Made by a program: the position numbers and the translations under genes | In this document: piece by piece, positions 1-64,000 of the stretch | Layout of the letters: the number at the start of each line of letters is the position of its first letter | How positions within the stretch are numbered: position 1 is the first letter of the stretch | The notes under the pieces: generated by a model | The model's input: only the letters and a program-made list of their open reading frames with translations | Databases searched by the model: none | Told to the model about the DNA's origin: nothing | Source: Macrostomum lignano | Lineage: Eukaryota | DNA length: 64,000 nucleotides | NCBI GenBank assembly: GCA_002269645.1 | Contig: NIVC01000746.1 | Span: 310,001-374,000, forward strand | Direction of reading: 5' to 3'

Positions 1-690
1 CTCTTCTCCCTTCTCTCCTCTAATTCTCTTATCGCCCTCTCTCCTCTAATTCTCTTCTCCCCTCTCTCCTCTAATTCTCTTCTCCCCTCTCTCCTCTAAT
101 TCTCTTCTCCCCTCTATCCTCTAATTCTCTTCTCCCCTCTCTCCTGTAATTCTCTTCTTTCCTTCTCTCCTCTAATTCTCTTCTCCCCTCTCTCCTCTAA
201 TTCTCTTCTCCCCTCTATCCTCTAATTCTCTTCTCCCCTCTCTCCTCTAATTCTCGTCTCCCCTCTCTCCTCTAATTCTCTTCTCCCCTCTATCCTCTAA
301 TTCTCTTCTCCCCTCTCTCCTGTAATTCTCTTCTCCCCTCTATCCTCTAATTCTCTTCTCCCCTCTCTCCTGTAATTCTCTTCTTTCCTTCTCTCCTCTA
401 ATTCTCTTCTCCCCTCTCTCCTGTAATTCTCTTCTTTCCTTCTCTCCTCTAATTCTCTTCTCCCCTCTCTCCTCTAATTCTCTTCTCCCCTCTCTCCTCT
501 AATTCTCTTCTCCCCTCTCTCCTCTAATTCTCTTCTGTCTTTTCTCCGCTTCCATTGCATTTCTCATCTTCTCTCGTCTCATATTTTCTCCTCTCTTCTC
601 TCTTCCCCATTTCCTCTCCCAGTCATGCGCCAGGTTTCCTATCCAGCCTATCTAGAGGTAAAAAAGTTTATCGACCCCTGCGTTAAGTCC
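1..690 (-). mobile_element. hAT-like non-autonomous element carrying a CT/GA-rich ~25-bp tandem array (truncated by window start)
   Basis: 1-538 is an array of ctcttctcccctctctcctctaatt. At ~660-690 the minus strand reads CAGGGGTCGATAAACTTTTTTACCTC, resembling the end of the element at 56455 and typical hAT termini. No TSD testable. Confidence 0.5.
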
Positions 691-977
691 TGCTCAGCTG
701 GTCTTAACCGACAAGCTATGTACAAACCCAAAGTTCTATTCAAGAGTCAGTATGGAAAACTTTCGCATCACACTATTATTAGATTTCCTTTTTGCATTCA
801 TTAAACCCTACTTGTCAGTAGGTGATAGCTTGTTAGCTTGTAAACCCAAGAGTTCGTGTCATCATAAAACAAAAATCCAATTTGGTAACCCAAGTCAGCG
901 GCTCTGATGCTGAAAAATCCCAGACCAAAATATCATTCTTTTGCTTCCTAATTCTGCATCTAGATTCTGTAACTCAC

Positions 978-1421
<444 letters not shown>

Positions 1422-4400
1422 TTAGCCATGCAATAAATTAAATATTTGGTAAAATAAATAGCAAAAAAATATATCTATATTAGATAGTTGATACTAAGCT
1501 ATGTTTAAAAATAGGTTCTAATAATCAGCAAAGTACAGTACTTTAGCATTACAAATGAAATAAATTGAAAAAACAAATACATTTATTTTGAATACTTTTG
1601 AACAAATAAAATAGTATCTAATGCTAAATGATTGCCATTGTGTTAGTAAAATATGACTAGTCTAATTTAAAAAAAAATAATTTAAATGACTTTAATTCTT
1701 ATAAATCTTTAGATCATATATACTACATTTGTATAAAAATAGTGCATAAAACTATTTTCTGAATGTAATACATATTATGATGCATAATTGATAATAGTCT
1801 ATTGCATAAAACAACCTAAAATAACATATGATTGTTATTTATATAGGCGCAATTATTTAACAAAACAAGACAAGACTAGAGATTTAAAGCCTTTTTTGAA
1901 ATTGAATTAAAATTGCTTAATGGCAATGGCAAAATATATTTTTAAAAAATTGATAGCTTTCTATGAATTTTTACATACATTTACCAGTAGTTCATTTAGC
2001 AAATTGATAATATACTCATATATTGTACCATCATGGCATCAAATCAGATGACACTACAAAATTAAAAATTTGCCTATTATACACATGACGTGTGTATAAT
2101 ATATACACAACACAATATACAATATACACATACACAATATACACATGACATATACACATGACTATGGTTTACTTAAACATACATAGAACATGGAATGAGC
2201 ATTGAGTGCATACAATGGATGAACTTTAAAAGCAAATTTTGCTACAAAACTTTGATTAATACTTAAATCATTAGTACAGCAACGCAATGATAAAACTGTT
2301 CCGAATTACAATCAGCACATTCTCACAAGGAATGCCAGACTTAAAAGCCGAAGCTGATAATGATGTGATGCAGAAGGCCAAATCAAATGACTAGGGTAAA
2401 CCAAAGATGATATACAATATAATGTAATATAAGATAAACCGGTTGAAAACTAAAAAGAACGATAGATTTTTACTGCTTTCAAAGAAAGTACTTACTCGTA
2501 ATTCGTGCCCATTTGATTTTTCGCTAAAAAGTGTAGTAAAACACGTAAGATAAAAGCAATGGAATTTATGTCGCTTCATTTATTGCTTACAGATTTTTTT
2601 GGTCTAAATTTTAAGTTAAAAATTAAAATATTTATAGTCAATAGTAATGTATAAATTTTAAATAAACATTATCCAAGAAAACGTTGTGCATACGAAAATT
2701 ACATATCGACGAACCCACGAACCCCCAATGGAATTCCCATGCACGAACCATGGTGATGGACTGCTCGTTGTGCGCAACAAGAAAGTCGGTCGGGGGGGGA
2801 TCCAAGAGGTGAAGACCCAAAGACCGTTCATCTCTTGCCCTTTGTTGCGCCAATGGGTGCACGAGAGACCTGGCGATTGACGGCCACATAAATCCATCTA
2901 CATGGCCTCACCTCTCGATCTCCTCTTCCTCTAGCTGCTAGGGCCTAGATTCTGCTCTACGACTCACACATGCCACCGCCGTCGCCACGCGCATTCTACT
3001 TTCTTTTTGTAACTAGCTGGTAAAATCTTTTTATAGGCTACTCTTTATTAATGCTTAAGTATCCTTTAATTTAATTGAATAATTCATAAATTTGGTTTGC
3101 ATGGGTCATGGGTGCAGTGCACATGCATCTTTATTTGATTTTGGATCATCAGGAGAAGAGATAAAATTTGCATTAATTAAATGCGAATTCTAGAATTCTG
3201 CAAATTCTAGATCTCATTGCATTGAAAATTTTGAATAGGCCTAGGAAGATAGTGGTATAAGGATATCGCAATGTTTCCAAGAAATACAATTATTCGTTTA
3301 TAAGTGAGGTAGGGGCGATTTTGACAATGGGGGTTCCTTGTATAATTTGGGTTCAAATTATCGGCGGCCGCGAATTTGAACTCGGGGTTTCTTCGAAACC
3401 GGTCGTCGTTGTGTTCGCACGAGTTGAAGCCGGAAAACGCGCAGAAGAATCACAACGGAAATTCGCCTCTTGTTTTACTCCGACTGCCGGGGTCCTCAAT
3501 CCCGGGGGGAGGGTAGTCTAGCCGTAGACGAGCGGTCTTCGTTAGGCGCGATCGTTCAGAGAGGGTCCTTAGACACCGTAGTTAACGCACTTCGATTGTT
3601 TAATTGATTACTGTTAGTAAAGTAGCGCTGCCACCACCGTAATTTACGTATTACGGAACGTTGAAGTCTCAGAGCTTTCTTTTAAGATGAGAACTTGGGT
3701 ATTTTACGCCCCACGGGCAAATGACTTAAGATAAGCTACGGCTTTCGATTAGGTATAGTTGAAAACAATTGACGTTAGTTTATTATTCAACGCTGAATAT
3801 TGTAGCGGAGACGACCAAACGACAGGAAATGTTCCGGGGGAGCCGCGGTGCGGAGCTCTAAACAGTCAAATATAAGTCCCTAGACTTTTAAGGGATTTAC
3901 CCTAACTGAGAACAAAGTATTAAATTTATTAAGTTTAAGTTCGCGAAAAAGAGAAGGAGAGGTGAAAAGAAGAAGCAGCAGACGGGTTTAAAGGAGAGAG
4001 AGGGGGCGAGCCAAGCTAAATAACAAAAAAGGAACAGAAAGTGGGCAAAGTGGTCCAGAGAATGGGGACAGAACGTGGACACAAAGGCCCAGAACATGGT
4101 GAGCAAAATTCCGCAGAAAAACACAAAGAAAAAAAACAAAAACAGAAAAAGGGCACGGAAAACCAGAAAGAGGGCAGTTACACCAGAAAAAGGGCAAACG
4201 CGTCATAGATAGCGCCAAGGGGTGGACAGATTGGGCCAGAAACGGGGCGGTGGAAAAGGGGAATGTCCGTAATATGTTATTTGAGGAATTAATTAAAAAA
4301 TTAGTTAGTGGTAGTCCGCTACTACCACATAAGCTTTAATTGAATCTACGTAGTGAGCTGTGAGAATGGGATTTATAATTTGTGCGCGTGTAACTTACTT

Positions 4401-4679
4401 ATAATAAGTAAAATAATTCTAACTCGACTAATTGCTTTTGAGCTTTGAAGCTTTAAGACGGTTAAGAGATAGTATGGCGTCATGCCATATCATGAGTCAT
4501 GACGAAAATGCATTGAATTCGTTCAATTGCGTAGTTTATTAAATATAAACATAAATATTCATAAATTACTCGTTTAAGTCATTACTACTAAGAAATGATC
4601 CCGATATCTTAATCACTGTTATCTCAAATATCTCAAATATCAAATTAATGACAACAACTGACATATTTACACTTATTAA

Positions 4680-4790
4680 AACTTTACTATTCGTTGGCAG
4701 ACGAAACGACTGTATCGTATTTTTGCAGACGAAAGGGTGGCAGACGAACTGGCGGCAGACGAAACGACCGTCAACCGTGCAGGCCACCCT
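4680..4790. repeat. Short dispersed GCAGACGAA motif cluster (probable MITE subterminal repeats)
   Basis: About five copies of gcagacgaa within ~110 bp. Confidence 0.45.
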
Positions 4791-5091
4791 AAAAGTCTCT
4801 TTCCACTTTAAAGGGGTTGTATGCCTTTATGTGGGGTGGGGTTTAATTACATTAATAAAAGTATTCAATTCAAGTAGCTTAGTTATACCATAATGTCTCA
4901 GACTTATTCTACCTGTTTGTAGCCTGCTTATTTGCTTATCTACTTATTTTTTAAACAAACGTTAAAAAATACAATATTAAATATAATTATATAATTAATC
5001 GGAAAAACCATATAAGCATATTCTATGTATGTTTGAGTTATTATTACTCATTTATATAAGGTTCTAGTTAGTGGCTAGCTAGACCCTGATA

Positions 5092-5245
5092 CATACATGA
5101 ACATGCGCAACTTCCAAAATTTGGTTGGCTATGCAAATTAGTTTTAACAATAATGTAACATAGTTTTTGGCCAAAAATGCAACTTACATGTAAAAAAACC
5201 TAAATCAAAATTAACACAACTTTGGGTAAATGGCAGGAATAACTA
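5092..5245. mobile_element. Partial copy of the CATACATGCGCAAC MITE family
   Basis: ~150-bp imperfect inverted copy of 6437-6587, including the TIR-like catgcgcaac end. Confidence 0.65.
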
Positions 5246-6288
5246 TGACTGTCTTATTAAGCCAAAATGCCTGATCAGCTACTGTAGTACTGACCTCAGT
5301 GTTTCGCTAAAAAGATGGTAAAGCAAAAAACAGTGCATTATGAAGAAGTCTGTTTTGGAAAAAGTGCAAGATTTGTTTTTTCTATGTTAACTTAAATGGA
5401 TTAACGCTTATTAATGATTATCAGTTAACTTTTAGTTAACTTAACAAAATTAAGAGTTAATAAATTAAGATTTTTTTGTTTTAAAGCTAATGCTTTTGCC
5501 ATTAACATAAGTTAAGATTTTCATTAATAGTGCGCAACACTGGCCATATGGAAAATTTTCAGTCATTTCAAAACACAACGTGATACTTATCATTTTTAAA
5601 GCAAGTATTGTATGTAATTTGAAAAAGGGCATAGTTAATTTAACTAAAAAGCAAATAAATGTTTTAGGTTGCAAATAAGAGAGCATTTCTATAAACATTG
5701 TTTATCTATTGTTTCACATAAAATTCAAAACACAAAAAGCAATAGTTGCAATGCAAAAATGGTCCTTTATTATCATAGTGTCCCAATTTGCAACCCCCTA
5801 GCCCTAGTCTATTGGCACATACTCAGGGTGCATTTGATCCAACTCTCCCATATGCAACATACAAAGCAAAAAAATTCTCATATACATGGTGCATACTTGG
5901 GACTATAAGGCATAATTCGTAGTTATGAATTCCTAATTTGTAGGACTCGTAGTTATAGATAGGGGTAATTGGTATATAAAATTTGTACCAATTGGAAGGT
6001 CAAATATTTGAAAAAAGATATTTTTAATGCTTTTAATGGATGTTCCATATGAATTTAGAATTTGAATGCCTACACTACTATAAAGCTATGAAAGGCTTAG
6101 TGTGCTTATATAAAATTTCAAATTAGGCCTATGAAATGATTTGAAAGTGGATCAAATATTGATCATAAATAATTTAATTTCTTAATCTAATACACTTTTT
6201 TTGTATTCACTATTCTATTTCAATAAAACTACATTCAATTTCATCAAATAGGCTTCATTTTTGGCATCAGTTTAGATGTGTGGCCATA

Positions 6289-6587
6289 CATACATGCGCA
6301 ACAGTCGGCCGAGTCGGCCGATCCGGCCGACCGATTTGGCGGCCAACCAAGGAAGTCGCAAAAATGCCCACCCGAAAAAATAACCAAATAGTAGTACTAA
6401 GTAGCTGACGAGGCATTTTGGATTAATAACACAGTTATAGTTACTCCTGCCGTTTACCTAAAGTTGCGTTAATTTTGCTTTAGGGTTTTTTTTACATGTA
6501 AGTCGCATTTTTGGCCAAAAACTACGTCGCATTTTTGTTAAAACTAAGTCGCATGGCCGACCGAATTTTGGAGGTTGCGCATGTATG
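6289..6587. mobile_element. MITE with CAT...ATG termini and 8-bp TSD (hAT or P superfamily)
   Basis: TIR CATACATGCGCAAC / GTTGCGCATGTATG; direct repeat TGGCCATA at 6281-6288 and 6588-6595. Confidence 0.8.
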
Positions 6588-6884
6588 TGGCCATAGCTGA
6601 TGCTGAAAATAAAAGCCAGTTTGCTGAAATTGAATGTGGTTTTATTGAAATAGAATGCAAAAATGTGTAGTATAACTAATAAATGCATTTTTTGTAGTAT
6701 TAAAGTATTTTGTCTTACAATTAGTTGCAGTTAATATATTTAAGCTATTGTATTTAAATGTTGAACTATATCATCATTTAATTTGTTCATTTTATTATAA
6801 TAAATTATTTGTACTTAATTTTGCAGGCTTACATATCAACTAAACTTAATATAGCAAGCAATTGCCTAAAAATCTACTTTGAAA

Positions 6885-9800
6885 ATGTGGCCTTTTGCTA
6901 GACAGCTCTTCTTGTCATCTTGCTTATCTAGAAGCAGATTGTACAGTTCTGCAACACAGGCAAAGTCGTCATTGCCTCCAACAGTTGCCATTGTTGGCAG
7001 TGGCCCAGCCTCTTTCTATGTGGCACAACAGCTGTTAAAGCTGCATCCCAGCATGCAGGTATGACTGCTGGTTTATTGCTTTTTTTGTAGGTAGTTTTTT
7101 AGACATTTCTTATTCCTATTCCAATTTTAGTTTTATTTATTGTAAGAATAATCATCTCAAAGTCTGATCATCCTGTTATGCAGTCTGATAATCTTAATCT
7201 AGGTCTTAGAATTGTGCTCCCTACTCTAACAATCCTGGACCCCATCCTGATAATCCTAATCTAAATACAAGAATCATGATCCCTACTCTAATAATCCTGA
7301 TCCCCACCCCGATAATCCTAATCCCCAACCCAATAATCCTAATCCCCACCTCAATAATCCTAATCCCCAATCCAAAAATCCTGATCCTCACCACCTAATA
7401 ATCCTAATCCCCACCTCAATAATCCTGATCCCCACCTCAAAAATCCTGATCCCTGCCCCAATATTCCTAATCCCCATCTCAATAATCATGATCTCCACCT
7501 CAATAATCATGATCTCCACCCCAATAATCCTGATCCCCACCTCAATAATCCTGATCCCCACCCCAATAATCCTAATCCCCACCCCAATAATCCCGATCCC
7601 CATCTCAATAATCCTAATCCCCACCTCAAAAATCCTAATCTAAATACAATAATCATGATCCCTACTCTAATAATCTTGATCCGCGATTTTGGTTCCAGAA
7701 ATGCGTAAAAAATGCCCACACCAAGCCCCATTCTCCAAACCGCATTTCAAGGTAGACCTGCTCGAACGCCTGCCAGTGCCATTCGGCCTCGTTCGCTACG
7801 GCGTCGCACCCGACCATCCGGACGTTAAAAACGTGATCACGGGGTTCACCAAGATCGCCCGTGATCCTCGATTAGCCTTCTTCGGCAATGTCAGCGTCGG
7901 CACCGACGTCCGCCTGCGGCACCTGCTGGACGCGTACACCGCCGTGGTGCTCGCATACGGAGCCTCGCGGGCCAAGCGCCTCGGCATTCCCGGCGAGGAT
8001 AGCCTGGACAATGTGCTGTCCGCTAGGTGAGGCGTCAGTCACTACTTTGTTTGCATTTCTACTAAAAGTAGTATCAAGAAAAGACTTAATACTACTTAAA
8101 GTTTTGTGACGCTAAAGTTTCAAGTCAAGGGGGGCCGTAGCCCAGCGGTAGCGCAGCTGCTCTGGTGTGCCGCGACCCAGGCTCGATTCCAAGTGCAGCC
8201 ACATTAATTTGGGGCTGAATTGGAATCTTGGCTTGGCTCGCTTGTGCAATTAACGGCCTTGAGAGCCAACCCCCCAAGGCGCAGTGAAGTGTACATGCCT
8301 AATAATTGATAAAGTTAGGGCCGCTGTACACTCCTGTGTGAGTGTGTGCCTGCGTAACGTATCCGCGCGCTTGTATGCCTGCTCAGGGGAGTCGGCGGAA
8401 TGGGTAGTAATGCCTCTCGCCGGTTGTGCGCCAATGACGCTTAAATTGCGCCAGGGTGCACGCAGCCCCCCTGCCTCTAATAAAAAAAAGTTTCAAGTCA
8501 ACCACAGATTCTAGAATAACTAGATGGGCCACTCAGGCATATATACTTGGTAAAACAGCTTTCTACTTTCAGTTCAGTAGCAAAGAAGAATCCAATATAC
8601 TAAAAATGAAAATCTTGCTTGCTTGTAATCGATTAGAGAAAAAATGGCTCAACCGATTTTCTTCAAACTTGCACCATTCGATCAGAAATTTTCCTGGGAC
8701 GGTACATGCATCTTGGCTAAGAAATTGCTCAATGTTAAAGGGATTAAATATTCGAAAAACATGCTTTTTTGCAAAGGTCAAGCCAAATTTTCGACTTAAA
8801 ATGCATTGTAAGAATGCTAGAGAAAAAACTGACTGACTGAATTCCAATTCTGATAAAGATTGCATCACAACAAGTTGAAAACAGTGCCGAAGAAATGCAC
8901 ACACGACATGATTTAAATTGCGTAACCATATTGCTAACTTAAATTGAGACTGATACTGGCTGACTGAGAAATTGATTATGTCATAACTTTTTACTCCAAT
9001 TGACTTGCTGAAAGAATTGAATTATAAGGGCCACAATTTATGTTCTCCAATTAAAAAGAGATAGCCCTGATGCAAACAGACTGGAATGCTAATGTAGCGA
9101 CCTGGGTTCGAATCTTAGTAGTGCAAAAAGATTTTTTTTATTAAAACACCTTAAAAACACAACAAAACTGCTAAACATCAAAGAAGCGCAATGTCAAACA
9201 TAGAAGAGCCAACATATCGAACATAAAAGAGTTACCATGTCAAACATAGAAGAGCCACCATGTCAAACATAAAAGACCCACCATGTCAAACATAAAAGAC
9301 CCACTATGTCAAACATAAAAGAGCCACCATTTCCAACATTAAAGAGCCACCATTTCGAACATTAAAGAGCCACCATTTTGAACATTAAAGAGCCACTATG
9401 TCAAACAATTAGGAGCCAACATGCCAAACATTAAAGAGCCACCATGTCGAACATTAAAGAGCCACCATTTTGAACATTAAAGAGCCACCATGTCGAACAT
9501 TAAAGAGCCACCATGTCGAACATTAAAGAGCCAACATGTCAGACATAAAAAAGCCACCGTATCAAACATAAGAGTTACCATGTAGAACAAAAAAGATCCA
9601 CCATGTTGAACATTCAAGAGGCACCATGTCAAACATATATGTGACTTTATGTCAAACATTAAAGAGCCACCATGTCAAACATTAAAGAGCCACATTGTCA
9701 AACATTAAAGAGCCACTATGTCTACCATAAAAGAGCTATACCATGAAGAACATTAAAGAGCCACCATGTCAAACATAAAAGAGCCACCATGTAGAATATT

Positions 9801-12800
9801 AAAGAGCCACCATGTGAAACATTAAAGAGCCACCATGTCGAACATAAAAGAGCCACCATGTCAAACATTTAAGAGCCACCATGTCAAACATTTAAGAGCC
9901 ACCATGTCAAACATATATGTGACTTTATGTCAAACATTAAAGAGCCACCATGTCGAACGTTAAAGTGCCACTATGTGTAACATAAAAGAGCTACATCATG
10001 AAGAACATTAAAGAGCCACCATGTTAAACATTAAAGAGCCACCATGTGAAACATTAAAGAGCCACCATGTGAAACATTAAAGAGCCACCATGTCAAACAT
10101 AAAAGAGCCACCATATCGAACATTAAAGAGCCACCATGTCAAACATTAAAGAGCCATTATGTCAAATCTAAAGGAGCCACCATGTCGAACATTAAAGAGC
10201 CACCATGTCAAACATAAATCTGGCATGATGTCAAACATTAAAGTGCCACCATATCGAACATTAAAGAGCCACCATGTCTAACAGTAAAGAGCCACCAAGT
10301 CGAACATTAAAGGGCCACCATGTAGAACATTAAAGAGCCACCATGTCGAACATTAAAGAGCCACCATGTCAAACATTAAATAACCACCATGTCGAACATT
10401 AAAGAACCACCATGTCAAACATTAAAGAGCCACCATGTAAAACATTAAAGAGCCACCATGTCAAACATGTATGTGACTTTATGTCAAACATTAAAGAGCC
10501 ACCATGTAAAACATTAAAGAGCCACCATGTCAAACATGTATGTGACTTTATGTCAAACATTAAAGAGCCACCATTTCGAACATTAAAGAGCCACCATGTC
10601 AAACATTAAAGAGCCACCATGTCGAACAGTAAAAAGCCACCATGTCGCTTGCTATCTGGGGGTGCTTGCTATCTGGGAGCGCCTGCTATCTGGGGGTGCT
10701 TGCTATCTGGTGGTGCTTGCTATCTGGGGGTGCTTGCTATCTGGAAGTGCTTGCTATCTGGGGTGCTTGCTATCTGGAAGTGCTTGCTATCTGGGGGTGC
10801 CTGCTATCTGGGGTGCCTGCTATCTGGGGGTGCTTGCTATCTGGGGGTGCTTGCTATCTGGGGGTGCCTGCTATCTGGATGTGCCTGCTATCTGGGGGTG
10901 CCTGCTATCTGGGGGGTGCTTGCTAACTGGGGGTGCCTGCTATCTGGGGGGGTGCTTGCTATCTGGAGGTGCTTGCTATCTGAGGGGATGCTTGCTGTCT
11001 TAGGATGTTTTCTTTTTGCATTGCACTTCATCTGAGCAGTTTTTCTATTGACTATGTGAAGGCTTTGTTTGGTTATCTTATTGATACTTGTAGAGAACAG
11101 AGATTCTATCTAGATGTCCCCCATCGGGGGGCGAAGATTGCTAGTTAATGACTAAAATTCATGAGAGCTAGCCTAGAGGTAAACAGACTAAACTGCTAAA
11201 TGCAGGGACGATGGTTCGAATTTTTAGAGAGTAGAGTTTTTTTAATTAAAGCTTTTTAACGCCAAGACAAAAAAAATATGGAAGCGTCATGTAAACAATC
11301 ATACAAGCGTCATGTAAACAATCATAGAAGCGTCATGTAAAAATCATAGAAGCGTCATGTAAAAATCATAGAAGCGTCATGTAAAAATCATAGAAGCGTC
11401 ATGTAAAAATCATAGAAGCGTCATGTAAAAATCATAGAAGCGTCATGTAAACAATCATAGAAGCGTCATTTAAAATCATAAAAGCGTCATGTAAACAATC
11501 ATACAAGCGTCATGTAAACAATCATAGAAGCGTCATGTAAAAAAATCATAGAAGCGTCATGTTAAAATCATAAAAGCGTCATAAAAAAATCATAGAAGCG
11601 TCATGTTAAAATCATAAAAGCGTCATGTAAACAATCATACAAGCGTCATGTAAACAATCATAGAAGCGTCATGTAAAAAAATCATAGAAGCGTCATGTTA
11701 AAATCATAAAAGCGTCATAAAAAATCATAGAAGCGTCATGCAAACAATCATAGAAGCGTCATGTTAAAATCATACAAGCGTCATGTAAACAATCATACAA
11801 GCGTCATGTAAACAATCATAGAAGCGTCATGTAAAAAATCATAGAAGCGTCATGTTAAAATCATAAAAGCGTCATAAAAAATCATAAAAGCGTCATGTAA
11901 ACAATCATAGAAGCGTCATGTAAACAATCATAGAAGCGTCATGTAAAAAATCATAGAAGCGTCATGTAAAAATCATAGAAGCGTCATGTAAAAATCATAG
12001 AAGCGTCATGAAAAAATCATAGAAGCGTCATGTAAAAATCATAGAAGCGTCATGTAAAAATCATAGAAGCGTCATGTAAAAAATCATAGAAGCGTCATGT
12101 AAACAATCATACAAGCGTCATGTAAACAATCATAGAAGCGTCATGTAAACAATCATAAAAGCGTCATGTAAACAAGCATAGAAGCGTCATGTTAACATAG
12201 AAGCGTCATGAAAAAATCATAGAAGCCTCATATAAAAACTAATGAAAGTGTGTCATTTAAAAAATTAAGAAGCATCATGGAAGAATAAAAGAAGCGTAAC
12301 GTAAAAATCATAGAAGCGTCATGAAAAAATCATAGAAGCGTCATGTAAAAATCATAGAAGCGTCATGTAAAAATCATAGAAGCGTCATGTAAAAAATCAT
12401 AGAAGCGTCATGTAAACAATCATACAAGCGTCATGTAAACAATCATAGAAGCGTCATGTAAACAATCATAAAAGCGTCATGTAAACAAGCATAGAAGCGT
12501 CATGTTAACATAGAAGCGTCATGAAAAAATCATAGAAGCCTCATATAAAAACTAATGAAAGTGTGTCATTTAAAAAATTAAGAAGCATCATGGAAGAATA
12601 AAAGAAGCGTAACGTAAAAATCAAAAGAAGCGTCATGTCAGACATGAAACAAGTGTCATAAAAATTAAATGAAGCTATAGTGCTGTGCTGGGGAGAATCA
12701 CTGAGACGTCAAGGCTCACAGAGAATAACTGAGATTACAGGGGGGTTTCTGAGATGTTAAAGCAAAAGTCAGAAGCTACTTCAAAGTACATGTACTTTAC

Positions 12801-15800
12801 TTAAGTTTTTTTATTGCATTCTTTGTTGGCTTGCCACGGTGGGGGGGGGGGCGCTGATAGAAGAAGAGTCATTTAAAAATAAAAGGAGCACTATGTATAC
12901 ATAAAATAAAAGTCATGTCAAAGTTAAAAGATTCATTTGGGAATTGCTACGATGTCAAAGCTTGGAGGGAATCGTTATAGTGCTGTGATTCTTAAAGAAG
13001 GAATCACTTAAATGCCAAGGCTTAGGGAAGAAGAATTGCTGTGATTTCAAGGCTTTAGGTTGGGTGAAAGTTAGGTTTACGTCAGGTTTGGGTTGAGGGT
13101 TAGATTTTAGCGCGTTTCAAGGTTAACAGGGGATTTTTTAGATTTCAAGGTTTATGGGGGCATCGCTGACATGTCAAGGCTTACGAGGGGAATCTATATA
13201 TCTATCTATCTATAGCTGAGATGTCAAGGCTCACGGGGGAATAAATGAGATGTCAAGGCTAATGTCAGAAGCTACATGTAGTTTATTGGAAAAAAGTTAT
13301 TACATTATTTGTTGGCTCCTCACGGGAGGGATCGCTGATAGAAAAAGCGTAATGTAAAAAAAAGAAGCTTCATGTCGAAGTTAAGAGATTCATTTGGGAA
13401 TCCCTACGATGTCGAGGCTTGCAGGGAATCGCTATAATGCTGTAGTAGTGCTATAGACTCTTAGAGAGAATTACTGAAATTTCAATGCTTTAGGGTTAGG
13501 GTTAGGGTTAGGGTTAGGGTTAGAAAGTAGACAGATTTTTTAAGATTTCAAGGCTTATGGGAGCATCGCTGAGATGTCAAGGGGGGAGTTGATATGTTAA
13601 GGCTTGTGGGGGGGGGGATTGCTGACATGTCAAGGCTTACAAGGGTACTGGTAGCGTACTGAAGCATACTGGTAGAATTAGCTCTGAAAGAAGGCAAGTA
13701 TGGTTGAATTTCAATGTCTGTTATAAAATTCTGCACAAACATGTTTTATTGGTACATAAGCCTGGAATTAAAATGAGAATTCGATTCCTAGCCCCCCCTC
13801 CCTAAGAATTTTTTTTCATTTTAAAGGATTCGTCCCTTGCTTATTGGCCACCCCGAAGGGGGGCGCTAGATTGCTAGTCCTATATACTAAAAATGAGTTG
13901 TTTGTTTGTACGCAATCGATTAGAGAAAAAATGGCTGGACCGATTTTCTTCGAACTTGCACTGTTCGATCAGAAATTTTCCTGGGACGGTACATGCATCT
14001 TGGCTAAGAAATTGCTCCATGTTAAAGCGATTAAATATTCGAAAAACATGCTTTTTTGCAAAGGTCAAGCAAACTTTTCGACTTGAAATGCATTGTAAGA
14101 ATGCTAGAGAAAAAACTGACTGGTTGAATTCTGATTCTGAAATAGATTACATCATAACTGAATTGTAACTCCGACTTGAATTGCGTCACAGTATTGAAAA
14201 TGCAGTGTGGAAGCGTAGCACTGCAGACTTGATTTAGATTGCGCAACAATATTGTTAACTGATACTGACTGACTGAGAAATTGATTATGTAATAACTGCC
14301 TCGTGTGATTTACTCTATGCTTGGAGTTTTGAAACTTATAATTATAAGTGCTGAATTCATGTTATCAAAACGATGAGAGCTAGCCTAGAGGTAAACAGAC
14401 TGAACTGCTAAATGCAGAAACGATGGTTCGAATTTTTAGAGAGTAGAGTTTTTTTAATTAAAGCTTTTTAACGCCAAGAAAACTAAAAAAATCATAAAAG
14501 CGTCATGTAAAAAATCATAGAAGCGTCATGTAAAAAATCGTGGAAGTGTCATGTAAAAAATCGTGGAAGCATCATGTAAAAAGCATAGAAGCGTCATGTA
14601 AAAAATCATAGAAGCGTCATGTAAACAATCATAGAAGCGTCATGTAAACAATCATAGAAGCGTCATGTAAACAATCATAGAAGCGTCATGTAAAAAATCG
14701 TAGAAGCGTCATGAAAAAATCATTAAAGCGTCATGTAAAAATCATAGAAGAGTCATGTAAAAAATCATAGAAGCATCGTGTAAACAATCATAGAAGCGTC
14801 ATGTAAAAAATAAAAGAAGCGTCATGTAAAAATCAAAAAAACGTCATTTAAAAAATCATAGAAGCGTCATGTAAACAATCATAGAAGCGTCATGTAAACA
14901 ATCATAGAAGCGTCATGTAAAAAATCATAGAAGCGTCATGTAAACAATCATGGAAGCGTCATGTAAACAATCATATAAGCGTAATGTAAAAATCATAGTA
15001 GCGTCATGTAAAAAATCATAGAAGCGTCATGTAAAAAGCATAGAAGCGTCATGTAAACAATCATAGAAGCGTCATGTAAACAATCATAGAAGCGTCATGT
15101 AAAAATCATAGAGGTGTCATGTAAAAATCATTGAAGCGTCCTGCAGAAATCGTAGAAGCGTCATGAAATAATCATAGAAGCGTCATGTAAAAAATAAAAA
15201 AAGCGTCATGTAAAAAATCATAGAAGCGTCATGTAAAAAATCATAGAAGCATCGTGTAAACAATCATAGAAGCATCATGTAAAAAATCATAGAAGCGTCA
15301 TGTAAAAAATCATAGAAGCGTCATATAAACAATCATAGAAGCGTCATGTAAACAATCATAGAAGCGTCATGTAAAAATCATAGAAGCGTCATGTAAACAA
15401 TCATAGAAGCGTCATGTAAACAATCATAGAAGCGTCATGTAAACAATCATAGAAGCGTCATGTAAACAATCATAGAAGCATCGTGTAAACAATCATAGAA
15501 GCGTCATGTAAAAAATCGTAAGAGCGTAATATAAAAATCATAGAAGCGTCATTTAAAAAATCATAGAGGCGTCATATAAAAATCAAAAAAACGTCATTTA
15601 AAAAATCATAGAAGCGTCATGTAAACAATCATAGAAGCGTCATGTAAACAATCATAGAAGCGTCATGTAAAAAATCATAGAAGCGTCATGTAAACAATCA
15701 TGGAAGCGTCATGTAAACAATCATAGAAGCGTAATGTAAAAATCATAGTAGCGTCATGTAAAAAATCATAGAAGCGTCATGTAAAAAGCATAGAAGCGTC

Positions 15801-18800
15801 ATGTAAACAATCATAGAAGCGTCATGTAAACAATCATAGAAGCGTCATGTAAAAATCATAGAGGTGTCATGTAAAAATCATTGAAGCGTCCTGCAGAAAT
15901 CGTAGAAGCGTCATGAAATAATCATAGAAGCGTCATGTAAAAAATAAAAGAAGCGTCATGTAAAAAATCATAGAAGCGTCATGTAAAAAATCATAGAAGC
16001 ATCGTGTAAACAATCATAGAAGCGTCATGTAAAAAATCATAGAAGCGTCATGTAAAAAATCATAGAAGCGTCATATAAACAATCATAGAAGCGTCATGTA
16101 AACAATCATAGAAGCGTCATGTAAAAATCATAGAAGCGTCATGTAAAAATCATAGAAGCGTCATGTAAAAAATCATAGAAGCGTCATGTAAAAAATCATA
16201 GAAGCATCGTGTAAACAATCATAGAAGCGTCATGTAAAAAATCATAGAAGCGTCATCTAAAACATCATAAAAGCGTCATGTAAAAAATCGTAGAAGCGTC
16301 ATTTAAAAAATCATAGAAGCGTCATATAAACAATCATAGAAGCGTCATGTAAACAATCATAGAAGCGCCATGTAAACAATCATAGAAGCGCCATGTAAAC
16401 AATCATAGAAGCTTCATGTAAACAATCATAGAAGCGTCATGTAAACAATCATAGAAGAGTCATGTAAAAAATCATAGAAGCGTCATGTAAAAAATAATAG
16501 AAGCGTCGTGTAAACAATCATAGAAGCGTCATTTAAAAAATCATAGAAGCGTCATGTAAACAATCATAGAAGCGTCATGTAAACAATCATAGAAGCGTCA
16601 TGTAAAAATCATAGAAGCGTCATGTAAAAAATCATAGAAGCGTCGTGTAAACAATCATAGAAGCGTCATGTAAAAAATCATAGAAGCGTCATGTAAAAAA
16701 TCATAGAAGCGTCATCTAAAACATCATAAAAGCGTCATGTAAAAAATCGTAGAAGCGTCATTTAAAAAATCATAGAAGCGTCATATAAACAATCATAGAA
16801 GCGTCATGTAAACAATCATAGAAGCGCCATGTAAACAATCATAGAAGCGTCATGTAAACAATCATAGAAGCGTCATATAAAAATCATAGAAGCGTCATTT
16901 AAAAAATCATAGAAGCGTCATGTAAACAATCATAGAAGCGTCATGTAAACAATCATAGAAGCGTCATGTAAAAATCATAGAAGCGTCATGTAAAAAATCA
17001 TAGAAGCGTCGTGTAAACAATCATAGAAGCGTCATGTAAAAAATCGTGGAAGCGTCATGTAAAAAATCATAGAAGCGTCATCTAAAACATCATAAAAGCG
17101 TCATGTAAAAAATCGTAGAAGCGTCATTTAAAAAATCATAGAAGCGTCATATAAACAATCATAGAAGCGTCATGTAAACAATCATAGAAGCGCCATGTAA
17201 ACAATCATAGAAGCGTCATGTAAACAATCATAGAAGCGTCATATAAAAATCATAGAAGCGTCATTTAAAAAATCATAGAAGCGTCATGTAAACAATCATA
17301 GAAGCGTCATGTAAACAATCATAGAAGCGTCATGTAAACAATCATAGAAGCGTCATGTAAAAAATCATAGAAGCGTCATGTAAACAATCATGGAAGCGTC
17401 ATGTAAAAAATTATAGAAGCGTCATGCAAACAATCATAGAAGCTTCATGTAAAAAATCATAGAAGCGTCATGTAAAAAATCATAGAAGCGTCATCTAAAA
17501 CATCATAAAAGCGTCATGTAAAAAATCGTAGAAGCGTCATTTAAAAAATCATAGAAGCGTCATATAAACAATCATAGAAGCGTCATGTAAACAATCATAG
17601 AAGCGTCATGTAAACAATCATAGAAGAGTCATGTAAAAAATCATAGAAGCGTCATGTAAAAAATAATAGAAGCGTCGTGTAAACAATCATAGAAGCGTCA
17701 TTTAAAAAATCATAGAAGCGTCATGTAAACAATCATAGAAGCGTCATGTAAACAATCATAGAAGCGTCATGTAAAAATCATAGAAGCGTCATGTAAAAAA
17801 TCATAGAAGCGTCGTGTAAACAATCATAGAAGCGTCATGTAAAAAATCATAGAAGCGTCATCTAAAACATCATAAAAGCGTCATGTAAAAAATCGTAGAA
17901 GCGTCATTTAAAAAATCATAGAAGCGTCATATAAACAATCATAGAAGCGCCATGTAAACAATCATAGAAGCGCCATGTAAAAATCATAGAAGCATCGTGT
18001 AAACAATCATAGAAGCGTCATGTAAAAAATCGTAAGAGCGTAATATAAAAATCATAGAAGCGTCATTTAAAAAATCATAGAAGCGTCATGTAAACAATCA
18101 TAGAAGCGTCATGTAAACAATCATAGAAGCGTCATGTTAAAAATCATAGAAGCGTCATGTAAAAAATCATAGAAGCGTCATGTAAACAATCATAGAAGCG
18201 TCATTTTAAAAATCATAGAAGCGTCATGTTAAAAATCATATAAGCGTCATGTAAACAATCATCGAAGCGTCATCTAAAAATCATAGAAGCGTCATGTAAA
18301 AAATCATAGAATCGTCATGAAAAAATCATAGAAGCGTCATTTAAAAACTAATGAAAGTGTCATTTAAAAAATTAAGAAGCATCATAGTAGAATAAAAGAA
18401 GCGTCATGTCAGACATGAAAGGTGTCATGGAAAAATTAAATGCAGCTATAATGCTGTGCTGGGGAGAAAAACTGAGACGTCAAGGCACTCAGAGAATAAC
18501 TGAGATTACGGGGGGGGGGGTTTCTGAGATGTCAAAGCAAAAGTCAGAAGCTAATTCAAAGTTCATGTACTTTACTCAATTTTTTTTATTGCATTCTTTG
18601 TTGGCTCGCCACGGGAGGCGCTGATAGAAGAAGAGTCATGTAAAAATAAAAGTAGCACTAAGTATACATAAAAGAAAAGTCATGTCGAAGTTAAAAGATT
18701 CATTTGGGAATTGCTACGATGTCAAAGCTTGGTGGAAATCGTTATAGTGCTGTGATTCTTAAAGAAGGAATCACTAAAATGTCAAGGCTTAGGGGAGAAG

Positions 18801-21800
18801 AATTGCTGAGATTTCAAGGCTTTATGTTGGGTTAAAGTTAGGTTTAGGTCAGGTGTGGGTTGAGGGTTATATTTTATCGAGTTTCAAGGTTAGCAGGGGA
18901 TTTTTCAGATTTCAAGGTTTATGGGCGCCATCGCTGACATGTTAAGGCTTACGGGGGGAATAGCTGAGATGTCAAGGCTCACGGGGCTATAAATGAGATT
19001 TCAAGGCTAAAGTCAGAAGCTACATGTAGTTTATTGAAAACTTTTTATTACATTATTTGATGCCTCCTCAGGGATATGTTAAAGCTTGTGGGGGGGAATT
19101 ACTGACATGTCAAGGCTTAAAAGGTTTGATAGGAGATTTTTTAAGATTTCAAGGATACATGTAGCTTATTAAAAAAACGTGTATTGCATTTCTTTGGCTC
19201 CCCAACGGGGGGCGTAGATTGCTAGTACATAAGCTATTTTTTTAAATAAAGGCGGCTGAAATGACTTTGATAAGTTTAGAAGCCCAAGCTTGCAGGAGTA
19301 AACTACTTGCTAATTGGTTCAGCAGTAATGTACATTAGCCAGTCCACTGAAATGTACATGGCAGCTTTAGGCTGGAATTTCGAGAAAGGCAATAAAAATT
19401 GGGGCGGGTGGTTTAACTTGCTACTGAACTGAAAGTAGCTTACCCGCAAATATGCTGAGTGGCACATCTAGTTATTCTAGTATCTGTGAAGTCAGGGGGC
19501 CGTAGCCCAGCGGTAGCGCAGCTGCTCTGGTGTGCCAGCGACCCAGGCTCGATTCCAAGTGCAGTCACATTAATTTGGGGCTGAATTGGAATCTCGGCTT
19601 GGCTCTGCTCATGCAATTAACGGCCTTGAGAGCCAACCCCCCAAGGCGCAGTGAAGTGTACATGCCTAACGATAATATAAAGTTAGGGCCGCTGTACACT
19701 CCTGTGTGAGTGTGTGCCTGTGTACGTATCCGTGCGCTTGTGTGCCTGCTCAGGGGAGTCGGCGGAATGGGCAGTAATGCCTCTCGCCGGTTGTGTGCCT
19801 ATGTCGCTTAAAGTGCGCCAGGGTGCACACAACCCCCTGCCTCTAATAAAAATGGATCGCTACAGTATATTTATATTTATGTTTGCTTGGCTGAACCTCC
19901 ACGGAATACCGTATGTAAAAAACTTTTTTTGGTGTGCCGTACTGATAGTAGAAATATACAGGGAAAATAGACTAAGAAAATACTCAATAAAAATATGTTC
20001 GATACATGTACTATCTGGGGGCTTTATAAGACCGAAATTTCACAACGCGGAAAATTCTGCATGGTACTTGTTATTAAGTTTTCTACGATGTGAAGTTTCG
20101 GTTCTGTGAAGTTTCGGTCTTGTGAAGTTTCGGTCTTGTGAAGTTTCGTTCTTGTGAAGTTTCGGTCTTGTAAAGTTTCGGTCTTGTGAAGTTTCGGTTC
20201 TGTGAAGTTTCGGTCTTGTGACGTTTCCGTCTTGTGAAGGAACATGCAGTAGTTTTCGGTCTTGTGAAGGCAGGTGTCTTTTGGCGTTATGAAACTTTGG
20301 TCTTTTGAAAGGGACCCTACTGTCCAAGTAGACTAATAGTTTTTAGACACTACACTTATTATCCACAATAGCCTGCATCAATGATTAGCAGCCTCATTAT
20401 TCCAAGCCGTCCCGCGCCTCCCACTTCACAAGGGACTTCGTCAACTGGTACAACGGCTTCCCCGGCGCCGAGAACCTGAAAGTTGACCTGGCGGCAGCCG
20501 AGACAGCAGTTATAATCGGGCATGGCAACGTGGCGCTTGACGTGGCCCGCATCCTGCTGTCCAGCCCCGACCGCCTGCGCCGCACCGACGCCCCGGAGGC
20601 GGTGCTTCGCCGCCTAGCCGAGGAGTCCGAGGTTCGCCGAGTCCGTCTGGTTGGCCGGCGAGGCCTCCTGCAGGCGGCGTTCACCACGAAAGAGTTCCGC
20701 GAGCTGGCCCGCCTTGACGGCGTTGGTGTCTGTCTGGAAGGCGCGCCGTCCGCCGCCCAGCTGTCGCCGGAGCTGCTAGCTGGGCTGCCGAGACCGCGGC
20801 GCCGGCTTACTGAACTGGTAAATTAACATAGTTCTCATTTCCTTGTTTTTCCTATAATCATGGATTCCTCTCGTTTTATAGAAAGTCCACATTCTGAAAG
20901 CATGGATCCTAGAATCCCATCAATTTGTCCTTGAATTTCCCATCAACTAGCCCTAGAATATCCCATCAACTAGCCCTAGAATATCCCATCAACTAACCCT
21001 AGAATCCCATCAATTTGTCCTTGAATTTCCCATCAACTAGCCCTAGAATATCCCATCAACTAACCCTAGAATCTCCCATCAACTAGTCCTAGAATATCCC
21101 ATCAACAGCCCTAGAATCTCCCATCAACTAACTAACCCTAGAATCTCCCATCAACAGCCCTAGAATCTCCCATCAACAGCCCTAGAATCTCCCATCAACT
21201 AGCCCTAGAATATCTCATCAACAGCCCTATAATCTCCCATCAACAGCCCTAGAATCTCCCATCAACTAGCCCTAGAATCTCCCATCAACTAGCCCTAGAA
21301 TCTCCCATCAACTAGCCCTATAATATCCCATCAACAGCCCTAGAATCTCCCATCAACTAGCTCTAGAATATCCCATCAACAGCCCTAGAATCTCCCATCA
21401 ACTAGCTCTAGAATATCCCATCAACAGCCCTAGAATCTCCCATCACGGCCCTAGAATCTCCCATAAACTAGCTCTAGAATCTTCCATCAACTAGCCCTAG
21501 AATCTCCCATCAACTAGCCCTAGAATCTCCCATCAACTAGCCCTAGAATCTCCCATCAACTAGCCCTATAATCTCCCATCAACAGCCCTAGAATCTCCCA
21601 TCAACTAGCCCTAGAATCTCCCATCAACTAGCCCTAGAATCTCCCATCAACTAGCCCTAGAATCTCCCATCAACAGACCTAGAATCTCCCATCAACTAGC
21701 CCTAGAATCTCCCATCAACTAGCCCTATAATATCCCATCAACAGCCCTAGAATCTCCCATCAACTAGCTCTAGAATATCCCATCAACAGCCCTAGAATCT

Positions 21801-23284
21801 CCCATCACGGCCCTAGAATCTCCCATAAACTAGCTCTAGAATCTTCCATCAACTAGCCCTAGAATCTCCCATCAACTAGCCCTAGAATCTCCCATCAACT
21901 AGCCCTAGAATCTCCCATCAACTAGCCCTAGAATCTCCCATCAACTAGCCCTAGAATCTCCCATCAACTAGCCCTAGAATCTTCTTTCAACTAGTCCTAG
22001 AATCGCCTTTCAACTAGTCCTAGAATCTTCCATCAACTAGCCCTATAATACTCTTTCAACTAGCCCTAGAATCCCCTTTCAACTAGCCCTAGAATACTCT
22101 TTCAACTAGCCCTATAGTCCCCTTTCAACTAGCCCTAGAATCTCCCGTCAACTAGCCCTAGAATCCCCTTTCAACTAGCCCTAGAATCCCCTTTCAACTA
22201 GCCCTAGAATCCCCTTTCAACTAGCCCTAGAATACTCTTTCAACTAGCCCTATAGTCCCCTTTCAACTAGCCCTAGAATCTCCCGTCAACTAGCCCTAGA
22301 ATCCCCCTTCAACTAGCCCTAGAATCCCCTTTCAACTAGCCCTAGAATCCCCTTTCAACTAGCCCTAGAATCCCCTTTCAACTAGCCCTATAGTCCCTTT
22401 CAACTAGCCCTATAATCTCCCATCAACTCGCCCTAGACTCTTCCTTCAATTATAAAGTTGAAGGACTATTAAGGACTACATTCAATTTACTTTTGCCCCA
22501 TCCCTGTGCATGTGGCATCAAAAAATCTCTGTTACTTGAGTCCCCGACCCAGGGACTTAAGCTCCCATTGAAAGTTAACACATTCTACTTGCCCTGCCTT
22601 TCAATTTCCCCAATTTTTCAGGTGCTAAAATCGGCAGAGAACCCTGAAGTGGCAGCGCAGTCGCCGCGCCAGCTGACTCTGCATTTCCTTCTGTCTCCAT
22701 TGGAGTTCCTCGCATCGGCAGCTTCTCCCCATCGGGTCGGCTCCGTCCAGTTCAAGCGGAATCGCCATTCGCCAGCAGATTCGCCCACCTCGGACAAAGT
22801 CGAAGCCACGGACGAGTTGGTCGGCCTTGACTGCGGCCTCGCTGTTGTCAGCGTCGGCTACGAGAACGTCGCCCTGGACCCGCTAATCCCCATGGACAGT
22901 CGAACTGGCGTAGTTGCCAATGACAACGGCAAAATTAGCGGCCTTGACAACGCTTACTGCGCCGGCTGGCTTAAAACCGGACCATCTGGCGTGCTGCTCA
23001 GCACCATGTCGGACAGCTTCCACACTGCTCAGCGCCTGCTAGAGGATCTGAACTCCGGCCGGCTGCCTACCGAGTCCAGAACCGGCCGTCTGGCACTTGT
23101 CAAAGAGCTGCGATCTCGAGGCGTCCGCTACACCACCTTCGCCGACTGGGAGCGGATCGACGCCGCCGAGCAGCGGAGCGGCCGATCTTTGGGGAAGCCG
23201 CGCGAGAAGATTCTGTCTGTTGACGACTTTCTGCGCGCGGCAAGCGACAGCAGCGAGTTGGACGATGGAGACGGTCGGGCGTAA
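6885..23284 (+). CDS. FDXR: NADPH:adrenodoxin oxidoreductase (ferredoxin reductase), mitochondrial; 4 exons, 498 aa
   Basis: Exons 6885-7058, 7752-8026, 20433-20817, 22622-23284 join in frame through GT-AG introns (1497 nt). Transit-peptide-like N-terminus, VAIVGSGPA (FAD), LPVPFGLVRYGVAPDHP, FVNWYNG, IGHGNVALDVARIL (NADP), GWLKTGPSG, DWERIDAAE...GKPREK. Confidence 0.97.
7255..7680. repeat. 21-bp minisatellite in FDXR intron 1
   Basis: Tandem aataatcctgatccccacctc-like units. Confidence 0.9.
8129..8486 (+). mobile_element. tRNA-derived SINE, copy 1, with 15-bp TSD
   Basis: A-box-like TAGCCCAGCGG, B-box-like GGCTCGATTCC, AATAAAAAA tail; TSD AAAGTTTCAAGTCAA at 8114-8128 and 8487-8501; close paralogue at 19495. 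Confidence 0.85.
9195..10645. repeat. 23-bp satellite (aaagagccaccatgtcaaacatt) in Helitron unit 1
   Basis: Tandem degenerate units visible directly. Confidence 0.95.
10646..10995. repeat. ~17-bp repeat (gggggtgcttgctatct) in Helitron unit 1
   Basis: Tandem units; the reverse complement recurs at ~52690-52810. Confidence 0.9.
11280..12640. repeat. 22-23-bp satellite (catagaagcgtcatgtaaa(c/a)aat) in Helitron unit 2
   Basis: Tandem units; includes an internal ~300-bp duplication near 12000-12630. Confidence 0.95.
13490..13519 (+). repeat. Interstitial (TTAGGG)5
   Basis: Five perfect TTAGGG hexamers. Confidence 0.9.
14490..18350. repeat. 22-23-bp satellite array (~3.9 kb) in Helitron unit 3
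   Basis: Same unit as 11280-12640, with apparent higher-order periodicity. Confidence 0.95.
19495..19852 (+). mobile_element. tRNA-derived SINE, copy 2
   Basis: Collinear and highly similar to 8129-8486; same A/B boxes and AATAAAAA tail; no 3' TSD seen. Confidence 0.85.
20090..20270. repeat. 16-bp repeat (cttgtgaagtttcggt)
   Basis: About ten tandem units, probably part of a small non-autonomous element. Confidence 0.8.
20945..22435. repeat. 23-bp minisatellite in FDXR intron 3
   Basis: Tandem ccctagaatctcccatcaactag. Confidence 0.95.
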
Positions 23285-23344
23285 CAGGCATGCCTAGGCT
23301 GAGATGACGTCATAGTTTTTAGTATTGCCGCACTTAGTTTGAAG

Positions 23345-23781
23345 CACAGATACTAGAATTAACTAGATGGGCCACTCAGCACATTTCAAGCGTGCAAGCT
23401 ACTTTCAACTGAAGCGTTTTAATGTATTTTTAGAGACACGGCTTAGTAATTGGCTCTCACTCCTCCCCCCAAGCTTAAACCCTCAAACTCCACACCGAAC
23501 CTCTACCCCTGCTCCGCCGCTCGATTTTTATTACCTCCCGCGTTTGTTCCAGCCTAAATCTTCCTTAACACTTCAGTGGCTAATGTACATTATGGCTGAT
23601 CCAATTAGCCAGCTGTTTACGACTACAACGCTTGGCTTTTTAACTTATCAAAGTCATCTCAGCTGCCTTTATTCTTATAAAATAGCTTATGTATTCTTCT
23701 TTGCTACTGAACTGAAAGTAGTAAGCTGTTTTACTAACTATATATGCCTGAGTGGCCCATCTAGTTATTTTATCATCTGTG
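23345..23781 (+). mobile_element. CACAGAT-TIR MITE with 8-bp TSD, 60 nt after the FDXR stop
   Basis: ~34-bp TIR CACAGATACTAGAAT(T)AACTAGATGGGCCACTCAG; TSD GTTTGAAG at 23337-23344 and 23782-23789. Confidence 0.9.
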
Positions 23782-25124
23782 GTTTGAAGTACAACTACTA
23801 GTAAAATAACTCCGATGGGAGATGATCAGTCGACGAGTTCTTTCGATAATGGTGCGCCATTATCAACCATTGGATAATTTATTCTGTGCTTTGTTTGTTA
23901 TTTCTTTTATGTTTGCATTTGTGCACCTGCCTGATGTAAATTTTATTGGAAATAGCACGAAGCCCCCTAAAAAGACTCCTATAGGCAGGTCTAATTTTTC
24001 ATGTGCTAATTCTAATATGCTGATTGTTAGAGTTCTTTCTATGGCAAATAAAATGAGTTATAGTGATTACTTATTATTGAGTGATTCTTTAGTTCGTTTT
24101 TATTATTATTTAGCTAATTTTAAAAGATTACAATTTGTCATTGCTGCCGAACCTCAAATTGTACAATAAAAATCCGAAAATACACACGCTGCCCTATTGC
24201 TGATGCCTTTATTTCGAAGCAACAGTAAGCATTTCAATTAATACGTTTGGTTTTATGGGACAGGAGGACTGAAAATTTGATTATTTCTCTTAAGACCGTA
24301 AAATCAATGATTTTAAAAGCTTTATGTCAAAGTTTTTCGAATAAGGAATTTACCTACATTTTGCAGTTCGACAGTCATTTGTGCAAATAATTGGTTATGT
24401 GTAATTTGTATAAAACAATGGACGCAAAAAGCCCCGTTGCATACAGAATTACTGGAATTAACCTGGTGATGGTCATTTCAGAAACAGTGTTTACAAAGAG
24501 GCTTTTCATATTACCAATTCCAGAATCAGAATCGGTTCGGATCTTCCAAGAAAAACAGCAGTATAACTATTTAATTCTGTTGAATGTTTGACTGCCTTAA
24601 CCACCAAGAAGAAGGTGAAAAATTGTGCTAAATGAGGTTGTTGTCATTCAATAATAAAAACTTTATAGCACGTATCTCCCTCTAGTTATGGAGACAAAAA
24701 GTTATACTTCACAAATTGGTTCTGGTTCCAGAACCAGAACAAGCAATATGAAAAGGCCCAAAGATGCTGTATTCATGCATAGTTTTATCGTTTGCTTGCA
24801 CTACCAGAACTCGCAGGGGCTTAACTAGCCTACTAATAGCTTCCCCTCTATCTACAAATTTCTTTCTCAGCAGGTTAGGCATGAAACTCTAAATTGATGT
24901 TGCATTCTATTGTGGTCGTTACTCGATAGGTTATATGAAGTATTCATAATGATTTCTAGGGCACTTGGTTTTTTCGGATAATAAAAATTATATATATGCA
25001 TATATTCCTAATTCATAAAATCTTAAAATAAGCGATATTTTAATGCTTTAATGCTTTGTTAAACTCTGTCGCGTAAAATGTACACTAGAAATCTTTAGAT
25101 TTTTAAATTCCCTACTGGCGACAT

Positions 25125-25885
25125 GCTTAGCGGGAAGTTTGCTTGCCGAACTTTGCTTGCCGAAGTCTGCTTGCCGAACTTTGCTTGCGGAATTTTGCCT
25201 GCCGAACTTTGCTTGCAGGAAATTTGCTTGCAGGAACTTTGCCTGCCGAAGTTTGCTTGCCGAGCTTTGCTTGCAGGAATTTTGCTTGCCGAACTTTGCT
25301 TGCGAAATTTTTATGTCTGCTTTCTAGAAATTTGCAATCACACAATCGCAAGGTTTTAACTTGCAGAATTATTTTCTTGTTTGCTTGCTTGTTTTGATTG
25401 CTTGTAAAGTTGGTCAGTCAATTATTACTTACTACAGATGCTTTGCAAGTGGATTCTTATCAGGGTCGACGTAAACTGACTTGACACTAAGCTTTCAAAC
25501 TAGGCTTATAGAGTTTCATTCTAAGAATGTAGTATATAGAATGCTTCCACGAATCTTAGAAAATGAAAATTAGAAATACAAGAGCTCAAAAATAGGTTTC
25601 TTTAAGGTCTCGCAAAACTTTGGCTGGCAAACCTCGCAAGAAAATTTCCTGCAAGCAAACTTCGGCAAGCTTATGTGCAGCAAGCAAATTTCCTGCAAGC
25701 AAAATTTGGCAAACAGACTTCGGCAAGCAAAATTCCGCAAGCAAAGTTCGGCAAGCAGACTTCGGCAAGCAAAATTCCGCAAGCAAAATTCGGCAAGCAG
25801 ACTTCGGCAAGCAAATTTCTGCAAGCAAAAGTCCCGCAAGCAAACTTCGGCAAGCAAACTTCTCGCAAGCAAATTTCATAGACCC
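25125..25885. mobile_element. Foldback-like element with inverted arms made of GCTTGC(C/A)G repeats
   Basis: 25130-25310 (ttgcttgccgaact...) is inverted relative to 25615-25875 (...cggcaagcaaa); termini not resolved. Confidence 0.6.
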
Positions 25886-27866
25886 GGCGCGTCGCGATTA
25901 AGTTTGATAAGTTCGAGTCAAGTCAAGTTGCGAATGATTCATTTAATTTTCATTGTCTTGTATTTTGAGTTACGGCTCCATGAGTGGCCACTTATGCAAT
26001 ATTATTTATCAATTCTCCAAAGAATCATTGGGAGAAAGGTCCTACCTATATATTGATTAAGAGTTTTGTTGAGTGCTACAACTTAATATATATGTTATAG
26101 CTAAGCTTATAGGCCTAAAATTTTTATAGCAAGCAAATAACATGACTAAATTGGCTAAATAGCTTCATTGACTAAATAAAAAGCTTAGTCAATGAAAGCT
26201 AAATAAAAGGCAATGGCTTCATGACTAAATAAAATAGCTTCACAAATTGAGTAAACAAAAGAAATACACAAAATGTAGTAGATAATTTTTATCAACCAAA
26301 ATTTATAATTTAAATTGAGAACAATTTATAATTAAAATGTTGTTAAGCTAGATATGCCTATTAGTATTAGAAAATAAAAAAGGCTTATCAAATATTCTGT
26401 TTTAAGGCCAAGGCTTGGGTTTATATACTAAAATTTTATTTTTAATACTCTACACAAAGGCACATTTGATATGGCCTACATGGGCAACAACTTTAACTGG
26501 CTAGCCACATTATCTAGTCAGAGGTCTGCTGCCCTGAGCTATTGCATAAAATGCTATTGCTCAAGCTATAGAGACTACACAGTTGAGGCCAAGGGCAAAT
26601 ATCTTCTCTTTTATCCCCTTTTCCCTTTCTCTTTTCCCTCTCTCTTTTTCTTCTCTTTTCTGCCCTCTTTTCTTTCTTCTCTTCCTCTCCTCCCCTTTTT
26701 TCCCTCTTTTTTCCCTTTCTTATAAATTTTTCTCTATCTCTCTTCCTTCTTTCCCTTTTCTATATTATTTAGGTAACTAAAATAAAAAATTCCTATTCTT
26801 ACCAAGATCTACAAGTGCAATGACCTACTCATCAGTGTATTTCCAAGAAGCATCCTTTGTAATCTAGCCTTCTTTGATAGTGGCAAATGCTGGCAGCTTC
26901 CCTGTTGATTTAATTTATCTTAACTTAAGCTTCCACTATCCTAACCACAACATGCATATGGTGTCAAAATTGTGCTGTTTGAGTTAGAGTCTGACCAAGA
27001 TCTTAATCTCAATCCCAAAATTTTAAGACTTGGCCTTTTTATGAGTAAGTAATTTTGAGACATTCTCAACATTTGGAAGAATTTGAGAATAGTCAAGCAA
27101 GATTGAATTTAATATAGAAAGTATAAAAATATTGTAAAGCATAAAATGAAAAAAACAAGTAATGCATTATCTAAATTAATACATAATAAGCACTTTTTGT
27201 TTCCTAGCTTTTTTAATTAAAATGTATTACCATTACATTTCTATGAAACAGATTCAAATAAAAGTTTCACTGGCAATTTTCAAACGGAAAATACTATCCT
27301 TTATATTTTGTGTTTTGCAAAAAAGTTCTAACATATAGCACAAGCAAACTTCTTTATATGATTGGTTCTAGTGCATAGTGCAATCAAACTTTTTTGATAG
27401 GATTTTTTCCAATGCAGGCAAGCTGTGATCCTGGCTATGGCTCACCCATTAGGCCATTACCAATCTTCAACCTATTTATGTACCTTACAGTGGCATATAG
27501 TAGCATAGCCATAGCTAGTGGGTTATTAGTATAATGAACTTCTGCATATTGTGGCATATATATTTTATTATGAAGTCACTTTTTTAGGCATTTTTGTATT
27601 ATGCTACTCTTAGTCCCACCTGCACCTACCTTTATTAACATACCTAACCTAGGTGCCTGGGTGCCAGAGACCCAGACCTTCAACAGATGTTTTTCCTTTT
27701 ACATTATTCCAGAAAATTATATCTTTTAGATAAATGTTAAATAATATGTCTTAAATATAATAAAATTTGGTCAAATAGACAGTTAAAAGTTTTGTAAAAG
27801 TGAATAGTTTCTATTTAACAATACCTGCTCTTATGCTGACACTTGCAGCCCAGTCACAAATAAAGC

Positions 27867-29107
27867 ATGCAGCCAGATGACCAGTTCGACTATCAGTTCA
27901 AGCTGGTCATTGTTGGCGACACCAGCGTTGGCAAATCCTGCATTGTCCAGTGCTTCAAAACTGGCAACTATTGCGAGACCCAGGCCAACACAATTGGGGT
28001 GGACTTCGCTATGAAGACTCTGCTGATTGATGGAGTTCGCGTCAAGCTGCAGATCTGGGACACGGCCGGTCAGGAAAGGTTTCGAACGATCACTCAGTCC
28101 TATTATCGATCGGCCAGCGCTGCTATCATAGCCTACGATATTACTAGGCGGGTCAGTGATTACTTATAATATATAATCTTCCTGAAAGTTAGTAACCTGG
28201 AACTTTATTAGCAATTCAGAATCACCTTCCAACTTGTTGAACTACTCAGAGTGATCTACTAAAAATTTGAGTAATGTCATAATCTTTTTCCGACAGAGTT
28301 TAGTCATTGAAAGTTACCTTCTTTTTGTGGTTCAACGAGTTTGACTTATAGGCACTTAAATTTATGAATTTTAGTTATTCAGAATTATCTTCCAAGGGTT
28401 TGAGTCACTCAAAATAGTTTTCAAAATCAAATGCTAAGTTTTGAGTCATACAAAATCATTTTAAAGGATTTGAGTCATTCAGTATCAGTTTCCAAAGATT
28501 TTAGTCATTCCGAATCATTTTTCCAAGGATTTGAGTCATTCATAATCATCTTCCAAGGATTTGAGTCATTCATAATCATCTTCCAAGGATTTGAGTCATT
28601 CAGAATCATCTTCCAAGGATTTGAGTCATTCAGAATCATCTTCCAAGGATTTGAGTCATTCAGAATCATCTTCCAAGGATTTGAGTCATTCAGAATCCTA
28701 CGGTTTCGATGTGGTAAGACTACTGTATAATAAATGACACAATATCCAAATCACAGGAGACATTCGACTCTCTGCACCACTGGGTAGAGGACCTGAATCG
28801 GTACGCTGGTTCTCAAGCCATTCACCTGCTCATTGGCTGCAAGTGCGATCTGGAGTCTCAGCGCCAGGTGTCAGCTATTGAAGGCCGCGAATTTGCCAAC
28901 AGGCTAGCAATGCTGGCCCACCTGGAGACCTCCGCTAAAGACAACTGCAATGTTGACCGCCTGTTCCACACTGTGGCCGAGGAGCTGCTTAAAAGGATTC
29001 GCTTGTCACCGCCGGCACTTGCAGCTGACAATGACCGCCTGACTGGTCACAGGTTGTCACTGGGTGGCAACCGGCGGTCGCTTTCTAACTGTTGCTCTTC
29101 GTCTTGA
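27867..29107 (+). CDS. RAB43: Rab GTPase, Rab43/Rab19 subfamily; 2 exons, 211 aa
   Basis: Exons 27867-28151 and 28757-29107. [39 protein letters not shown] and a C-terminal CCSSS prenylation motif. FKLVIVGD...FKTG and [12 protein letters not shown] resemble Rab43. Confidence 0.9.
28490..28700. repeat. 30-bp minisatellite in the Rab intron
   Basis: ttccaaggatttgagtcattcagaatcatc units. Confidence 0.9.
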
Positions 29108-29128
29108 ACCGACTCTGTCTGTTACAGC

Positions 29129-29540
29129 CACAGATACTAGAATAACTAGATGGGTCACTCAGCACATTTGCGTGTAAGCTACTTTCAGTTCAGTAGTTAG
29201 TTAAACTGAAACATTTTAATGTATTTTTCAAGACAAGCTAATTTTACTGGCTCTTACCCCAGCTTAACTACCCCCCGCTCCAATTTTTATTGCCGTTCTC
29301 GGAATTCCAGCCTACAGCTGCCATGTACATTTCAGTGGACTGGCTAATGTACATTATGGCTGAACCAATTAGCAAGTTGTTTACGCCTGCAAGCTTGGCT
29401 TCTAAACTTATCAAAGTCATTTAAGCCGCGTTTTTATATAATAGCTTATGTATTCTTCTTTGCTACTGAACTGAAAGTAGAGAGCTGTTTTACTAAGTAT
29501 ATGTGCCTGAGTGGCCCATCTAGTTGGTCTAGAATCTGTG
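29129..29540 (+). mobile_element. CACAGAT-TIR MITE with 8-bp TSD, 21 nt after the Rab stop
   Basis: TIRs at both ends; TSD GTTACAGC at 29121-29128 and 29541-29548; collinear with 23345-23781. Confidence 0.9.
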
Positions 29541-29699
29541 GTTACAGCTGAATCCCAATTTGCTGACTCGAGATTCAGTGAGTCGGAATGCACCCCTCCA
29601 ATTCCAGACCCGTGCTGTCTCTGTCCACTCTCTCAGCTGACTGACTTTTGACAGACGGACAGACATTAATACAGACAATACAGACACATTAACAGAAGC

Positions 29700-29748
29700 A
29701 ATACAGACTGACAGACAGACACACATACACAGACACACAGAGGCAGGC

Positions 29749-29813
<65 letters not shown>

Positions 29814-30162
29814 CACAGAGGCAGGCAGACAGACAGACAGACACACAGACAGACAGACAGACACACAGACAGACAGACAGACACACAGACAGACAGACAG
29901 ACAGACACACAGACAGACAGACACACAGACAGACAGACAGACACACAGACAGACAGACACACAGACAGACACACAGACAGACAGACAGACAGACAGACAC
30001 ACAGAGGCAGGCAGACAGACAGACAGACACACAGACAGACAGACAGACACACAGACAGACAGACAGACAGACACACAGACAGACAGACAGACAGACACAC
30101 AGACAGACAGACACACAGACAGACAGACAGACACAGAGACAGACAGACAGACAGACAGACAG
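29700..30162. repeat. (GACA)n/(CA)n microsatellite
   Basis: Direct observation. Confidence 0.97.
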
Positions 30163-30834
30163 TTGCCAAACCAAAAGAGTTTATTTTTGAGTCTCTCCCT
30201 TTGAGTTTTGAGTTTCATTCGAGAGTACTTTATAAGTATTTTGTGAATCAATCAATTGTAGTTTGTAATTTTCCATAAGTCATTTGTACATTTAATTGGA
30301 TGGCTTTAATGTAATTCATAACAACACAAGATCGACGATCAGTTTTTATATTTTTAACGAATTGGTTTTACTGCATCTGCGAGTTGTATGCTCATCGCCA
30401 CCAGCTCACTACTTATAGTAGGCAGTAGTTTTACAATTAGTCTATTGTTTTTTCACTGTAAGTTCTGATTTTTTCCTGATGCTTACTATTAGAATTCATG
30501 CACAGTTAGAGCTGTTGTCCTTTTTACTACTATTTCAAGGTTGTCAGTGGTATATATAGCACCCATATTTTTGCTATACGTTTTTGCTTACTTTTGCGCC
30601 AAATAATTAAGTATACGTCTCTGCTTTTCCTTTTTTGAAACCCAATTTGCTCAAAATTTTCCCTTTAATAATAATTTTGTAATGGATTTTCAACTTGTAA
30701 TTTCTATAGACTTATGTAGTTTTTTGTTTTATTTAATAATTGTTATTCGTATTTAAAATTCTAAATTCTGATGCTAGTGGCTCTGTGAAATACAGAATTA
30801 AATGGTAAATTAGCCTGAGTGTAGTTGTTAAAGT

Positions 30835-32372
30835 GGATTGCTAGTATAGCCAGTACAAGGAATAGTATGGATTGCTAGTATAGCCAGTACAAGGAATAGT
30901 ATGGATTGCTAGTATAGCCAGTACAAGGAATAGAATGGATTGCTAGTATAGCCAGTATAAGGAATAGAATGGATTGCTAGTATAGCCAGTACAAGGAATA
31001 GAATGGATTGCTAGTATAGCCAGTATAAGGAATAGAATGGATTGCTAGTATAGTCAGCATAATGAATAGAATGGATTGCTAGTATAGCCAGCATAATGAA
31101 TAGAATGGATTGCTAGTATAGCCAGCATAAGGAATAGAATGGATTGCTAGTATAGTCAGCATAATGAATAGAATGGATTGCTAGTATAGCCAGCATAAGG
31201 AATAGAATGGATTGCTAGTATAGCCAGCATAAGGAATAGAATGGATTGCTAGTATAGTCAGCATAATGAATAGAATGGATTGCTAGTATAGCCAGTACAA
31301 GGAATAGAATGGATTGCTAGTATAGCCAGTATAAGGAATAGAATGGATTGCTAGTATAGCCAGTATAAGGAATAGAATGGATTGCTAGTATAGTCAGCAT
31401 AATGAATAGAATGGATTGCTAGTATAGCCAGCATAAGGAATAGAATGGATTGCTAGTATAGCCAGCATAAGGAATAGAATGGATTGCTAGTATAGTCAGC
31501 ATAATGAATAGAATGGATTGCTAGTATAGCCAGTACAAGGAATAGAATGGATTGCTAGTATAGCCAGTATAAGGAATAGAATGGATTGCTAGTATAGCCA
31601 GTACAAGGAATAGAATGGATTGCTAGTATAGCCAGTACAAGGAATAGAATGGATTGCTAGTATAGCCAGTATAAGGAATAGAATGGATTGCTAGTATAGT
31701 CAGCATAATGAATAGAATGGATTGCTAGTATAGCCAGCATAATGAATAGAATGGATTGCTAGTATAGCCAGCATAAGGAATAGAATGGATTGCTAGTATT
31801 GCCTGCATAATGAATAGAATGGATTGCTAGTATAGCCAGCATAATGAAAAGAATGGATTGCTCGTATTGCCTGCATAATGATTAGAATGGATTGCTAGTA
31901 TAGTCAGCATAATGAATAGAATGGATTGCTAGTATAGGCAGCATAATGAATAGTATGGATTGCTAGTATAGCCAGCATAAGGAATAGTATGGATTGCTAG
32001 TATAGCCAGCATAATGAATAGTATGGATTGCTAGTATAGTCAGCATAATGAATAGTATGGATTGCTAGTATAGCCAGCATAATGAATAGTATGGATTGCT
32101 AGTATAGTCAGCATAAGGAATAGAATGGATTGCTAGTATAGCCAGCATAATGAATAGTATGGATTGCTAGTATAGCCAGCATAATGAATAGTATGGATTG
32201 CTAGTATAGCCAGCATAATGAATAGTATGGATTGCTAGTATAGCCAGCATAATGAATAGTATGGATTGCTAGTATAGTCAGTATAAGGAATAGAATGGAT
32301 TGCTAGTATAGTCAGCATAATGAATAGTATGGATTGCTAGTATAGCCAGCATAATGAATAGTATGGATTGCT
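30835..32372. repeat. 34-bp minisatellite upstream of UGDH
   Basis: atggattgctagtatagccagcataaggaataga units, ending ~40 nt before the UGDH ATG. Confidence 0.95.
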
Positions 32373-32410
32373 AATCCAGCCAGCGCGTTAATCCGCAGCG
32401 GGCGGCCGGC

Positions 32411-35400
32411 ATGTCAACGTCAGGTGACGCGCAGGCCACGCGGCCCCCGCATCAGCCAATCCGGCGCATCTGCTGCATCGGCGCTGGCTATGTCGGCGTG
32501 CCGTCCAGCGCAGTGATCGCTAGCAAGTGCCCGGACATTGACGTCACCGTGGTGGACATCTCGGCCGCTAAAGTGGCCGCCTGGAACTCGGACAGGCACC
32601 CGCTGTACGAGCCAGGCTTGTCCGAACTGATTAGCCAGACCAGGGGCGTCAATTTGCACTTCAGCTGCGACATGATTGGCCCGCTGGAGGGCGCCGATCT
32701 CGTGTTCATCTGCGTCAACACCCCCACCAAAGCCTATGGACTGGGCCAGGGCAAGGCGGCTGACTTGACCACGCTTGAGGCTGCGGCCAGGTGTGCCTTT
32801 GATTAGTTGGCTTTGCTTTCACGAAATTATCTTTCATAGTTCTGATTAACTGAAGACTTTCTAAGAGTTCCAGAATCCCGTTTCACCCTTATCTATTTCC
32901 TAGAATCCTGTTTCACCCTTATCTATTTCCTAGAATCCTGTTTCACCCTTATCTATTTCATACATGCGCAACTTTGGGAATCACCCGGCCGTTTCTATTG
33001 GCAACACACACATGTAAGTCGCTATTGGCTGAGAGCAGTCACGTGACTACTATTCCGTCCAATAGCGACTTACATGTGTATGTTGCCAATAGAAACGGCC
33101 GAGTGAATCCCAAGGTTGCGCCCAAGCATGATCTATTTCCTAGAATCCCGTTTCACCCTTATCTATTTCCTAGAATCCCGTTTCACCCTTATCTATTTCC
33201 TAGAATCCCGTTTCACCCTTATCTATTTCCTAGAATCCCGTTTCACCCTTATCTATTTCCTAGAACCCCGTTTCACCCTTGTCTATTTCCCGGAATCCCG
33301 TTTCACCCTTATCTATTTCCTAGAATCCCATTTCACCCTTATCTATTTCCTAGAATCCCATTTCACCCTTGTCTATTTCCCGGAATCCCGTTTCACCCTT
33401 ATCTATTTCCTAGAATCCCATTTCACCCTTATCTATTTCCTAGAATCCCGTTTCACCCTTGTCTATTTCCCGGAATCCCGTTTCACCCTTATCTATTTCC
33501 TAGAATCCCATTTCACCCTTATCTATTTCCTAGAATCCCGTTTCACCCTTATCTATTTCCTAGAATCCCGTTTCACCCTTATCTATTTCCTAGAACCCCG
33601 TTTCACCCTTGTCTATTTCCCGGAATCCCGTTTCACCCTTATCTATTTCCTAGAATCCCGTTTCACCCTTGTCTATTTCCCGGAATCCCGTTTCACCCTT
33701 ATCTATTTCCTAGAATCCCGTTTCACCCTTGTCTATTTCCCGGAATCCCGTTTCACCCTTATCTATTTCCTAGAATCCCATTTCACCCTTATCTATTTCC
33801 TAGAATCCCGTTTCACCCTTATCTATTTCCTAGAATCCCGTTTCACCCTTATCTATTTCCTAGAACCCCGTTTCACCCTTGTCTATTTCCCGGAATCCCG
33901 TTTCACCCTTATCTATTTCCTAGAATCCCGTTTCACCCTTGTCTATTTCCCGGAATCCCGTTTCACCCTTATCTATTTCCTAGAATCTCGCTTTACCCTA
34001 ATCTATTTCCTGGAATCCTGCTCTCACCCTAAACTATTTCCTGGAATCCTGCTCTCACCCTAAACTATTTCCTGGAATCCTGCTCTCACCCTAAACTATT
34101 TCCTGGAATCCTGCTTTCACCCTTATCTATTTCCTAGAACCCCGTTTCACCCTTGTCTATTTCCCGGAATCCCGTTTCACCCTTATCTATTTCCTAGAAT
34201 CCCGTTTCACCCTTATCTATTTCCTAGAATCCCGTTTCATCCTTATCTATTTCCTAGAATCCCGTTTCATCCTTATCTATTTCCTAGAATCCCGTTTCAT
34301 CCTAATCTACGATGTCGTATTTCCTGGAATCGCGCTTCACCCAAATTTGTTTCCTAGAATCTCGTTTCACCCTAATCTATTTCCTGGAATTCTTCTTCCA
34401 CCCTAATATATTTCCTGGAAACCTGCTTTCACCCATATCTATTTCCTGGAATCCTGCTTTCACCCTAATCTATTTCCTGGAATCCTGCTTTCACTCGAAT
34501 TTATTTCCTGGAATCCTGCTTTTACCCTAATCTATTTCTTAGAATTGTGCTTTGCCCTAATCTATTTCCTGAGATTGTGTTAGTTCTCAAAACATAGCTA
34601 CTCAAAATCATCAGCTTCTCATCCACCCCCTCGCCGGTCCGCAGGCACATTGTTCGCACGGCCAGCCAGCCCAAGATTGTAGTTGAGAAAAGCACCGTGC
34701 CAGTTCGAGCTGCCGAGAGCATCTGCACAATCCTGCGAGCCAACGAACGGCCAGGCGTTCGTCACACTGTGCTGTCCAATCCTGAGTTCCTGGCCGAGGG
34801 CTCCGCTGTGCAGGATCTGCTCAGGCCTGATCGGGTTCTGATTGGCGGCGAGAGAACAGATAAAGGTCAAGAAGCGGTGCAGAGGCTTGTCTCGGTAAGA
34901 AATAGTCTTTATAAATAAGAATGGAGTCGTCTATAAAGTTATTTTCACAGTTTCATGTGCTAACTGTCCACTATTGAGGAACATTGTATGCAGTTTCATG
35001 TGCTAACTGTCCACTATTGAGGAACATTGTATGCAGTTTCGTGTGCTACTGTCCACTATTGAGGAACATTGTATGCAGTTTCATGTGCTAACTGTCCACT
35101 ATTGAGGAACATTGTATGCAGTTTCGTGTGCTACTGTCATCCACCATTGAGGGACACTGTATGCAGTTTCGTGTGCTACTGTCATCCACCATTGAGGGAC
35201 ACTGTATGCTGTTTCGTGTGCTACTGTCATCCACCATTGAGGGACACTGTATGCTGTTTCGTGTGCTACTGTCATCCACCATTGAGGGACACTGTATGCT
35301 GTTTCGTGTGCTACTGTCATCCACCATTGAGGGACACTGTATGCAGTTTCGTGTGCTACTGTCATCCACCATTGAGGGACACTGTATGCAGTTTCGTGTG

Positions 35401-37210
35401 TTACTGTCATCCACCATTGAGGGACACTGTATGCAGTTTCGTGTGTTACTGTCATCCACCATTGAGGGACACTGTATGCAGTTTCGTGTGTTACTGTCAT
35501 CCACCATTGAGGGACACTGTATGGAGTTTCGTGTGCTACTGTCATCCACCATTGAGGGACACTGTATGCTGTTTCGTGTGCTACTGTCATCCACCATTGA
35601 GGGACACTGTATGCTGTTTCGTGTGCTACTGTCCACCCAGGTGTACGCTCGCTGGGTACCTAAAGAGCGCCTGGTAACAATGAACCTGTGGAGCTCCGAG
35701 CTGTCCAAGCTGGTTGCCAACGCCATGCTGGCCCAGCGCATCAGCAGCATCAATGCGGCCTCTGCAATCTGCGAGGCCACGGGAGCCGACGTGTCCGAGG
35801 TGGCCCAAGCGGTTGGCGCGGACTCGCGTATCGGGCCGAGGTTCCTCTGCGCCAGTCTGGGCTTCGGCGGCAGCTGCTTTCAAAAAGACGTGCTCAACTT
35901 GGTGTACCTGTGCGAGTGCCTCAACCTGCCGGAGGTGGCCAGGTACTGGGAATCCGTGGTGACGCTCAACCAGTACCAGAAGTACCGATTCGCCGACAAG
36001 ATTATTGTCGACCTGTTCAACACGGTAAAAGGCAAGAGGATCGCCGTGCTTGGCTTCGCATTCAAGAAGGACACCGGCGATACCAGGGAATCTCCTGCTA
36101 TTGACGTCTGCAGGAGGCTGATTGATGAGGGCGCCCTGCTCAGGGTCTACGATCCCAAGGTTTGTTGGCGTGGATCGCTGTTGATCTAGGTGCTGACTTT
36201 TCTATTGTCCTCTCGACCCCTTCCATCTCTAGGATCCGCCCCCATCAATCCACTTCCTTTTACTATCCACCGACAATCGGCTCCCATCCGAAACCCACCC
36301 CCTCCCCACAATCTGCTCCCCTCCATGACCCCTCAAAAATCTGCTCCCATCCATGACCCCTCAACAATCTGCTCCCATCCATGACCCCTCAACAATCTGC
36401 TCCCATCCATGACCCCTCAAAAATCTGCTCCCCTCCATGACCCGCCCCCCCCCACAATCTGCTCCCCTCCATGACCCGCCCCCCACAATCTGCTCCCCTC
36501 CATGACCCCTCAAAAATCTGCTCCCATCCATGACCCCTCAACAATCTGCTCCCATCCATGACCCCTCAACAATCTGCTCCCATCCATGACCCCTCAACAA
36601 TCTGCTCCCATCCATGACCCCTCAAAAATCTGCTCCCCTCCATGACCCGCCCCCCCCCACAATCTGCTCCCCTCCATGACCCGCCCCCACAATCTGCTCC
36701 CCTCCATGAACCCTCAACAATCTGCTCCCCTCCATGAACCCTCAACAATCTGCTCCCCTCCATGAACCCTCAACAATCTGCTCCCCTCCATGAACCCTCA
36801 ACAATCTGCTCTCCTCCATGACCCGCCCCCCCACACCACAATCAGCTCCCCTCCAAGACCCCCCCCCACAATCTGCTCTCCTCCATGAGCCCCCCCCCGC
36901 AATCTATTCAAAGGTGGCGAGCTCCCAGATTCGATTAGACCTGAACCAGCCCGAGCCGGATGAGGCATCTGATGCAGCTGTGCTAACAGTGTGCTCAGAC
37001 GCCTACTCAGCTGCCGAGGGCGCTCACGCTGTTGTCATCTGCACCGAATGGTCGGAATTCTCCCAGCTGGACTTTGGCCGCATCTTTGCCAGCATGGCAA
37101 AGCCGGCATTCGTGTTCGACGGGCGCAACGTGCTGGACCACGAGGCCCTGCTGCGGATCGGCTTCCGGGTGCGCGCCGTTGGCAAGCGGCTGGACTGCGG
37201 CGGGGTTTAA
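32411..37210 (+). CDS. UGDH: UDP-glucose 6-dehydrogenase; 4 exons, 481 aa
   Basis: Exons 32411-32790, 34645-34894, 35641-36159, 36914-37210 (1446 nt, in frame). [35 protein letters not shown], catalytic [31 protein letters not shown]. Confidence 0.97.
32872..34560. repeat. 30-bp minisatellite in UGDH intron 1
   Basis: ctatttcctagaatcccgtttcacccttat units. Confidence 0.95.
32959..33130. mobile_element. Hairpin MITE (CATACATGCGCAAC family) inserted in the minisatellite
   Basis: 172-bp element that is nearly palindromic; CAT...ATG ends; 8-bp duplication ATCTATTT at 32951-32958 and 33131-33138. Confidence 0.8.
34945..35635. repeat. 45-bp minisatellite in UGDH intron 2
   Basis: atgcagtttcgtgtgctactgtcatccaccattgagggacactgt units running into the 3' splice site. 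Confidence 0.95.
36300..36900. repeat. ~28-bp C-rich minisatellite in UGDH intron 3
   Basis: aatctgctcccatccatgacccctcaac units. Confidence 0.9.
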
Positions 37211-37414
37211 ACTCTGATCATCTGGGGCTGGCCCATTCAGGTGTTTCCGTTATTTTACTCATCATATGTTAGTAAGCAGGTTGAGAAGACTGCCTTTTAC
37301 TATTAAATGTTTTTGTCTCTCTATATTTAGATTGGTCCTAGATTTTTCAATAGTCATTTCAATCAATTTCAAATAATCGATTGAAATGACAATCTTTGAA
37401 AATCGTCTATCAGG

Positions 37415-38175
37415 TCTTGAGAATCGCCCATCAGGTCATGAGAATCGCCCATCAAATCTTGAGAATCGCCCATCAAATCTTGAGAATCGCCATTAAATCT
37501 TAGAATTGCTTAACGAATCTTGAGAATCGCTTAACGAATCTTGAGAATCGCTTAACGAATCTTGAGAATCGCCCATCAAATCTTGAGAATCGCCTATCAA
37601 ATCTTGAGAATCCTTTATCAATTCTTGAGAATCGCCCATCAAATCTTGAGAATCGCCCATCAAATCTTGAGAATCGCCCATCAAATCTTGAGAATCCTTT
37701 ATCAATTCTTGAGAATCGCCCATCAAATCTTGAGAATCGCCCATCAAATCTTGAGAATCGCCCATCAAATCTTGAGAATCGCCCATCAAATCTTGAGAAT
37801 CGCCCATCAAATCTTGAGAATCGCCCATCAAATCTTGAGAATCGCCCATCAAATCTTGAGAATCGCCTATCAAATCTTGAGAATCCTTTATCAATTCTTG
37901 AGAATCGCCCATTAAATCTTGAGAATCGCCCATCAAATCTTGAGAATCGCCCATCAAATCTTGAGAATCGCCCATCAAATCTTGAGAATCGCCCATCAAA
38001 TCTTGAGAATCCTTTATCAATTCTTGAGAATCGCCCATCAAATCTTGAGAATCGCCCATCAAATCTTGAGAATCGCCCATCAATTCTTGAGAATCGCCTA
38101 TCAAATCTTGAGAATCGCCCATCAAATCTTGAGAATCGCCCATCAAATCTTGAGAATCGCCTATCAAATCTTAAG
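37415..38175. repeat. 21-bp minisatellite
   Basis: ttgagaatcgcccatcaaatc units. Confidence 0.95.
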
Positions 38176-39039
38176 AATGGTGCATCAAAAGTTTGAAAAT
38201 CGCCCTCTTATCCCTCTACAATCACAGTTGCACCAACCCAAGTAAATTGGGGTGTCGTAGTTATTATTACACATAATTAATAGTGAACTCTTTAACTTTG
38301 GGTTATCAGCTGGGTACTGAAGTCATTAGCCTGGCCCAACCATTTCAACTTTTTACGCTGCCTTACAAGACAGAAACTAAATGCCATCCTGCTTCATATT
38401 AGCGAAATATGTTGTGCAATTTATTTATTGTATAGCGGTATGTATACTTGCTGTGTTCTCGCTTACTGCATGCTGAAATATCATTCTATAATTATTTATA
38501 TGTGTGCTAACTGCTAACTGATTTACTTTTTAGTGTGAATATACACTTATGACGACTTTTTTCTTATTTTTTTGATGCCTCTGTTTAAGTGTATACTTGA
38601 GGGTTTCTTTCTCCATTAGTAGCATTTTAGCAAGCTGTTTATTTTTTATATGGTAACAAGTATAAGTATCATATTATCTCTTTAGGTTATTATTAGTCTA
38701 TGGTCATAATATCTCATTAGGTCCTTAGTCTATGGTCATAGTCATTAGTCTATTAGTCATAATATCTTCTGAGGTCATTAGTCTATGATCTTATTATCTC
38801 CTTACACATTAGTCTATTAGTCATAATATCTTCTGAGGTCCTTAGTCTATGATCTTATTATCTCCTTACACATTAGTCTATGGTCATACTATCTTCTGAG
38901 GTCCTTAGTCTATGATCTTATTATCTCCTTACACATTAGTCTATGGTCATACTATCTTCTTAGGACAATGTTCTATGGTTATAATGCATCCAGCCCATGT
39001 AGTCTATGTCCTTACTAAGCCCAAACCCAGTAACATCTA

Positions 39040-39520
39040 TGATGACCGCAACCCGTCAGTCCACGGTCACACCATGACCGCAACCCGTCAGTCCACCGTC
39101 ACAACATGACCGCAACCCGTCAGTCCACGGTCACACCATGACCGCAACCTGTCAGTCCACGGTCACACCATGACCGCAACCCGTCAGTCCACGGTCACAC
39201 CATGACCGCAACCCGTCAGTCCACGGTCACACCATGACCGCAACCCGTCAGTCCACCGTCACAACATGACCGCAACCCGTCAGTCCACGGTCACACCATG
39301 ACCGCAAACCGTCAGTCCACAGTTACACCATGACCGCAACCCGTCAGTCCACGGTCACATCATGACCGCAACCCGTCAGTCCACAGTCACACCATGACCG
39401 CAACCCGTCAGTCCACGGTCACACCATGACCGCAACCCGTCAGTCCACGGTCACACCATGACCGCAACCTGTCAGTCCACGGTCACACCATGACCGCAAC
39501 CCGTCAGACCACGGTCACCC
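39040..39520. repeat. 32-bp minisatellite upstream of the BNIP1 exon
   Basis: atgaccgcaacccgtcagtccacggtcacacc units. Confidence 0.95.
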
Positions 39521-39562
39521 TAATACCGCTAATCGCCAGTCCACGCCCTTCCGGAACTTCAG

Positions 39563-40577
39563 GACGGAAACCCGCGAGTGTCGCAGACGCTGGAGGAGCT
39601 GGTCCGTCAGGACGCTCGACTCAAGGAGGCCATCGCTGACCTGCGCAGCCCGGAGGCCTGCCGCAGCCAGCGGGACCTCGCCAGCCTGGAGTCTGTCGGT
39701 CGCGAGTGCCTTCGCGAGATTCGCCGGCTGCTACGTCAACTCGACGGCCTGCTGGACGCCGTCGAGGGCGACGCCGAGCGGGCTCGAGTTGAACGCGAGG
39801 CGCGCAACTGCCAGTGCAGCCTGCAGGCGTCCCAGGAGGCGATGCGCGAGACGGCGCTGCAGCGGAAGCAGGCCTTGCAGGAGGCTGAGCGGGTGGACCT
39901 GCTGCGCAGTGATGGCGCCGACGGAGGCATAGGCGACGTTCAGGGCGATGATGGCGTTGCCAGGTGCGTGCCGATGTTTCTGTTCACTTTCAGATTTTTT
40001 TGTGTCGGAGGCCAAACTTTATGCTGATCAAGAATTAGTCATAAATTTTGTCTGTCGATCATTGCTGTCGATAGTGAGTCATAAACCTGACAATTCATCT
40101 ATCGGTCATTGCTGTCAGTAGCGGGTCATAAACCTGACAGTCCATCGGTCATTGCTGTCAGTAGCGGGTCATAAACCTGACGATTTTATCCTTCGATCAT
40201 TGCTGTCAGTAGCGGGTCATAAACCTGACAATTTATCTGTCGATTTCAGACGCCGCGTTCGCCAACGCGAGGAGACCGCCGCTGCCGCCGCCTCGCACGT
40301 GACCCAGTCGCTGCTGTTGCTTAGCAACCAGCTGGCGGAGCAGGTCGAGGCCAGCTCAGAGACCGCCAATAGGCTGCTGCGCTCGTCAGAGCAGCTCACA
40401 GAAACTGGCGAAGAGCTCAAATCGATGACGGGGCATATTAGCACCGCTAAGCGTCTGCTCACCAGACTCTCGCGCAGGGATTTCACCGACAAGGTGCTGA
40501 TCTTCCTGGCTTTTGTCTTCTTCTTTAGCACCTGCGCCTACATTGTCAAGAAGAGGACCATCGGAGTTACCGTTTGA
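39563..40577 (+). CDS. BNIP1: Vesicle transport protein SEC20/BNIP1 (ER SNARE); start codon not located
   Basis: Exons 39563-39963 and 40250-40577 join in frame (242 aa). Coiled-coil N-terminus, then SQVTQSL-like...EELKSMTGHISTAKRLLTRLSRRDFTDKVLIFLAFVFFFSTCAYIVKKR, matching the Sec20 domain and C-terminal anchor of BNIP1. Confidence 0.9.
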
Positions 40578-41360
40578 CAGCTACAGCGGTTGATTGTGCA
40601 TTACCTGTACATGCCTGTCTTTCTCCTCGCAGATTGTTCTCAATTATATACCTGATAATTGGTTTAGTTCGTTACAACTAAATACACTTATATTCTTCAA
40701 GTATGACGCGCGCTTATACACATCGCATCGAATCGGTGTTTTCATTATTTGACTGCAAAATAGTGAAGCTGTCAAACCCGTTGAAAACTTTACCGTGACA
40801 AGAGTCGCTAAGCAGTCATTGCAGACAACTCACCAGTGACTCTAGCGACTCTGAGGAGACTGTTGAGTCACGAGCGCATCACGCGAGTTGCAGAATAGTA
40901 ATAAAAGAGTCCCGGAAAAGTCGTCAAATACGAAATGCGATTATAAATTCACAAAGTGATGCAGATGCGCTTCAGACGCAACTCAGTGATTCTGCAGCGA
41001 CTCCAACACGTCTCAGATGCGACTCTATGGCCCCAGAGTCATTATAGCAGTGCCACAGGGTCGTTTCAGAGTCGCAGACAATAAAACACCTCAAATTGAC
41101 TTTTTGGCGTGACATCTTGTGCCGTGACATCTCGTCGCTTTAGAGTCCGTCTGGAGTCACTGATTGCCTATTTTACCCGTGTTACCTGCAACCGCTCTGA
41201 AACAACTCTGGAACGCTTCTTGGCCTTGATACCCTTTTTTATCAGATAACGGGTGAATTCTAAATAGTCGTTTCCCTTAGACTACTTTTAGTAGCTTGTT
41301 GCCGCATACAATATCTGTTTGAGTTCGCGAACATTTCTGCTTATTTGCCTGCGTTTAGCC

Positions 41361-42553
41361 ATGCCTCGCCAATTCGCCCTCGCCCTGGCTGTCGGCCTCG
41401 CCAGCTGCTGCCTACTGGCCGATATCGCCTTCGCCGACGGCCAGAAGAAGGAAGTCAAGGAGCTGCGCATCGGCGTCAAGAAGCGCGTCCCTGCGGAGGA
41501 GTGCACCGCCAGAGCCGCTAAAGGCGACACTGTGAGCATGCACTACACCGGGACGCTGTACTCGGATGGAAGCAAGTTCGACTCCAGCCTGGACCGGAAC
41601 CAGCCGTTCAAGTTCACGTTGGGCGTTGGGCAGGGTAAGGCGCTGCTGGTGCAGTAGGTTAGGTGTGTTGTATGGCTGAGTTAGTGGACTGTGGGAGTTA
41701 AGACGAGTCGGTGGAGTGTGCGGTTGAGTGGGTGGAGTATGCGGTATAGTGGTTGGGGTGTGCGGTAGAGTGGGTGGAGTATACGGTAAAGTGGTTGGGG
41801 TGTGCGGTAGAGTGGGTGGAGTGTGCGGTAGAGTGGGTGGAGTGTGCGGTAGAGTGGATTGAATGTGCAGTAAAGTGGGTGGAGTTTATGGTAGAGCGGG
41901 TGGAGTGTGCGGTAGAGTGGATTGAATGTGCAGTAAAGTGGGTGGAGTTTATGGTAGAGCGGGTGGAGTGTGCGGTAGAGTGGGTGGGGTGTGCGGTAGA
42001 GTGGGTGGAGTGTGCGGTAGAGTGAATGAAATCTGCGATAGAGTGGGTGGAGTGTGCGGTAGAGTGGGTGGGGTGTGCGGTAGAGTGGGTGGAGTGTGCG
42101 GTAGAGTGAATGAAATCTGCGATAGAGTGGGTGGAGTGTGCGGTAGAGTGTGTGGAGTGTGCGGTAGAGTGAATGAAATCTGCGGTAGAGTGGGTGGAGT
42201 GTGCGGTAGAGTGAATGAAATCTGCGGTAGAGTGGGTGGAGTGTGCGGTAGAGTAAATGAAATCTGCGGTAGATTGGGTGCACCCAATGGCGGCATAGGC
42301 AGACCAGCACAAGTTACCGCTCCACTCAATGCCCCCACGGCCCGCAGTGATCAAGGGCTGGGACCAGGGCCTGATCGGCATGTGCAAGGGCGAGAAACGC
42401 CGCCTGGTGATCCCGGCCCACCTCGGCTACGGCGAGAGCGGCTCGCCGCCAAAGATCCCCGGCAACTCGGCCCTCGTGTTCGAAGTCGAACTGCTGGACA
42501 TTGAGCGCAAGGACAGCGAGATGTTCAGCTCGAAGATGCCAGGCGAGCTGTGA
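41361..42553 (+). CDS. FKBP2: ER-lumen FKBP-type peptidyl-prolyl isomerase (FKBP2/FKBP13); 2 exons, 159 aa
   Basis: Exons 41361-41634 and 42348-42553. Signal peptide, [69 protein letters not shown]; C-terminal GEL resembles an ER-retention tail. Confidence 0.95.
41710..42275. repeat. 21-bp G-rich minisatellite in the FKBP2 intron
   Basis: gagtgggtggagtgtgcggta units. Confidence 0.9.
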
Positions 42554-42864
42554 CAGTTTGAGCAGGGTAGTGTGGAGTAGGTCTGCCTCTGGTCAGCAGG
42601 TGTTTCTTATCTGTTTTCATCGTATTGAAATTAATCTTGTGGCCGGTTTATCGCATCCGCTAAGCAGTGCGTGCCAATCGGTGAAAATGGTTTCAGTTGG
42701 CGATCAAAAATGCCTGTTAGTTTGTTTGTCCACGCTAACCATTTCTATTCCTATCGCTGACTAAACTTGAAATGCGAAATCATTCGAAATTAAGCCCGTA
42801 TAAAAGTGGAACGATCACAATTTTTTGCGACCGTCAAAAATGCGTCACTGCCTGTCACACTTTT

Positions 42865-43790
42865 GACCGTCAAGTGTGACCGTCAGTTAATAATGTCACC
42901 CGTCAAGTGTGACCGTCAGTTAGTAATGTCACCCGTCAAGTGTGACCGTCAGTTAATAATGTGACCCGTCAAGTGTGACCGTCAGTTAATAATGTGACCC
43001 GTCAAGTGTGACCGTCAGTTAATAATTTTACCCGTCAAGTGTGACCGTCAGTTAATAATTTTACCCGTCAAGTGTGACCGTCAGTTAATAATTTTACCCG
43101 TCAAGTGTGACCGTCAGTTAATAATGTGACCCGTCAAGTGTGACCGTCAGTTAATAATGTGACCCGTCAAGTGTGACCGTCAGTTAATAATTTTACCCGT
43201 CAAGTGTGACCGTCAGTTAATAATTTTACCCGTCAAGTGTGACCGTCAGTTAATAATTTTACCCGTCAAGTGTGACCGTCAGTTAATAATGTGACCCGTC
43301 AAGTGTGACCGTCAGTTAATAATGTGACCCGTCAAGTGTGACCGTCAGTTAATAATGTGACCCGTCAAGTGTGACCGTCAGTTAGTAATGTGACCCGTCA
43401 AGTGTGACCGTCAGTTAATAATTTTACCCGTCAAGTGTGACCGTCAGTTAATAATGTGACCCGTCAAGTGTGACCGTCAGTTAATAATGTCACCCGTCAA
43501 GTGTGACCGTCAGTTAGTAATGTGACCCGTCAAGTGTGACCGTCAGTTAATAATTTTACCCGTCAAGTGTGACCGTCAGTTAATAATGTCACCCGTCAAG
43601 TGTGACCGTCAGTTAGTAATGTGACCCGTCAAGTGTGACCGTCAGTTAATAATGTCACCCGTCAAGTGTGACCGTCAGTTAATAATGTCACCCGTCAAGT
43701 GTGACCGTCAGTTAATAATGTGACCCGTCAAGTGTGACCGTCAGTTAGTAATGTCACCCGTCAAGTGTGACCGTCAGTTAATAATGTGAC
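42865..43790. repeat. 33-bp minisatellite
   Basis: cccgtcaagtgtgaccgtcagttaataatgtga units; an inverted unit occurs at ~43910-43935. Confidence 0.95.
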
Positions 43791-44344
43791 CCTCAAATGT
43801 GCCAGTCACAAAACGGTCCAAGAAGATAAAAAGACCATCATTGTTATCCTTGTGTTAGGTTGATTTTAATAAAAAATAAACGTCAAAAAAGGAACAACTT
43901 GGGTATTAGTGACCGTTTACTTGACGGTCACATTAGTCAGAATGCGACCTGTCCCAGTTTTATACGGGAACTGCTTAAATAAATCTATTCAAAATGTTCC
44001 ATTAAATGTGTTGTGTCTTTTGTGTTTTACTCTCTTAGTTTCTATCGATATAATAATAGCTATCATTAGCATATTAGACTTGAAAAGCTTAAATTTACTG
44101 ATTTATTCTGTTGTCTGGTTTCCTTTAGTTTGCACTGCGTCAGGATCCTATTGGCTAGTTCGTTCGTAATATGCAATTCTGAAACTATAAATATATTCGT
44201 CATCTTTAATTAAAGCAATTTTCTACGCTCATATTTATAATTGCCTCTGTCATCGTTTTGTTTCACTCTGACATTTCGAAGATAGCTTTTGTAACACGTT
44301 TCTCTGAATATTGTCTGTAACTAGTGCTGTATACCGGCTTAAGC

Positions 44345-45175
44345 TTACTGGGACATCCGTGATCTCCTCTCAGATCCCATCTCAGCTCACTGAGACATCC
44401 GTGATCTCCTCTCAGATCCCATCTCAGCTCACTGGGACATCCGTGATCTCCTCTCAGATCCCATCTCAGCTCACTGGGACATCCGTGATCTCCTCTCAGA
44501 TCCCATCTCAGCTCACTGGGACATCCGTGATCTCCTCTCAGATCCCATCTCAGCTCACTGGGACATCCGTGATCTCCTCTCAGATCCCATCTCAGCTCAC
44601 TGGGACATCCGTGATCTCCTCTCAGATCCCATCTCAGCTCACTGGGACATCCGTGATCTCCTCTCAGATCCCATCTCAGCTCACTGGGACATCCGTGATC
44701 TCCTCTCAGATCCCATCTCAGCTCACTGGGACATCCGTGATCTCCTCTCAGATCCCATCTCAGCTCACTGGGACATCCGTGATCTCCTCTCAGATCCCAT
44801 CTCAGCTCACTGGGACATCCGTGATCTCCTCTCAGATCCCATCTCAGCTCACTGGGACATCCGTGATCTCCTCTCAGATCCCATCTCAGCTCACTGGGAC
44901 ATCCGTGATCTCCTCTCAGATCCCATCTCGGCTCTCCAAGACATCCGGGATCTCTCAGATTCCATTACAGCTCTCTTAGACATCCGTGATCTCCTCTCAG
45001 ATCCCATCTCAGCTCACTGGGACATCCGTGATCTCCTCTCAGATCCCATCTCGGCTCTCCAAGACATCCGGGATCTCTCAGATTCCATCACAGCTCTCTT
45101 AGACATCCGTGATCTCCTCTCAGATCCCATCTCAGCTCACTGGGACATCCGTGATCTCCTCTCAGATCCCATCTC
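44345..45175. repeat. 42-bp minisatellite
   Basis: ctcactgggacatccgtgatctcctctcagatcccatctcag units, highly homogeneous. Confidence 0.95.
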
Positions 45176-45607
45176 AAGCTGGGTGGAGCAGCACTAGTCC
45201 TATTAAAAATAAGCGTACTTAAAAATCAAGAAACTCGTACATTTGTTGCGCATCAATAAGACATTCTAGTGATTTCTGGCATAAAGCTGAAGAATTCAAC
45301 ACCAAATTAAAAGGAGGATTTGCTCTTTGCTTAGCTCAGCAGGTCATAAAGCGTGCCTGTGAGAAAGCTTGCACCTTTATACATACGAGTAATTAAGGAC
45401 AATAGGTAAATTGATACGATTATGACGCTTGAGACTCCTGTGAATTAGTATGGAAATGTGTTTCACAAAACCTCATTGATCCTTTTGGGTGATCTCCCTC
45501 GGAAGTTGTTCACGGACGGGAAACAATAGGAACTACATATAGGGTTTCCATTTAACCTGTTGTTACAAAAAGTAAGAATGGATCCATGCAGTGCCCCAAG
45601 TGTGGGA

Positions 45608-48600
45608 TTAGCTTTCGTCTGGCTTGCTGCCTACAGCGCTCTTCATTCTGTCCAGTTGGTACAGCTGCACTTGCGGATGCGTCTTGACAATGTTCACCCG
45701 TGCGCCAGTGGACTTCGGTCCCCACGGATAGGCCAGGTGCAGGAACAGGTGCCTGCCGACAGTCTGGTTGCTGATGCCGCTGTCCGGCTGCCACCGGTTC
45801 GAGAGAATCGTCTGACAGGCCTCCCGACGCCAGCTCTGGTCGGGCGAGCCTGTCATGGGGCCGGGTGTGCAAGAGTCCATCATCAATCCATGGTTGATTC
45901 ATCAATGGAGTGTCACTTTAATATTTCTCTCCAATCGGTTCGATTCCCGGTGGATTCTAGCTTTCTTCTAGACTTTGGTGGATTCAAGGCCTACTTAAGT
46001 AGTAGAAGGACGCAACACTCGAAATCTATGCAAAATTTTTGAAGGCCACTTTTCGCCGAAAAATGCACTACGGAGATAGGAATTTTTCATTTTTTCAGCG
46101 CAAAAATTGTCATGGCTTTTGATAGGAGGCAGATCCAGTGTTCATCTTTTGATATGCCGTGCCTTTCTTACAGCCTTTTCTTCCTATGAATATCAATATT
46201 CGAGTAGCTATTATCAGAAAGGCACAACATATCAAAAGATGAACATTGGGTCTGAGTCCTATCGAAAGCAATAGCAATTTTTTGTGCTGAGAAATGAAAA
46301 CTTCCTATCTCCGTAGTGTATTTTTCGGCGAAAAGTGGCCTTCAAAACTTTTTCCATGAAACGTGAGTGTCGTGTCCTGTATATATGTTACAATACTTTA
46401 GTTGACCTTGGATGGATTCTTGGGTAAATTCGATCTAAGCCTGTTGGAAGCAACAGTGAAAGTTGATGTACCGCACACTGCACCCACCCGTAGAAAACGA
46501 CGGTTTATCTTGGAAAGTAATTTCACGAAAAGTAACTTTTGATTGGTTAATTTCGGTTAACAGACTGGTAAATTAATGTATATTTACCCTTCGTAAAGTA
46601 ATGTTTATTTACCTAAAATTACGCTAATCAACCTTCAGGCTATTACAGTTAATTAACCCCCAATATTAACCCTAGTTTTCAACGGGCAACCCTCCAACTC
46701 TAGCTACCGCAATTCCACCCTTATGCCGCAAGATCTACATGTAACTATTGTGCCGCGCCGCAAAGTTCACCGAGCGCAACTATAGTGCACAGTGCGTTCT
46801 CACCCAGCTTGGCCCGGCGGCACAGCCTCGGAAAATCCTGCCATCGCGTGTCCATCATCGGGCTGAACACTTCCGGCTCCAGCAAGTTCACCGCGTCTTC
46901 CCCGGTTCGATTCCGGTTAGTGCGAATCCAAGCGGAGTACACGCTGGTGAGCAGGTCGGGACCGGTAGTCACGTGACCAGCCGCGGAGTCCATGGCGGAC
47001 AGCACGGCCAGGAAGAATGGATGCCGCGGTGCGGCGCCCATTGCGCTGTTCATCGCGCTGAACTCGCGATTGTAGAGAATTCGCGCCTGCTCCCTGCGCT
47101 CCTGGTCCAGGAATGCCGGCCCGGCCGAGGCCAGGGCGGGGAAGAACGGCCTGACGCACTGCACGTCCATGTCTATGTAGATGCCTGCTGGGGTCGGGTG
47201 CGAGGTGGTGGCATTCTTGAGCTTTTCTGTAGGTTCTAGGGAGACTATGGGATTCTTGAGGTGACTATGGGATTCTTAGGGTCATTTTGGGGATTCTTAT
47301 GGTGACTATGGGATTCTTAGGTGACTATGGGATTCTTGGGGTGACTATGGGATTCTTAAGGTCATTTTGGGGATTCTTATGGTGACTATGGGATTCTTAG
47401 GGTGACTATGGGATTCTTAGGGTCATTTTGGGGATTCTTATGGTGACTATGGGATTCTTAGGGTCATTTTGGGGATTCTTAGGGTGACTATGGGATTCTT
47501 AGGGTCATTTTGGGGATTCTTGAGGTGACTATGGGATTCTTGAGGTGACTATGGGATTCTTGAGGTGACTATGGGATTCTTGGGGTCACTATGGGATTCT
47601 TGGGGTGACTATTGGATTTTTGGGGAGACTATTGGATTCTTAGGGTCACTATGGGATTCTTGGGGAGACTATTGGATTTTTGGGGAGACTATTGGATTCT
47701 TAGGGTCACTATGGGATTCTTGGGGGAGATTATGGAATTCTTGGGGGAGATTATGGAATTCTTGGGGTGACTATGGGATTCTTGGGTTGACTATGGGATT
47801 CTTGGGGTGACAATGGGATTCTTGGGGTCACTATGGGATTCTTGGGGTGACTATGGGATTTTTGGTGTGACAATGGGATTCTTGGGGTCACTATGGGATT
47901 CTTGGGGTGACTATGGGATTCTTGGGGTCATTTTGGGGATTCTTGGGGTGACTATGGGATTCTTGGGTTGACTGGGATTCTTGGGGTCACCATGGGATTC
48001 TTGGGGTGACTATGGGATTCTTGGGGTGACAATGAGATTCTTGGCGTGACTGGGATTCTTGGGGTCACCATGGGATTCTTGGGGTGACTATGGGATTCTT
48101 GGGGTCATTTTGGGGATTCTTGAGGTGACTATGGGATTCTTGGGGCCACCATGGGATTCTTGAGGTGACTATGGGATTCTTGGGGTGACTATAGGCTTCC
48201 AAGGGGAGACTATTGGATTCCTGGGGGAGACTATTGGATTCCTGGAGGAGACTATTGGATTCCTAGGGGAGACTGTAGTTGTAAAATTCCCGTGAGATTC
48301 TCGGGGAGGTAATGAGATTCCTGTGTAGTTTTCTCCAGTTTTGGAGACGGGCTTCCTGGGTAGACGCTGACACTCCTGAAAAGGTCATAGGGATTCCTGG
48401 GGAGACTATGCGTGTCCAGCAGACAGTGAGGTGTTGCAATCCGGAGTCCAAAGCCGTGAGCAAGCAAAGAGATTTCTGGGTCTGTGTTTGGGAATGGTTC
48501 GACTGAAATTTCAACTTTGCTCGCGTCCCACTTATAGTAGTCGGGTTTATTGGAGAGTCAAATAAAATTTACTCTGCTGACTGACCTCCATAGTGGTACA

Positions 48601-49106
48601 GCGCCATGTATCTGATGGCATCGGCCCTCTGCAGCCCACTGCTCAGGCTGCGGTACCTGGCCGCGAACTGCGGGAACTGGTCCAGCACGAAGGCGTACAT
48701 GTCGGGCTCGCGCCATAGGTAGTACTGCCAGCCAGGGTTCAGTCTGAGGCAGTTGGCTATCAGGGGCGCGTATTCGCTGGGCACCAGCTCGGTGGCGAAC
48801 GTTTGATGCAGAATTCCGGCATCGGCAACGGCCGCAACCGCCTTCTGGCGGCAGTGACGCTACCTGCTTCATCTCCAGGTTCGTCCTGATCGAATTCGCT
48901 GGATAGTTGCCAGGTCAGAAATATCTGGGGGAAGGGGGGAGTTCAGGAGTCGGTGGAATGGGCAGAGCTGCCTCAGCGCTGTGTTGTGTGACGAGTGTTG
49001 AATGACTAATACTTTTACTTAGCGCTTCTTGACTCACCAGAATTACTGCAACAGACAGTGCAGAAAGTTTTGCAAGCAAATTTCGCGGATGACAAGTAAC
49101 CAGCAT
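45608..49106 (-). CDS. GT32 (DxD, Gly_transf_sug) glycosyltransferase A, type II membrane; one 1-nt frameshift (error or pseudogene)
   Basis: Exons 49106-49038, 48924-48586, 47184-46804, 45849-45608. TM LSALSVAVILIFLTW; P-M-P-[fs]-ILHQT, NPGWQYYLW, QRADAIRY, YHYGGIYIDMD, NSAMGAAPRHPFF, TTGPDLLT. Adding 1 nt near 48815 gives 343 aa. Confidence 0.8.
46008..46378. mobile_element. Long-palindrome (foldback) MITE in a GT32-A intron
   Basis: ~160-bp imperfect inverted arms (gaaggccacttttcgccgaaaaatgcactacggagatagg / cctatctccgtagtgtatttttcggcgaaaagtggccttc) around a ~50-bp spacer. Confidence 0.75.
47235..48260. repeat. ~20-bp minisatellite in GT32-A intron 2
   Basis: gactatgggattcttggggt units. 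Confidence 0.9.
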
Positions 49107-50342
49107 CGCGGGTTCCTGTATCGGTGTTGGTGGATTGCTATCAAAAATGCTATTTCCTCATGACACATTTTCTCATCCTCAATGGGAATTGTAATATTTT
49201 GATTCATCTACCAATCAGCAACAGCCAATAAAGTTTGTTCTCGCTTGTCAGACATTTCGCTTCTCGCATCGACACTATATGCTGCTACTCGTAGTAGGAT
49301 AATTAGCAAACAAAATTTAAGACAAACTATTAGAACTCGTGCGACTTGATTTACAAAGCATTGAAAACGAGTGTCTTTGTAGACTTGACTGTCTGGTTAC
49401 ATTGAGCAGATGATGCGGCGCTTCCCAGTGGCAGCTTCGCGAAATCCCATGTCGTTCTTGCCATGAATAGACAGCAAGTCAGCTGCAGACATCAGCCACA
49501 GCCAGAACGGAGTTTTCACGAGGCGAATTTGTCTCCACCTAAGTTGGAGACAGACAAACAATCCATTGTTTTATTTTTTATCCATGATCTTCATAAGTCA
49601 CTTGACCACCGCTGTGGCCAACGTATTACAGAACTCGACCACTTGACTTTAGCTATTGGTTGATTGGTTGGCAAAATTAAAATAACTTCAGACTTCAGAC
49701 TAATTTCAGACTTAAATAAAGTCTGAAATTAAAGATACGAGAAAACTGATCGGGGTAGCTTTGATCCGTCCAACCCTCGCACACAGCTCCCCCCCCCCAC
49801 TTCATTCCTCAACTCAAGTCTGCCGCCGCGTAGCTGAGTTGCGTCACTCGCAAGATTGAGAAACCTTACCTGCACTCTCAAAAGTGGCGATCAGAGGCGG
49901 AATCTTCTGTGATGGCGACTTTTCGATGTTGCTGTGTGTATGAATCAAGACACTGCATGGCGGATCCCTGAGGGAGGACTCGACCGAGAAAATTATGGGG
50001 CATCCTGAGCATACGGCTTTGATATTTGACTATATTTGGAGGTGCTACCTCTCGAAAGTAAATAGTTTGAGGACCAAACCGACTGCATCTGGGAGTCGAT
50101 CGTATATACATGTACATTGGACAGAATGAGTAGCAATCAGCAACTTCGATTCTGACTGACTATTTGAGCAACTAATGCGTCAGGCAATATTTAACCAAGA
50201 CAAACTGACCGAAATGAATCACAAAAATGGAGCATTTAATTACTTTCACCTGACAAACAATCATCTATCTCAGCTAAAAACCTCAGCAATCGATCCAGCA
50301 AAGCGAGCTGTTGAATTCGAATTCTATCCGACATACCAGCAA

Positions 50343-52281
50343 ATGCTGCAGTTTAGGATAGCTTGTCAAAATTCGTCCGCCCACGGACTGCCCCGGGCTG
50401 CCACCAGCGACAAGCCCGTCTACGTGAGAGTGGCCTGGCTGCTGCTCTTCCTGCTCTTTCTCTGTCTGTTCGTGCGAGGTCTCGTCGGATTCGTGAGCAA
50501 GCTGCAGAGCAGGCAGGTGAGCTCGTCTCTGGAGGCCAGCTCGGTGCGCTTCCAGTTTCCTGACGTGTACGCGTGCTTCGAGAGTCCGGTGTCGGGCACC
50601 TACGCGGCGAGCATGAGCGCAGACACTGTCAGGGAGTTCGAACGAGGCTGAACGACACGCAGACCAATTTCGATTTGTGCTACCAGAAACTTCTTCAGAA
50701 AGACCTGATTACAGGGACAAACCATATGTCTAGAAGTCCTCTAGCGAAGTTCAGAAAAAGCACCAGCTTGTTCCTTCCAGGGTCTCTGCCGTACCGGCTG
50801 CTTGTTGACGCGCTGGCGCACCGGCCTGAGCAGTCAGTCATGTCCAGTCAGATTCTGTTCACAAACAACCGGGGAATGCCGACATCCGAGAGCGTCGAAT
50901 TCAGCAGTTTCTACCACCTGAATTACCTGCGCTGCTTCCGCTGGAGACTCGCGCCGTCGACTCAAGAGAAGCTGCTGCGGAGCGGCACCACAGCCGGTCT
51001 CGAGCTGTCGCTGCTGCTCGATGGCAACTCTACATCACTTGTTTCGGTCAGCGGCCGCACTGTGGATTCCAGAGTTTACTCAGAGGCTCCAATGGACTCA
51101 GAAGATCCAACACACTGGAGCCCTGTGCACCTGTCCGATTGGAACTTCTTTGCACCGGAACAGAGTCAGCCAGACAGAACCTCCGGACTGAGAGTCTTCC
51201 TGACTCCTCCCGGCGAGTACCCGACCGACTTCGCCAAGTCCTACCTGCTCGCTCCTGGAAAATTTCATTTGGTAAAGTACATTACATTTCAACTGAGAAT
51301 ATACAGCCCAAAAAATGAATGAGTTCTGGCTTTCCTTTTAGATGCAGTTGTCATTGACTGAGCAACTCACAAAAGAAGATTCAGAATGCATCAACTATCA
51401 TCCGTCCGTACAATTTCTGAATAGTTACGATGAGGCACCGTACACGCACGAGTACAGCTTCTCCTACTGCTACTACTATGAGTATCACAAGCGTTGGCAG
51501 GATCAGTTGAGAAACTATTCGGGCCCGACCTCGCCGCTCCCGTGGCCTTTAAGGGGTAAAAAGAGTTACTTGAACTTTTCTGGACCTGCGGAAGAAGTGA
51601 CGGAGCTTCAGACCGACTGCAGTGTAAATTCTACGGATGTGGCAGACGAAATAGAGTAATTTTTGTTTCCTTCTTAACTTAAAAAAATTAACAGTATACA
51701 ACTTCCATGGATCTACATGGTTTTCCAATTCATTTCGAAGGCTGCAGGAGACCCTGGAAGTCTGCCGGGGTCGCGACCGCTGCAAGCTGCTGCAGTATGA
51801 CGCGACCATCTCCAGCGCCGATTGGCCCGCTCCATCATCGCTCAGCACCTACCTGGGAACCACCGTGGCCGCTGCCAGAGCCTCGGCCATCAGCCGGGGT
51901 CTCTCGGTTCCCGCGCTCGACTTTCTGGTCAGCAACGCCAGCAGTGCAGACGTTGCCGCCTACGTGCGATCCAACCTGTTGAAGCTGCAGATCCGACCGA
52001 GCCGAGTGCAGTGCGACCGCCTCATCTACGCCGTCGACTACGGCCTTGAGAACTTCATTGCCGATGTAGGCGGCATCTTGGGCATCTACCTGGGCATGTC
52101 GCTGCTCACCGTGTGTGAGCTCATCGAGCTCATCATCGATGTAGCGAGGCTCGGCGTCGGCAAGGGCGACTCGAAGGACCGGCAGGCCGACAGACCGCGC
52201 ACGGCCAGGGTGGAACCGGAGAGCGGCACGGCGGACGACGTTGCGGCTTCAGAAAATAACACTGGCGGGAAAGCTGCTTAG
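50343..52281 (+). CDS. DEG/ENaC (amiloride-sensitive) channel subunit, copy A; one 1-nt frameshift
   Basis: Exons 50343-51271, 51342-51655, 51741-52281. SAHG pre-TM1 motif, TM1, FPDVYAC, TM2 FIADVGGILGIYLGMSLLTVCELIEL with GxS filter. One nt is missing near 50643 relative to copy B; 594 aa if corrected. Start assigned by homology to copy B; an upstream in-frame ATG exists at 50175. Confidence 0.82.
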
Positions 52282-52599
52282 GATTTGTCGGATTTGATGA
52301 ATAAAATTTCGAGCATAGAATTTGCATGAGCTCTTTTAAACTCATGGATTTTAATTACATGGCTTAGGAATTTTTAGATATCTGATGAATGTGCCCCTCT
52401 CTGCCTGCCCTTGAATTGTTTCCACCACCCCCTTTGTTTGTGAGTTACTCGCCCTTGCGTGCAGCTCTATCCACCCCACCCCTGTGTTGGCTCCGTCTAT
52501 CGTTGTACGAGTAAACCGCACACATCTTCCCTTTCATTCTTTCTCAGTCGCCCATTGTATCTGTGCCCCGAAAGCCTCCCTGTGCCTGATTAGCGGAGA

Positions 52600-53090
52600 C
52601 TCGGTCAGAGAAGCCCCTTTTTTGTTGTTGTGCTTTTTTGCCATAAATCTCGTATAAAAATCAAAAATACACAACAGAATAAGCTTCCACAAAGATAGGA
52701 AGCTTTCCCCCAATAGTAAGCTTTACTCAATAGCAAGCATCCCCCGATAGCAAGCGTCCCCCAAAAGCAAGCATTCCTTAGATAGCAAGCACCCCCCGAT
52801 ATAATCCCCAAATTGAAAGCATAGCAAAACAATTCCCTCCGTTAGCCTTGACATCTCAGCAATTCCCCAACTCCCCCAGTTCCCCGATTCCAAAACTGAC
52901 GATAAATAAAAGCATGTTGTGATGCAGTCTTTATCAGAATCAGAATTCAGTCAGTCATCTTATTGTGCAGCATTCTTTCAATGCATTTTCAAGTCAAAAA
53001 GTCTGCTTGACCTTTGCAAAAAGCATGTTTTTCGGTATATTTAATCCCTCTAGCATTGAGAGATTTCTTAGCCACGACACATGTAACATA
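52600..53090 (-). mobile_element. Degraded Helitron fragment related to the FDXR-intron family
   Basis: Reverse-complement matches to the Helitron 5' region (gctaagaaat...aaaacatgctttttgcaaaggtcaagc), the gctgagatgtcaaggct motif and the 17-bp repeat. Confidence 0.7.
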
Positions 53091-53436
53091 GACAGATAGA
53101 CAGCCCATTTTTATTATTCGATGAGCTCTTATAGCAGGAAGGAAGGACGAAGGAAGGATTGACTTTTTGAGTGGTAGTCAAGTAGTGTAGTACCAGTGGA
53201 AGCTCAAAGCCCAGCCTACTGTTACTATTAGTACTTAAAGCTTGTGGTCTCTGGGCTGGTCGCGTAACTACGCCCCCAACCCCCCCCCCAAACAGTCGGC
53301 ACTCTACCAGTCGGTATGTTACCCTATCTGAGTACTCCGTATTTGTTTAAATCATGCAGAATTGCATTATTTGCATTATCCACAGAACTGAATAACAAGT
53401 GTGTAATTACTATATATTAACCAGAATTATCGAGTA

Positions 53437-53512
53437 TATTGCCGACGTAAGGCGGTGGGCATCTACCTGGGCATGTCGCTGCTCACAGTGAGCGAGCTCA
53501 TCGACCTCAGGA
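53437..53512 (+). pseudogene. DEG/ENaC TM2 relic
   Basis: attgccgacgta...gggcatctacctgggcatgtcgctgctcacagtgagcgagctcatcga matches TM2 of both copies, with indels. Confidence 0.75.
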
Positions 53513-54012
53513 CCGCGAGGCCGACTGATAGCGCAGGGGGCACTAAGAGTTGAGTAGCTGGCGACAAAATTGCAGAATTTACCTTCATCGGATACTGTTT
53601 TAGATTAATAGGTTAATCCAATACCATTTACCATGAATTCGGTTGTAAAATGAGCCTTGAAATTTAATTACTAAAAATTAATTTGCATTCTCTTTATACT
53701 ACTAACCGCTGCCGATTACCGACCGGAATCTGAACTCCAAACTAGGCTCAAGCACACTTCTCACCTTTGGGGAGATTTCCAGGATTTCCTGGATGGGGAA
53801 CATCCGGGATCTTAATCCTAGCAGAAGCCTGGGAATTTTATAACTTCCCCTGTATAATCCTTCAAAACAGTTTCGCTTCGTCACCTATGTTCATTGCACG
53901 AATACAGAACTGGTTATTGCGCCTCGGTAGCTCTCGTGTGCACCCAGAATCCAGTTGCTGCGGTAAATACGGCACTATACAGCCTGCAGCTTGGCTTGTA
54001 AATGTAAGTATA

Positions 54013-54624
54013 CTTTTTTGCGATTGAATTCGTCCAAACTGCAAAACCTTTCGTCCACTAACGCTTTCTTAATGGGAGCTAAATTTAGATTATACCATAG
54101 ACAACTGTGTTCACGCAAAACGGTTTATCCAGTTTGTAAAACATTTCATCTAAACCCTTCGACCAAACAGCTAACAGCTAAACGGAGCGACTTTATTTGA
54201 TATCACGAGATATTGAACAAAGCAAAAACAGTGTCTCTTGTTAGACTGTTTGTTCAAAATGTCTTCGTAGTCCAAACAGCGGCCGTAGTAACCCACAGTG
54301 TGATTGGTCCATTGCTGGCACTTCTCCTGTGTAATCACGTGCAGTGCAGCTTCGACCTCCCTCTTCAAAATGTGCATCCGCCAGGCATGCAGATATGCGT
54401 TGCTGTAGCTGTAGTGGTAGCAAAAGCGAACTGTCAATTGGGTGTTAACTATGGTAGGAACAGTACACTCGGTCTGTAGTCTAGGGGACGAAATGTTTTA
54501 CAAACTGGATGAACCGTTTTGCGTGAACACCTTTGTCTATGGTATAATCTAAATTTAGCTCCCATTAAGAAAGCATTTGTGGACGAAAGGTTTTGCAGTT
54601 TGGACGAATTCAATCGCAAAAAAG
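54013..54624. mobile_element. Non-autonomous Tc1/mariner (IS630-like) element with ~140-bp TIRs
   Basis: Long inverted repeats 54013-54150 and 54488-54624 flanked by TA. Internal minus-strand peptide EVEAALHVITQEKCQQWTNHTVGYYGRCLDYEDI resembles (from memory) the C-terminal end of IS630/Tc1-like transposases. Confidence 0.6.
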
Positions 54625-54935
54625 TATATTGCGTGTAAGTATAATTGTAAATATGTACTAAACATTCGTATATTACATCGACTGAATGGAAGAAAGAGAG
54701 AGTCTGAGGTTACTGCTGGCATCCTCTTTTGCGCTGATGTCTATGGCCAAATGATCAGTTTGGCTGCCGTTTTTTCGTCCATGTCTATGGGCAAGACCGA
54801 TTCTACTGCAAATCTACCGCTGCTGCAGACGATACAATTTTAATTCTATTTGAACACTGTATTATACTGATTAAAGTATTGTATTATTCAAATCTGTCGT
54901 TGCTGTTATTATTCCTGCAGATTGAGCTGCTTGCA

Positions 54936-56086
54936 ATGCGCTCAAAAGTCGTTGCATTTCTGTTGCTACTTTCGCTGATCTTCGCGGGCCTTCTATACAG
55001 GCATCAGGGATCACTGTCATTGATGCGGCCGGAGGCCATAACACTCAGACTTGCGGGAATTCGTGGCGTCTGCCACGACTGGAAGTGCAAGACAGCTTTG
55101 CACTCGACGATGGACAGAACCGACCGAGTGCCATGGATCCGGCACATTCTGTGGAAGTCCGACAGAGTGTCCGCCTACTTTGCAAAGCAGCTCAAGTCGT
55201 GGACCGACATTCACCCGGGCTGGACCTACGTTCTGTGGCGCGACGCCGACCTGGATAGATTTGTTGCCAAGCACTACACAGGTGCATTGCAGAAGTTCAG
55301 GTCGCTAAAGGAGAACATCATGCGAGTGGACATGGCTCGCTACTTGATTCTCCACCACGTGAGCGTAAATGTCTGGATGTTTATTAGCCATCATTATGCA
55401 AACTGACTCACCCGAGCTCGACCTTTCAGTTCGGAGGAGTTTACGCAGACCTGGATTACACGCTGGTGCGTTCGCTGGATCCCTTCCTCAAGTACACTGC
55501 CGTAGTGCCTATCGAGACTGAGGCTTTCGCTCTGCTCTACTTCGGCATGAGCAGCTGGCCACCGGACCTACTTGGAAACCCGGCGTTCATGTTTTCCGTG
55601 TCGCAGCATCCGTTTTTCTTTTTCTGCATCCTTCAGCTGATGGCGAATCCCGCCACCGATGTGTTCACGTTCGCTGGTCCGCTAGGACTCTCAGCCATGC
55701 TGAAGCGGTACGCCAGTGACCGACCGGCCGTCTCCGATCTCAGCGATGTGGTGTTCGTGCCGGTGTCAAGAGCGTTCTCCTCCTACGCAAACAACAGCCT
55801 ACGAAGCAGCACGAGCGAGTACAAGGGCGGCATCATGGACGCTCTGAACAGGCAGTGCGATGCAGTTCGAAAGTCGACCGTCTCTCCGCCAGAGTTGAAG
55901 TCCTACTGCAAGGATGTGTACAACCTGGATCCCATCACCGACCGCAGGGAGCTCGCGTTCGCCATTCACGACAGCAACAAGGCGCGGTCGTCCTACGACA
56001 AGCGAGGCTCGCCACAGTTTTACAAAGACTCTGTGAGCATTCGGACCGTAGTGCCGAATGTTCGGATGGCGAGTGAGATTATTTAA
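54936..56086 (+). CDS. GT32 (DxD) glycosyltransferase B, type II membrane; 2 exons, 359 aa
   Basis: Exons 54936-55358 and 55430-56086 (71-bp intron). N-terminal TM, VPWIRHILWK, IHPGWTYVLWRDADL, MRVDMARYLILHHFGGVYADLD, GNPAFMFSVSQHPFF, TFAGPLGLS. Confidence 0.88.
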
Positions 56087-56454
56087 CTGGATTGTAAATA
56101 CTCTAAAAATGATTGATTTTGCGTTGGATTTTAGCATTCTTTTCTGTTGGTACAGCAGAGCCTGTAAGGTTGTTCAATCTGACTCATGCAAATCGTATAA
56201 ATATCATGTACTAGTGTGTAGCCGAAGGTCCTACCATTGGACCGTATTCGTATGTTGGCGTATTTGCTGCTAATCACTCAAACTATTTTTCACTATTAAT
56301 TATTTACTTTGAATAAAACTACTTCACGGGATTCTATCCACGCTACTAAAAAAATCGGTTGTCCGATTGTAAAAGTTGGTTGTTTGTTGGTGTTTTTATG
56401 CCAAGGGCAAGGACTACTTAAGTAGATATACAGAATACTTCAGTCGTCCTTGGC

Positions 56455-56911
56455 CAAGGGTCGGAAAGTTTTTTACCTCATCCTCAAGGGCCAGATAGAG
56501 AAACTAGAATAGGGAGGTGAGATGTAATAGAGAAGAGAAAAAGGAAATAGGAGAAAGGAGAGGCGAGGGAATACTCGTAAAGGAGCAAAGAGGAGACGAG
56601 AGGAGAGGAGAGATGAAAAGGAGAGACGAGAGACGAGAGGAGAGAGGAGAGAGGAGAGAGGAGGAGAGAGGAGAGAGGAGGGGAGAGGAGAGAGGAGGAG
56701 AGAGGAGAGAGGAGGAGAGAGGAGAGAGGAGGAGAGAGGAGAGAGGAGAGAGGAGAGGAGAGAAGAGGAGAGGAGAGAAATGAAAGAGAGAGAAGATTAA
56801 GAGAAGAGCGCTGAGAAGAGACAATAACCTTGAGTTTCATGGACTTGAGGGTCGGATAAAGAGGCTTCGCAGGCCGCATGTGGCCTTCGGGCCGGAGTTT
56901 GCCGACTCCTA
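56455..56911 (+). mobile_element. hAT-like non-autonomous element with an internal GA-rich repeat
   Basis: 5' CAAGGGTCGGAAAG; 3' GGCCGCATGTGGCCTTCGGGCCGGAGTTTGCCGACTCCTA, typical of hAT ends; (GGAGA)n core at 56500-56820; no TSD seen. Confidence 0.55.
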
Positions 56912-59352
56912 CATGTATTTAATGCAATCCACGAAGCTGCCGAAAATATATGCAATCGGAGTAATTATTAGAATTACTATGGAATTATTGGTGTCCGATC
57001 AATATCGATATCGGCCACCTCCCATTGGCTGGCGCCCACCCTGCATCTCTCCCTACCCCTCACCCCACACCCCACTTTGCCCGCCCCAGCGCCTCATCCG
57101 CTACCTCGCCCTCTCACTCTAAATCCCACCCTCTCTCTCCCTGCCCCTCACTATACAGCCCGCAGCACCCAGCGCCTCCCCCAGCGCCTCCCCCAGCGCC
57201 TCCATGTAGGTAAGCCCCCTTCCCCCGACAAATGCATGCCCCATGTAGGCCACTATTTGCTGACAAAAGTAGGTTCAGTGTATTTAATACAAAGGTAGGC
57301 ATCAATATTGGTATAAGCCGAGCAAATGTATGCATAAATAGTGGAGCTAATTTGCATATTATATTGGCTCAGACGAATAAATTTTGGCGTAAATATTGAC
57401 CACAAAATCTTCATAGGCGCATAGGCATAAATTAGACACAGTGGAATAAATTTCGGCATAAATATGTGTGACATTGTGGTGTTATGCTAGTGTATTCTTA
57501 GGTTATTATTCTTAGTGCATTCTTAGTTAGTTATTATTTGCGAGCGCGCTGATTGGCTAGTGTGTTTCAGTGCATGTGCACTGCCCCGGGTAGTTTGTTT
57601 TCGTCTCACGCGTGGCTAGCATGGTGGGGTCTGGGCAGTCAGGCCAACCACCCTTTCTTTAGTCCTAGGGTAAATAAACGTGTCTTATAAAGAGCCCAGT
57701 TGTATGATCTCCCGGCGGGAAATTTGAGGGCTGTGTGAGCTTGTGTGAGCTTGATGTGTTCCTTATTACCAGTCCTCAACTGTAATCCAAGGACTACTTA
57801 ACAAAAAATGGTTAAGTAGTCCTTGCTGTAATCAAGGAACAATCACTTCTAGCTCAGTAGCTAGGCAACCCAGTAAGTCAACAGAAGGTATTCAATTACC
57901 TTGAGTCCTTATGAGATATCTCTTCAATGTGGATCTCGTGTAGATCTCGTCTGTAGTCACTTCTGACTGTCGTTCGTAGGTCGGGTCCAAGTCTTTTTCC
58001 TTCTTCAAATAGTTCCGGCCGGATTCGGTTGCTCGGACCAATAGGAAGCTTCCAAATTAACAATGGGATCCCTGCGCCAAACTGCGGTCTGAATTAAGCC
58101 TCCTTCTTCTGGCAGTGCCTCTATGCACTCTAGGTATAGCTCCGGAAACCACTGATAGTCCTCTAAGATCTATCAGGGGCAGTCCTTCTGGAGAATGCAA
58201 CCAGTAGAGTCTAAACAGACTCAAGAGTCTCAACAGACTCAAATAAACTCAAGTCTCAATAGACTTGAGCGAGACGTCTCTAACACAACGGGCGCAAATA
58301 AGGAAGGCTTACCGCAACAACTCGACCGAGTCTCGATTGACTTGGTTGATCAGGAAGTCCTCCTAAGGCTTCCTCTTCGGAGCTTCTCCTATCGTCGGGA
58401 GTTGGCTCCTGGTCCGCTTCGGACCACTTGTATTTATAGGCGAATTTTTGATCCAAAATAGCATCATTACAATTCACGTGTTGCGCTAAAAGGGGAAAAT
58501 GGCTCATGGCGTATTTTTCTGGTAACATCTTTTCCTGGTAGCGTGATTCATTCAAAATTTAGGTGCACATGCGTGTACTTACTTACTTATAGTAGCATTC
58601 TACGATTAACTTCTTTTTCCTTTTTTAAGGGAGGTAGAACACTCTACAAGCTTGTGTGAGCTTGTGTGTCATTCACGCGATATGTTCATGTGTAAATTTC
58701 TGAGGTGTGCGCTTAAAAACTCACACAAGCTCACACAGAAAGCTCACACAGCTCTCAACTTTCCCGGCGGGCTGGCTCTCTACGTTTTTCTACGCACTCA
58801 ACTCAATTACAAGCCTTGAGCTTCAATCTATTAGCTCGTACAGTATGCATATTGAAGCTATTTTAAGCGAAAAAGATGCAGGTACAACGATCCCACAGGG
58901 TCCGGGTCAACCCCTCGTGAGACAGGCATTCAGGGGACCCCAGAGAGAAGCAAAAGCGAGGTTCTACAGTAGCTGAGCGCCGGCCAGCAAGGTGTTTGGC
59001 CAGCAGGGAGTTAATCGCGACGTTGCTTCGATGCTCTATTAAGAGCAGCATTCTCAAGGTCAAACAATGCGATTCGACTGCCAGCGATTCCGACTAGCAT
59101 CTTGAAGGGTTCTGAAGTACTTTTGGTTGTTTCTGGCTTCTTCTCTCGTCTTTGCGGAAGCCTTCTTATTAGTTCTTAGTAGCGTTGGTGCTGCCACCAG
59201 TTCCTTCAGGTCTCGGCCTTCGGTGAGGTGAGCTTCCAGTCGGAACGAAATAACGAAGTCGACGAATTCAGCACGACGTGCAGATTTGCAGCTCAACGAA
59301 TGGGCGTCTCGTCAGCAGATCCTGCCGGGCTTGGAGGTGGATGGGAGGGCTA

Positions 59353-60046
59353 TGTTAGCCTCTCGTAGGCTCGGGGCTTTAGAATGTGTCAGTCAGCAGG
59401 GAACTCAATGTACGCAGACAGAACGGCTAGTCTCGGAGAACTCGGAACTCGGAAACGGTTAACAGCGGAAGGCAAACGAACCCTTGACGGAAACAAGGGG
59501 GAGAGGGGTCCTGTTTATAGCCGCGCTCGCCAGACCTCGTGACTTGTTCTATGTTTAGAACTGACGTCACTTGAGGTCTAGCTCCGGGCAGAGTGCGCCA
59601 GGCTGTGGTTCAGTATATATTTTTAGAGCTGACGTCACCCTCCGCCTTAGAGAAGGCAGGGTCTGCGGGCAAAGTGCACAGGGCCTCATGACTCAGTATC
59701 TATTTTTAGAGCTGACGTCACCCTCCGCCTTAGAGAAGGCAAGAGCCCCGAAGCACGTGATTCACCCGTAAACAGGACCAGCGAGTGCAGTAAACATGTT
59801 TACTGCACTTTAGGACTCCAAGAAAACAAGGCAAGGGAACAAGGGAAAGGGGACGGGAGCGAAACAAGGACAGCCCACAGCAGAGAAGCTGAAGGCTGAG
59901 AACCGGAGTACAGAAAACGAGCAGCAAAGGGGGAGAGGGCGGCAAACAGACAAACGAAGGGAGGCGGGAAGCTGACCAGCGGCAGACAGCAACCCCGGGC
60001 AAGGGCAAGGGCGAGGGAAACTGCTGACAAAGTGTGACGCCTAACA
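59353..60046 (-). promoter_or_regulatory. LTR-like enhancer/promoter (3 CRE sites, AP-1 site, TATA, 26-bp palindrome)
   Basis: TGACGTCA at 59562, 59630, 59713; TGACTCA near 59689; minus-strand TATAAA at 59519-59514; boundaries TGTTAG...CTAACA. No TSD or second LTR found. Confidence 0.4.
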
Positions 60047-60576
60047 TTAAACTAGCGGCTCACTACAGTTTGAACAAAGGACCTCTTGCGCCCAGAAGGG
60101 CTACGCTAGACCCCAGGCCTAGACTGGCTTGTCGTTGGCTCGGGAAATTTTGGCATTCAATTGCTAATTACTTACTGCATTGGAAGATTTATGAGACGAA
60201 ATTGTCAGCACTACTGGCAAATTATTTCCTCAAACGGTCACTTTTTGTGAGGATTTCCGTATCCCTAATACATTATTTTGCCAAATGGAACTTTGTTTGC
60301 TGAGCTGGTCAAATAATTGCTGGTGCTGTTAAGTACCTCGGCTTGAGTATGAAGGTCTCAGAGCTATTCCGTGAATACTCAATTCAATTAGTGACGCTTA
60401 GTTACGTTTGTCAGCTGCCAACCAGACCAGTGCAGGCAACACAATAGGTATATAGCCGTTCCCACACGTGCACTGTCCTGGGAGTCGTCAAGTGGCTTTG
60501 CAAAATCGCTAAAAACAACAGACTATCAAACTGAAACCGAAAAATCAGAAAATTCAACTTATTCAAGACTGGACTG

Positions 60577-62883
60577 ATGCTACGCCTAAAAAACGCCTGC
60601 GAGAACTTGTCCGCCCACGGACTGCCCCGGGCTGCCACCAGCGACAAGCCCGTCTACGTGAGAGTGGCCTGGCTGCTGCTCTTCCTGCTCTTTCTCTGTC
60701 TGTTCGTGCGAGGTCTCGTCGGATTCGTGAGCAAGCTGCAGAGCAGGCAGGTGAGCTCGTCTCTGGAGGCCAGCTCGGTGCGCTTCCAGTTTCCTGACGT
60801 GTACGCGTGCTTCGAGAGTCCGGTGTCGGGCACCTACGCGGCGAACATGAGCGCAGACACTGCCAGGGAGTTGGAGGCGAGGCTGAACGACACTGAAAAC
60901 TTCTTTTTTTCGTGCCACAGAAGTAGTATACCCAACATCGACTCGTTGCCTCCCCAGGCAATCGCATACATGTTTCGTAGCACATTGAAATTCATGAGCT
61001 TCTACTTCCCAACCTCCCTGCCATACCGGCTACTGGTGGACGTCCTGGCTCACAGAGCTGAACAGTCAATCATTTCAAGTGAGATCGTGTTTATGAACGA
61101 CTTGGGCGTACCGACCTACGAGAGCGTCAACTTCAGCAGTTTCTACCACCCGAATTACCTGCGCTGCTTCCGCTGGAGACTCGCGCCGTCGACCCAAGAG
61201 AAACTGCTGCGGAGCGGCACCTCGGCCGGTCTCGTGCTGACGCTGCTGCTCGATGGCAACTCTTCATCTCTTGTTCCGGTCAGCGGCCGAACCGTTGCTA
61301 CCAGAGTTTTTAAACCGAATGAATCGAGCTTCAGTCGTACATACAGTGGCATCCGGTGCCGCTGTCGGACTGGTCTCTCTCTCTTCACGACTGGAACCGC
61401 TCGGATCGTAGCTCGGGAGTCAGAGTGTTCCTGACTCCGCGTGGCGAGTATCCGACAGACTTTTCAACTTCCTACTTGCTGGCCCCTGGAAAATTTCATG
61501 CGGTAATTTTTGCGACCGGGTGACTAAGCTACGAGCCAGTAATGGCGCCATTCGAAGTGCCAATAGTACCAATTTGTTCGAATATTCAATTGCGAAATAA
61601 ATATCATGTATCTTTTCCCAACTTTTCGTCGTTTACCCAAGCCAACAGTTTGACTTGAGAGGTGGTTGTAGCCTAGTGGTTTGAGTGTCGGATTCACAAC
61701 AGAAAGGTCGGGTTCGATCTCGACCCACTTTGTACAATTTGTGTTCTTAAGCAAGACCACTAAACTCTGCATTGTTTCAGCTTACCCAGCTGTTAGAATG
61801 GACCTACTAGCATTAGCTGGGGTAATTGAGGGTGTGCGAGTGGCGACCCCAATGTGCAGCGATTGTTGGTTGTGTATCTGCCTTTTAGGGCCTGTGGAAT
61901 CAGTCATTATTTATTTATGATTGCTAATATTGAGCCAACGAATTCACACGTCCACTTTAGATGGACGTTTCCATGTTGGAACAGAGCCGGAGCAAGGATG
62001 CCATTGATTGTCTTGAAAGCCAGCCATCCGTTCAATTTGACAATCCCTACGAGGAAACTCCATACACCCATGAGTACAGCTACTCCTACTGCTACTACTA
62101 CGAGTATCACAAGGAGGTCCAAGCACGCAAAAACGTTTCAGGCCCGAATTCACCGCTGCCCTGGTCGTTGCGTAATAAAGCGTTTATCCTGAATATGACG
62201 GGAGCCGGGGAGGTATTCTGCGGTACTAACAATGGCACCGGCAGTCCCGTGGATCCAGTGGAGACAAGGTAAGTCTGTTTTAACATGCTGTCATGAATGA
62301 AAAATGCATAAGAACAGAAATTTCTGCGCGGCATTGAAGATTTGGTGAGGTGGCTCTGGAAGCCTGCCGGGGTCGCGACCGCTGCAAGCTGCTGCAGTAT
62401 GACGCGACCATCTCCAGCGCCGACTGGCCCGCTCCATCATCGCTCAGCACCTACCTGGGGACCACCGTGGCCGCTGCCAGAGCCTCGGCCGTCGGCCGGG
62501 GTCTCTCGGTTCCCGCGCTCGACTTTCTGGTCAGCAACGCCAGCAGTGCAGACGCGGCCGCCTACGTGCGATCCAACCTGCTGAAGCTGCAGATCCGACC
62601 GAGCCGAGTGCAGTGCGACCGCCTCATCTACGCCGTCGACTACGGCCTTGAGAACTTCATTGCCGATGTAGGCGGCATCTTGGGCATCTACCTGGGCATG
62701 TCGCTGCTCACCGTGTGTGAGCTCATCGAGCTCATCGTCGATGTAGCGAGGCTCGGCGTCGGCAAGGGCGACTCGAAGGACCGGCAGGCCGACAGACCGC
62801 GCACGGCCAGGGTGGAACCGGAGAGCGGCACGGCGGACGACGTTGCGGCTTCAGAAAATAACACTGGCGGGAAAGCTGCTTAG
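60577..62883 (+). CDS. DEG/ENaC channel subunit, copy B; one 1-nt frameshift
   Basis: Exons 60577-61502, 61961-62268, 62340-62883, with the same intron positions and phases as copy A. One nt is missing within ~61306-61349; after the shift the frame reads WHPVPLSDW...SGVRVFLTPRGEYPTDF...LLAPGKFH like copy A. 592 aa if corrected. Confidence 0.82.
61659..61880 (+). mobile_element. tRNA-derived SINE (different family) in intron 1 of DEG/ENaC copy B
   Basis: A-box TAGCCTAGTGG, B-box GGTTCGATCTC, followed by a central tgtgttcttaagcaagac...acccagctg segment resembling conserved invertebrate SINE cores; accounts for about half of the extra length of the B intron (458 bp vs 70 bp in A). Confidence 0.7.
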
Positions 62884-64000
62884 GATTTGTCGGATTTGAT
62901 GAATAAAATTTCGAGCATAGAATTTGCAAGATTTTTTCAAACTTTTGGATTTAAGCACATGGTTTACATCTTTTTAATAGATATTGACTGTCCGAACGTG
63001 ATTTCTTTGTTGTTCCTGTGTAAAAGTTTTATTTTAGGTCAAAACTTAGTCAAAATACTTTAAGCTGCATATCTTTATATATGATCATTTAATACAAAAA
63101 GCAATAAACTTGTTTGTCGTTTCTTGATAACTCTATGTATGTATATTCCGTTTGTTCAAAATTTTAAATTATTAGAGTACCAATAACCAGAACTATCAAG
63201 TACCGGTTTTTTACATTTTTGTAAGTCAAATCTCACTTTAAATAGTAAATTATAACAAATAATTGCACACAAGTAGTGTTGCAACCGTTTCAATAAGTAT
63301 TCTATTACAATTGTGTTATAGTAAAAAATATATGAATTGTACGAGTACTAGTGTATTATTTTCTCATCTCATGTTATATATTTATTTGCAAATCTTCGTT
63401 GATTGTTTTGAAGAAAATTTATTTATTGTTCAAAATTATTTATTCTTCATACAGTGATAAAGTGTATTCCTATGTGTTTATATTATAGTGTATTTTGCTG
63501 CGAGTTTTTTTCTGAGAAACTACTGTATTTTAAGCTTGCGCCAATTTTGTTTTATTAAAATGATTTTAAAAATATTCAACCAGTAAAATTTGTTAAAAAC
63601 TTGTTCGAAATATAGTTTAAATGCAAGGCTAAATCAGAGCGAAGAATCACATTCTCCCTCCCCCAACTCTCGGAGTCAATCTCTTGAATTTGGTTTTTCA
63701 GTCTGTTACTCTCGAGACACAAGACCTTTGGAAATACGCTCGTAAGAAACCACAGTATTGTGAGAAAATCCATTATACTAAAAATCAATACTCAAAGTGA
63801 AATTTTTCCTAATTTGTTTTTCTTAAAAATCAAAGCATCAGGAGGATCGATAACCGTTAAGAAACTAAAACTATCTCAGAAGTAGTTGTAAGCTAAGCGC
63901 CTTAAGCAGTATAAACCGCCTATTATAGCCGCGTGACCCTCTGTTCCTGGAAAACGCCCGAACAGAGATATCAAAGTCTCTTATAGGAGCAACTACATGT

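What the first reader, a model, noticed from the sequence alone, without database searches (positions are those of the whole stretch)
39530..39600. BNIP1/Sec20 lacks a genomic ATG; the spliced leader may supply the initiator Met
Seen: the first conserved exon starts in phase 0 at TTCAG|GAC GGA AAC (39563), with an in-frame TAA at 39530 and no in-frame ATG until far inside the protein. Adding a single Met gives MDGNPRVSQTLEELV..., close in length to the recalled human N-terminus (MAAPQDVHVRICNQEIV). Established: flatworm SLs end in AUG, which can act as the start codon. Inference: an essential SNARE whose translation depends on trans-splicing. Alternative: a cis-spliced upstream exon, e.g. 38381-38437 (ATG...GCG|gtatgt, in frame) or ATG|gtaaca at 38650-38652.
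Basis: partly seen in the sequence, partly recalled or inferred. Interest (0 to 1): 0.75.

Follow-up and report, generated by a model that had tools for sequence, protein, structure and literature searches.

The report
Spliced leader supplies SEC20 start codon
In the flatworm Macrostomum lignano the SEC20/BNIP1 SNARE gene has no start codon of its own and most likely takes it from the AUG that ends the trans-spliced leader, a mechanism known in flatworms since 2006, so this is a tidy new example and not a new kind of biology.

Summary
The window is Macrostomum lignano scaffold NIVC01000746.1. The SEC20/BNIP1 gene has two exons, 39563-39963 and 40250-40578. Its reading frame begins directly after CTTCAG at 39563, an in-frame TAA lies 33 nt upstream, and the first in-frame ATG is codon 94.

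- The published M. lignano spliced leader (SL) ends in ATG and is followed by a GTAAG donor.
- CTTCAG fits the published trans-splice acceptor motif.
- Public protein models start exactly at D (39563).
- In the predicted SL-joined mRNA, the SL AUG is the first AUG in any frame and opens a 243-aa ORF.
- 21 orthologues begin with Met 0-11 alignment columns before the position of D1, so no coding exon is missing.
- Three genomic copies, one about 90% identical, all keep AG|GAC with no ATG, and the coding sequence is under purifying selection.

New context: SEC20 lies downstream of UDP-glucose 6-dehydrogenase (UGDH) on the same strand. The two are named as genes of one published transcriptional unit. 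Deposited models cis-splice UGDH exons in frame onto 39563, and the NCBI model at this locus is a 713-aa fusion.

This is a new member of a known kind (Cheng et al. 2006). Interest is low to moderate.

The parts
39557..39562 (+). 3' splice acceptor CTTCAG, the proposed SL trans-splice site, also used by cis donors of the upstream gene
   Evidence: Sequence. It fits the [T/C]TNCAG trans-splice acceptor motif of M. lignano (PMC8629364). Deposited chimeric models join exactly here. An AG is kept at this position in all three genomic copies; the paralogue L002 has TTGCAG.
39530..39532 (+). In-frame TAA that closes the reading frame 33 nt upstream of the exon
   Evidence: L001 has the same TAA; L002 has a TGA 72 nt upstream. 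No in-frame ATG lies in between in any copy.
39563..39963 (+). SEC20/BNIP1 exon 1, phase 0 from its first base (GAC = Asp), with no initiator ATG
   Evidence: Donor is CAG|gtgcgt at 39964. UniProt A0A1I8I6W5 is identical to the spliced translation and starts at this Asp.
39964..40249 (+). Intron 1 of SEC20 (gtgcgt...tttcag), containing a tandem repeat of about 43-47 nt
40250..40578 (+). SEC20 exon 2: Sec20 domain, C-terminal hydrophobic tail anchor, and TGA stop
37211..39556 (+). Spacer between the UGDH stop and the SEC20 acceptor (UGDH 3'UTR plus presumed outron). It is 2352 nt to the exon, of which about 1573 nt are tandem repeats: a 21-mer array at 37400-38205, 31/63-mers at 38675-38964, and a 32-mer x15 at 39042-39518.
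   Evidence: The repeat-adjusted distance is 779 nt, below the 1-kb operon threshold used in PMC8629364.
32399..37210 (+). Upstream same-strand gene, UDP-glucose 6-dehydrogenase (UGDH): 4 coding exons, genomic ATG at 32411, TAA at 37208-37210
   Evidence: tblastn of PAA51590.1 gives 100% identity over four blocks; Pfam families on the called gene.
37169..37174 (+). Cryptic donor CGG|gtgcgc inside the last UGDH exon, joined to 39563 in the deposited 713-aa UGDH::SEC20 model PAA77400.1
34895..34900 (+). UGDH exon-2 donor TCG|gtaaga. The equivalent donor in paralogue L002 is joined to the SEC20 acceptor in the deposited model PAA93980.1.

Best explanation
SEC20/BNIP1 of Macrostomum lignano is the downstream gene of an operon-like transcriptional unit that begins with UDP-glucose 6-dehydrogenase (UGDH). 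Transcription reads through the repeat-rich spacer. The SEC20 mRNA 5' end is then made by trans-splicing the 35-nt spliced leader (SL) onto the acceptor CTTCAG|G at 39562/39563. The SL ends in AUG and the exon starts in phase 0, so the mature mRNA reads ...UUAUUGCAUG|GAC GGA AAC. The SL AUG, 32 nt from the cap, is the first AUG in any frame and initiates a 243-aa tail-anchored SNARE, MDGNPRVSQTLEELV.... The genome itself encodes no initiator codon for this protein.

Shown here: the gene structure, the absence of a genomic ATG in three copies, the frame compatibility with the published SL, and the completeness of the N-terminus against orthologues. Also shown is that deposited transcript models start at the acceptor or splice onto it.

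Inferred: that SL addition happens at this site in most transcripts, and that ribosomes start at the SL AUG.
For: - Species and gene: best hits are M. lignano SEC20 proteins at 98-100% identity, and Pfam Sec20 matches at E=2e-21.
- SL: the published 35-nt SL ends in ATG, and a GTAAG donor follows it in the SL RNA gene (PMC8629364). The ATG is also noted as the likely start codon in PMC10468722.
- Acceptor: CTTCAG fits the top trans-splice acceptor motif [T/C]TNCAG.
- Transcript 5' ends: UniProt A0A1I8I6W5 (identical to the window protein) and A0A1I8FUZ1 start exactly at D. The annotation pipeline trims the SL and cuts transcriptional units at SL peaks (PMC5730564). The locus tags Mlig028127g1 (UGDH) and g2 (SEC20) follow that scheme.
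- Internal control: the UGDH models start at the first base after CAG at 32399, as expected for SL-trimmed transcripts.
- Predicted mRNA: the SL contains a single ATG. It is in frame and opens a 243-aa ORF. The next AUG in any frame is 282 nt downstream.
- N-terminus: 21 of 21 full-length orthologues start with M 0-11 alignment columns before the position of D1, for example M-DSNAVISELKDNII against DGNPRVSQTLEELV.
- Conservation: three genomic copies keep AG|GAC, an upstream stop and no ATG. Window against the ~90% paralogue shows 14 synonymous and 5 non-synonymous codon changes.
- Read-through: deposited UGDH::SEC20 models show that pre-mRNA spans both genes and that 39563 is a real 3' splice site.
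- Mechanism precedent: Cheng et al. 2006 JBC, as cited in PMC9851317 and PMC12582326. [quoted passage not shown]
Against: - No read, EST or assembled transcript carrying the SL joined to GACGGAAAC was reachable. No Logan-sourced M. lignano protein turned up in the protein collection for this gene, and the paper supplements held lack these gene ids.
- At the window's own locus the NCBI annotation does not separate SEC20. It gives only a UGDH::SEC20 fusion, PAA77400.1.
- The one NCBI model of SEC20 alone (PAA51589.1, Mlig028127g2) starts 21 nt downstream of the acceptor, at Gln8. I cannot explain this offset.
- Translation from the SL AUG has never been shown in M. lignano, as far as the papers searched say.
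Confidence: 0.8

Rival explanations
1. SEC20 is made mainly or partly as an in-frame UGDH::SEC20 fusion. UGDH exons, with the genomic ATG at 32411, are cis-spliced onto 39563 and supply the start codon.
For: Two deposited models do exactly this, and both are in frame. PAA77400.1 is at this locus (donor 37168|gtgcgc), and PAA93980.1 is at paralogue L002 (exon-2 donor). Flatworm acceptors are reported to be widely shared between cis- and trans-splicing (PMC12582326).
Against: The two loci use different donors, one of them a cryptic site inside the last coding exon and the other skipping two UGDH exons. That pattern fits low-level by-products of read-through better than a designed isoform. A 470-aa or 212-aa UGDH piece on the N-terminus of a tail-anchored SNARE has no counterpart in the 21 orthologues aligned, all about 220-270 aa and starting near D1. 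Separate SEC20-only models also exist. Two phase-0 donors meeting a phase-0 acceptor is about a 1-in-9 coincidence.
Confidence: 0.08
2. An unannotated cis-spliced 5' exon in the spacer supplies the ATG, for example the reader's 38381-38437 or the single-codon ATG|gtaaca at 38650.
For: Both candidates exist in the sequence with the stated phase. 38381-38437 has a fair donor, CG|gtatgt, matching 6 of 8 consensus positions.
Against: In the 2.35-kb spacer, 57 phase-0 ATG...|GT combinations occur by chance. The candidates are 33% GC against 65% for the coding sequence (GC3 78%) and would encode MPSCFILAKYVVQFIYCIA, which is absent from every deposited model. Nineteen extra residues would exceed the 0-11 alignment columns that 21 orthologues show before D1. 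No deposited model uses them.
Confidence: 0.03
3. Translation starts at an internal genomic AUG (Met at 39842, codon 94), or at a non-AUG codon, on a transcript without the SL. This would give a SEC20 that is N-terminally truncated or non-canonically initiated.
For: Met94 is in frame and would retain the Sec20 domain and the tail anchor. UniProt models A0A1I8F4Y2 and A0A1I8HDF7 include 21 and 6 nt of sequence upstream of the acceptor, so some transcripts lack trans-splicing at their assembled 5' end.
Against: The 93 codons before Met94 are conserved against orthologues across the whole N-terminal helical region. They show mostly synonymous change between paralogues, so they are translated. Transcripts containing outron sequence are what unprocessed pre-mRNA would look like.
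Confidence: 0.04
4. Artefact: a pseudogene or an assembly error has removed the true ATG.
For: M. lignano assemblies are repeat-rich and duplicated, and a 32-mer tandem array ends 44 nt upstream of the exon.
Against: Three independent genomic copies agree at the junction. All keep intact 242-codon ORFs, with 14 synonymous and 5 non-synonymous changes between the divergent pair.
Confidence: 0.01

Closest known systems
[quoted passage not shown]
   Same: The SL ends in AUG. The acceptor places that AUG in frame with a conserved ORF that has no genomic start codon, and the predicted N-terminus matches orthologues.
   Different: The species is different: a free-living macrostomorph, for which no systematic list of SL-AUG-dependent genes turned up in the papers searched. 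The gene is different. Here neither the SL junction nor translation was observed, whereas Cheng et al. are cited as having identified cDNAs that require the AUG (I could not read that paper).
SL-resolved operons / transcriptional units of M. lignano (Wudarski et al. 2017; Ustyantsev & Berezikov 2021)
   Same: There is a same-strand upstream gene. The repeat-adjusted spacer is 779 nt, under 1 kb. The locus tags are g1/g2 of one transcriptional unit, and deposited models span both genes.
   Different: The raw spacer is long at 2.35 kb, because about two thirds of it is tandem repeat. The distance was measured from the stop codon, not from the poly(A) site, which I could not locate.
Sec20 / BNIP1, Qb-type SNARE of the ER syntaxin-18 complex
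   Same: Pfam Sec20 domain, C-terminal tail anchor, N-terminal helical region, and a length of about 240 aa.
   Different: It has an Asp/Gly-rich linker (VDLLRSDGADGGIGDVQGDDGVAR) longer than in most orthologues, and no genomic start codon.

Membership tests
Sec20/BNIP1 SNARE family | Sec20 domain (PF03908) above the curated threshold | tested here: met
   E=2.1e-21, 76.1 bits against a cut-off of 27, residues 148-236 covering 89 of 92 profile positions.
Sec20/BNIP1 SNARE family | C-terminal hydrophobic tail anchor directly after the Sec20 domain, with an overall length of about 220-270 aa | tested here: met
   VLIFLAFVFFFSTCAYIV followed by KKRT aligns with the hydrophobic C-termini of 21 orthologues. 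This was judged by inspection; no transmembrane predictor was run.
SL-AUG-initiated flatworm mRNAs (Cheng et al. 2006) | The species has a spliced leader whose last three bases are AUG | tested here: met
   From the literature only: the 35-nt SL ends ...TTGCATG and a GTAAG donor follows it in the SL RNA gene (PMC8629364; PMC10468722). No SL RNA gene lies in the window.
SL-AUG-initiated flatworm mRNAs (Cheng et al. 2006) | The SL is actually trans-spliced onto this acceptor | tested here: inconclusive
   The evidence is indirect. The acceptor motif fits. Public models start exactly at the acceptor. The locus tags are g1/g2 of one transcriptional unit, in a pipeline that cuts units at SL peaks. 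No SL-bearing read or contig was reachable.
SL-AUG-initiated flatworm mRNAs (Cheng et al. 2006) | The SL AUG is in frame with the conserved ORF, with no stop in between | tested here: met
   SL plus exons translates to MDGNPRV... through to the stop, 243 aa.
SL-AUG-initiated flatworm mRNAs (Cheng et al. 2006) | No genomic in-frame AUG is available upstream of the conserved N-terminus, so the SL AUG is required | tested here: met
   TAA lies 33 nt upstream, and the first in-frame ATG is codon 94. The same holds in two other copies. Orthologues start 0-11 alignment columns before D1.
SL-AUG-initiated flatworm mRNAs (Cheng et al. 2006) | Ribosomes initiate at the SL AUG | not testable with these tools
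   This needs ribosome profiling, N-terminal proteomics or a reporter assay.
M. lignano operon / polycistronic transcriptional unit | Adjacent same-strand genes with a repeat-adjusted distance under 1 kb and the downstream gene trans-spliced | tested here: inconclusive
   Same strand and a 779-nt adjusted distance are met. Deposited models spanning both genes support read-through. The trans-spliced status of SEC20 is inferred, not seen.

The most novel reading that the evidence does not exclude
Both retained paralogues of an essential ER SNARE depend entirely on SL trans-splicing for their start codon. The same acceptor is also used to make in-frame UGDH::SEC20 fusion mRNAs. If the fusion were translated and functional, it would be a tail-anchored, ER-tethered UDP-glucose dehydrogenase. 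Competition between cis- and trans-splicing at one acceptor would then choose between two different proteins.
Probability: 0.05. Interest if true: 0.6.

Novelty: new member of a known kind. Interest (0 to 1): 0.25.

Why it matters
It gives a clean and easily tested example, in a flatworm where transgenesis works, of a conserved housekeeping gene whose protein cannot be predicted from the genome alone. The example also shows how such genes get mis-annotated. Public records list this SEC20 as 5'-partial or as a 713-aa 'hypothetical protein' fused to UGDH. A gene finder or annotation pipeline for SL-bearing flatworms should add the SL AUG at phase-0 trans-splice acceptors. The biology itself has been established since 2006, so the gain is in annotation and as a handy test case, not in concept.

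Tried and rejected
1. I looked for direct transcript evidence and found none.
   - The exact protein MDGNPRV... is not in the 15-billion-protein collection.
   - No Logan-sourced M. lignano protein turned up for this gene.
   - The gene ids Mlig028127, Mlig019937 and Mlig001104 occur in no searchable paper or held supplement.
2. I looked for an SL RNA gene in the window. None was found, allowing up to 3 mismatches.
3. I looked for flatworm orthologues to ask whether SL-AUG dependence of SEC20 is older than Macrostomum.
   - The single-sequence search returned only M. lignano.
   - The profile search returned mainly nematodes, plus Selaginella.
   - The best HMMER representatives are unnamed or arthropod.
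   - Two fetched contigs (L004, L005) come from unknown organisms, and one has a 285-nt 5'UTR with its own ATG, so nothing can be concluded.
4. Cheng et al. 2006 is not held, so I could not check whether SEC20 is on the S. mansoni list.
6. I rejected assembly error and pseudogene explanations on three concordant copies and the ratio of synonymous to non-synonymous change.
7. I considered a second acceptor, TCGCAG|ACG at 39587, which would also be in frame with the SL AUG, as an explanation for PAA51589.1 starting at Gln8. That model includes the CAG itself, so this does not explain it.

Full report
**What is there**

The window is Macrostomum lignano. The spliced translation of the flagged gene is 98-100% identical to M. 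lignano SEC20 entries. Window 22402-50577 is 100% identical to GenBank scaffold NIVC01000746.1 of assembly GCA_002269645.1, Mlig_3_7.

The gene has two exons, 39563-39963 and 40250-40578, joined across a gtgcgt...tttcag intron. The product is 242 aa without a Met. It carries a Pfam Sec20 domain at residues 148-236 (E=2.1e-21, 76 bits against a cut-off of 27) and a C-terminal hydrophobic anchor.

**Check of the observation**

- The exon starts in phase 0 directly after CTTCAG at 39563.
- The first upstream in-frame stop is TAA at 39530, and the 10 codons in between hold no ATG.
- The first in-frame ATG is codon 94, at 39842.

The feature is not a local sequence error. Two further genomic copies were fetched from the same assembly: L001 (98% identical) and L002 (about 90%, a diverged paralogue). 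Both have the same AG|GACGGAAAC junction, an in-frame stop 33 or 72 nt upstream, and no in-frame ATG. Between the window and L002, the coding sequence differs at 14 synonymous and 5 non-synonymous codons. Both copies are therefore kept under purifying selection without a genomic start codon.

**Is an N-terminal exon missing?**

An exhaustive HMMER search found 450 relatives. I aligned 21 full-length ones. All start with Met, 0-11 alignment columns before the position of Asp1 of the M. lignano protein. One starts M-DSNAVISELKDNII against DGNPRVSQTLEELV. Adding one Met gives a normal SEC20 N-terminus, so a further coding exon is neither needed nor expected.

However, the 2.35-kb spacer holds 57 phase-0 ATG...|GT combinations by chance. 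The candidates are 33% GC against 65% for the coding sequence (GC3 78%). No deposited model contains them.

**The spliced leader (SL)**

M. lignano has one 35-nt SL, CGGTCTCTTACTGCGAAGACTCAATTTATTGCATG. In the SL RNA gene it is followed by a GTAAG donor, so the ATG belongs to the SL exon. The top motif at trans-splice acceptors is [T/C]TNCAG, which CTTCAG fits (PMC8629364). A later Macrostomum genome paper notes that the terminal ATG is the likely translation start codon (PMC10468722).

Joining this SL to the two exons in silico gives an mRNA with these properties:
- The SL ATG is the only ATG in the leader and the first in any frame.
- It lies in frame with the 243-aa ORF MDGNPRV....
- The next ATG in any frame is 282 nt downstream.

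No SL RNA gene lies in the window.

**Transcript evidence reachable here**

All of this evidence is indirect.

UniProt A0A1I8I6W5 is identical to the window protein and, like A0A1I8FUZ1, starts exactly at Asp1. Two other entries run 2 and 7 codons into the sequence upstream of the acceptor, as unprocessed pre-mRNA would.

The NCBI locus tags on the sister scaffold are Mlig028127g1 (UGDH) and Mlig028127g2 (SEC20). In the published scheme, g1 and g2 are genes within one transcriptional unit. The pipeline sets their boundaries from SL-containing reads (SL trimmed) and poly(A) signals (PMC5730564).

There is an internal control. The UGDH models start at the first base after CAG at 32399, which is the signature of an SL-trimmed 5' end.

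I could not reach any read or contig with the SL joined to GACGGAAAC. No Logan-sourced M. lignano protein turned up in the protein collection for this gene, and the held supplements lack the gene ids.

**New context: an operon-like unit and chimeric models**

UGDH lies upstream on the same strand, at 32399-37210. The stop-to-acceptor distance is 2352 nt, of which about 1573 nt are tandem repeats. The repeat-adjusted distance of 779 nt is under the 1-kb operon criterion of PMC8629364.

Two deposited NCBI models cis-splice UGDH exons in frame onto exactly 39563:
- PAA77400.1 (713 aa, this locus) uses a cryptic donor CGG|gtgcgc inside the last UGDH exon, at 37168.
- PAA93980.1 (456 aa, paralogue L002) uses the exon-2 donor and skips two intact UGDH exons.

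These models show that pre-mRNA spans both genes and that 39563 is a real 3' splice site. They fit the reported sharing of acceptors between cis- and trans-splicing in flatworms (PMC12582326).

I read them as minor read-through products for three reasons:
- The two loci use different and odd donors.
- None of the 21 aligned orthologues has such an N-terminal extension.
- SEC20-only models exist.

At this locus the public annotation offers only the fusion. That may be because SL reads map equally well to the near-identical copy; this is inference.

**Mechanism**

The steps are read-through transcription from UGDH, SL trans-splicing at 39562/39563, and a 32-nt 5'UTR ending in the SL AUG, which starts SEC20.

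The principle is established. Cheng et al. 2006 is cited as showing that in S. mansoni the SL AUG is in frame in 28% of trans-spliced mRNAs and is required by more than 40 cDNAs (PMC9851317; PMC12582326). I could not read that paper itself.

**Unexplained**

The one NCBI model of SEC20 alone (PAA51589.1) starts at Gln8, 21 nt downstream of the acceptor. A second acceptor at 39587 does not account for it.

UniProt A0A1I8FUZ1 lacks 24 residues of the acidic linker, and its junction cannot be drawn with canonical GT...AG sites. It may be an artefact.

**Verdict**

- Observation: confirmed.
- Interpretation: supported at about 0.8. SL addition and initiation at the SL AUG are inferred, not seen.
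- Novelty: a new member of a known kind.
- Interest: low to moderate. The main practical points are the mis-annotation (5'-partial or fused models) and the usefulness of this gene as a test case in a flatworm where transgenesis works.

Noticed in passing
window 32390-32413: Deposited UGDH models begin at the first base after ...tccgcag| at 32399 (RAAGMSTSG...). If the SL is added there, its AUG is in frame 4 codons upstream of the genomic ATG at 32411, predicting an alternative N-terminus MRAAGM.... This would be a second in-frame SL AUG in the same gene cluster, here not required.
   Followed up: partly
window 27840-27870: A Rab/Arf-like GTPase gene (211 aa, genomic ATG at 27867) is preceded by cacttgcag|CCCAGTCACAAATAAAGCATG. 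If it is trans-spliced at 27849, the SL AUG would open a 5-codon upstream ORF (ATG CCC AGT CAC AAA TAA) ending just before the real ATG.
   Followed up: no
window 32402-40577 (GenBank PAA77400.1, BOX15_Mlig019937g1): The public annotation of this very locus merges UGDH and SEC20 into one 713-aa 'hypothetical protein, partial'. The paralogous locus (L002, PAA93980.1, locus tag suffix g5) carries a 456-aa fusion that skips UGDH exons 3-4, although those exons are intact there.
   Followed up: yes
window 22400-42560: The run of same-strand genes is a Pyr_redox_2 protein, a Rab/Arf-like GTPase, UGDH, SEC20 and an FKBP with a signal peptide (ATG at 41361). The suffix g5 on the paralogue's UGDH::SEC20 model hints at a long multi-gene transcriptional unit.
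   Followed up: partly
window 37400-38205, 38675-38964, 39042-39518, 40055-40244, 41680-42280, 42860-43200: Nearly every intron and spacer around these genes is filled with its own tandem array: a 21-mer of about 33 or more copies, a 63-mer x3.5, a 32-mer x15, a ~45-mer x4, and further arrays in the FKBP intron and downstream. The 32-mer unit contains an ATG, but its period is not a multiple of 3 and the last copy is out of frame with SEC20.
   Followed up: partly
L001 10001 (= window 39584); GenBank PAA51589.1: The SEC20-only NCBI model starts at Gln8, 21 nt downstream of the acceptor and not behind any AG. The cause is unknown; it may lie in how the annotation pipeline sets boundaries.
   Followed up: partly
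window 39891-39963 / UniProt A0A1I8FUZ1: This 218-aa isoform model lacks the linker VDLLRSDGADGGIGDVQGDDGVAR. The junction needs a non-canonical donor (GG) or an in-exon deletion, so it may be an assembly artefact.
   Followed up: partly
UniProt A0A1I8F... entries P0004 and P0005: Two M. lignano UniProt entries, named 'HTH myb-type domain-containing' and 'Dynein_attach_N domain-containing', look like frameshift-riddled translations of SEC20 transcripts. They drift in and out of the SEC20 frame, so the names are probably spurious.
   Followed up: no

Follow-up and report, generated by a model that had tools for sequence, protein, structure and literature searches.

Probable repeated interlocus gene conversion between two old tandem DEG/ENaC paralogues of Macrostomum lignano

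Ectopic gene conversion between neighbouring paralogues is a textbook process, with human examples in the gamma-globin genes HBG1 and HBG2, the red and green opsins, RHD and RHCE, and CYP21A2 and its pseudogene. In such pairs the copies share chromosome and orientation and lie a few kb apart, short tracts of near-identity (~150-600 nt) stand within old divergence, the tracts end where homology drops (introns, flanks), GC content is raised, and exchange is possible between a gene and a disabled copy. The two DEG/ENaC genes described here resemble the textbook cases in all of these respects, but differ from them in that the assembled sequence of each partner has a broken frame. Our literature search found no report of interlocus gene conversion for DEG/ENaC genes.

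Among solved structures, the FMRFamide-gated Na+ channel FaNaC (PDB 7yvb, 8on7) is the best match to the pair. The family profile aligns with it over the full length (E 6.8e-54 and 7.5e-48), and its topology and TM2 motif are as in our genes (GMS here, GIS in FaNaC), whereas a single sequence matches only weakly (E 5e-11) and in the TM2 region alone. FMRFamide and Macrostomum peptides evoked no currents in three M. lignano DEG/ENaCs from a small branch adjacent to the FaNaC clade (PMC9234716), although these channels may not belong to the clade of the present pair.

The window, i.e. the whole 64,000-nt stretch of DNA analysed, encodes two DEG/ENaC genes (copies A and B) of three exons each, located on the same strand 10.2 kb apart and with identical exon phases. 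They are not direct neighbours, since a glycosyltransferase-like gene lies in between. The following features define the layout of the locus:

50343..52281, + strand: DEG/ENaC copy A, exons 50343-51271, 51342-51655 and 51741-52281
60577..62883, + strand: DEG/ENaC copy B, exons 60577-61502, 61961-62268 and 62340-62883
54879..56086, + strand: unrelated glycosyltransferase-like gene between A and B, a DXD ORF pair (Pfam PF04488, E 3e-5)
61665..61900, + strand: extra sequence in intron 1 of copy B, seen as a MAFFT alignment gap (intron of 458 nt versus 70 nt in A)
53438..53509, + strand: isolated DEG/ENaC TM2 relic (..IADV..GIYLGMSLLTVSELIDL), recognised by similarity to A and B

The introns of copy A (70 and 85 nt) are bounded by GT-AG, and its splice sites and phases agree with those of copy B, whose introns measure 458 and 71 nt. 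The additional sequence in the first intron of copy B accounts for the shift of the A-to-B register from 10232 to 10602-10622. By eye, the head of this insert is tRNA-like and SINE-like; ARAGORN and Rfam made no call at 61665-61900, and a second copy was not found within the window. The TM2 relic is 86% identical to A and B over 77 nt and 93% over 54 nt, and no further gene part is recognisable around it. This relic, together with tract T2 and the frame breaks described below, was missing from the first-pass annotation.

After frame correction the products comprise 594 (A) and 592 (B) amino acids, both colinear with M. lignano homologues in alignment. Their assignment to DEG/ENaC in the first-pass annotation is corroborated by a full-length match of copy B to Pfam ASC (PF00858; E 2.2e-37; 129.6 bits, the cut-off being 23.6; match over profile positions 2-455 of 455). 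The family profile of the pair also matches chains of FaNaC, ENaC and ASIC. A Kyte-Doolittle plot of the 591-residue frame-corrected B protein, with the placeholder residue omitted, has only two peaks (residues ~24-55 and 517-551), in keeping with two transmembrane helices on either side of a large ectodomain. Both copies encode SAHGLPR (residues 12-18) and FPDVYAC (residues 72-78), corresponding to the HG gating motif and the post-TM1 FPxVxxC motif, and H14, P73 and C78 are almost invariant across the clade alignment. In TM2, IADVGGILGIYLGMSLLTVCELIEL aligns with FaNaC ADIGGTLGLWMGISVLTIMELMEL, with GMS as the filter and an Ala before DVGG; these would be the selectivity-filter and 'Deg' positions of MEC-4 and ASIC. 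Neither copy as assembled has an uninterrupted frame encoding both TM segments.

M. lignano proteins, the only relatives detected, make up 11 of the 12 matches with E<1e-3 from a search of 1.8 billion representatives, and the sequences suggest that A and B fall in a flatworm-specific (Macrostomum-type) DEG/ENaC clade. A0A1I8GD92 (P0001) is 43% and Mlig033047g1 (P0008) ~40% identical to the pair; such homologues are colinear over their full length and share the Cys, HG, FPDxxxC and GIYLGMSLLT motifs with A and B, but overall identity is no higher than 43-45%. M. lignano sequence also shares a non-coding repeat with the window at 85% identity, whereas no match above 75% identity was found for the window's UGDH exon. 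Unlike the A/B pair, the M. lignano locus L001 holds one copy.

Along the two genes, identity is concentrated in three putative conversion tracts, and the same mosaic was obtained with a repeat finder, blastn and MAFFT:

50375..50641, + strand: tract T1 in copy A (partner B 60609-60876), core 50375-50610 identical
60609..60876, + strand: tract T1 in copy B (partner A 50375-50641)
50900..51057, + strand: tract T2 in copy A (partner B 61132-61289), an older tract in the ectodomain core (FYHxNYLRCFRW...LLLDGN)
61132..61289, + strand: tract T2 in copy B (partner A 50900-51057)
51762..52326, + strand: tract T3 in copy A (partner B 62364-62928)
62364..62928, + strand: tract T3 in copy B (partner A 51762-52326)

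A recount reproduced the two blocks of near-identity already recognised in the first-pass annotation, with 236/236 identical positions between 50375-50610 and 60609-60844, and 8 mismatches in the 565 positions of 51762-52326 and 62364-62928 (offsets 60, 96, 127, 130, 191, 192, 217 and 373). Tract T1 spans the HG motif, TM1 (~50418-50495), the FPDVYAC motif and the first part of the ectodomain, with three mismatches at 50611, 50629 and 50639. Tract T3 covers almost the whole of exon 3 (late ectodomain, TM2 at ~52068-52143, C-tail) and 45 nt of 3' UTR, which has zero mismatches and an AATAAA at 52299-52304; mismatches amount to 7/219 nt in T3a (51762-51980) and 1/346 nt in T3b (51981-52326). The abrupt edges reported at the N-terminus and in the UTR were found 32 nt downstream of the ATG and 45 nt beyond the stop codon (52326/62928). 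Weak homology (~70%, gapped) continues past the latter to ~52375/62975; background-level alignment thus extends beyond the end of T3, and this edge is a genuine tract boundary. Neither blastn nor MAFFT could align A with B in introns 1 and 2 or in either flank.

The ectodomain, exon 2 and introns had been described as heavily diverged, which holds outside the tracts but not for T2 (50900-51057), where 10/158 nt (~6%) are mismatched versus ~30% in the flanking sequence. Nor is conversion limited to the gating and pore segments, as had been proposed, since T2 is an ectodomain island and T3 takes in ~105 ectodomain codons upstream of TM2, equivalent to the lower palm and knuckle in the alignment to FaNaC. 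From the same alignment and the topology of ASIC, the T2 region is presumably the beta-ball and palm beta6.

Silent-site divergence (sliding Nei-Gojobori dS) is far from uniform and strongly mosaic along A versus B. It is zero over 66 silent sites in T1 and ~0.13 in T2, and decreases from 0.07 in T3a to zero in T3b (74 silent sites unchanged). Converted segments together have a pS of 0.037 over 243 silent sites, compared with a saturated 0.64 over 168 in the unconverted segments, and amino-acid identity is 96% and 51%, respectively. The aligned CDSs differ at 345 of 1755 nt, and their longest identical runs (236, 155 and 143 nt) exceed anything seen in 10,000 permutations (maximum 68, mean 29 nt); at third codon positions only, runs of 108 and 88 compare with a permutation maximum of 46. 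Identity at silent sites is therefore significantly clustered between these same-genome paralogues, and T3 reaches non-coding DNA while the adjacent introns and flanks have diverged. Both properties are expected of gene conversion and support the patchwise exchange proposed in the first-pass annotation.

Without any exchange, extreme purifying selection acting on the nucleotides themselves (RNA structure, a regulatory element or codon bias) could in principle preserve such blocks, which coincide with the most conserved protein segments and have a high GC3 (T1 0.84, T3 0.79-0.80 and T2 0.74-0.79, versus 0.56-0.64 elsewhere). We consider this explanation extremely improbable given the unchanged silent sites of T1 and T3b against the saturation elsewhere, the continuation of identity through the UTR and the graded tract ages (0, 0.3, 3 and 6%). 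Furthermore, L001 is only 69-79% identical to A and B over the tract segments (68-70% in a MAFFT alignment of the tracts). Constraint alone thus yields 69-79% identity, and the 99-100% between A and B requires recent exchange. As an outgroup L001 is distant, which makes it unreliable for polarising the A/B differences.

The spliced CDS length is 2 mod 3 in both copies, and a break could be localised in each:

50640..50651, + strand: frame break in copy A, a 1-nt deletion relative to B at ~50641/50642 (GAGTTCGA-ACGAGG versus GAGTTGGAGGCGAGG)
61323..61347, + strand: frame break in copy B, where reading shifts from the frame of 60400 to that of 60402 inside the interval

Copy A as assembled certainly has a one-base frame break: the deletion leads to a TGA stop at 50649-50651 and leaves the conserved RLNDT and the remaining ectodomain in the -1 frame, and at this site copy B and A0A1I8GD92 are colinear without a gap. 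Copy B probably has one as well. There is no homopolymer at 61323-61347, and the frame change reflects a 1-nt indel or, alternatively, an oddly placed short intron with a poor donor; the only GT..AG intervals able to bridge the break have poor donors. In the nearest M. lignano locus, too, the frame is broken by 1 nt, in this case at a TT/TTT run, such that all three subfamily genes examined are interrupted by a single base. For each copy the choice is between a pseudogene, recently disabled or polymorphic, and an indel introduced by assembly.

These breaks make consensus errors plausible, and they also bear on whether the identical blocks might themselves stem from collapsed copies or from short reads mapping to both paralogues. 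Short-read polishing across paralogues is possible for the perfect 236-nt core of T1. However, T2 and T3 are not collapsed copies since they retain 10 and 8 scattered differences, and the sequence surrounding the blocks is unique and well diverged at both loci, which differ in intron size. Cross-mapping is also powerless at the background identity of 65-80% and can only sharpen a pre-existing high identity, which itself needs conversion. An artefact of assembly or polishing is therefore very unlikely to explain the mosaic.

We propose instead, with considerable confidence, that A and B have undergone repeated, GC-biased, homology-limited interlocus gene conversion as old tandem paralogues. Both would descend by tandem duplication from one three-exon DEG/ENaC gene, after which silent sites, introns and flanks diverged to saturation. 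Separate non-reciprocal exchanges would then have overwritten patches, presumably during DNA-break repair templated by the paralogue 10 kb away; the repair mechanism and the order of events are inferred. The different divergences of T2 (~6%), T3a (~3%), T3b (~0.3%) and the T1 core (0%) suggest at least four events of differing ages. The tracts would be located where protein constraint preserves pairing: in TM1 with the beginning of the palm, in the core of beta-ball and palm, and in a stretch made up of the late palm, TM2 and the tail. Loss of homology would set the tract limits in intron 2, in the segments for finger and thumb, at the very N-terminus and in the distal part of the UTR. Because conversion requires near-identical stretches, it could persist only in the conserved GC-rich cores, while finger and thumb segments and introns remain unpaired; with tracts forming where the copies pair and stopping where homology is lost, the process is self-reinforcing. 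GC bias of conversion may have lifted GC3 inside the tracts, although codon or amino-acid composition could partly account for the high GC3 of TM-coding segments.

The breaks lie close to tract ends, at the 3' edge of T1 in A (50641) and ~35-60 nt beyond the end of T2 in B. Conceivably the indels arose through imprecise conversion resolution or template switching. If the breaks are real, A and B are disabled at different places and each is a repair template that could restore the other, in which case conversion would let the pair flicker between dead and alive. We regard this reading as improbable.

It has also been suggested that homogenisation is selected domain by domain, with conversion of pore, gating and assembly parts favoured for co-assembly and that of finger and thumb disfavoured so that the ligand-sensing parts diversify. 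TM1, TM2 and palm strands are indeed among the homogenised parts, and divergence is greatest in the finger-aligned segments (codons ~100-175; pN 0.5, indels) and the thumb-like exon 2. A dN/dS of ~0.3 outside the tracts (two sequences compared, with dS saturated there) indicates purifying rather than positive selection and constraint on both copies for most of their history. However, the ectodomain parts of T2 and T3 were converted too, both copies have frame breaks as assembled, and the youngest tracts differ by nonsynonymous changes only (4/4), compatible with relaxed constraint. Nothing points to positive selection, expression or heteromerisation, and homology-limited conversion predicts the identical pattern without selection. 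Selected homogenisation is thus unlikely, if less so than an artefact, and we infer that the patchiness is mechanical, homogenising selection being unnecessary. A working receptor repertoire of interchangeable subunits, as envisaged in the first-pass annotation, is unproven given the frame breaks in A and B, and a chemoreceptor or neuropeptide-receptor role is conjecture.

The process is an ordinary, known one and involves no new mechanism. What is new is its setting, a gene family and an animal lineage for which our literature searches yielded no earlier description. The pair provides a clean, quantifiable case of graded, GC-biased, homology-limited gene conversion. As all three subfamily genes examined have a single-base break, gene models in such assemblies need read and RNA support. 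Mosaic identity does not argue for functional modularity, and concerted evolution can mislead phylogenies of expanded DEG/ENaC families that are built from TM-rich conserved blocks.

The two same-strand DEG/ENaC paralogues, A and B, lie 10.2 kb apart, and each comprises three forward-strand exons with GT-AG introns and the same exon phases:

50343-51271, 51342-51655 and 51741-52281, forward strand: exons of A, GT-AG splice sites
60577-61502, 61961-62268 and 62340-62883, forward strand: exons of B, GT-AG splice sites
54879-56086, between A and B: DXD glycosyltransferase-like gene (Pfam PF04488)

Intron 1 measures 70 nt in A versus 458 nt in B, the latter being longer because of extra sequence at ~61665-61900. 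The head of this insert (~390 nt, 61665-61900), which has no counterpart in A, resembles on visual inspection the A and B boxes of a tRNA, as in a SINE; however, Rfam and ARAGORN made no calls anywhere in the window, leaving this resemblance unsupported, and no second copy of the insert was found within the window. Scanning the window revealed no further DEG/ENaC genes, the sole exception being a TM2 relic of ~72 nt at 53438-53509, 1.16 kb downstream of A, which encodes GIYLGMSLLTVSELIDL and shares 86-93% identity with A and B. This relic, around which no other gene remnants were found, could be what is left of a third copy or a short segment introduced during repair.

The spliced B product matched the whole Pfam ASC profile (E 2.2e-37) and contains an HG motif (SAHGLPR), the sequence FPDVYAC after TM1 and two hydrophobic segments (residues 24-55 and 517-551). 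Its TM2, IADVGGILGIYLGMSLLTVCELIEL, aligns to the pore helix of the FMRFamide-gated Na+ channel (FaNaC), the nearest solved structure, with G-M-S as the filter. Relatives were recovered only by an exhaustive HMMER search, which returned 12 at E<1e-3 among 1.8 billion representative proteins (11 from Macrostomum lignano, best identity 43%), whereas a word-indexed search for homologues of the composite B protein gave no matches. A search for the contig encoding one M. lignano protein, A0A1I8GD92, found none on record. A profile of the clade aligned over its full length to the FaNaC structures (E 6.8e-54), and the domains of A and B were mapped by profile alignment to FaNaC together with the topology of ASIC. 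An AlphaFold2 model based on a four-sequence alignment (mean pLDDT 42.7) was set aside. Three M. lignano channels on a branch beside the FaNaC clade, which may not be the clade of A and B, lacked peptide-evoked currents (Dandamudi et al. 2022, PMC9234716).

Both genes are preceded by non-coding repeats with counterparts at the M. lignano locus that holds their nearest homologue (Mlig033047g1 on NIVC01004250.1). The repeat upstream of A (49722-49941) is 85% identical to positions 14803-15012 of that contig and the repeat upstream of B (59156-59331) is 76% identical to positions 8015-8193, in each case flanking the DEG/ENaC gene; these probably represent shared transposon families. Along with the predominance of M. 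lignano among the protein relatives, the repeats indicate a Macrostomum-like flatworm as the source of the window, and they give the strongest pointer to its genus.

A mosaic pattern of identity between A and B was recovered consistently by a repeat finder, blastn and a global MAFFT alignment. Identity begins 32 nt past the ATG, collapses beyond ~50641, recovers partially midway along exon 1, and is low over the remainder of exon 1 and exon 2 and absent from both introns. It returns ~20 nt into exon 3 and persists past the stop codon for 45 nt of 3′ UTR, followed by weaker, gapped similarity (~70%) up to ~52375/62975 and none further. The first-pass annotation had counted 236 of 236 identical positions between 50375-50610 and 60609-60844, and 8 differences at 565 positions between 51762-52326 and 62364-62928, and both counts proved exact. 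At 236, 155 and 143 nt, the longest stretches of perfect identity exceed the maximum of 68 nt seen in 10,000 permutations. Divergence was estimated by Nei-Gojobori statistics from a codon alignment in which one placeholder base per copy maintained the frame:

50375-50641 (A) and 60609-60876 (B), forward strand: putative conversion tract T1, silent-site changes 0/66
50900-51057 (A) and 61132-61289 (B), forward strand: putative conversion tract T2, dS 0.13
51762-51980 (A), forward strand: first part of putative conversion tract T3 (T3a), dS 0.07
51981-52278 (A), forward strand: second part of T3 (T3b), silent-site changes 0/74
Remaining coding sequence: pS 0.64 (dS ~1.4, saturated), dN 0.42, amino-acid identity 51%

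Silent-site divergence is clearly not uniform along the genes; a uniform dS was the outcome that the first-pass annotation had named as refuting its reading. Protein constraint cannot account for the 99-100% identity between A and B, since over the tract segments the M. lignano homologue reaches only 69-79%. Divergence is graded among tracts (0%, 0.3%, 3% and 6%), indicating several events of different age rather than one. GC3 is raised within them (T1, 0.84; T3, 0.79-0.80; T2, 0.74-0.79) relative to 0.56-0.64 elsewhere, a mark expected of GC-biased conversion, to which the composition of TM-coding sequence may contribute.

Based on the sliding silent-site divergence, the permutation runs and the graded tracts, the gene conversion claimed in the first-pass annotation is well supported, and we consider it likely that the mosaic reflects recurrent interlocus conversion between old tandem paralogues. 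T1 could have been sharpened to perfect identity by an assembly or polishing artefact, but such an artefact is unlikely to be the source of the pattern, as scattered differences are kept in T2 and T3 and the background identity between A and B is too low for cross-mapping. RNA-templated (cDNA) conversion, raised because T3 approximates exon 3 and extends to ~22 nt past the AATAAA, was rejected as unnecessary because T1 and T2 stop within exon 1 and the same boundary is expected from a genomic donor whose intron has diverged. Interlocus conversion was probably restricted to segments still similar enough for heteroduplex formation. As labelled by alignment to FaNaC and ASIC, the converted segments correspond to the structural core of the channel: TM1 with the first palm strands; a block made up of beta-ball and palm; and the late palm together with the knuckle, TM2 and the tail. 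Divergence persists in the finger-like segment (codons ~100-175, with indels), the putatively thumb-like exon 2 and the introns. Such homology-limited conversion would reproduce, with no need for selection, the pattern that had been ascribed to homogenisation of gating and pore segments alongside a diversifying ligand-sensing domain.

The spliced coding sequences of both A and B have a length of 2 mod 3. In A, one base is missing at ~50641, leading to a TGA at 50649, with the conserved RLNDT and the entire ectodomain continuing in the -1 frame; B and A0A1I8GD92 are colinear across this position, which identifies the change as a deletion in A. In B, a frame change is obligatory between 61323 and 61347. 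A single placeholder base per copy gives a full-length ORF free of further stops, and neither break coincides with a homopolymer. Rescue by a tiny intron was rejected for A, where only 11-nt and 20-nt GT..AG intervals fit (by eye) and both B and A0A1I8GD92 code colinearly through the stretch. It is unlikely for B: of the 24 GT..AG intervals (23-92 nt) that would put this copy back in frame, none has the GTAA-type donor found in all four real introns, and the corresponding part of A is open coding sequence. The nearest homologue has a single 1-nt break in a TT/TTT run just after the HG motif, at GGTTGTCC (NIVC01004250.1 ~9727-9800); as a result, the annotated Mlig033047g1 protein begins at an internal Met downstream of TM1 and lacks that segment. 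One such break occurs in all three genes of the subfamily seen here. As a check on the assembly indel rate, ~830 nt of UDP-glucose 6-dehydrogenase exons showed no frameshift, a sample too small to be decisive. The breaks in A and B could be either real, representing very recent or polymorphic pseudogenisation, or assembly indels.

Each break sits at the 3′ edge of a tract or slightly past it (A, 50641, T1; B, 61323-61347, T2). For two events, the probability that both would fall by chance so close to a tract edge (20-30 nt) is roughly 0.02-0.04. That imprecise conversion made the breaks, with A and B able to restore each other, is only a lead.

The youngest tracts contain four differences, every one of them nonsynonymous. 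The eight T3 differences (51822-52135 versus 62424-62737) are without exception A/T in A and G/C in B (sign test p ~0.008), and four are CpG transitions (CpG-to-TpG/CpA) as read by eye from the MAFFT alignment. This skew suggests one-sided GC-to-AT decay of A after conversion or GC-biased fixation in B, the homologue on NIVC01004250.1 being too distant an outgroup for certainty; together with the nonsynonymous differences, it weakly hints at relaxed constraint. Selection-driven homogenisation is possible, but is weakened by the frame breaks in A and B and, with each copy broken as assembled, the functional narrative of the first-pass annotation is not supported as stated.

Elsewhere, long minisatellite arrays (periods 14-45 nt, up to 172 copies) are unusually abundant in the window, at positions 1-48300, and together account for roughly one quarter to one third of the sequence, for example:

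9173-12638, 14486-18409, 20908-22449, 30834-32384, 33131-34570, 42867-43808 and 47239-48274: minisatellite arrays

A further array (34948-35633) is intronic to the UDP-glucose 6-dehydrogenase gene, whose exons (34673-36165) show up to 75% identity to database proteins, with no flatworm named among the matches, and extends into the exon ORF. An ORF at 22493-23284 appears to resemble the C-terminus of an adrenodoxin/ferredoxin reductase, but had no Pfam match. Just upstream of the glycosyltransferase-like gene, two inverted repeats of 142 nt (54009-54150 and 54487-54628; 96% identical, 336 nt apart) look like a MITE or hairpin.

Literature searches for gene conversion in DEG/ENaC genes found no report. 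Conversion between tandem paralogues is classical in globins, opsins, RH and CYP21, and the same behaviour is seen here in a flatworm-specific DEG/ENaC clade. The event is thus of a known kind, to which this clade adds a member.
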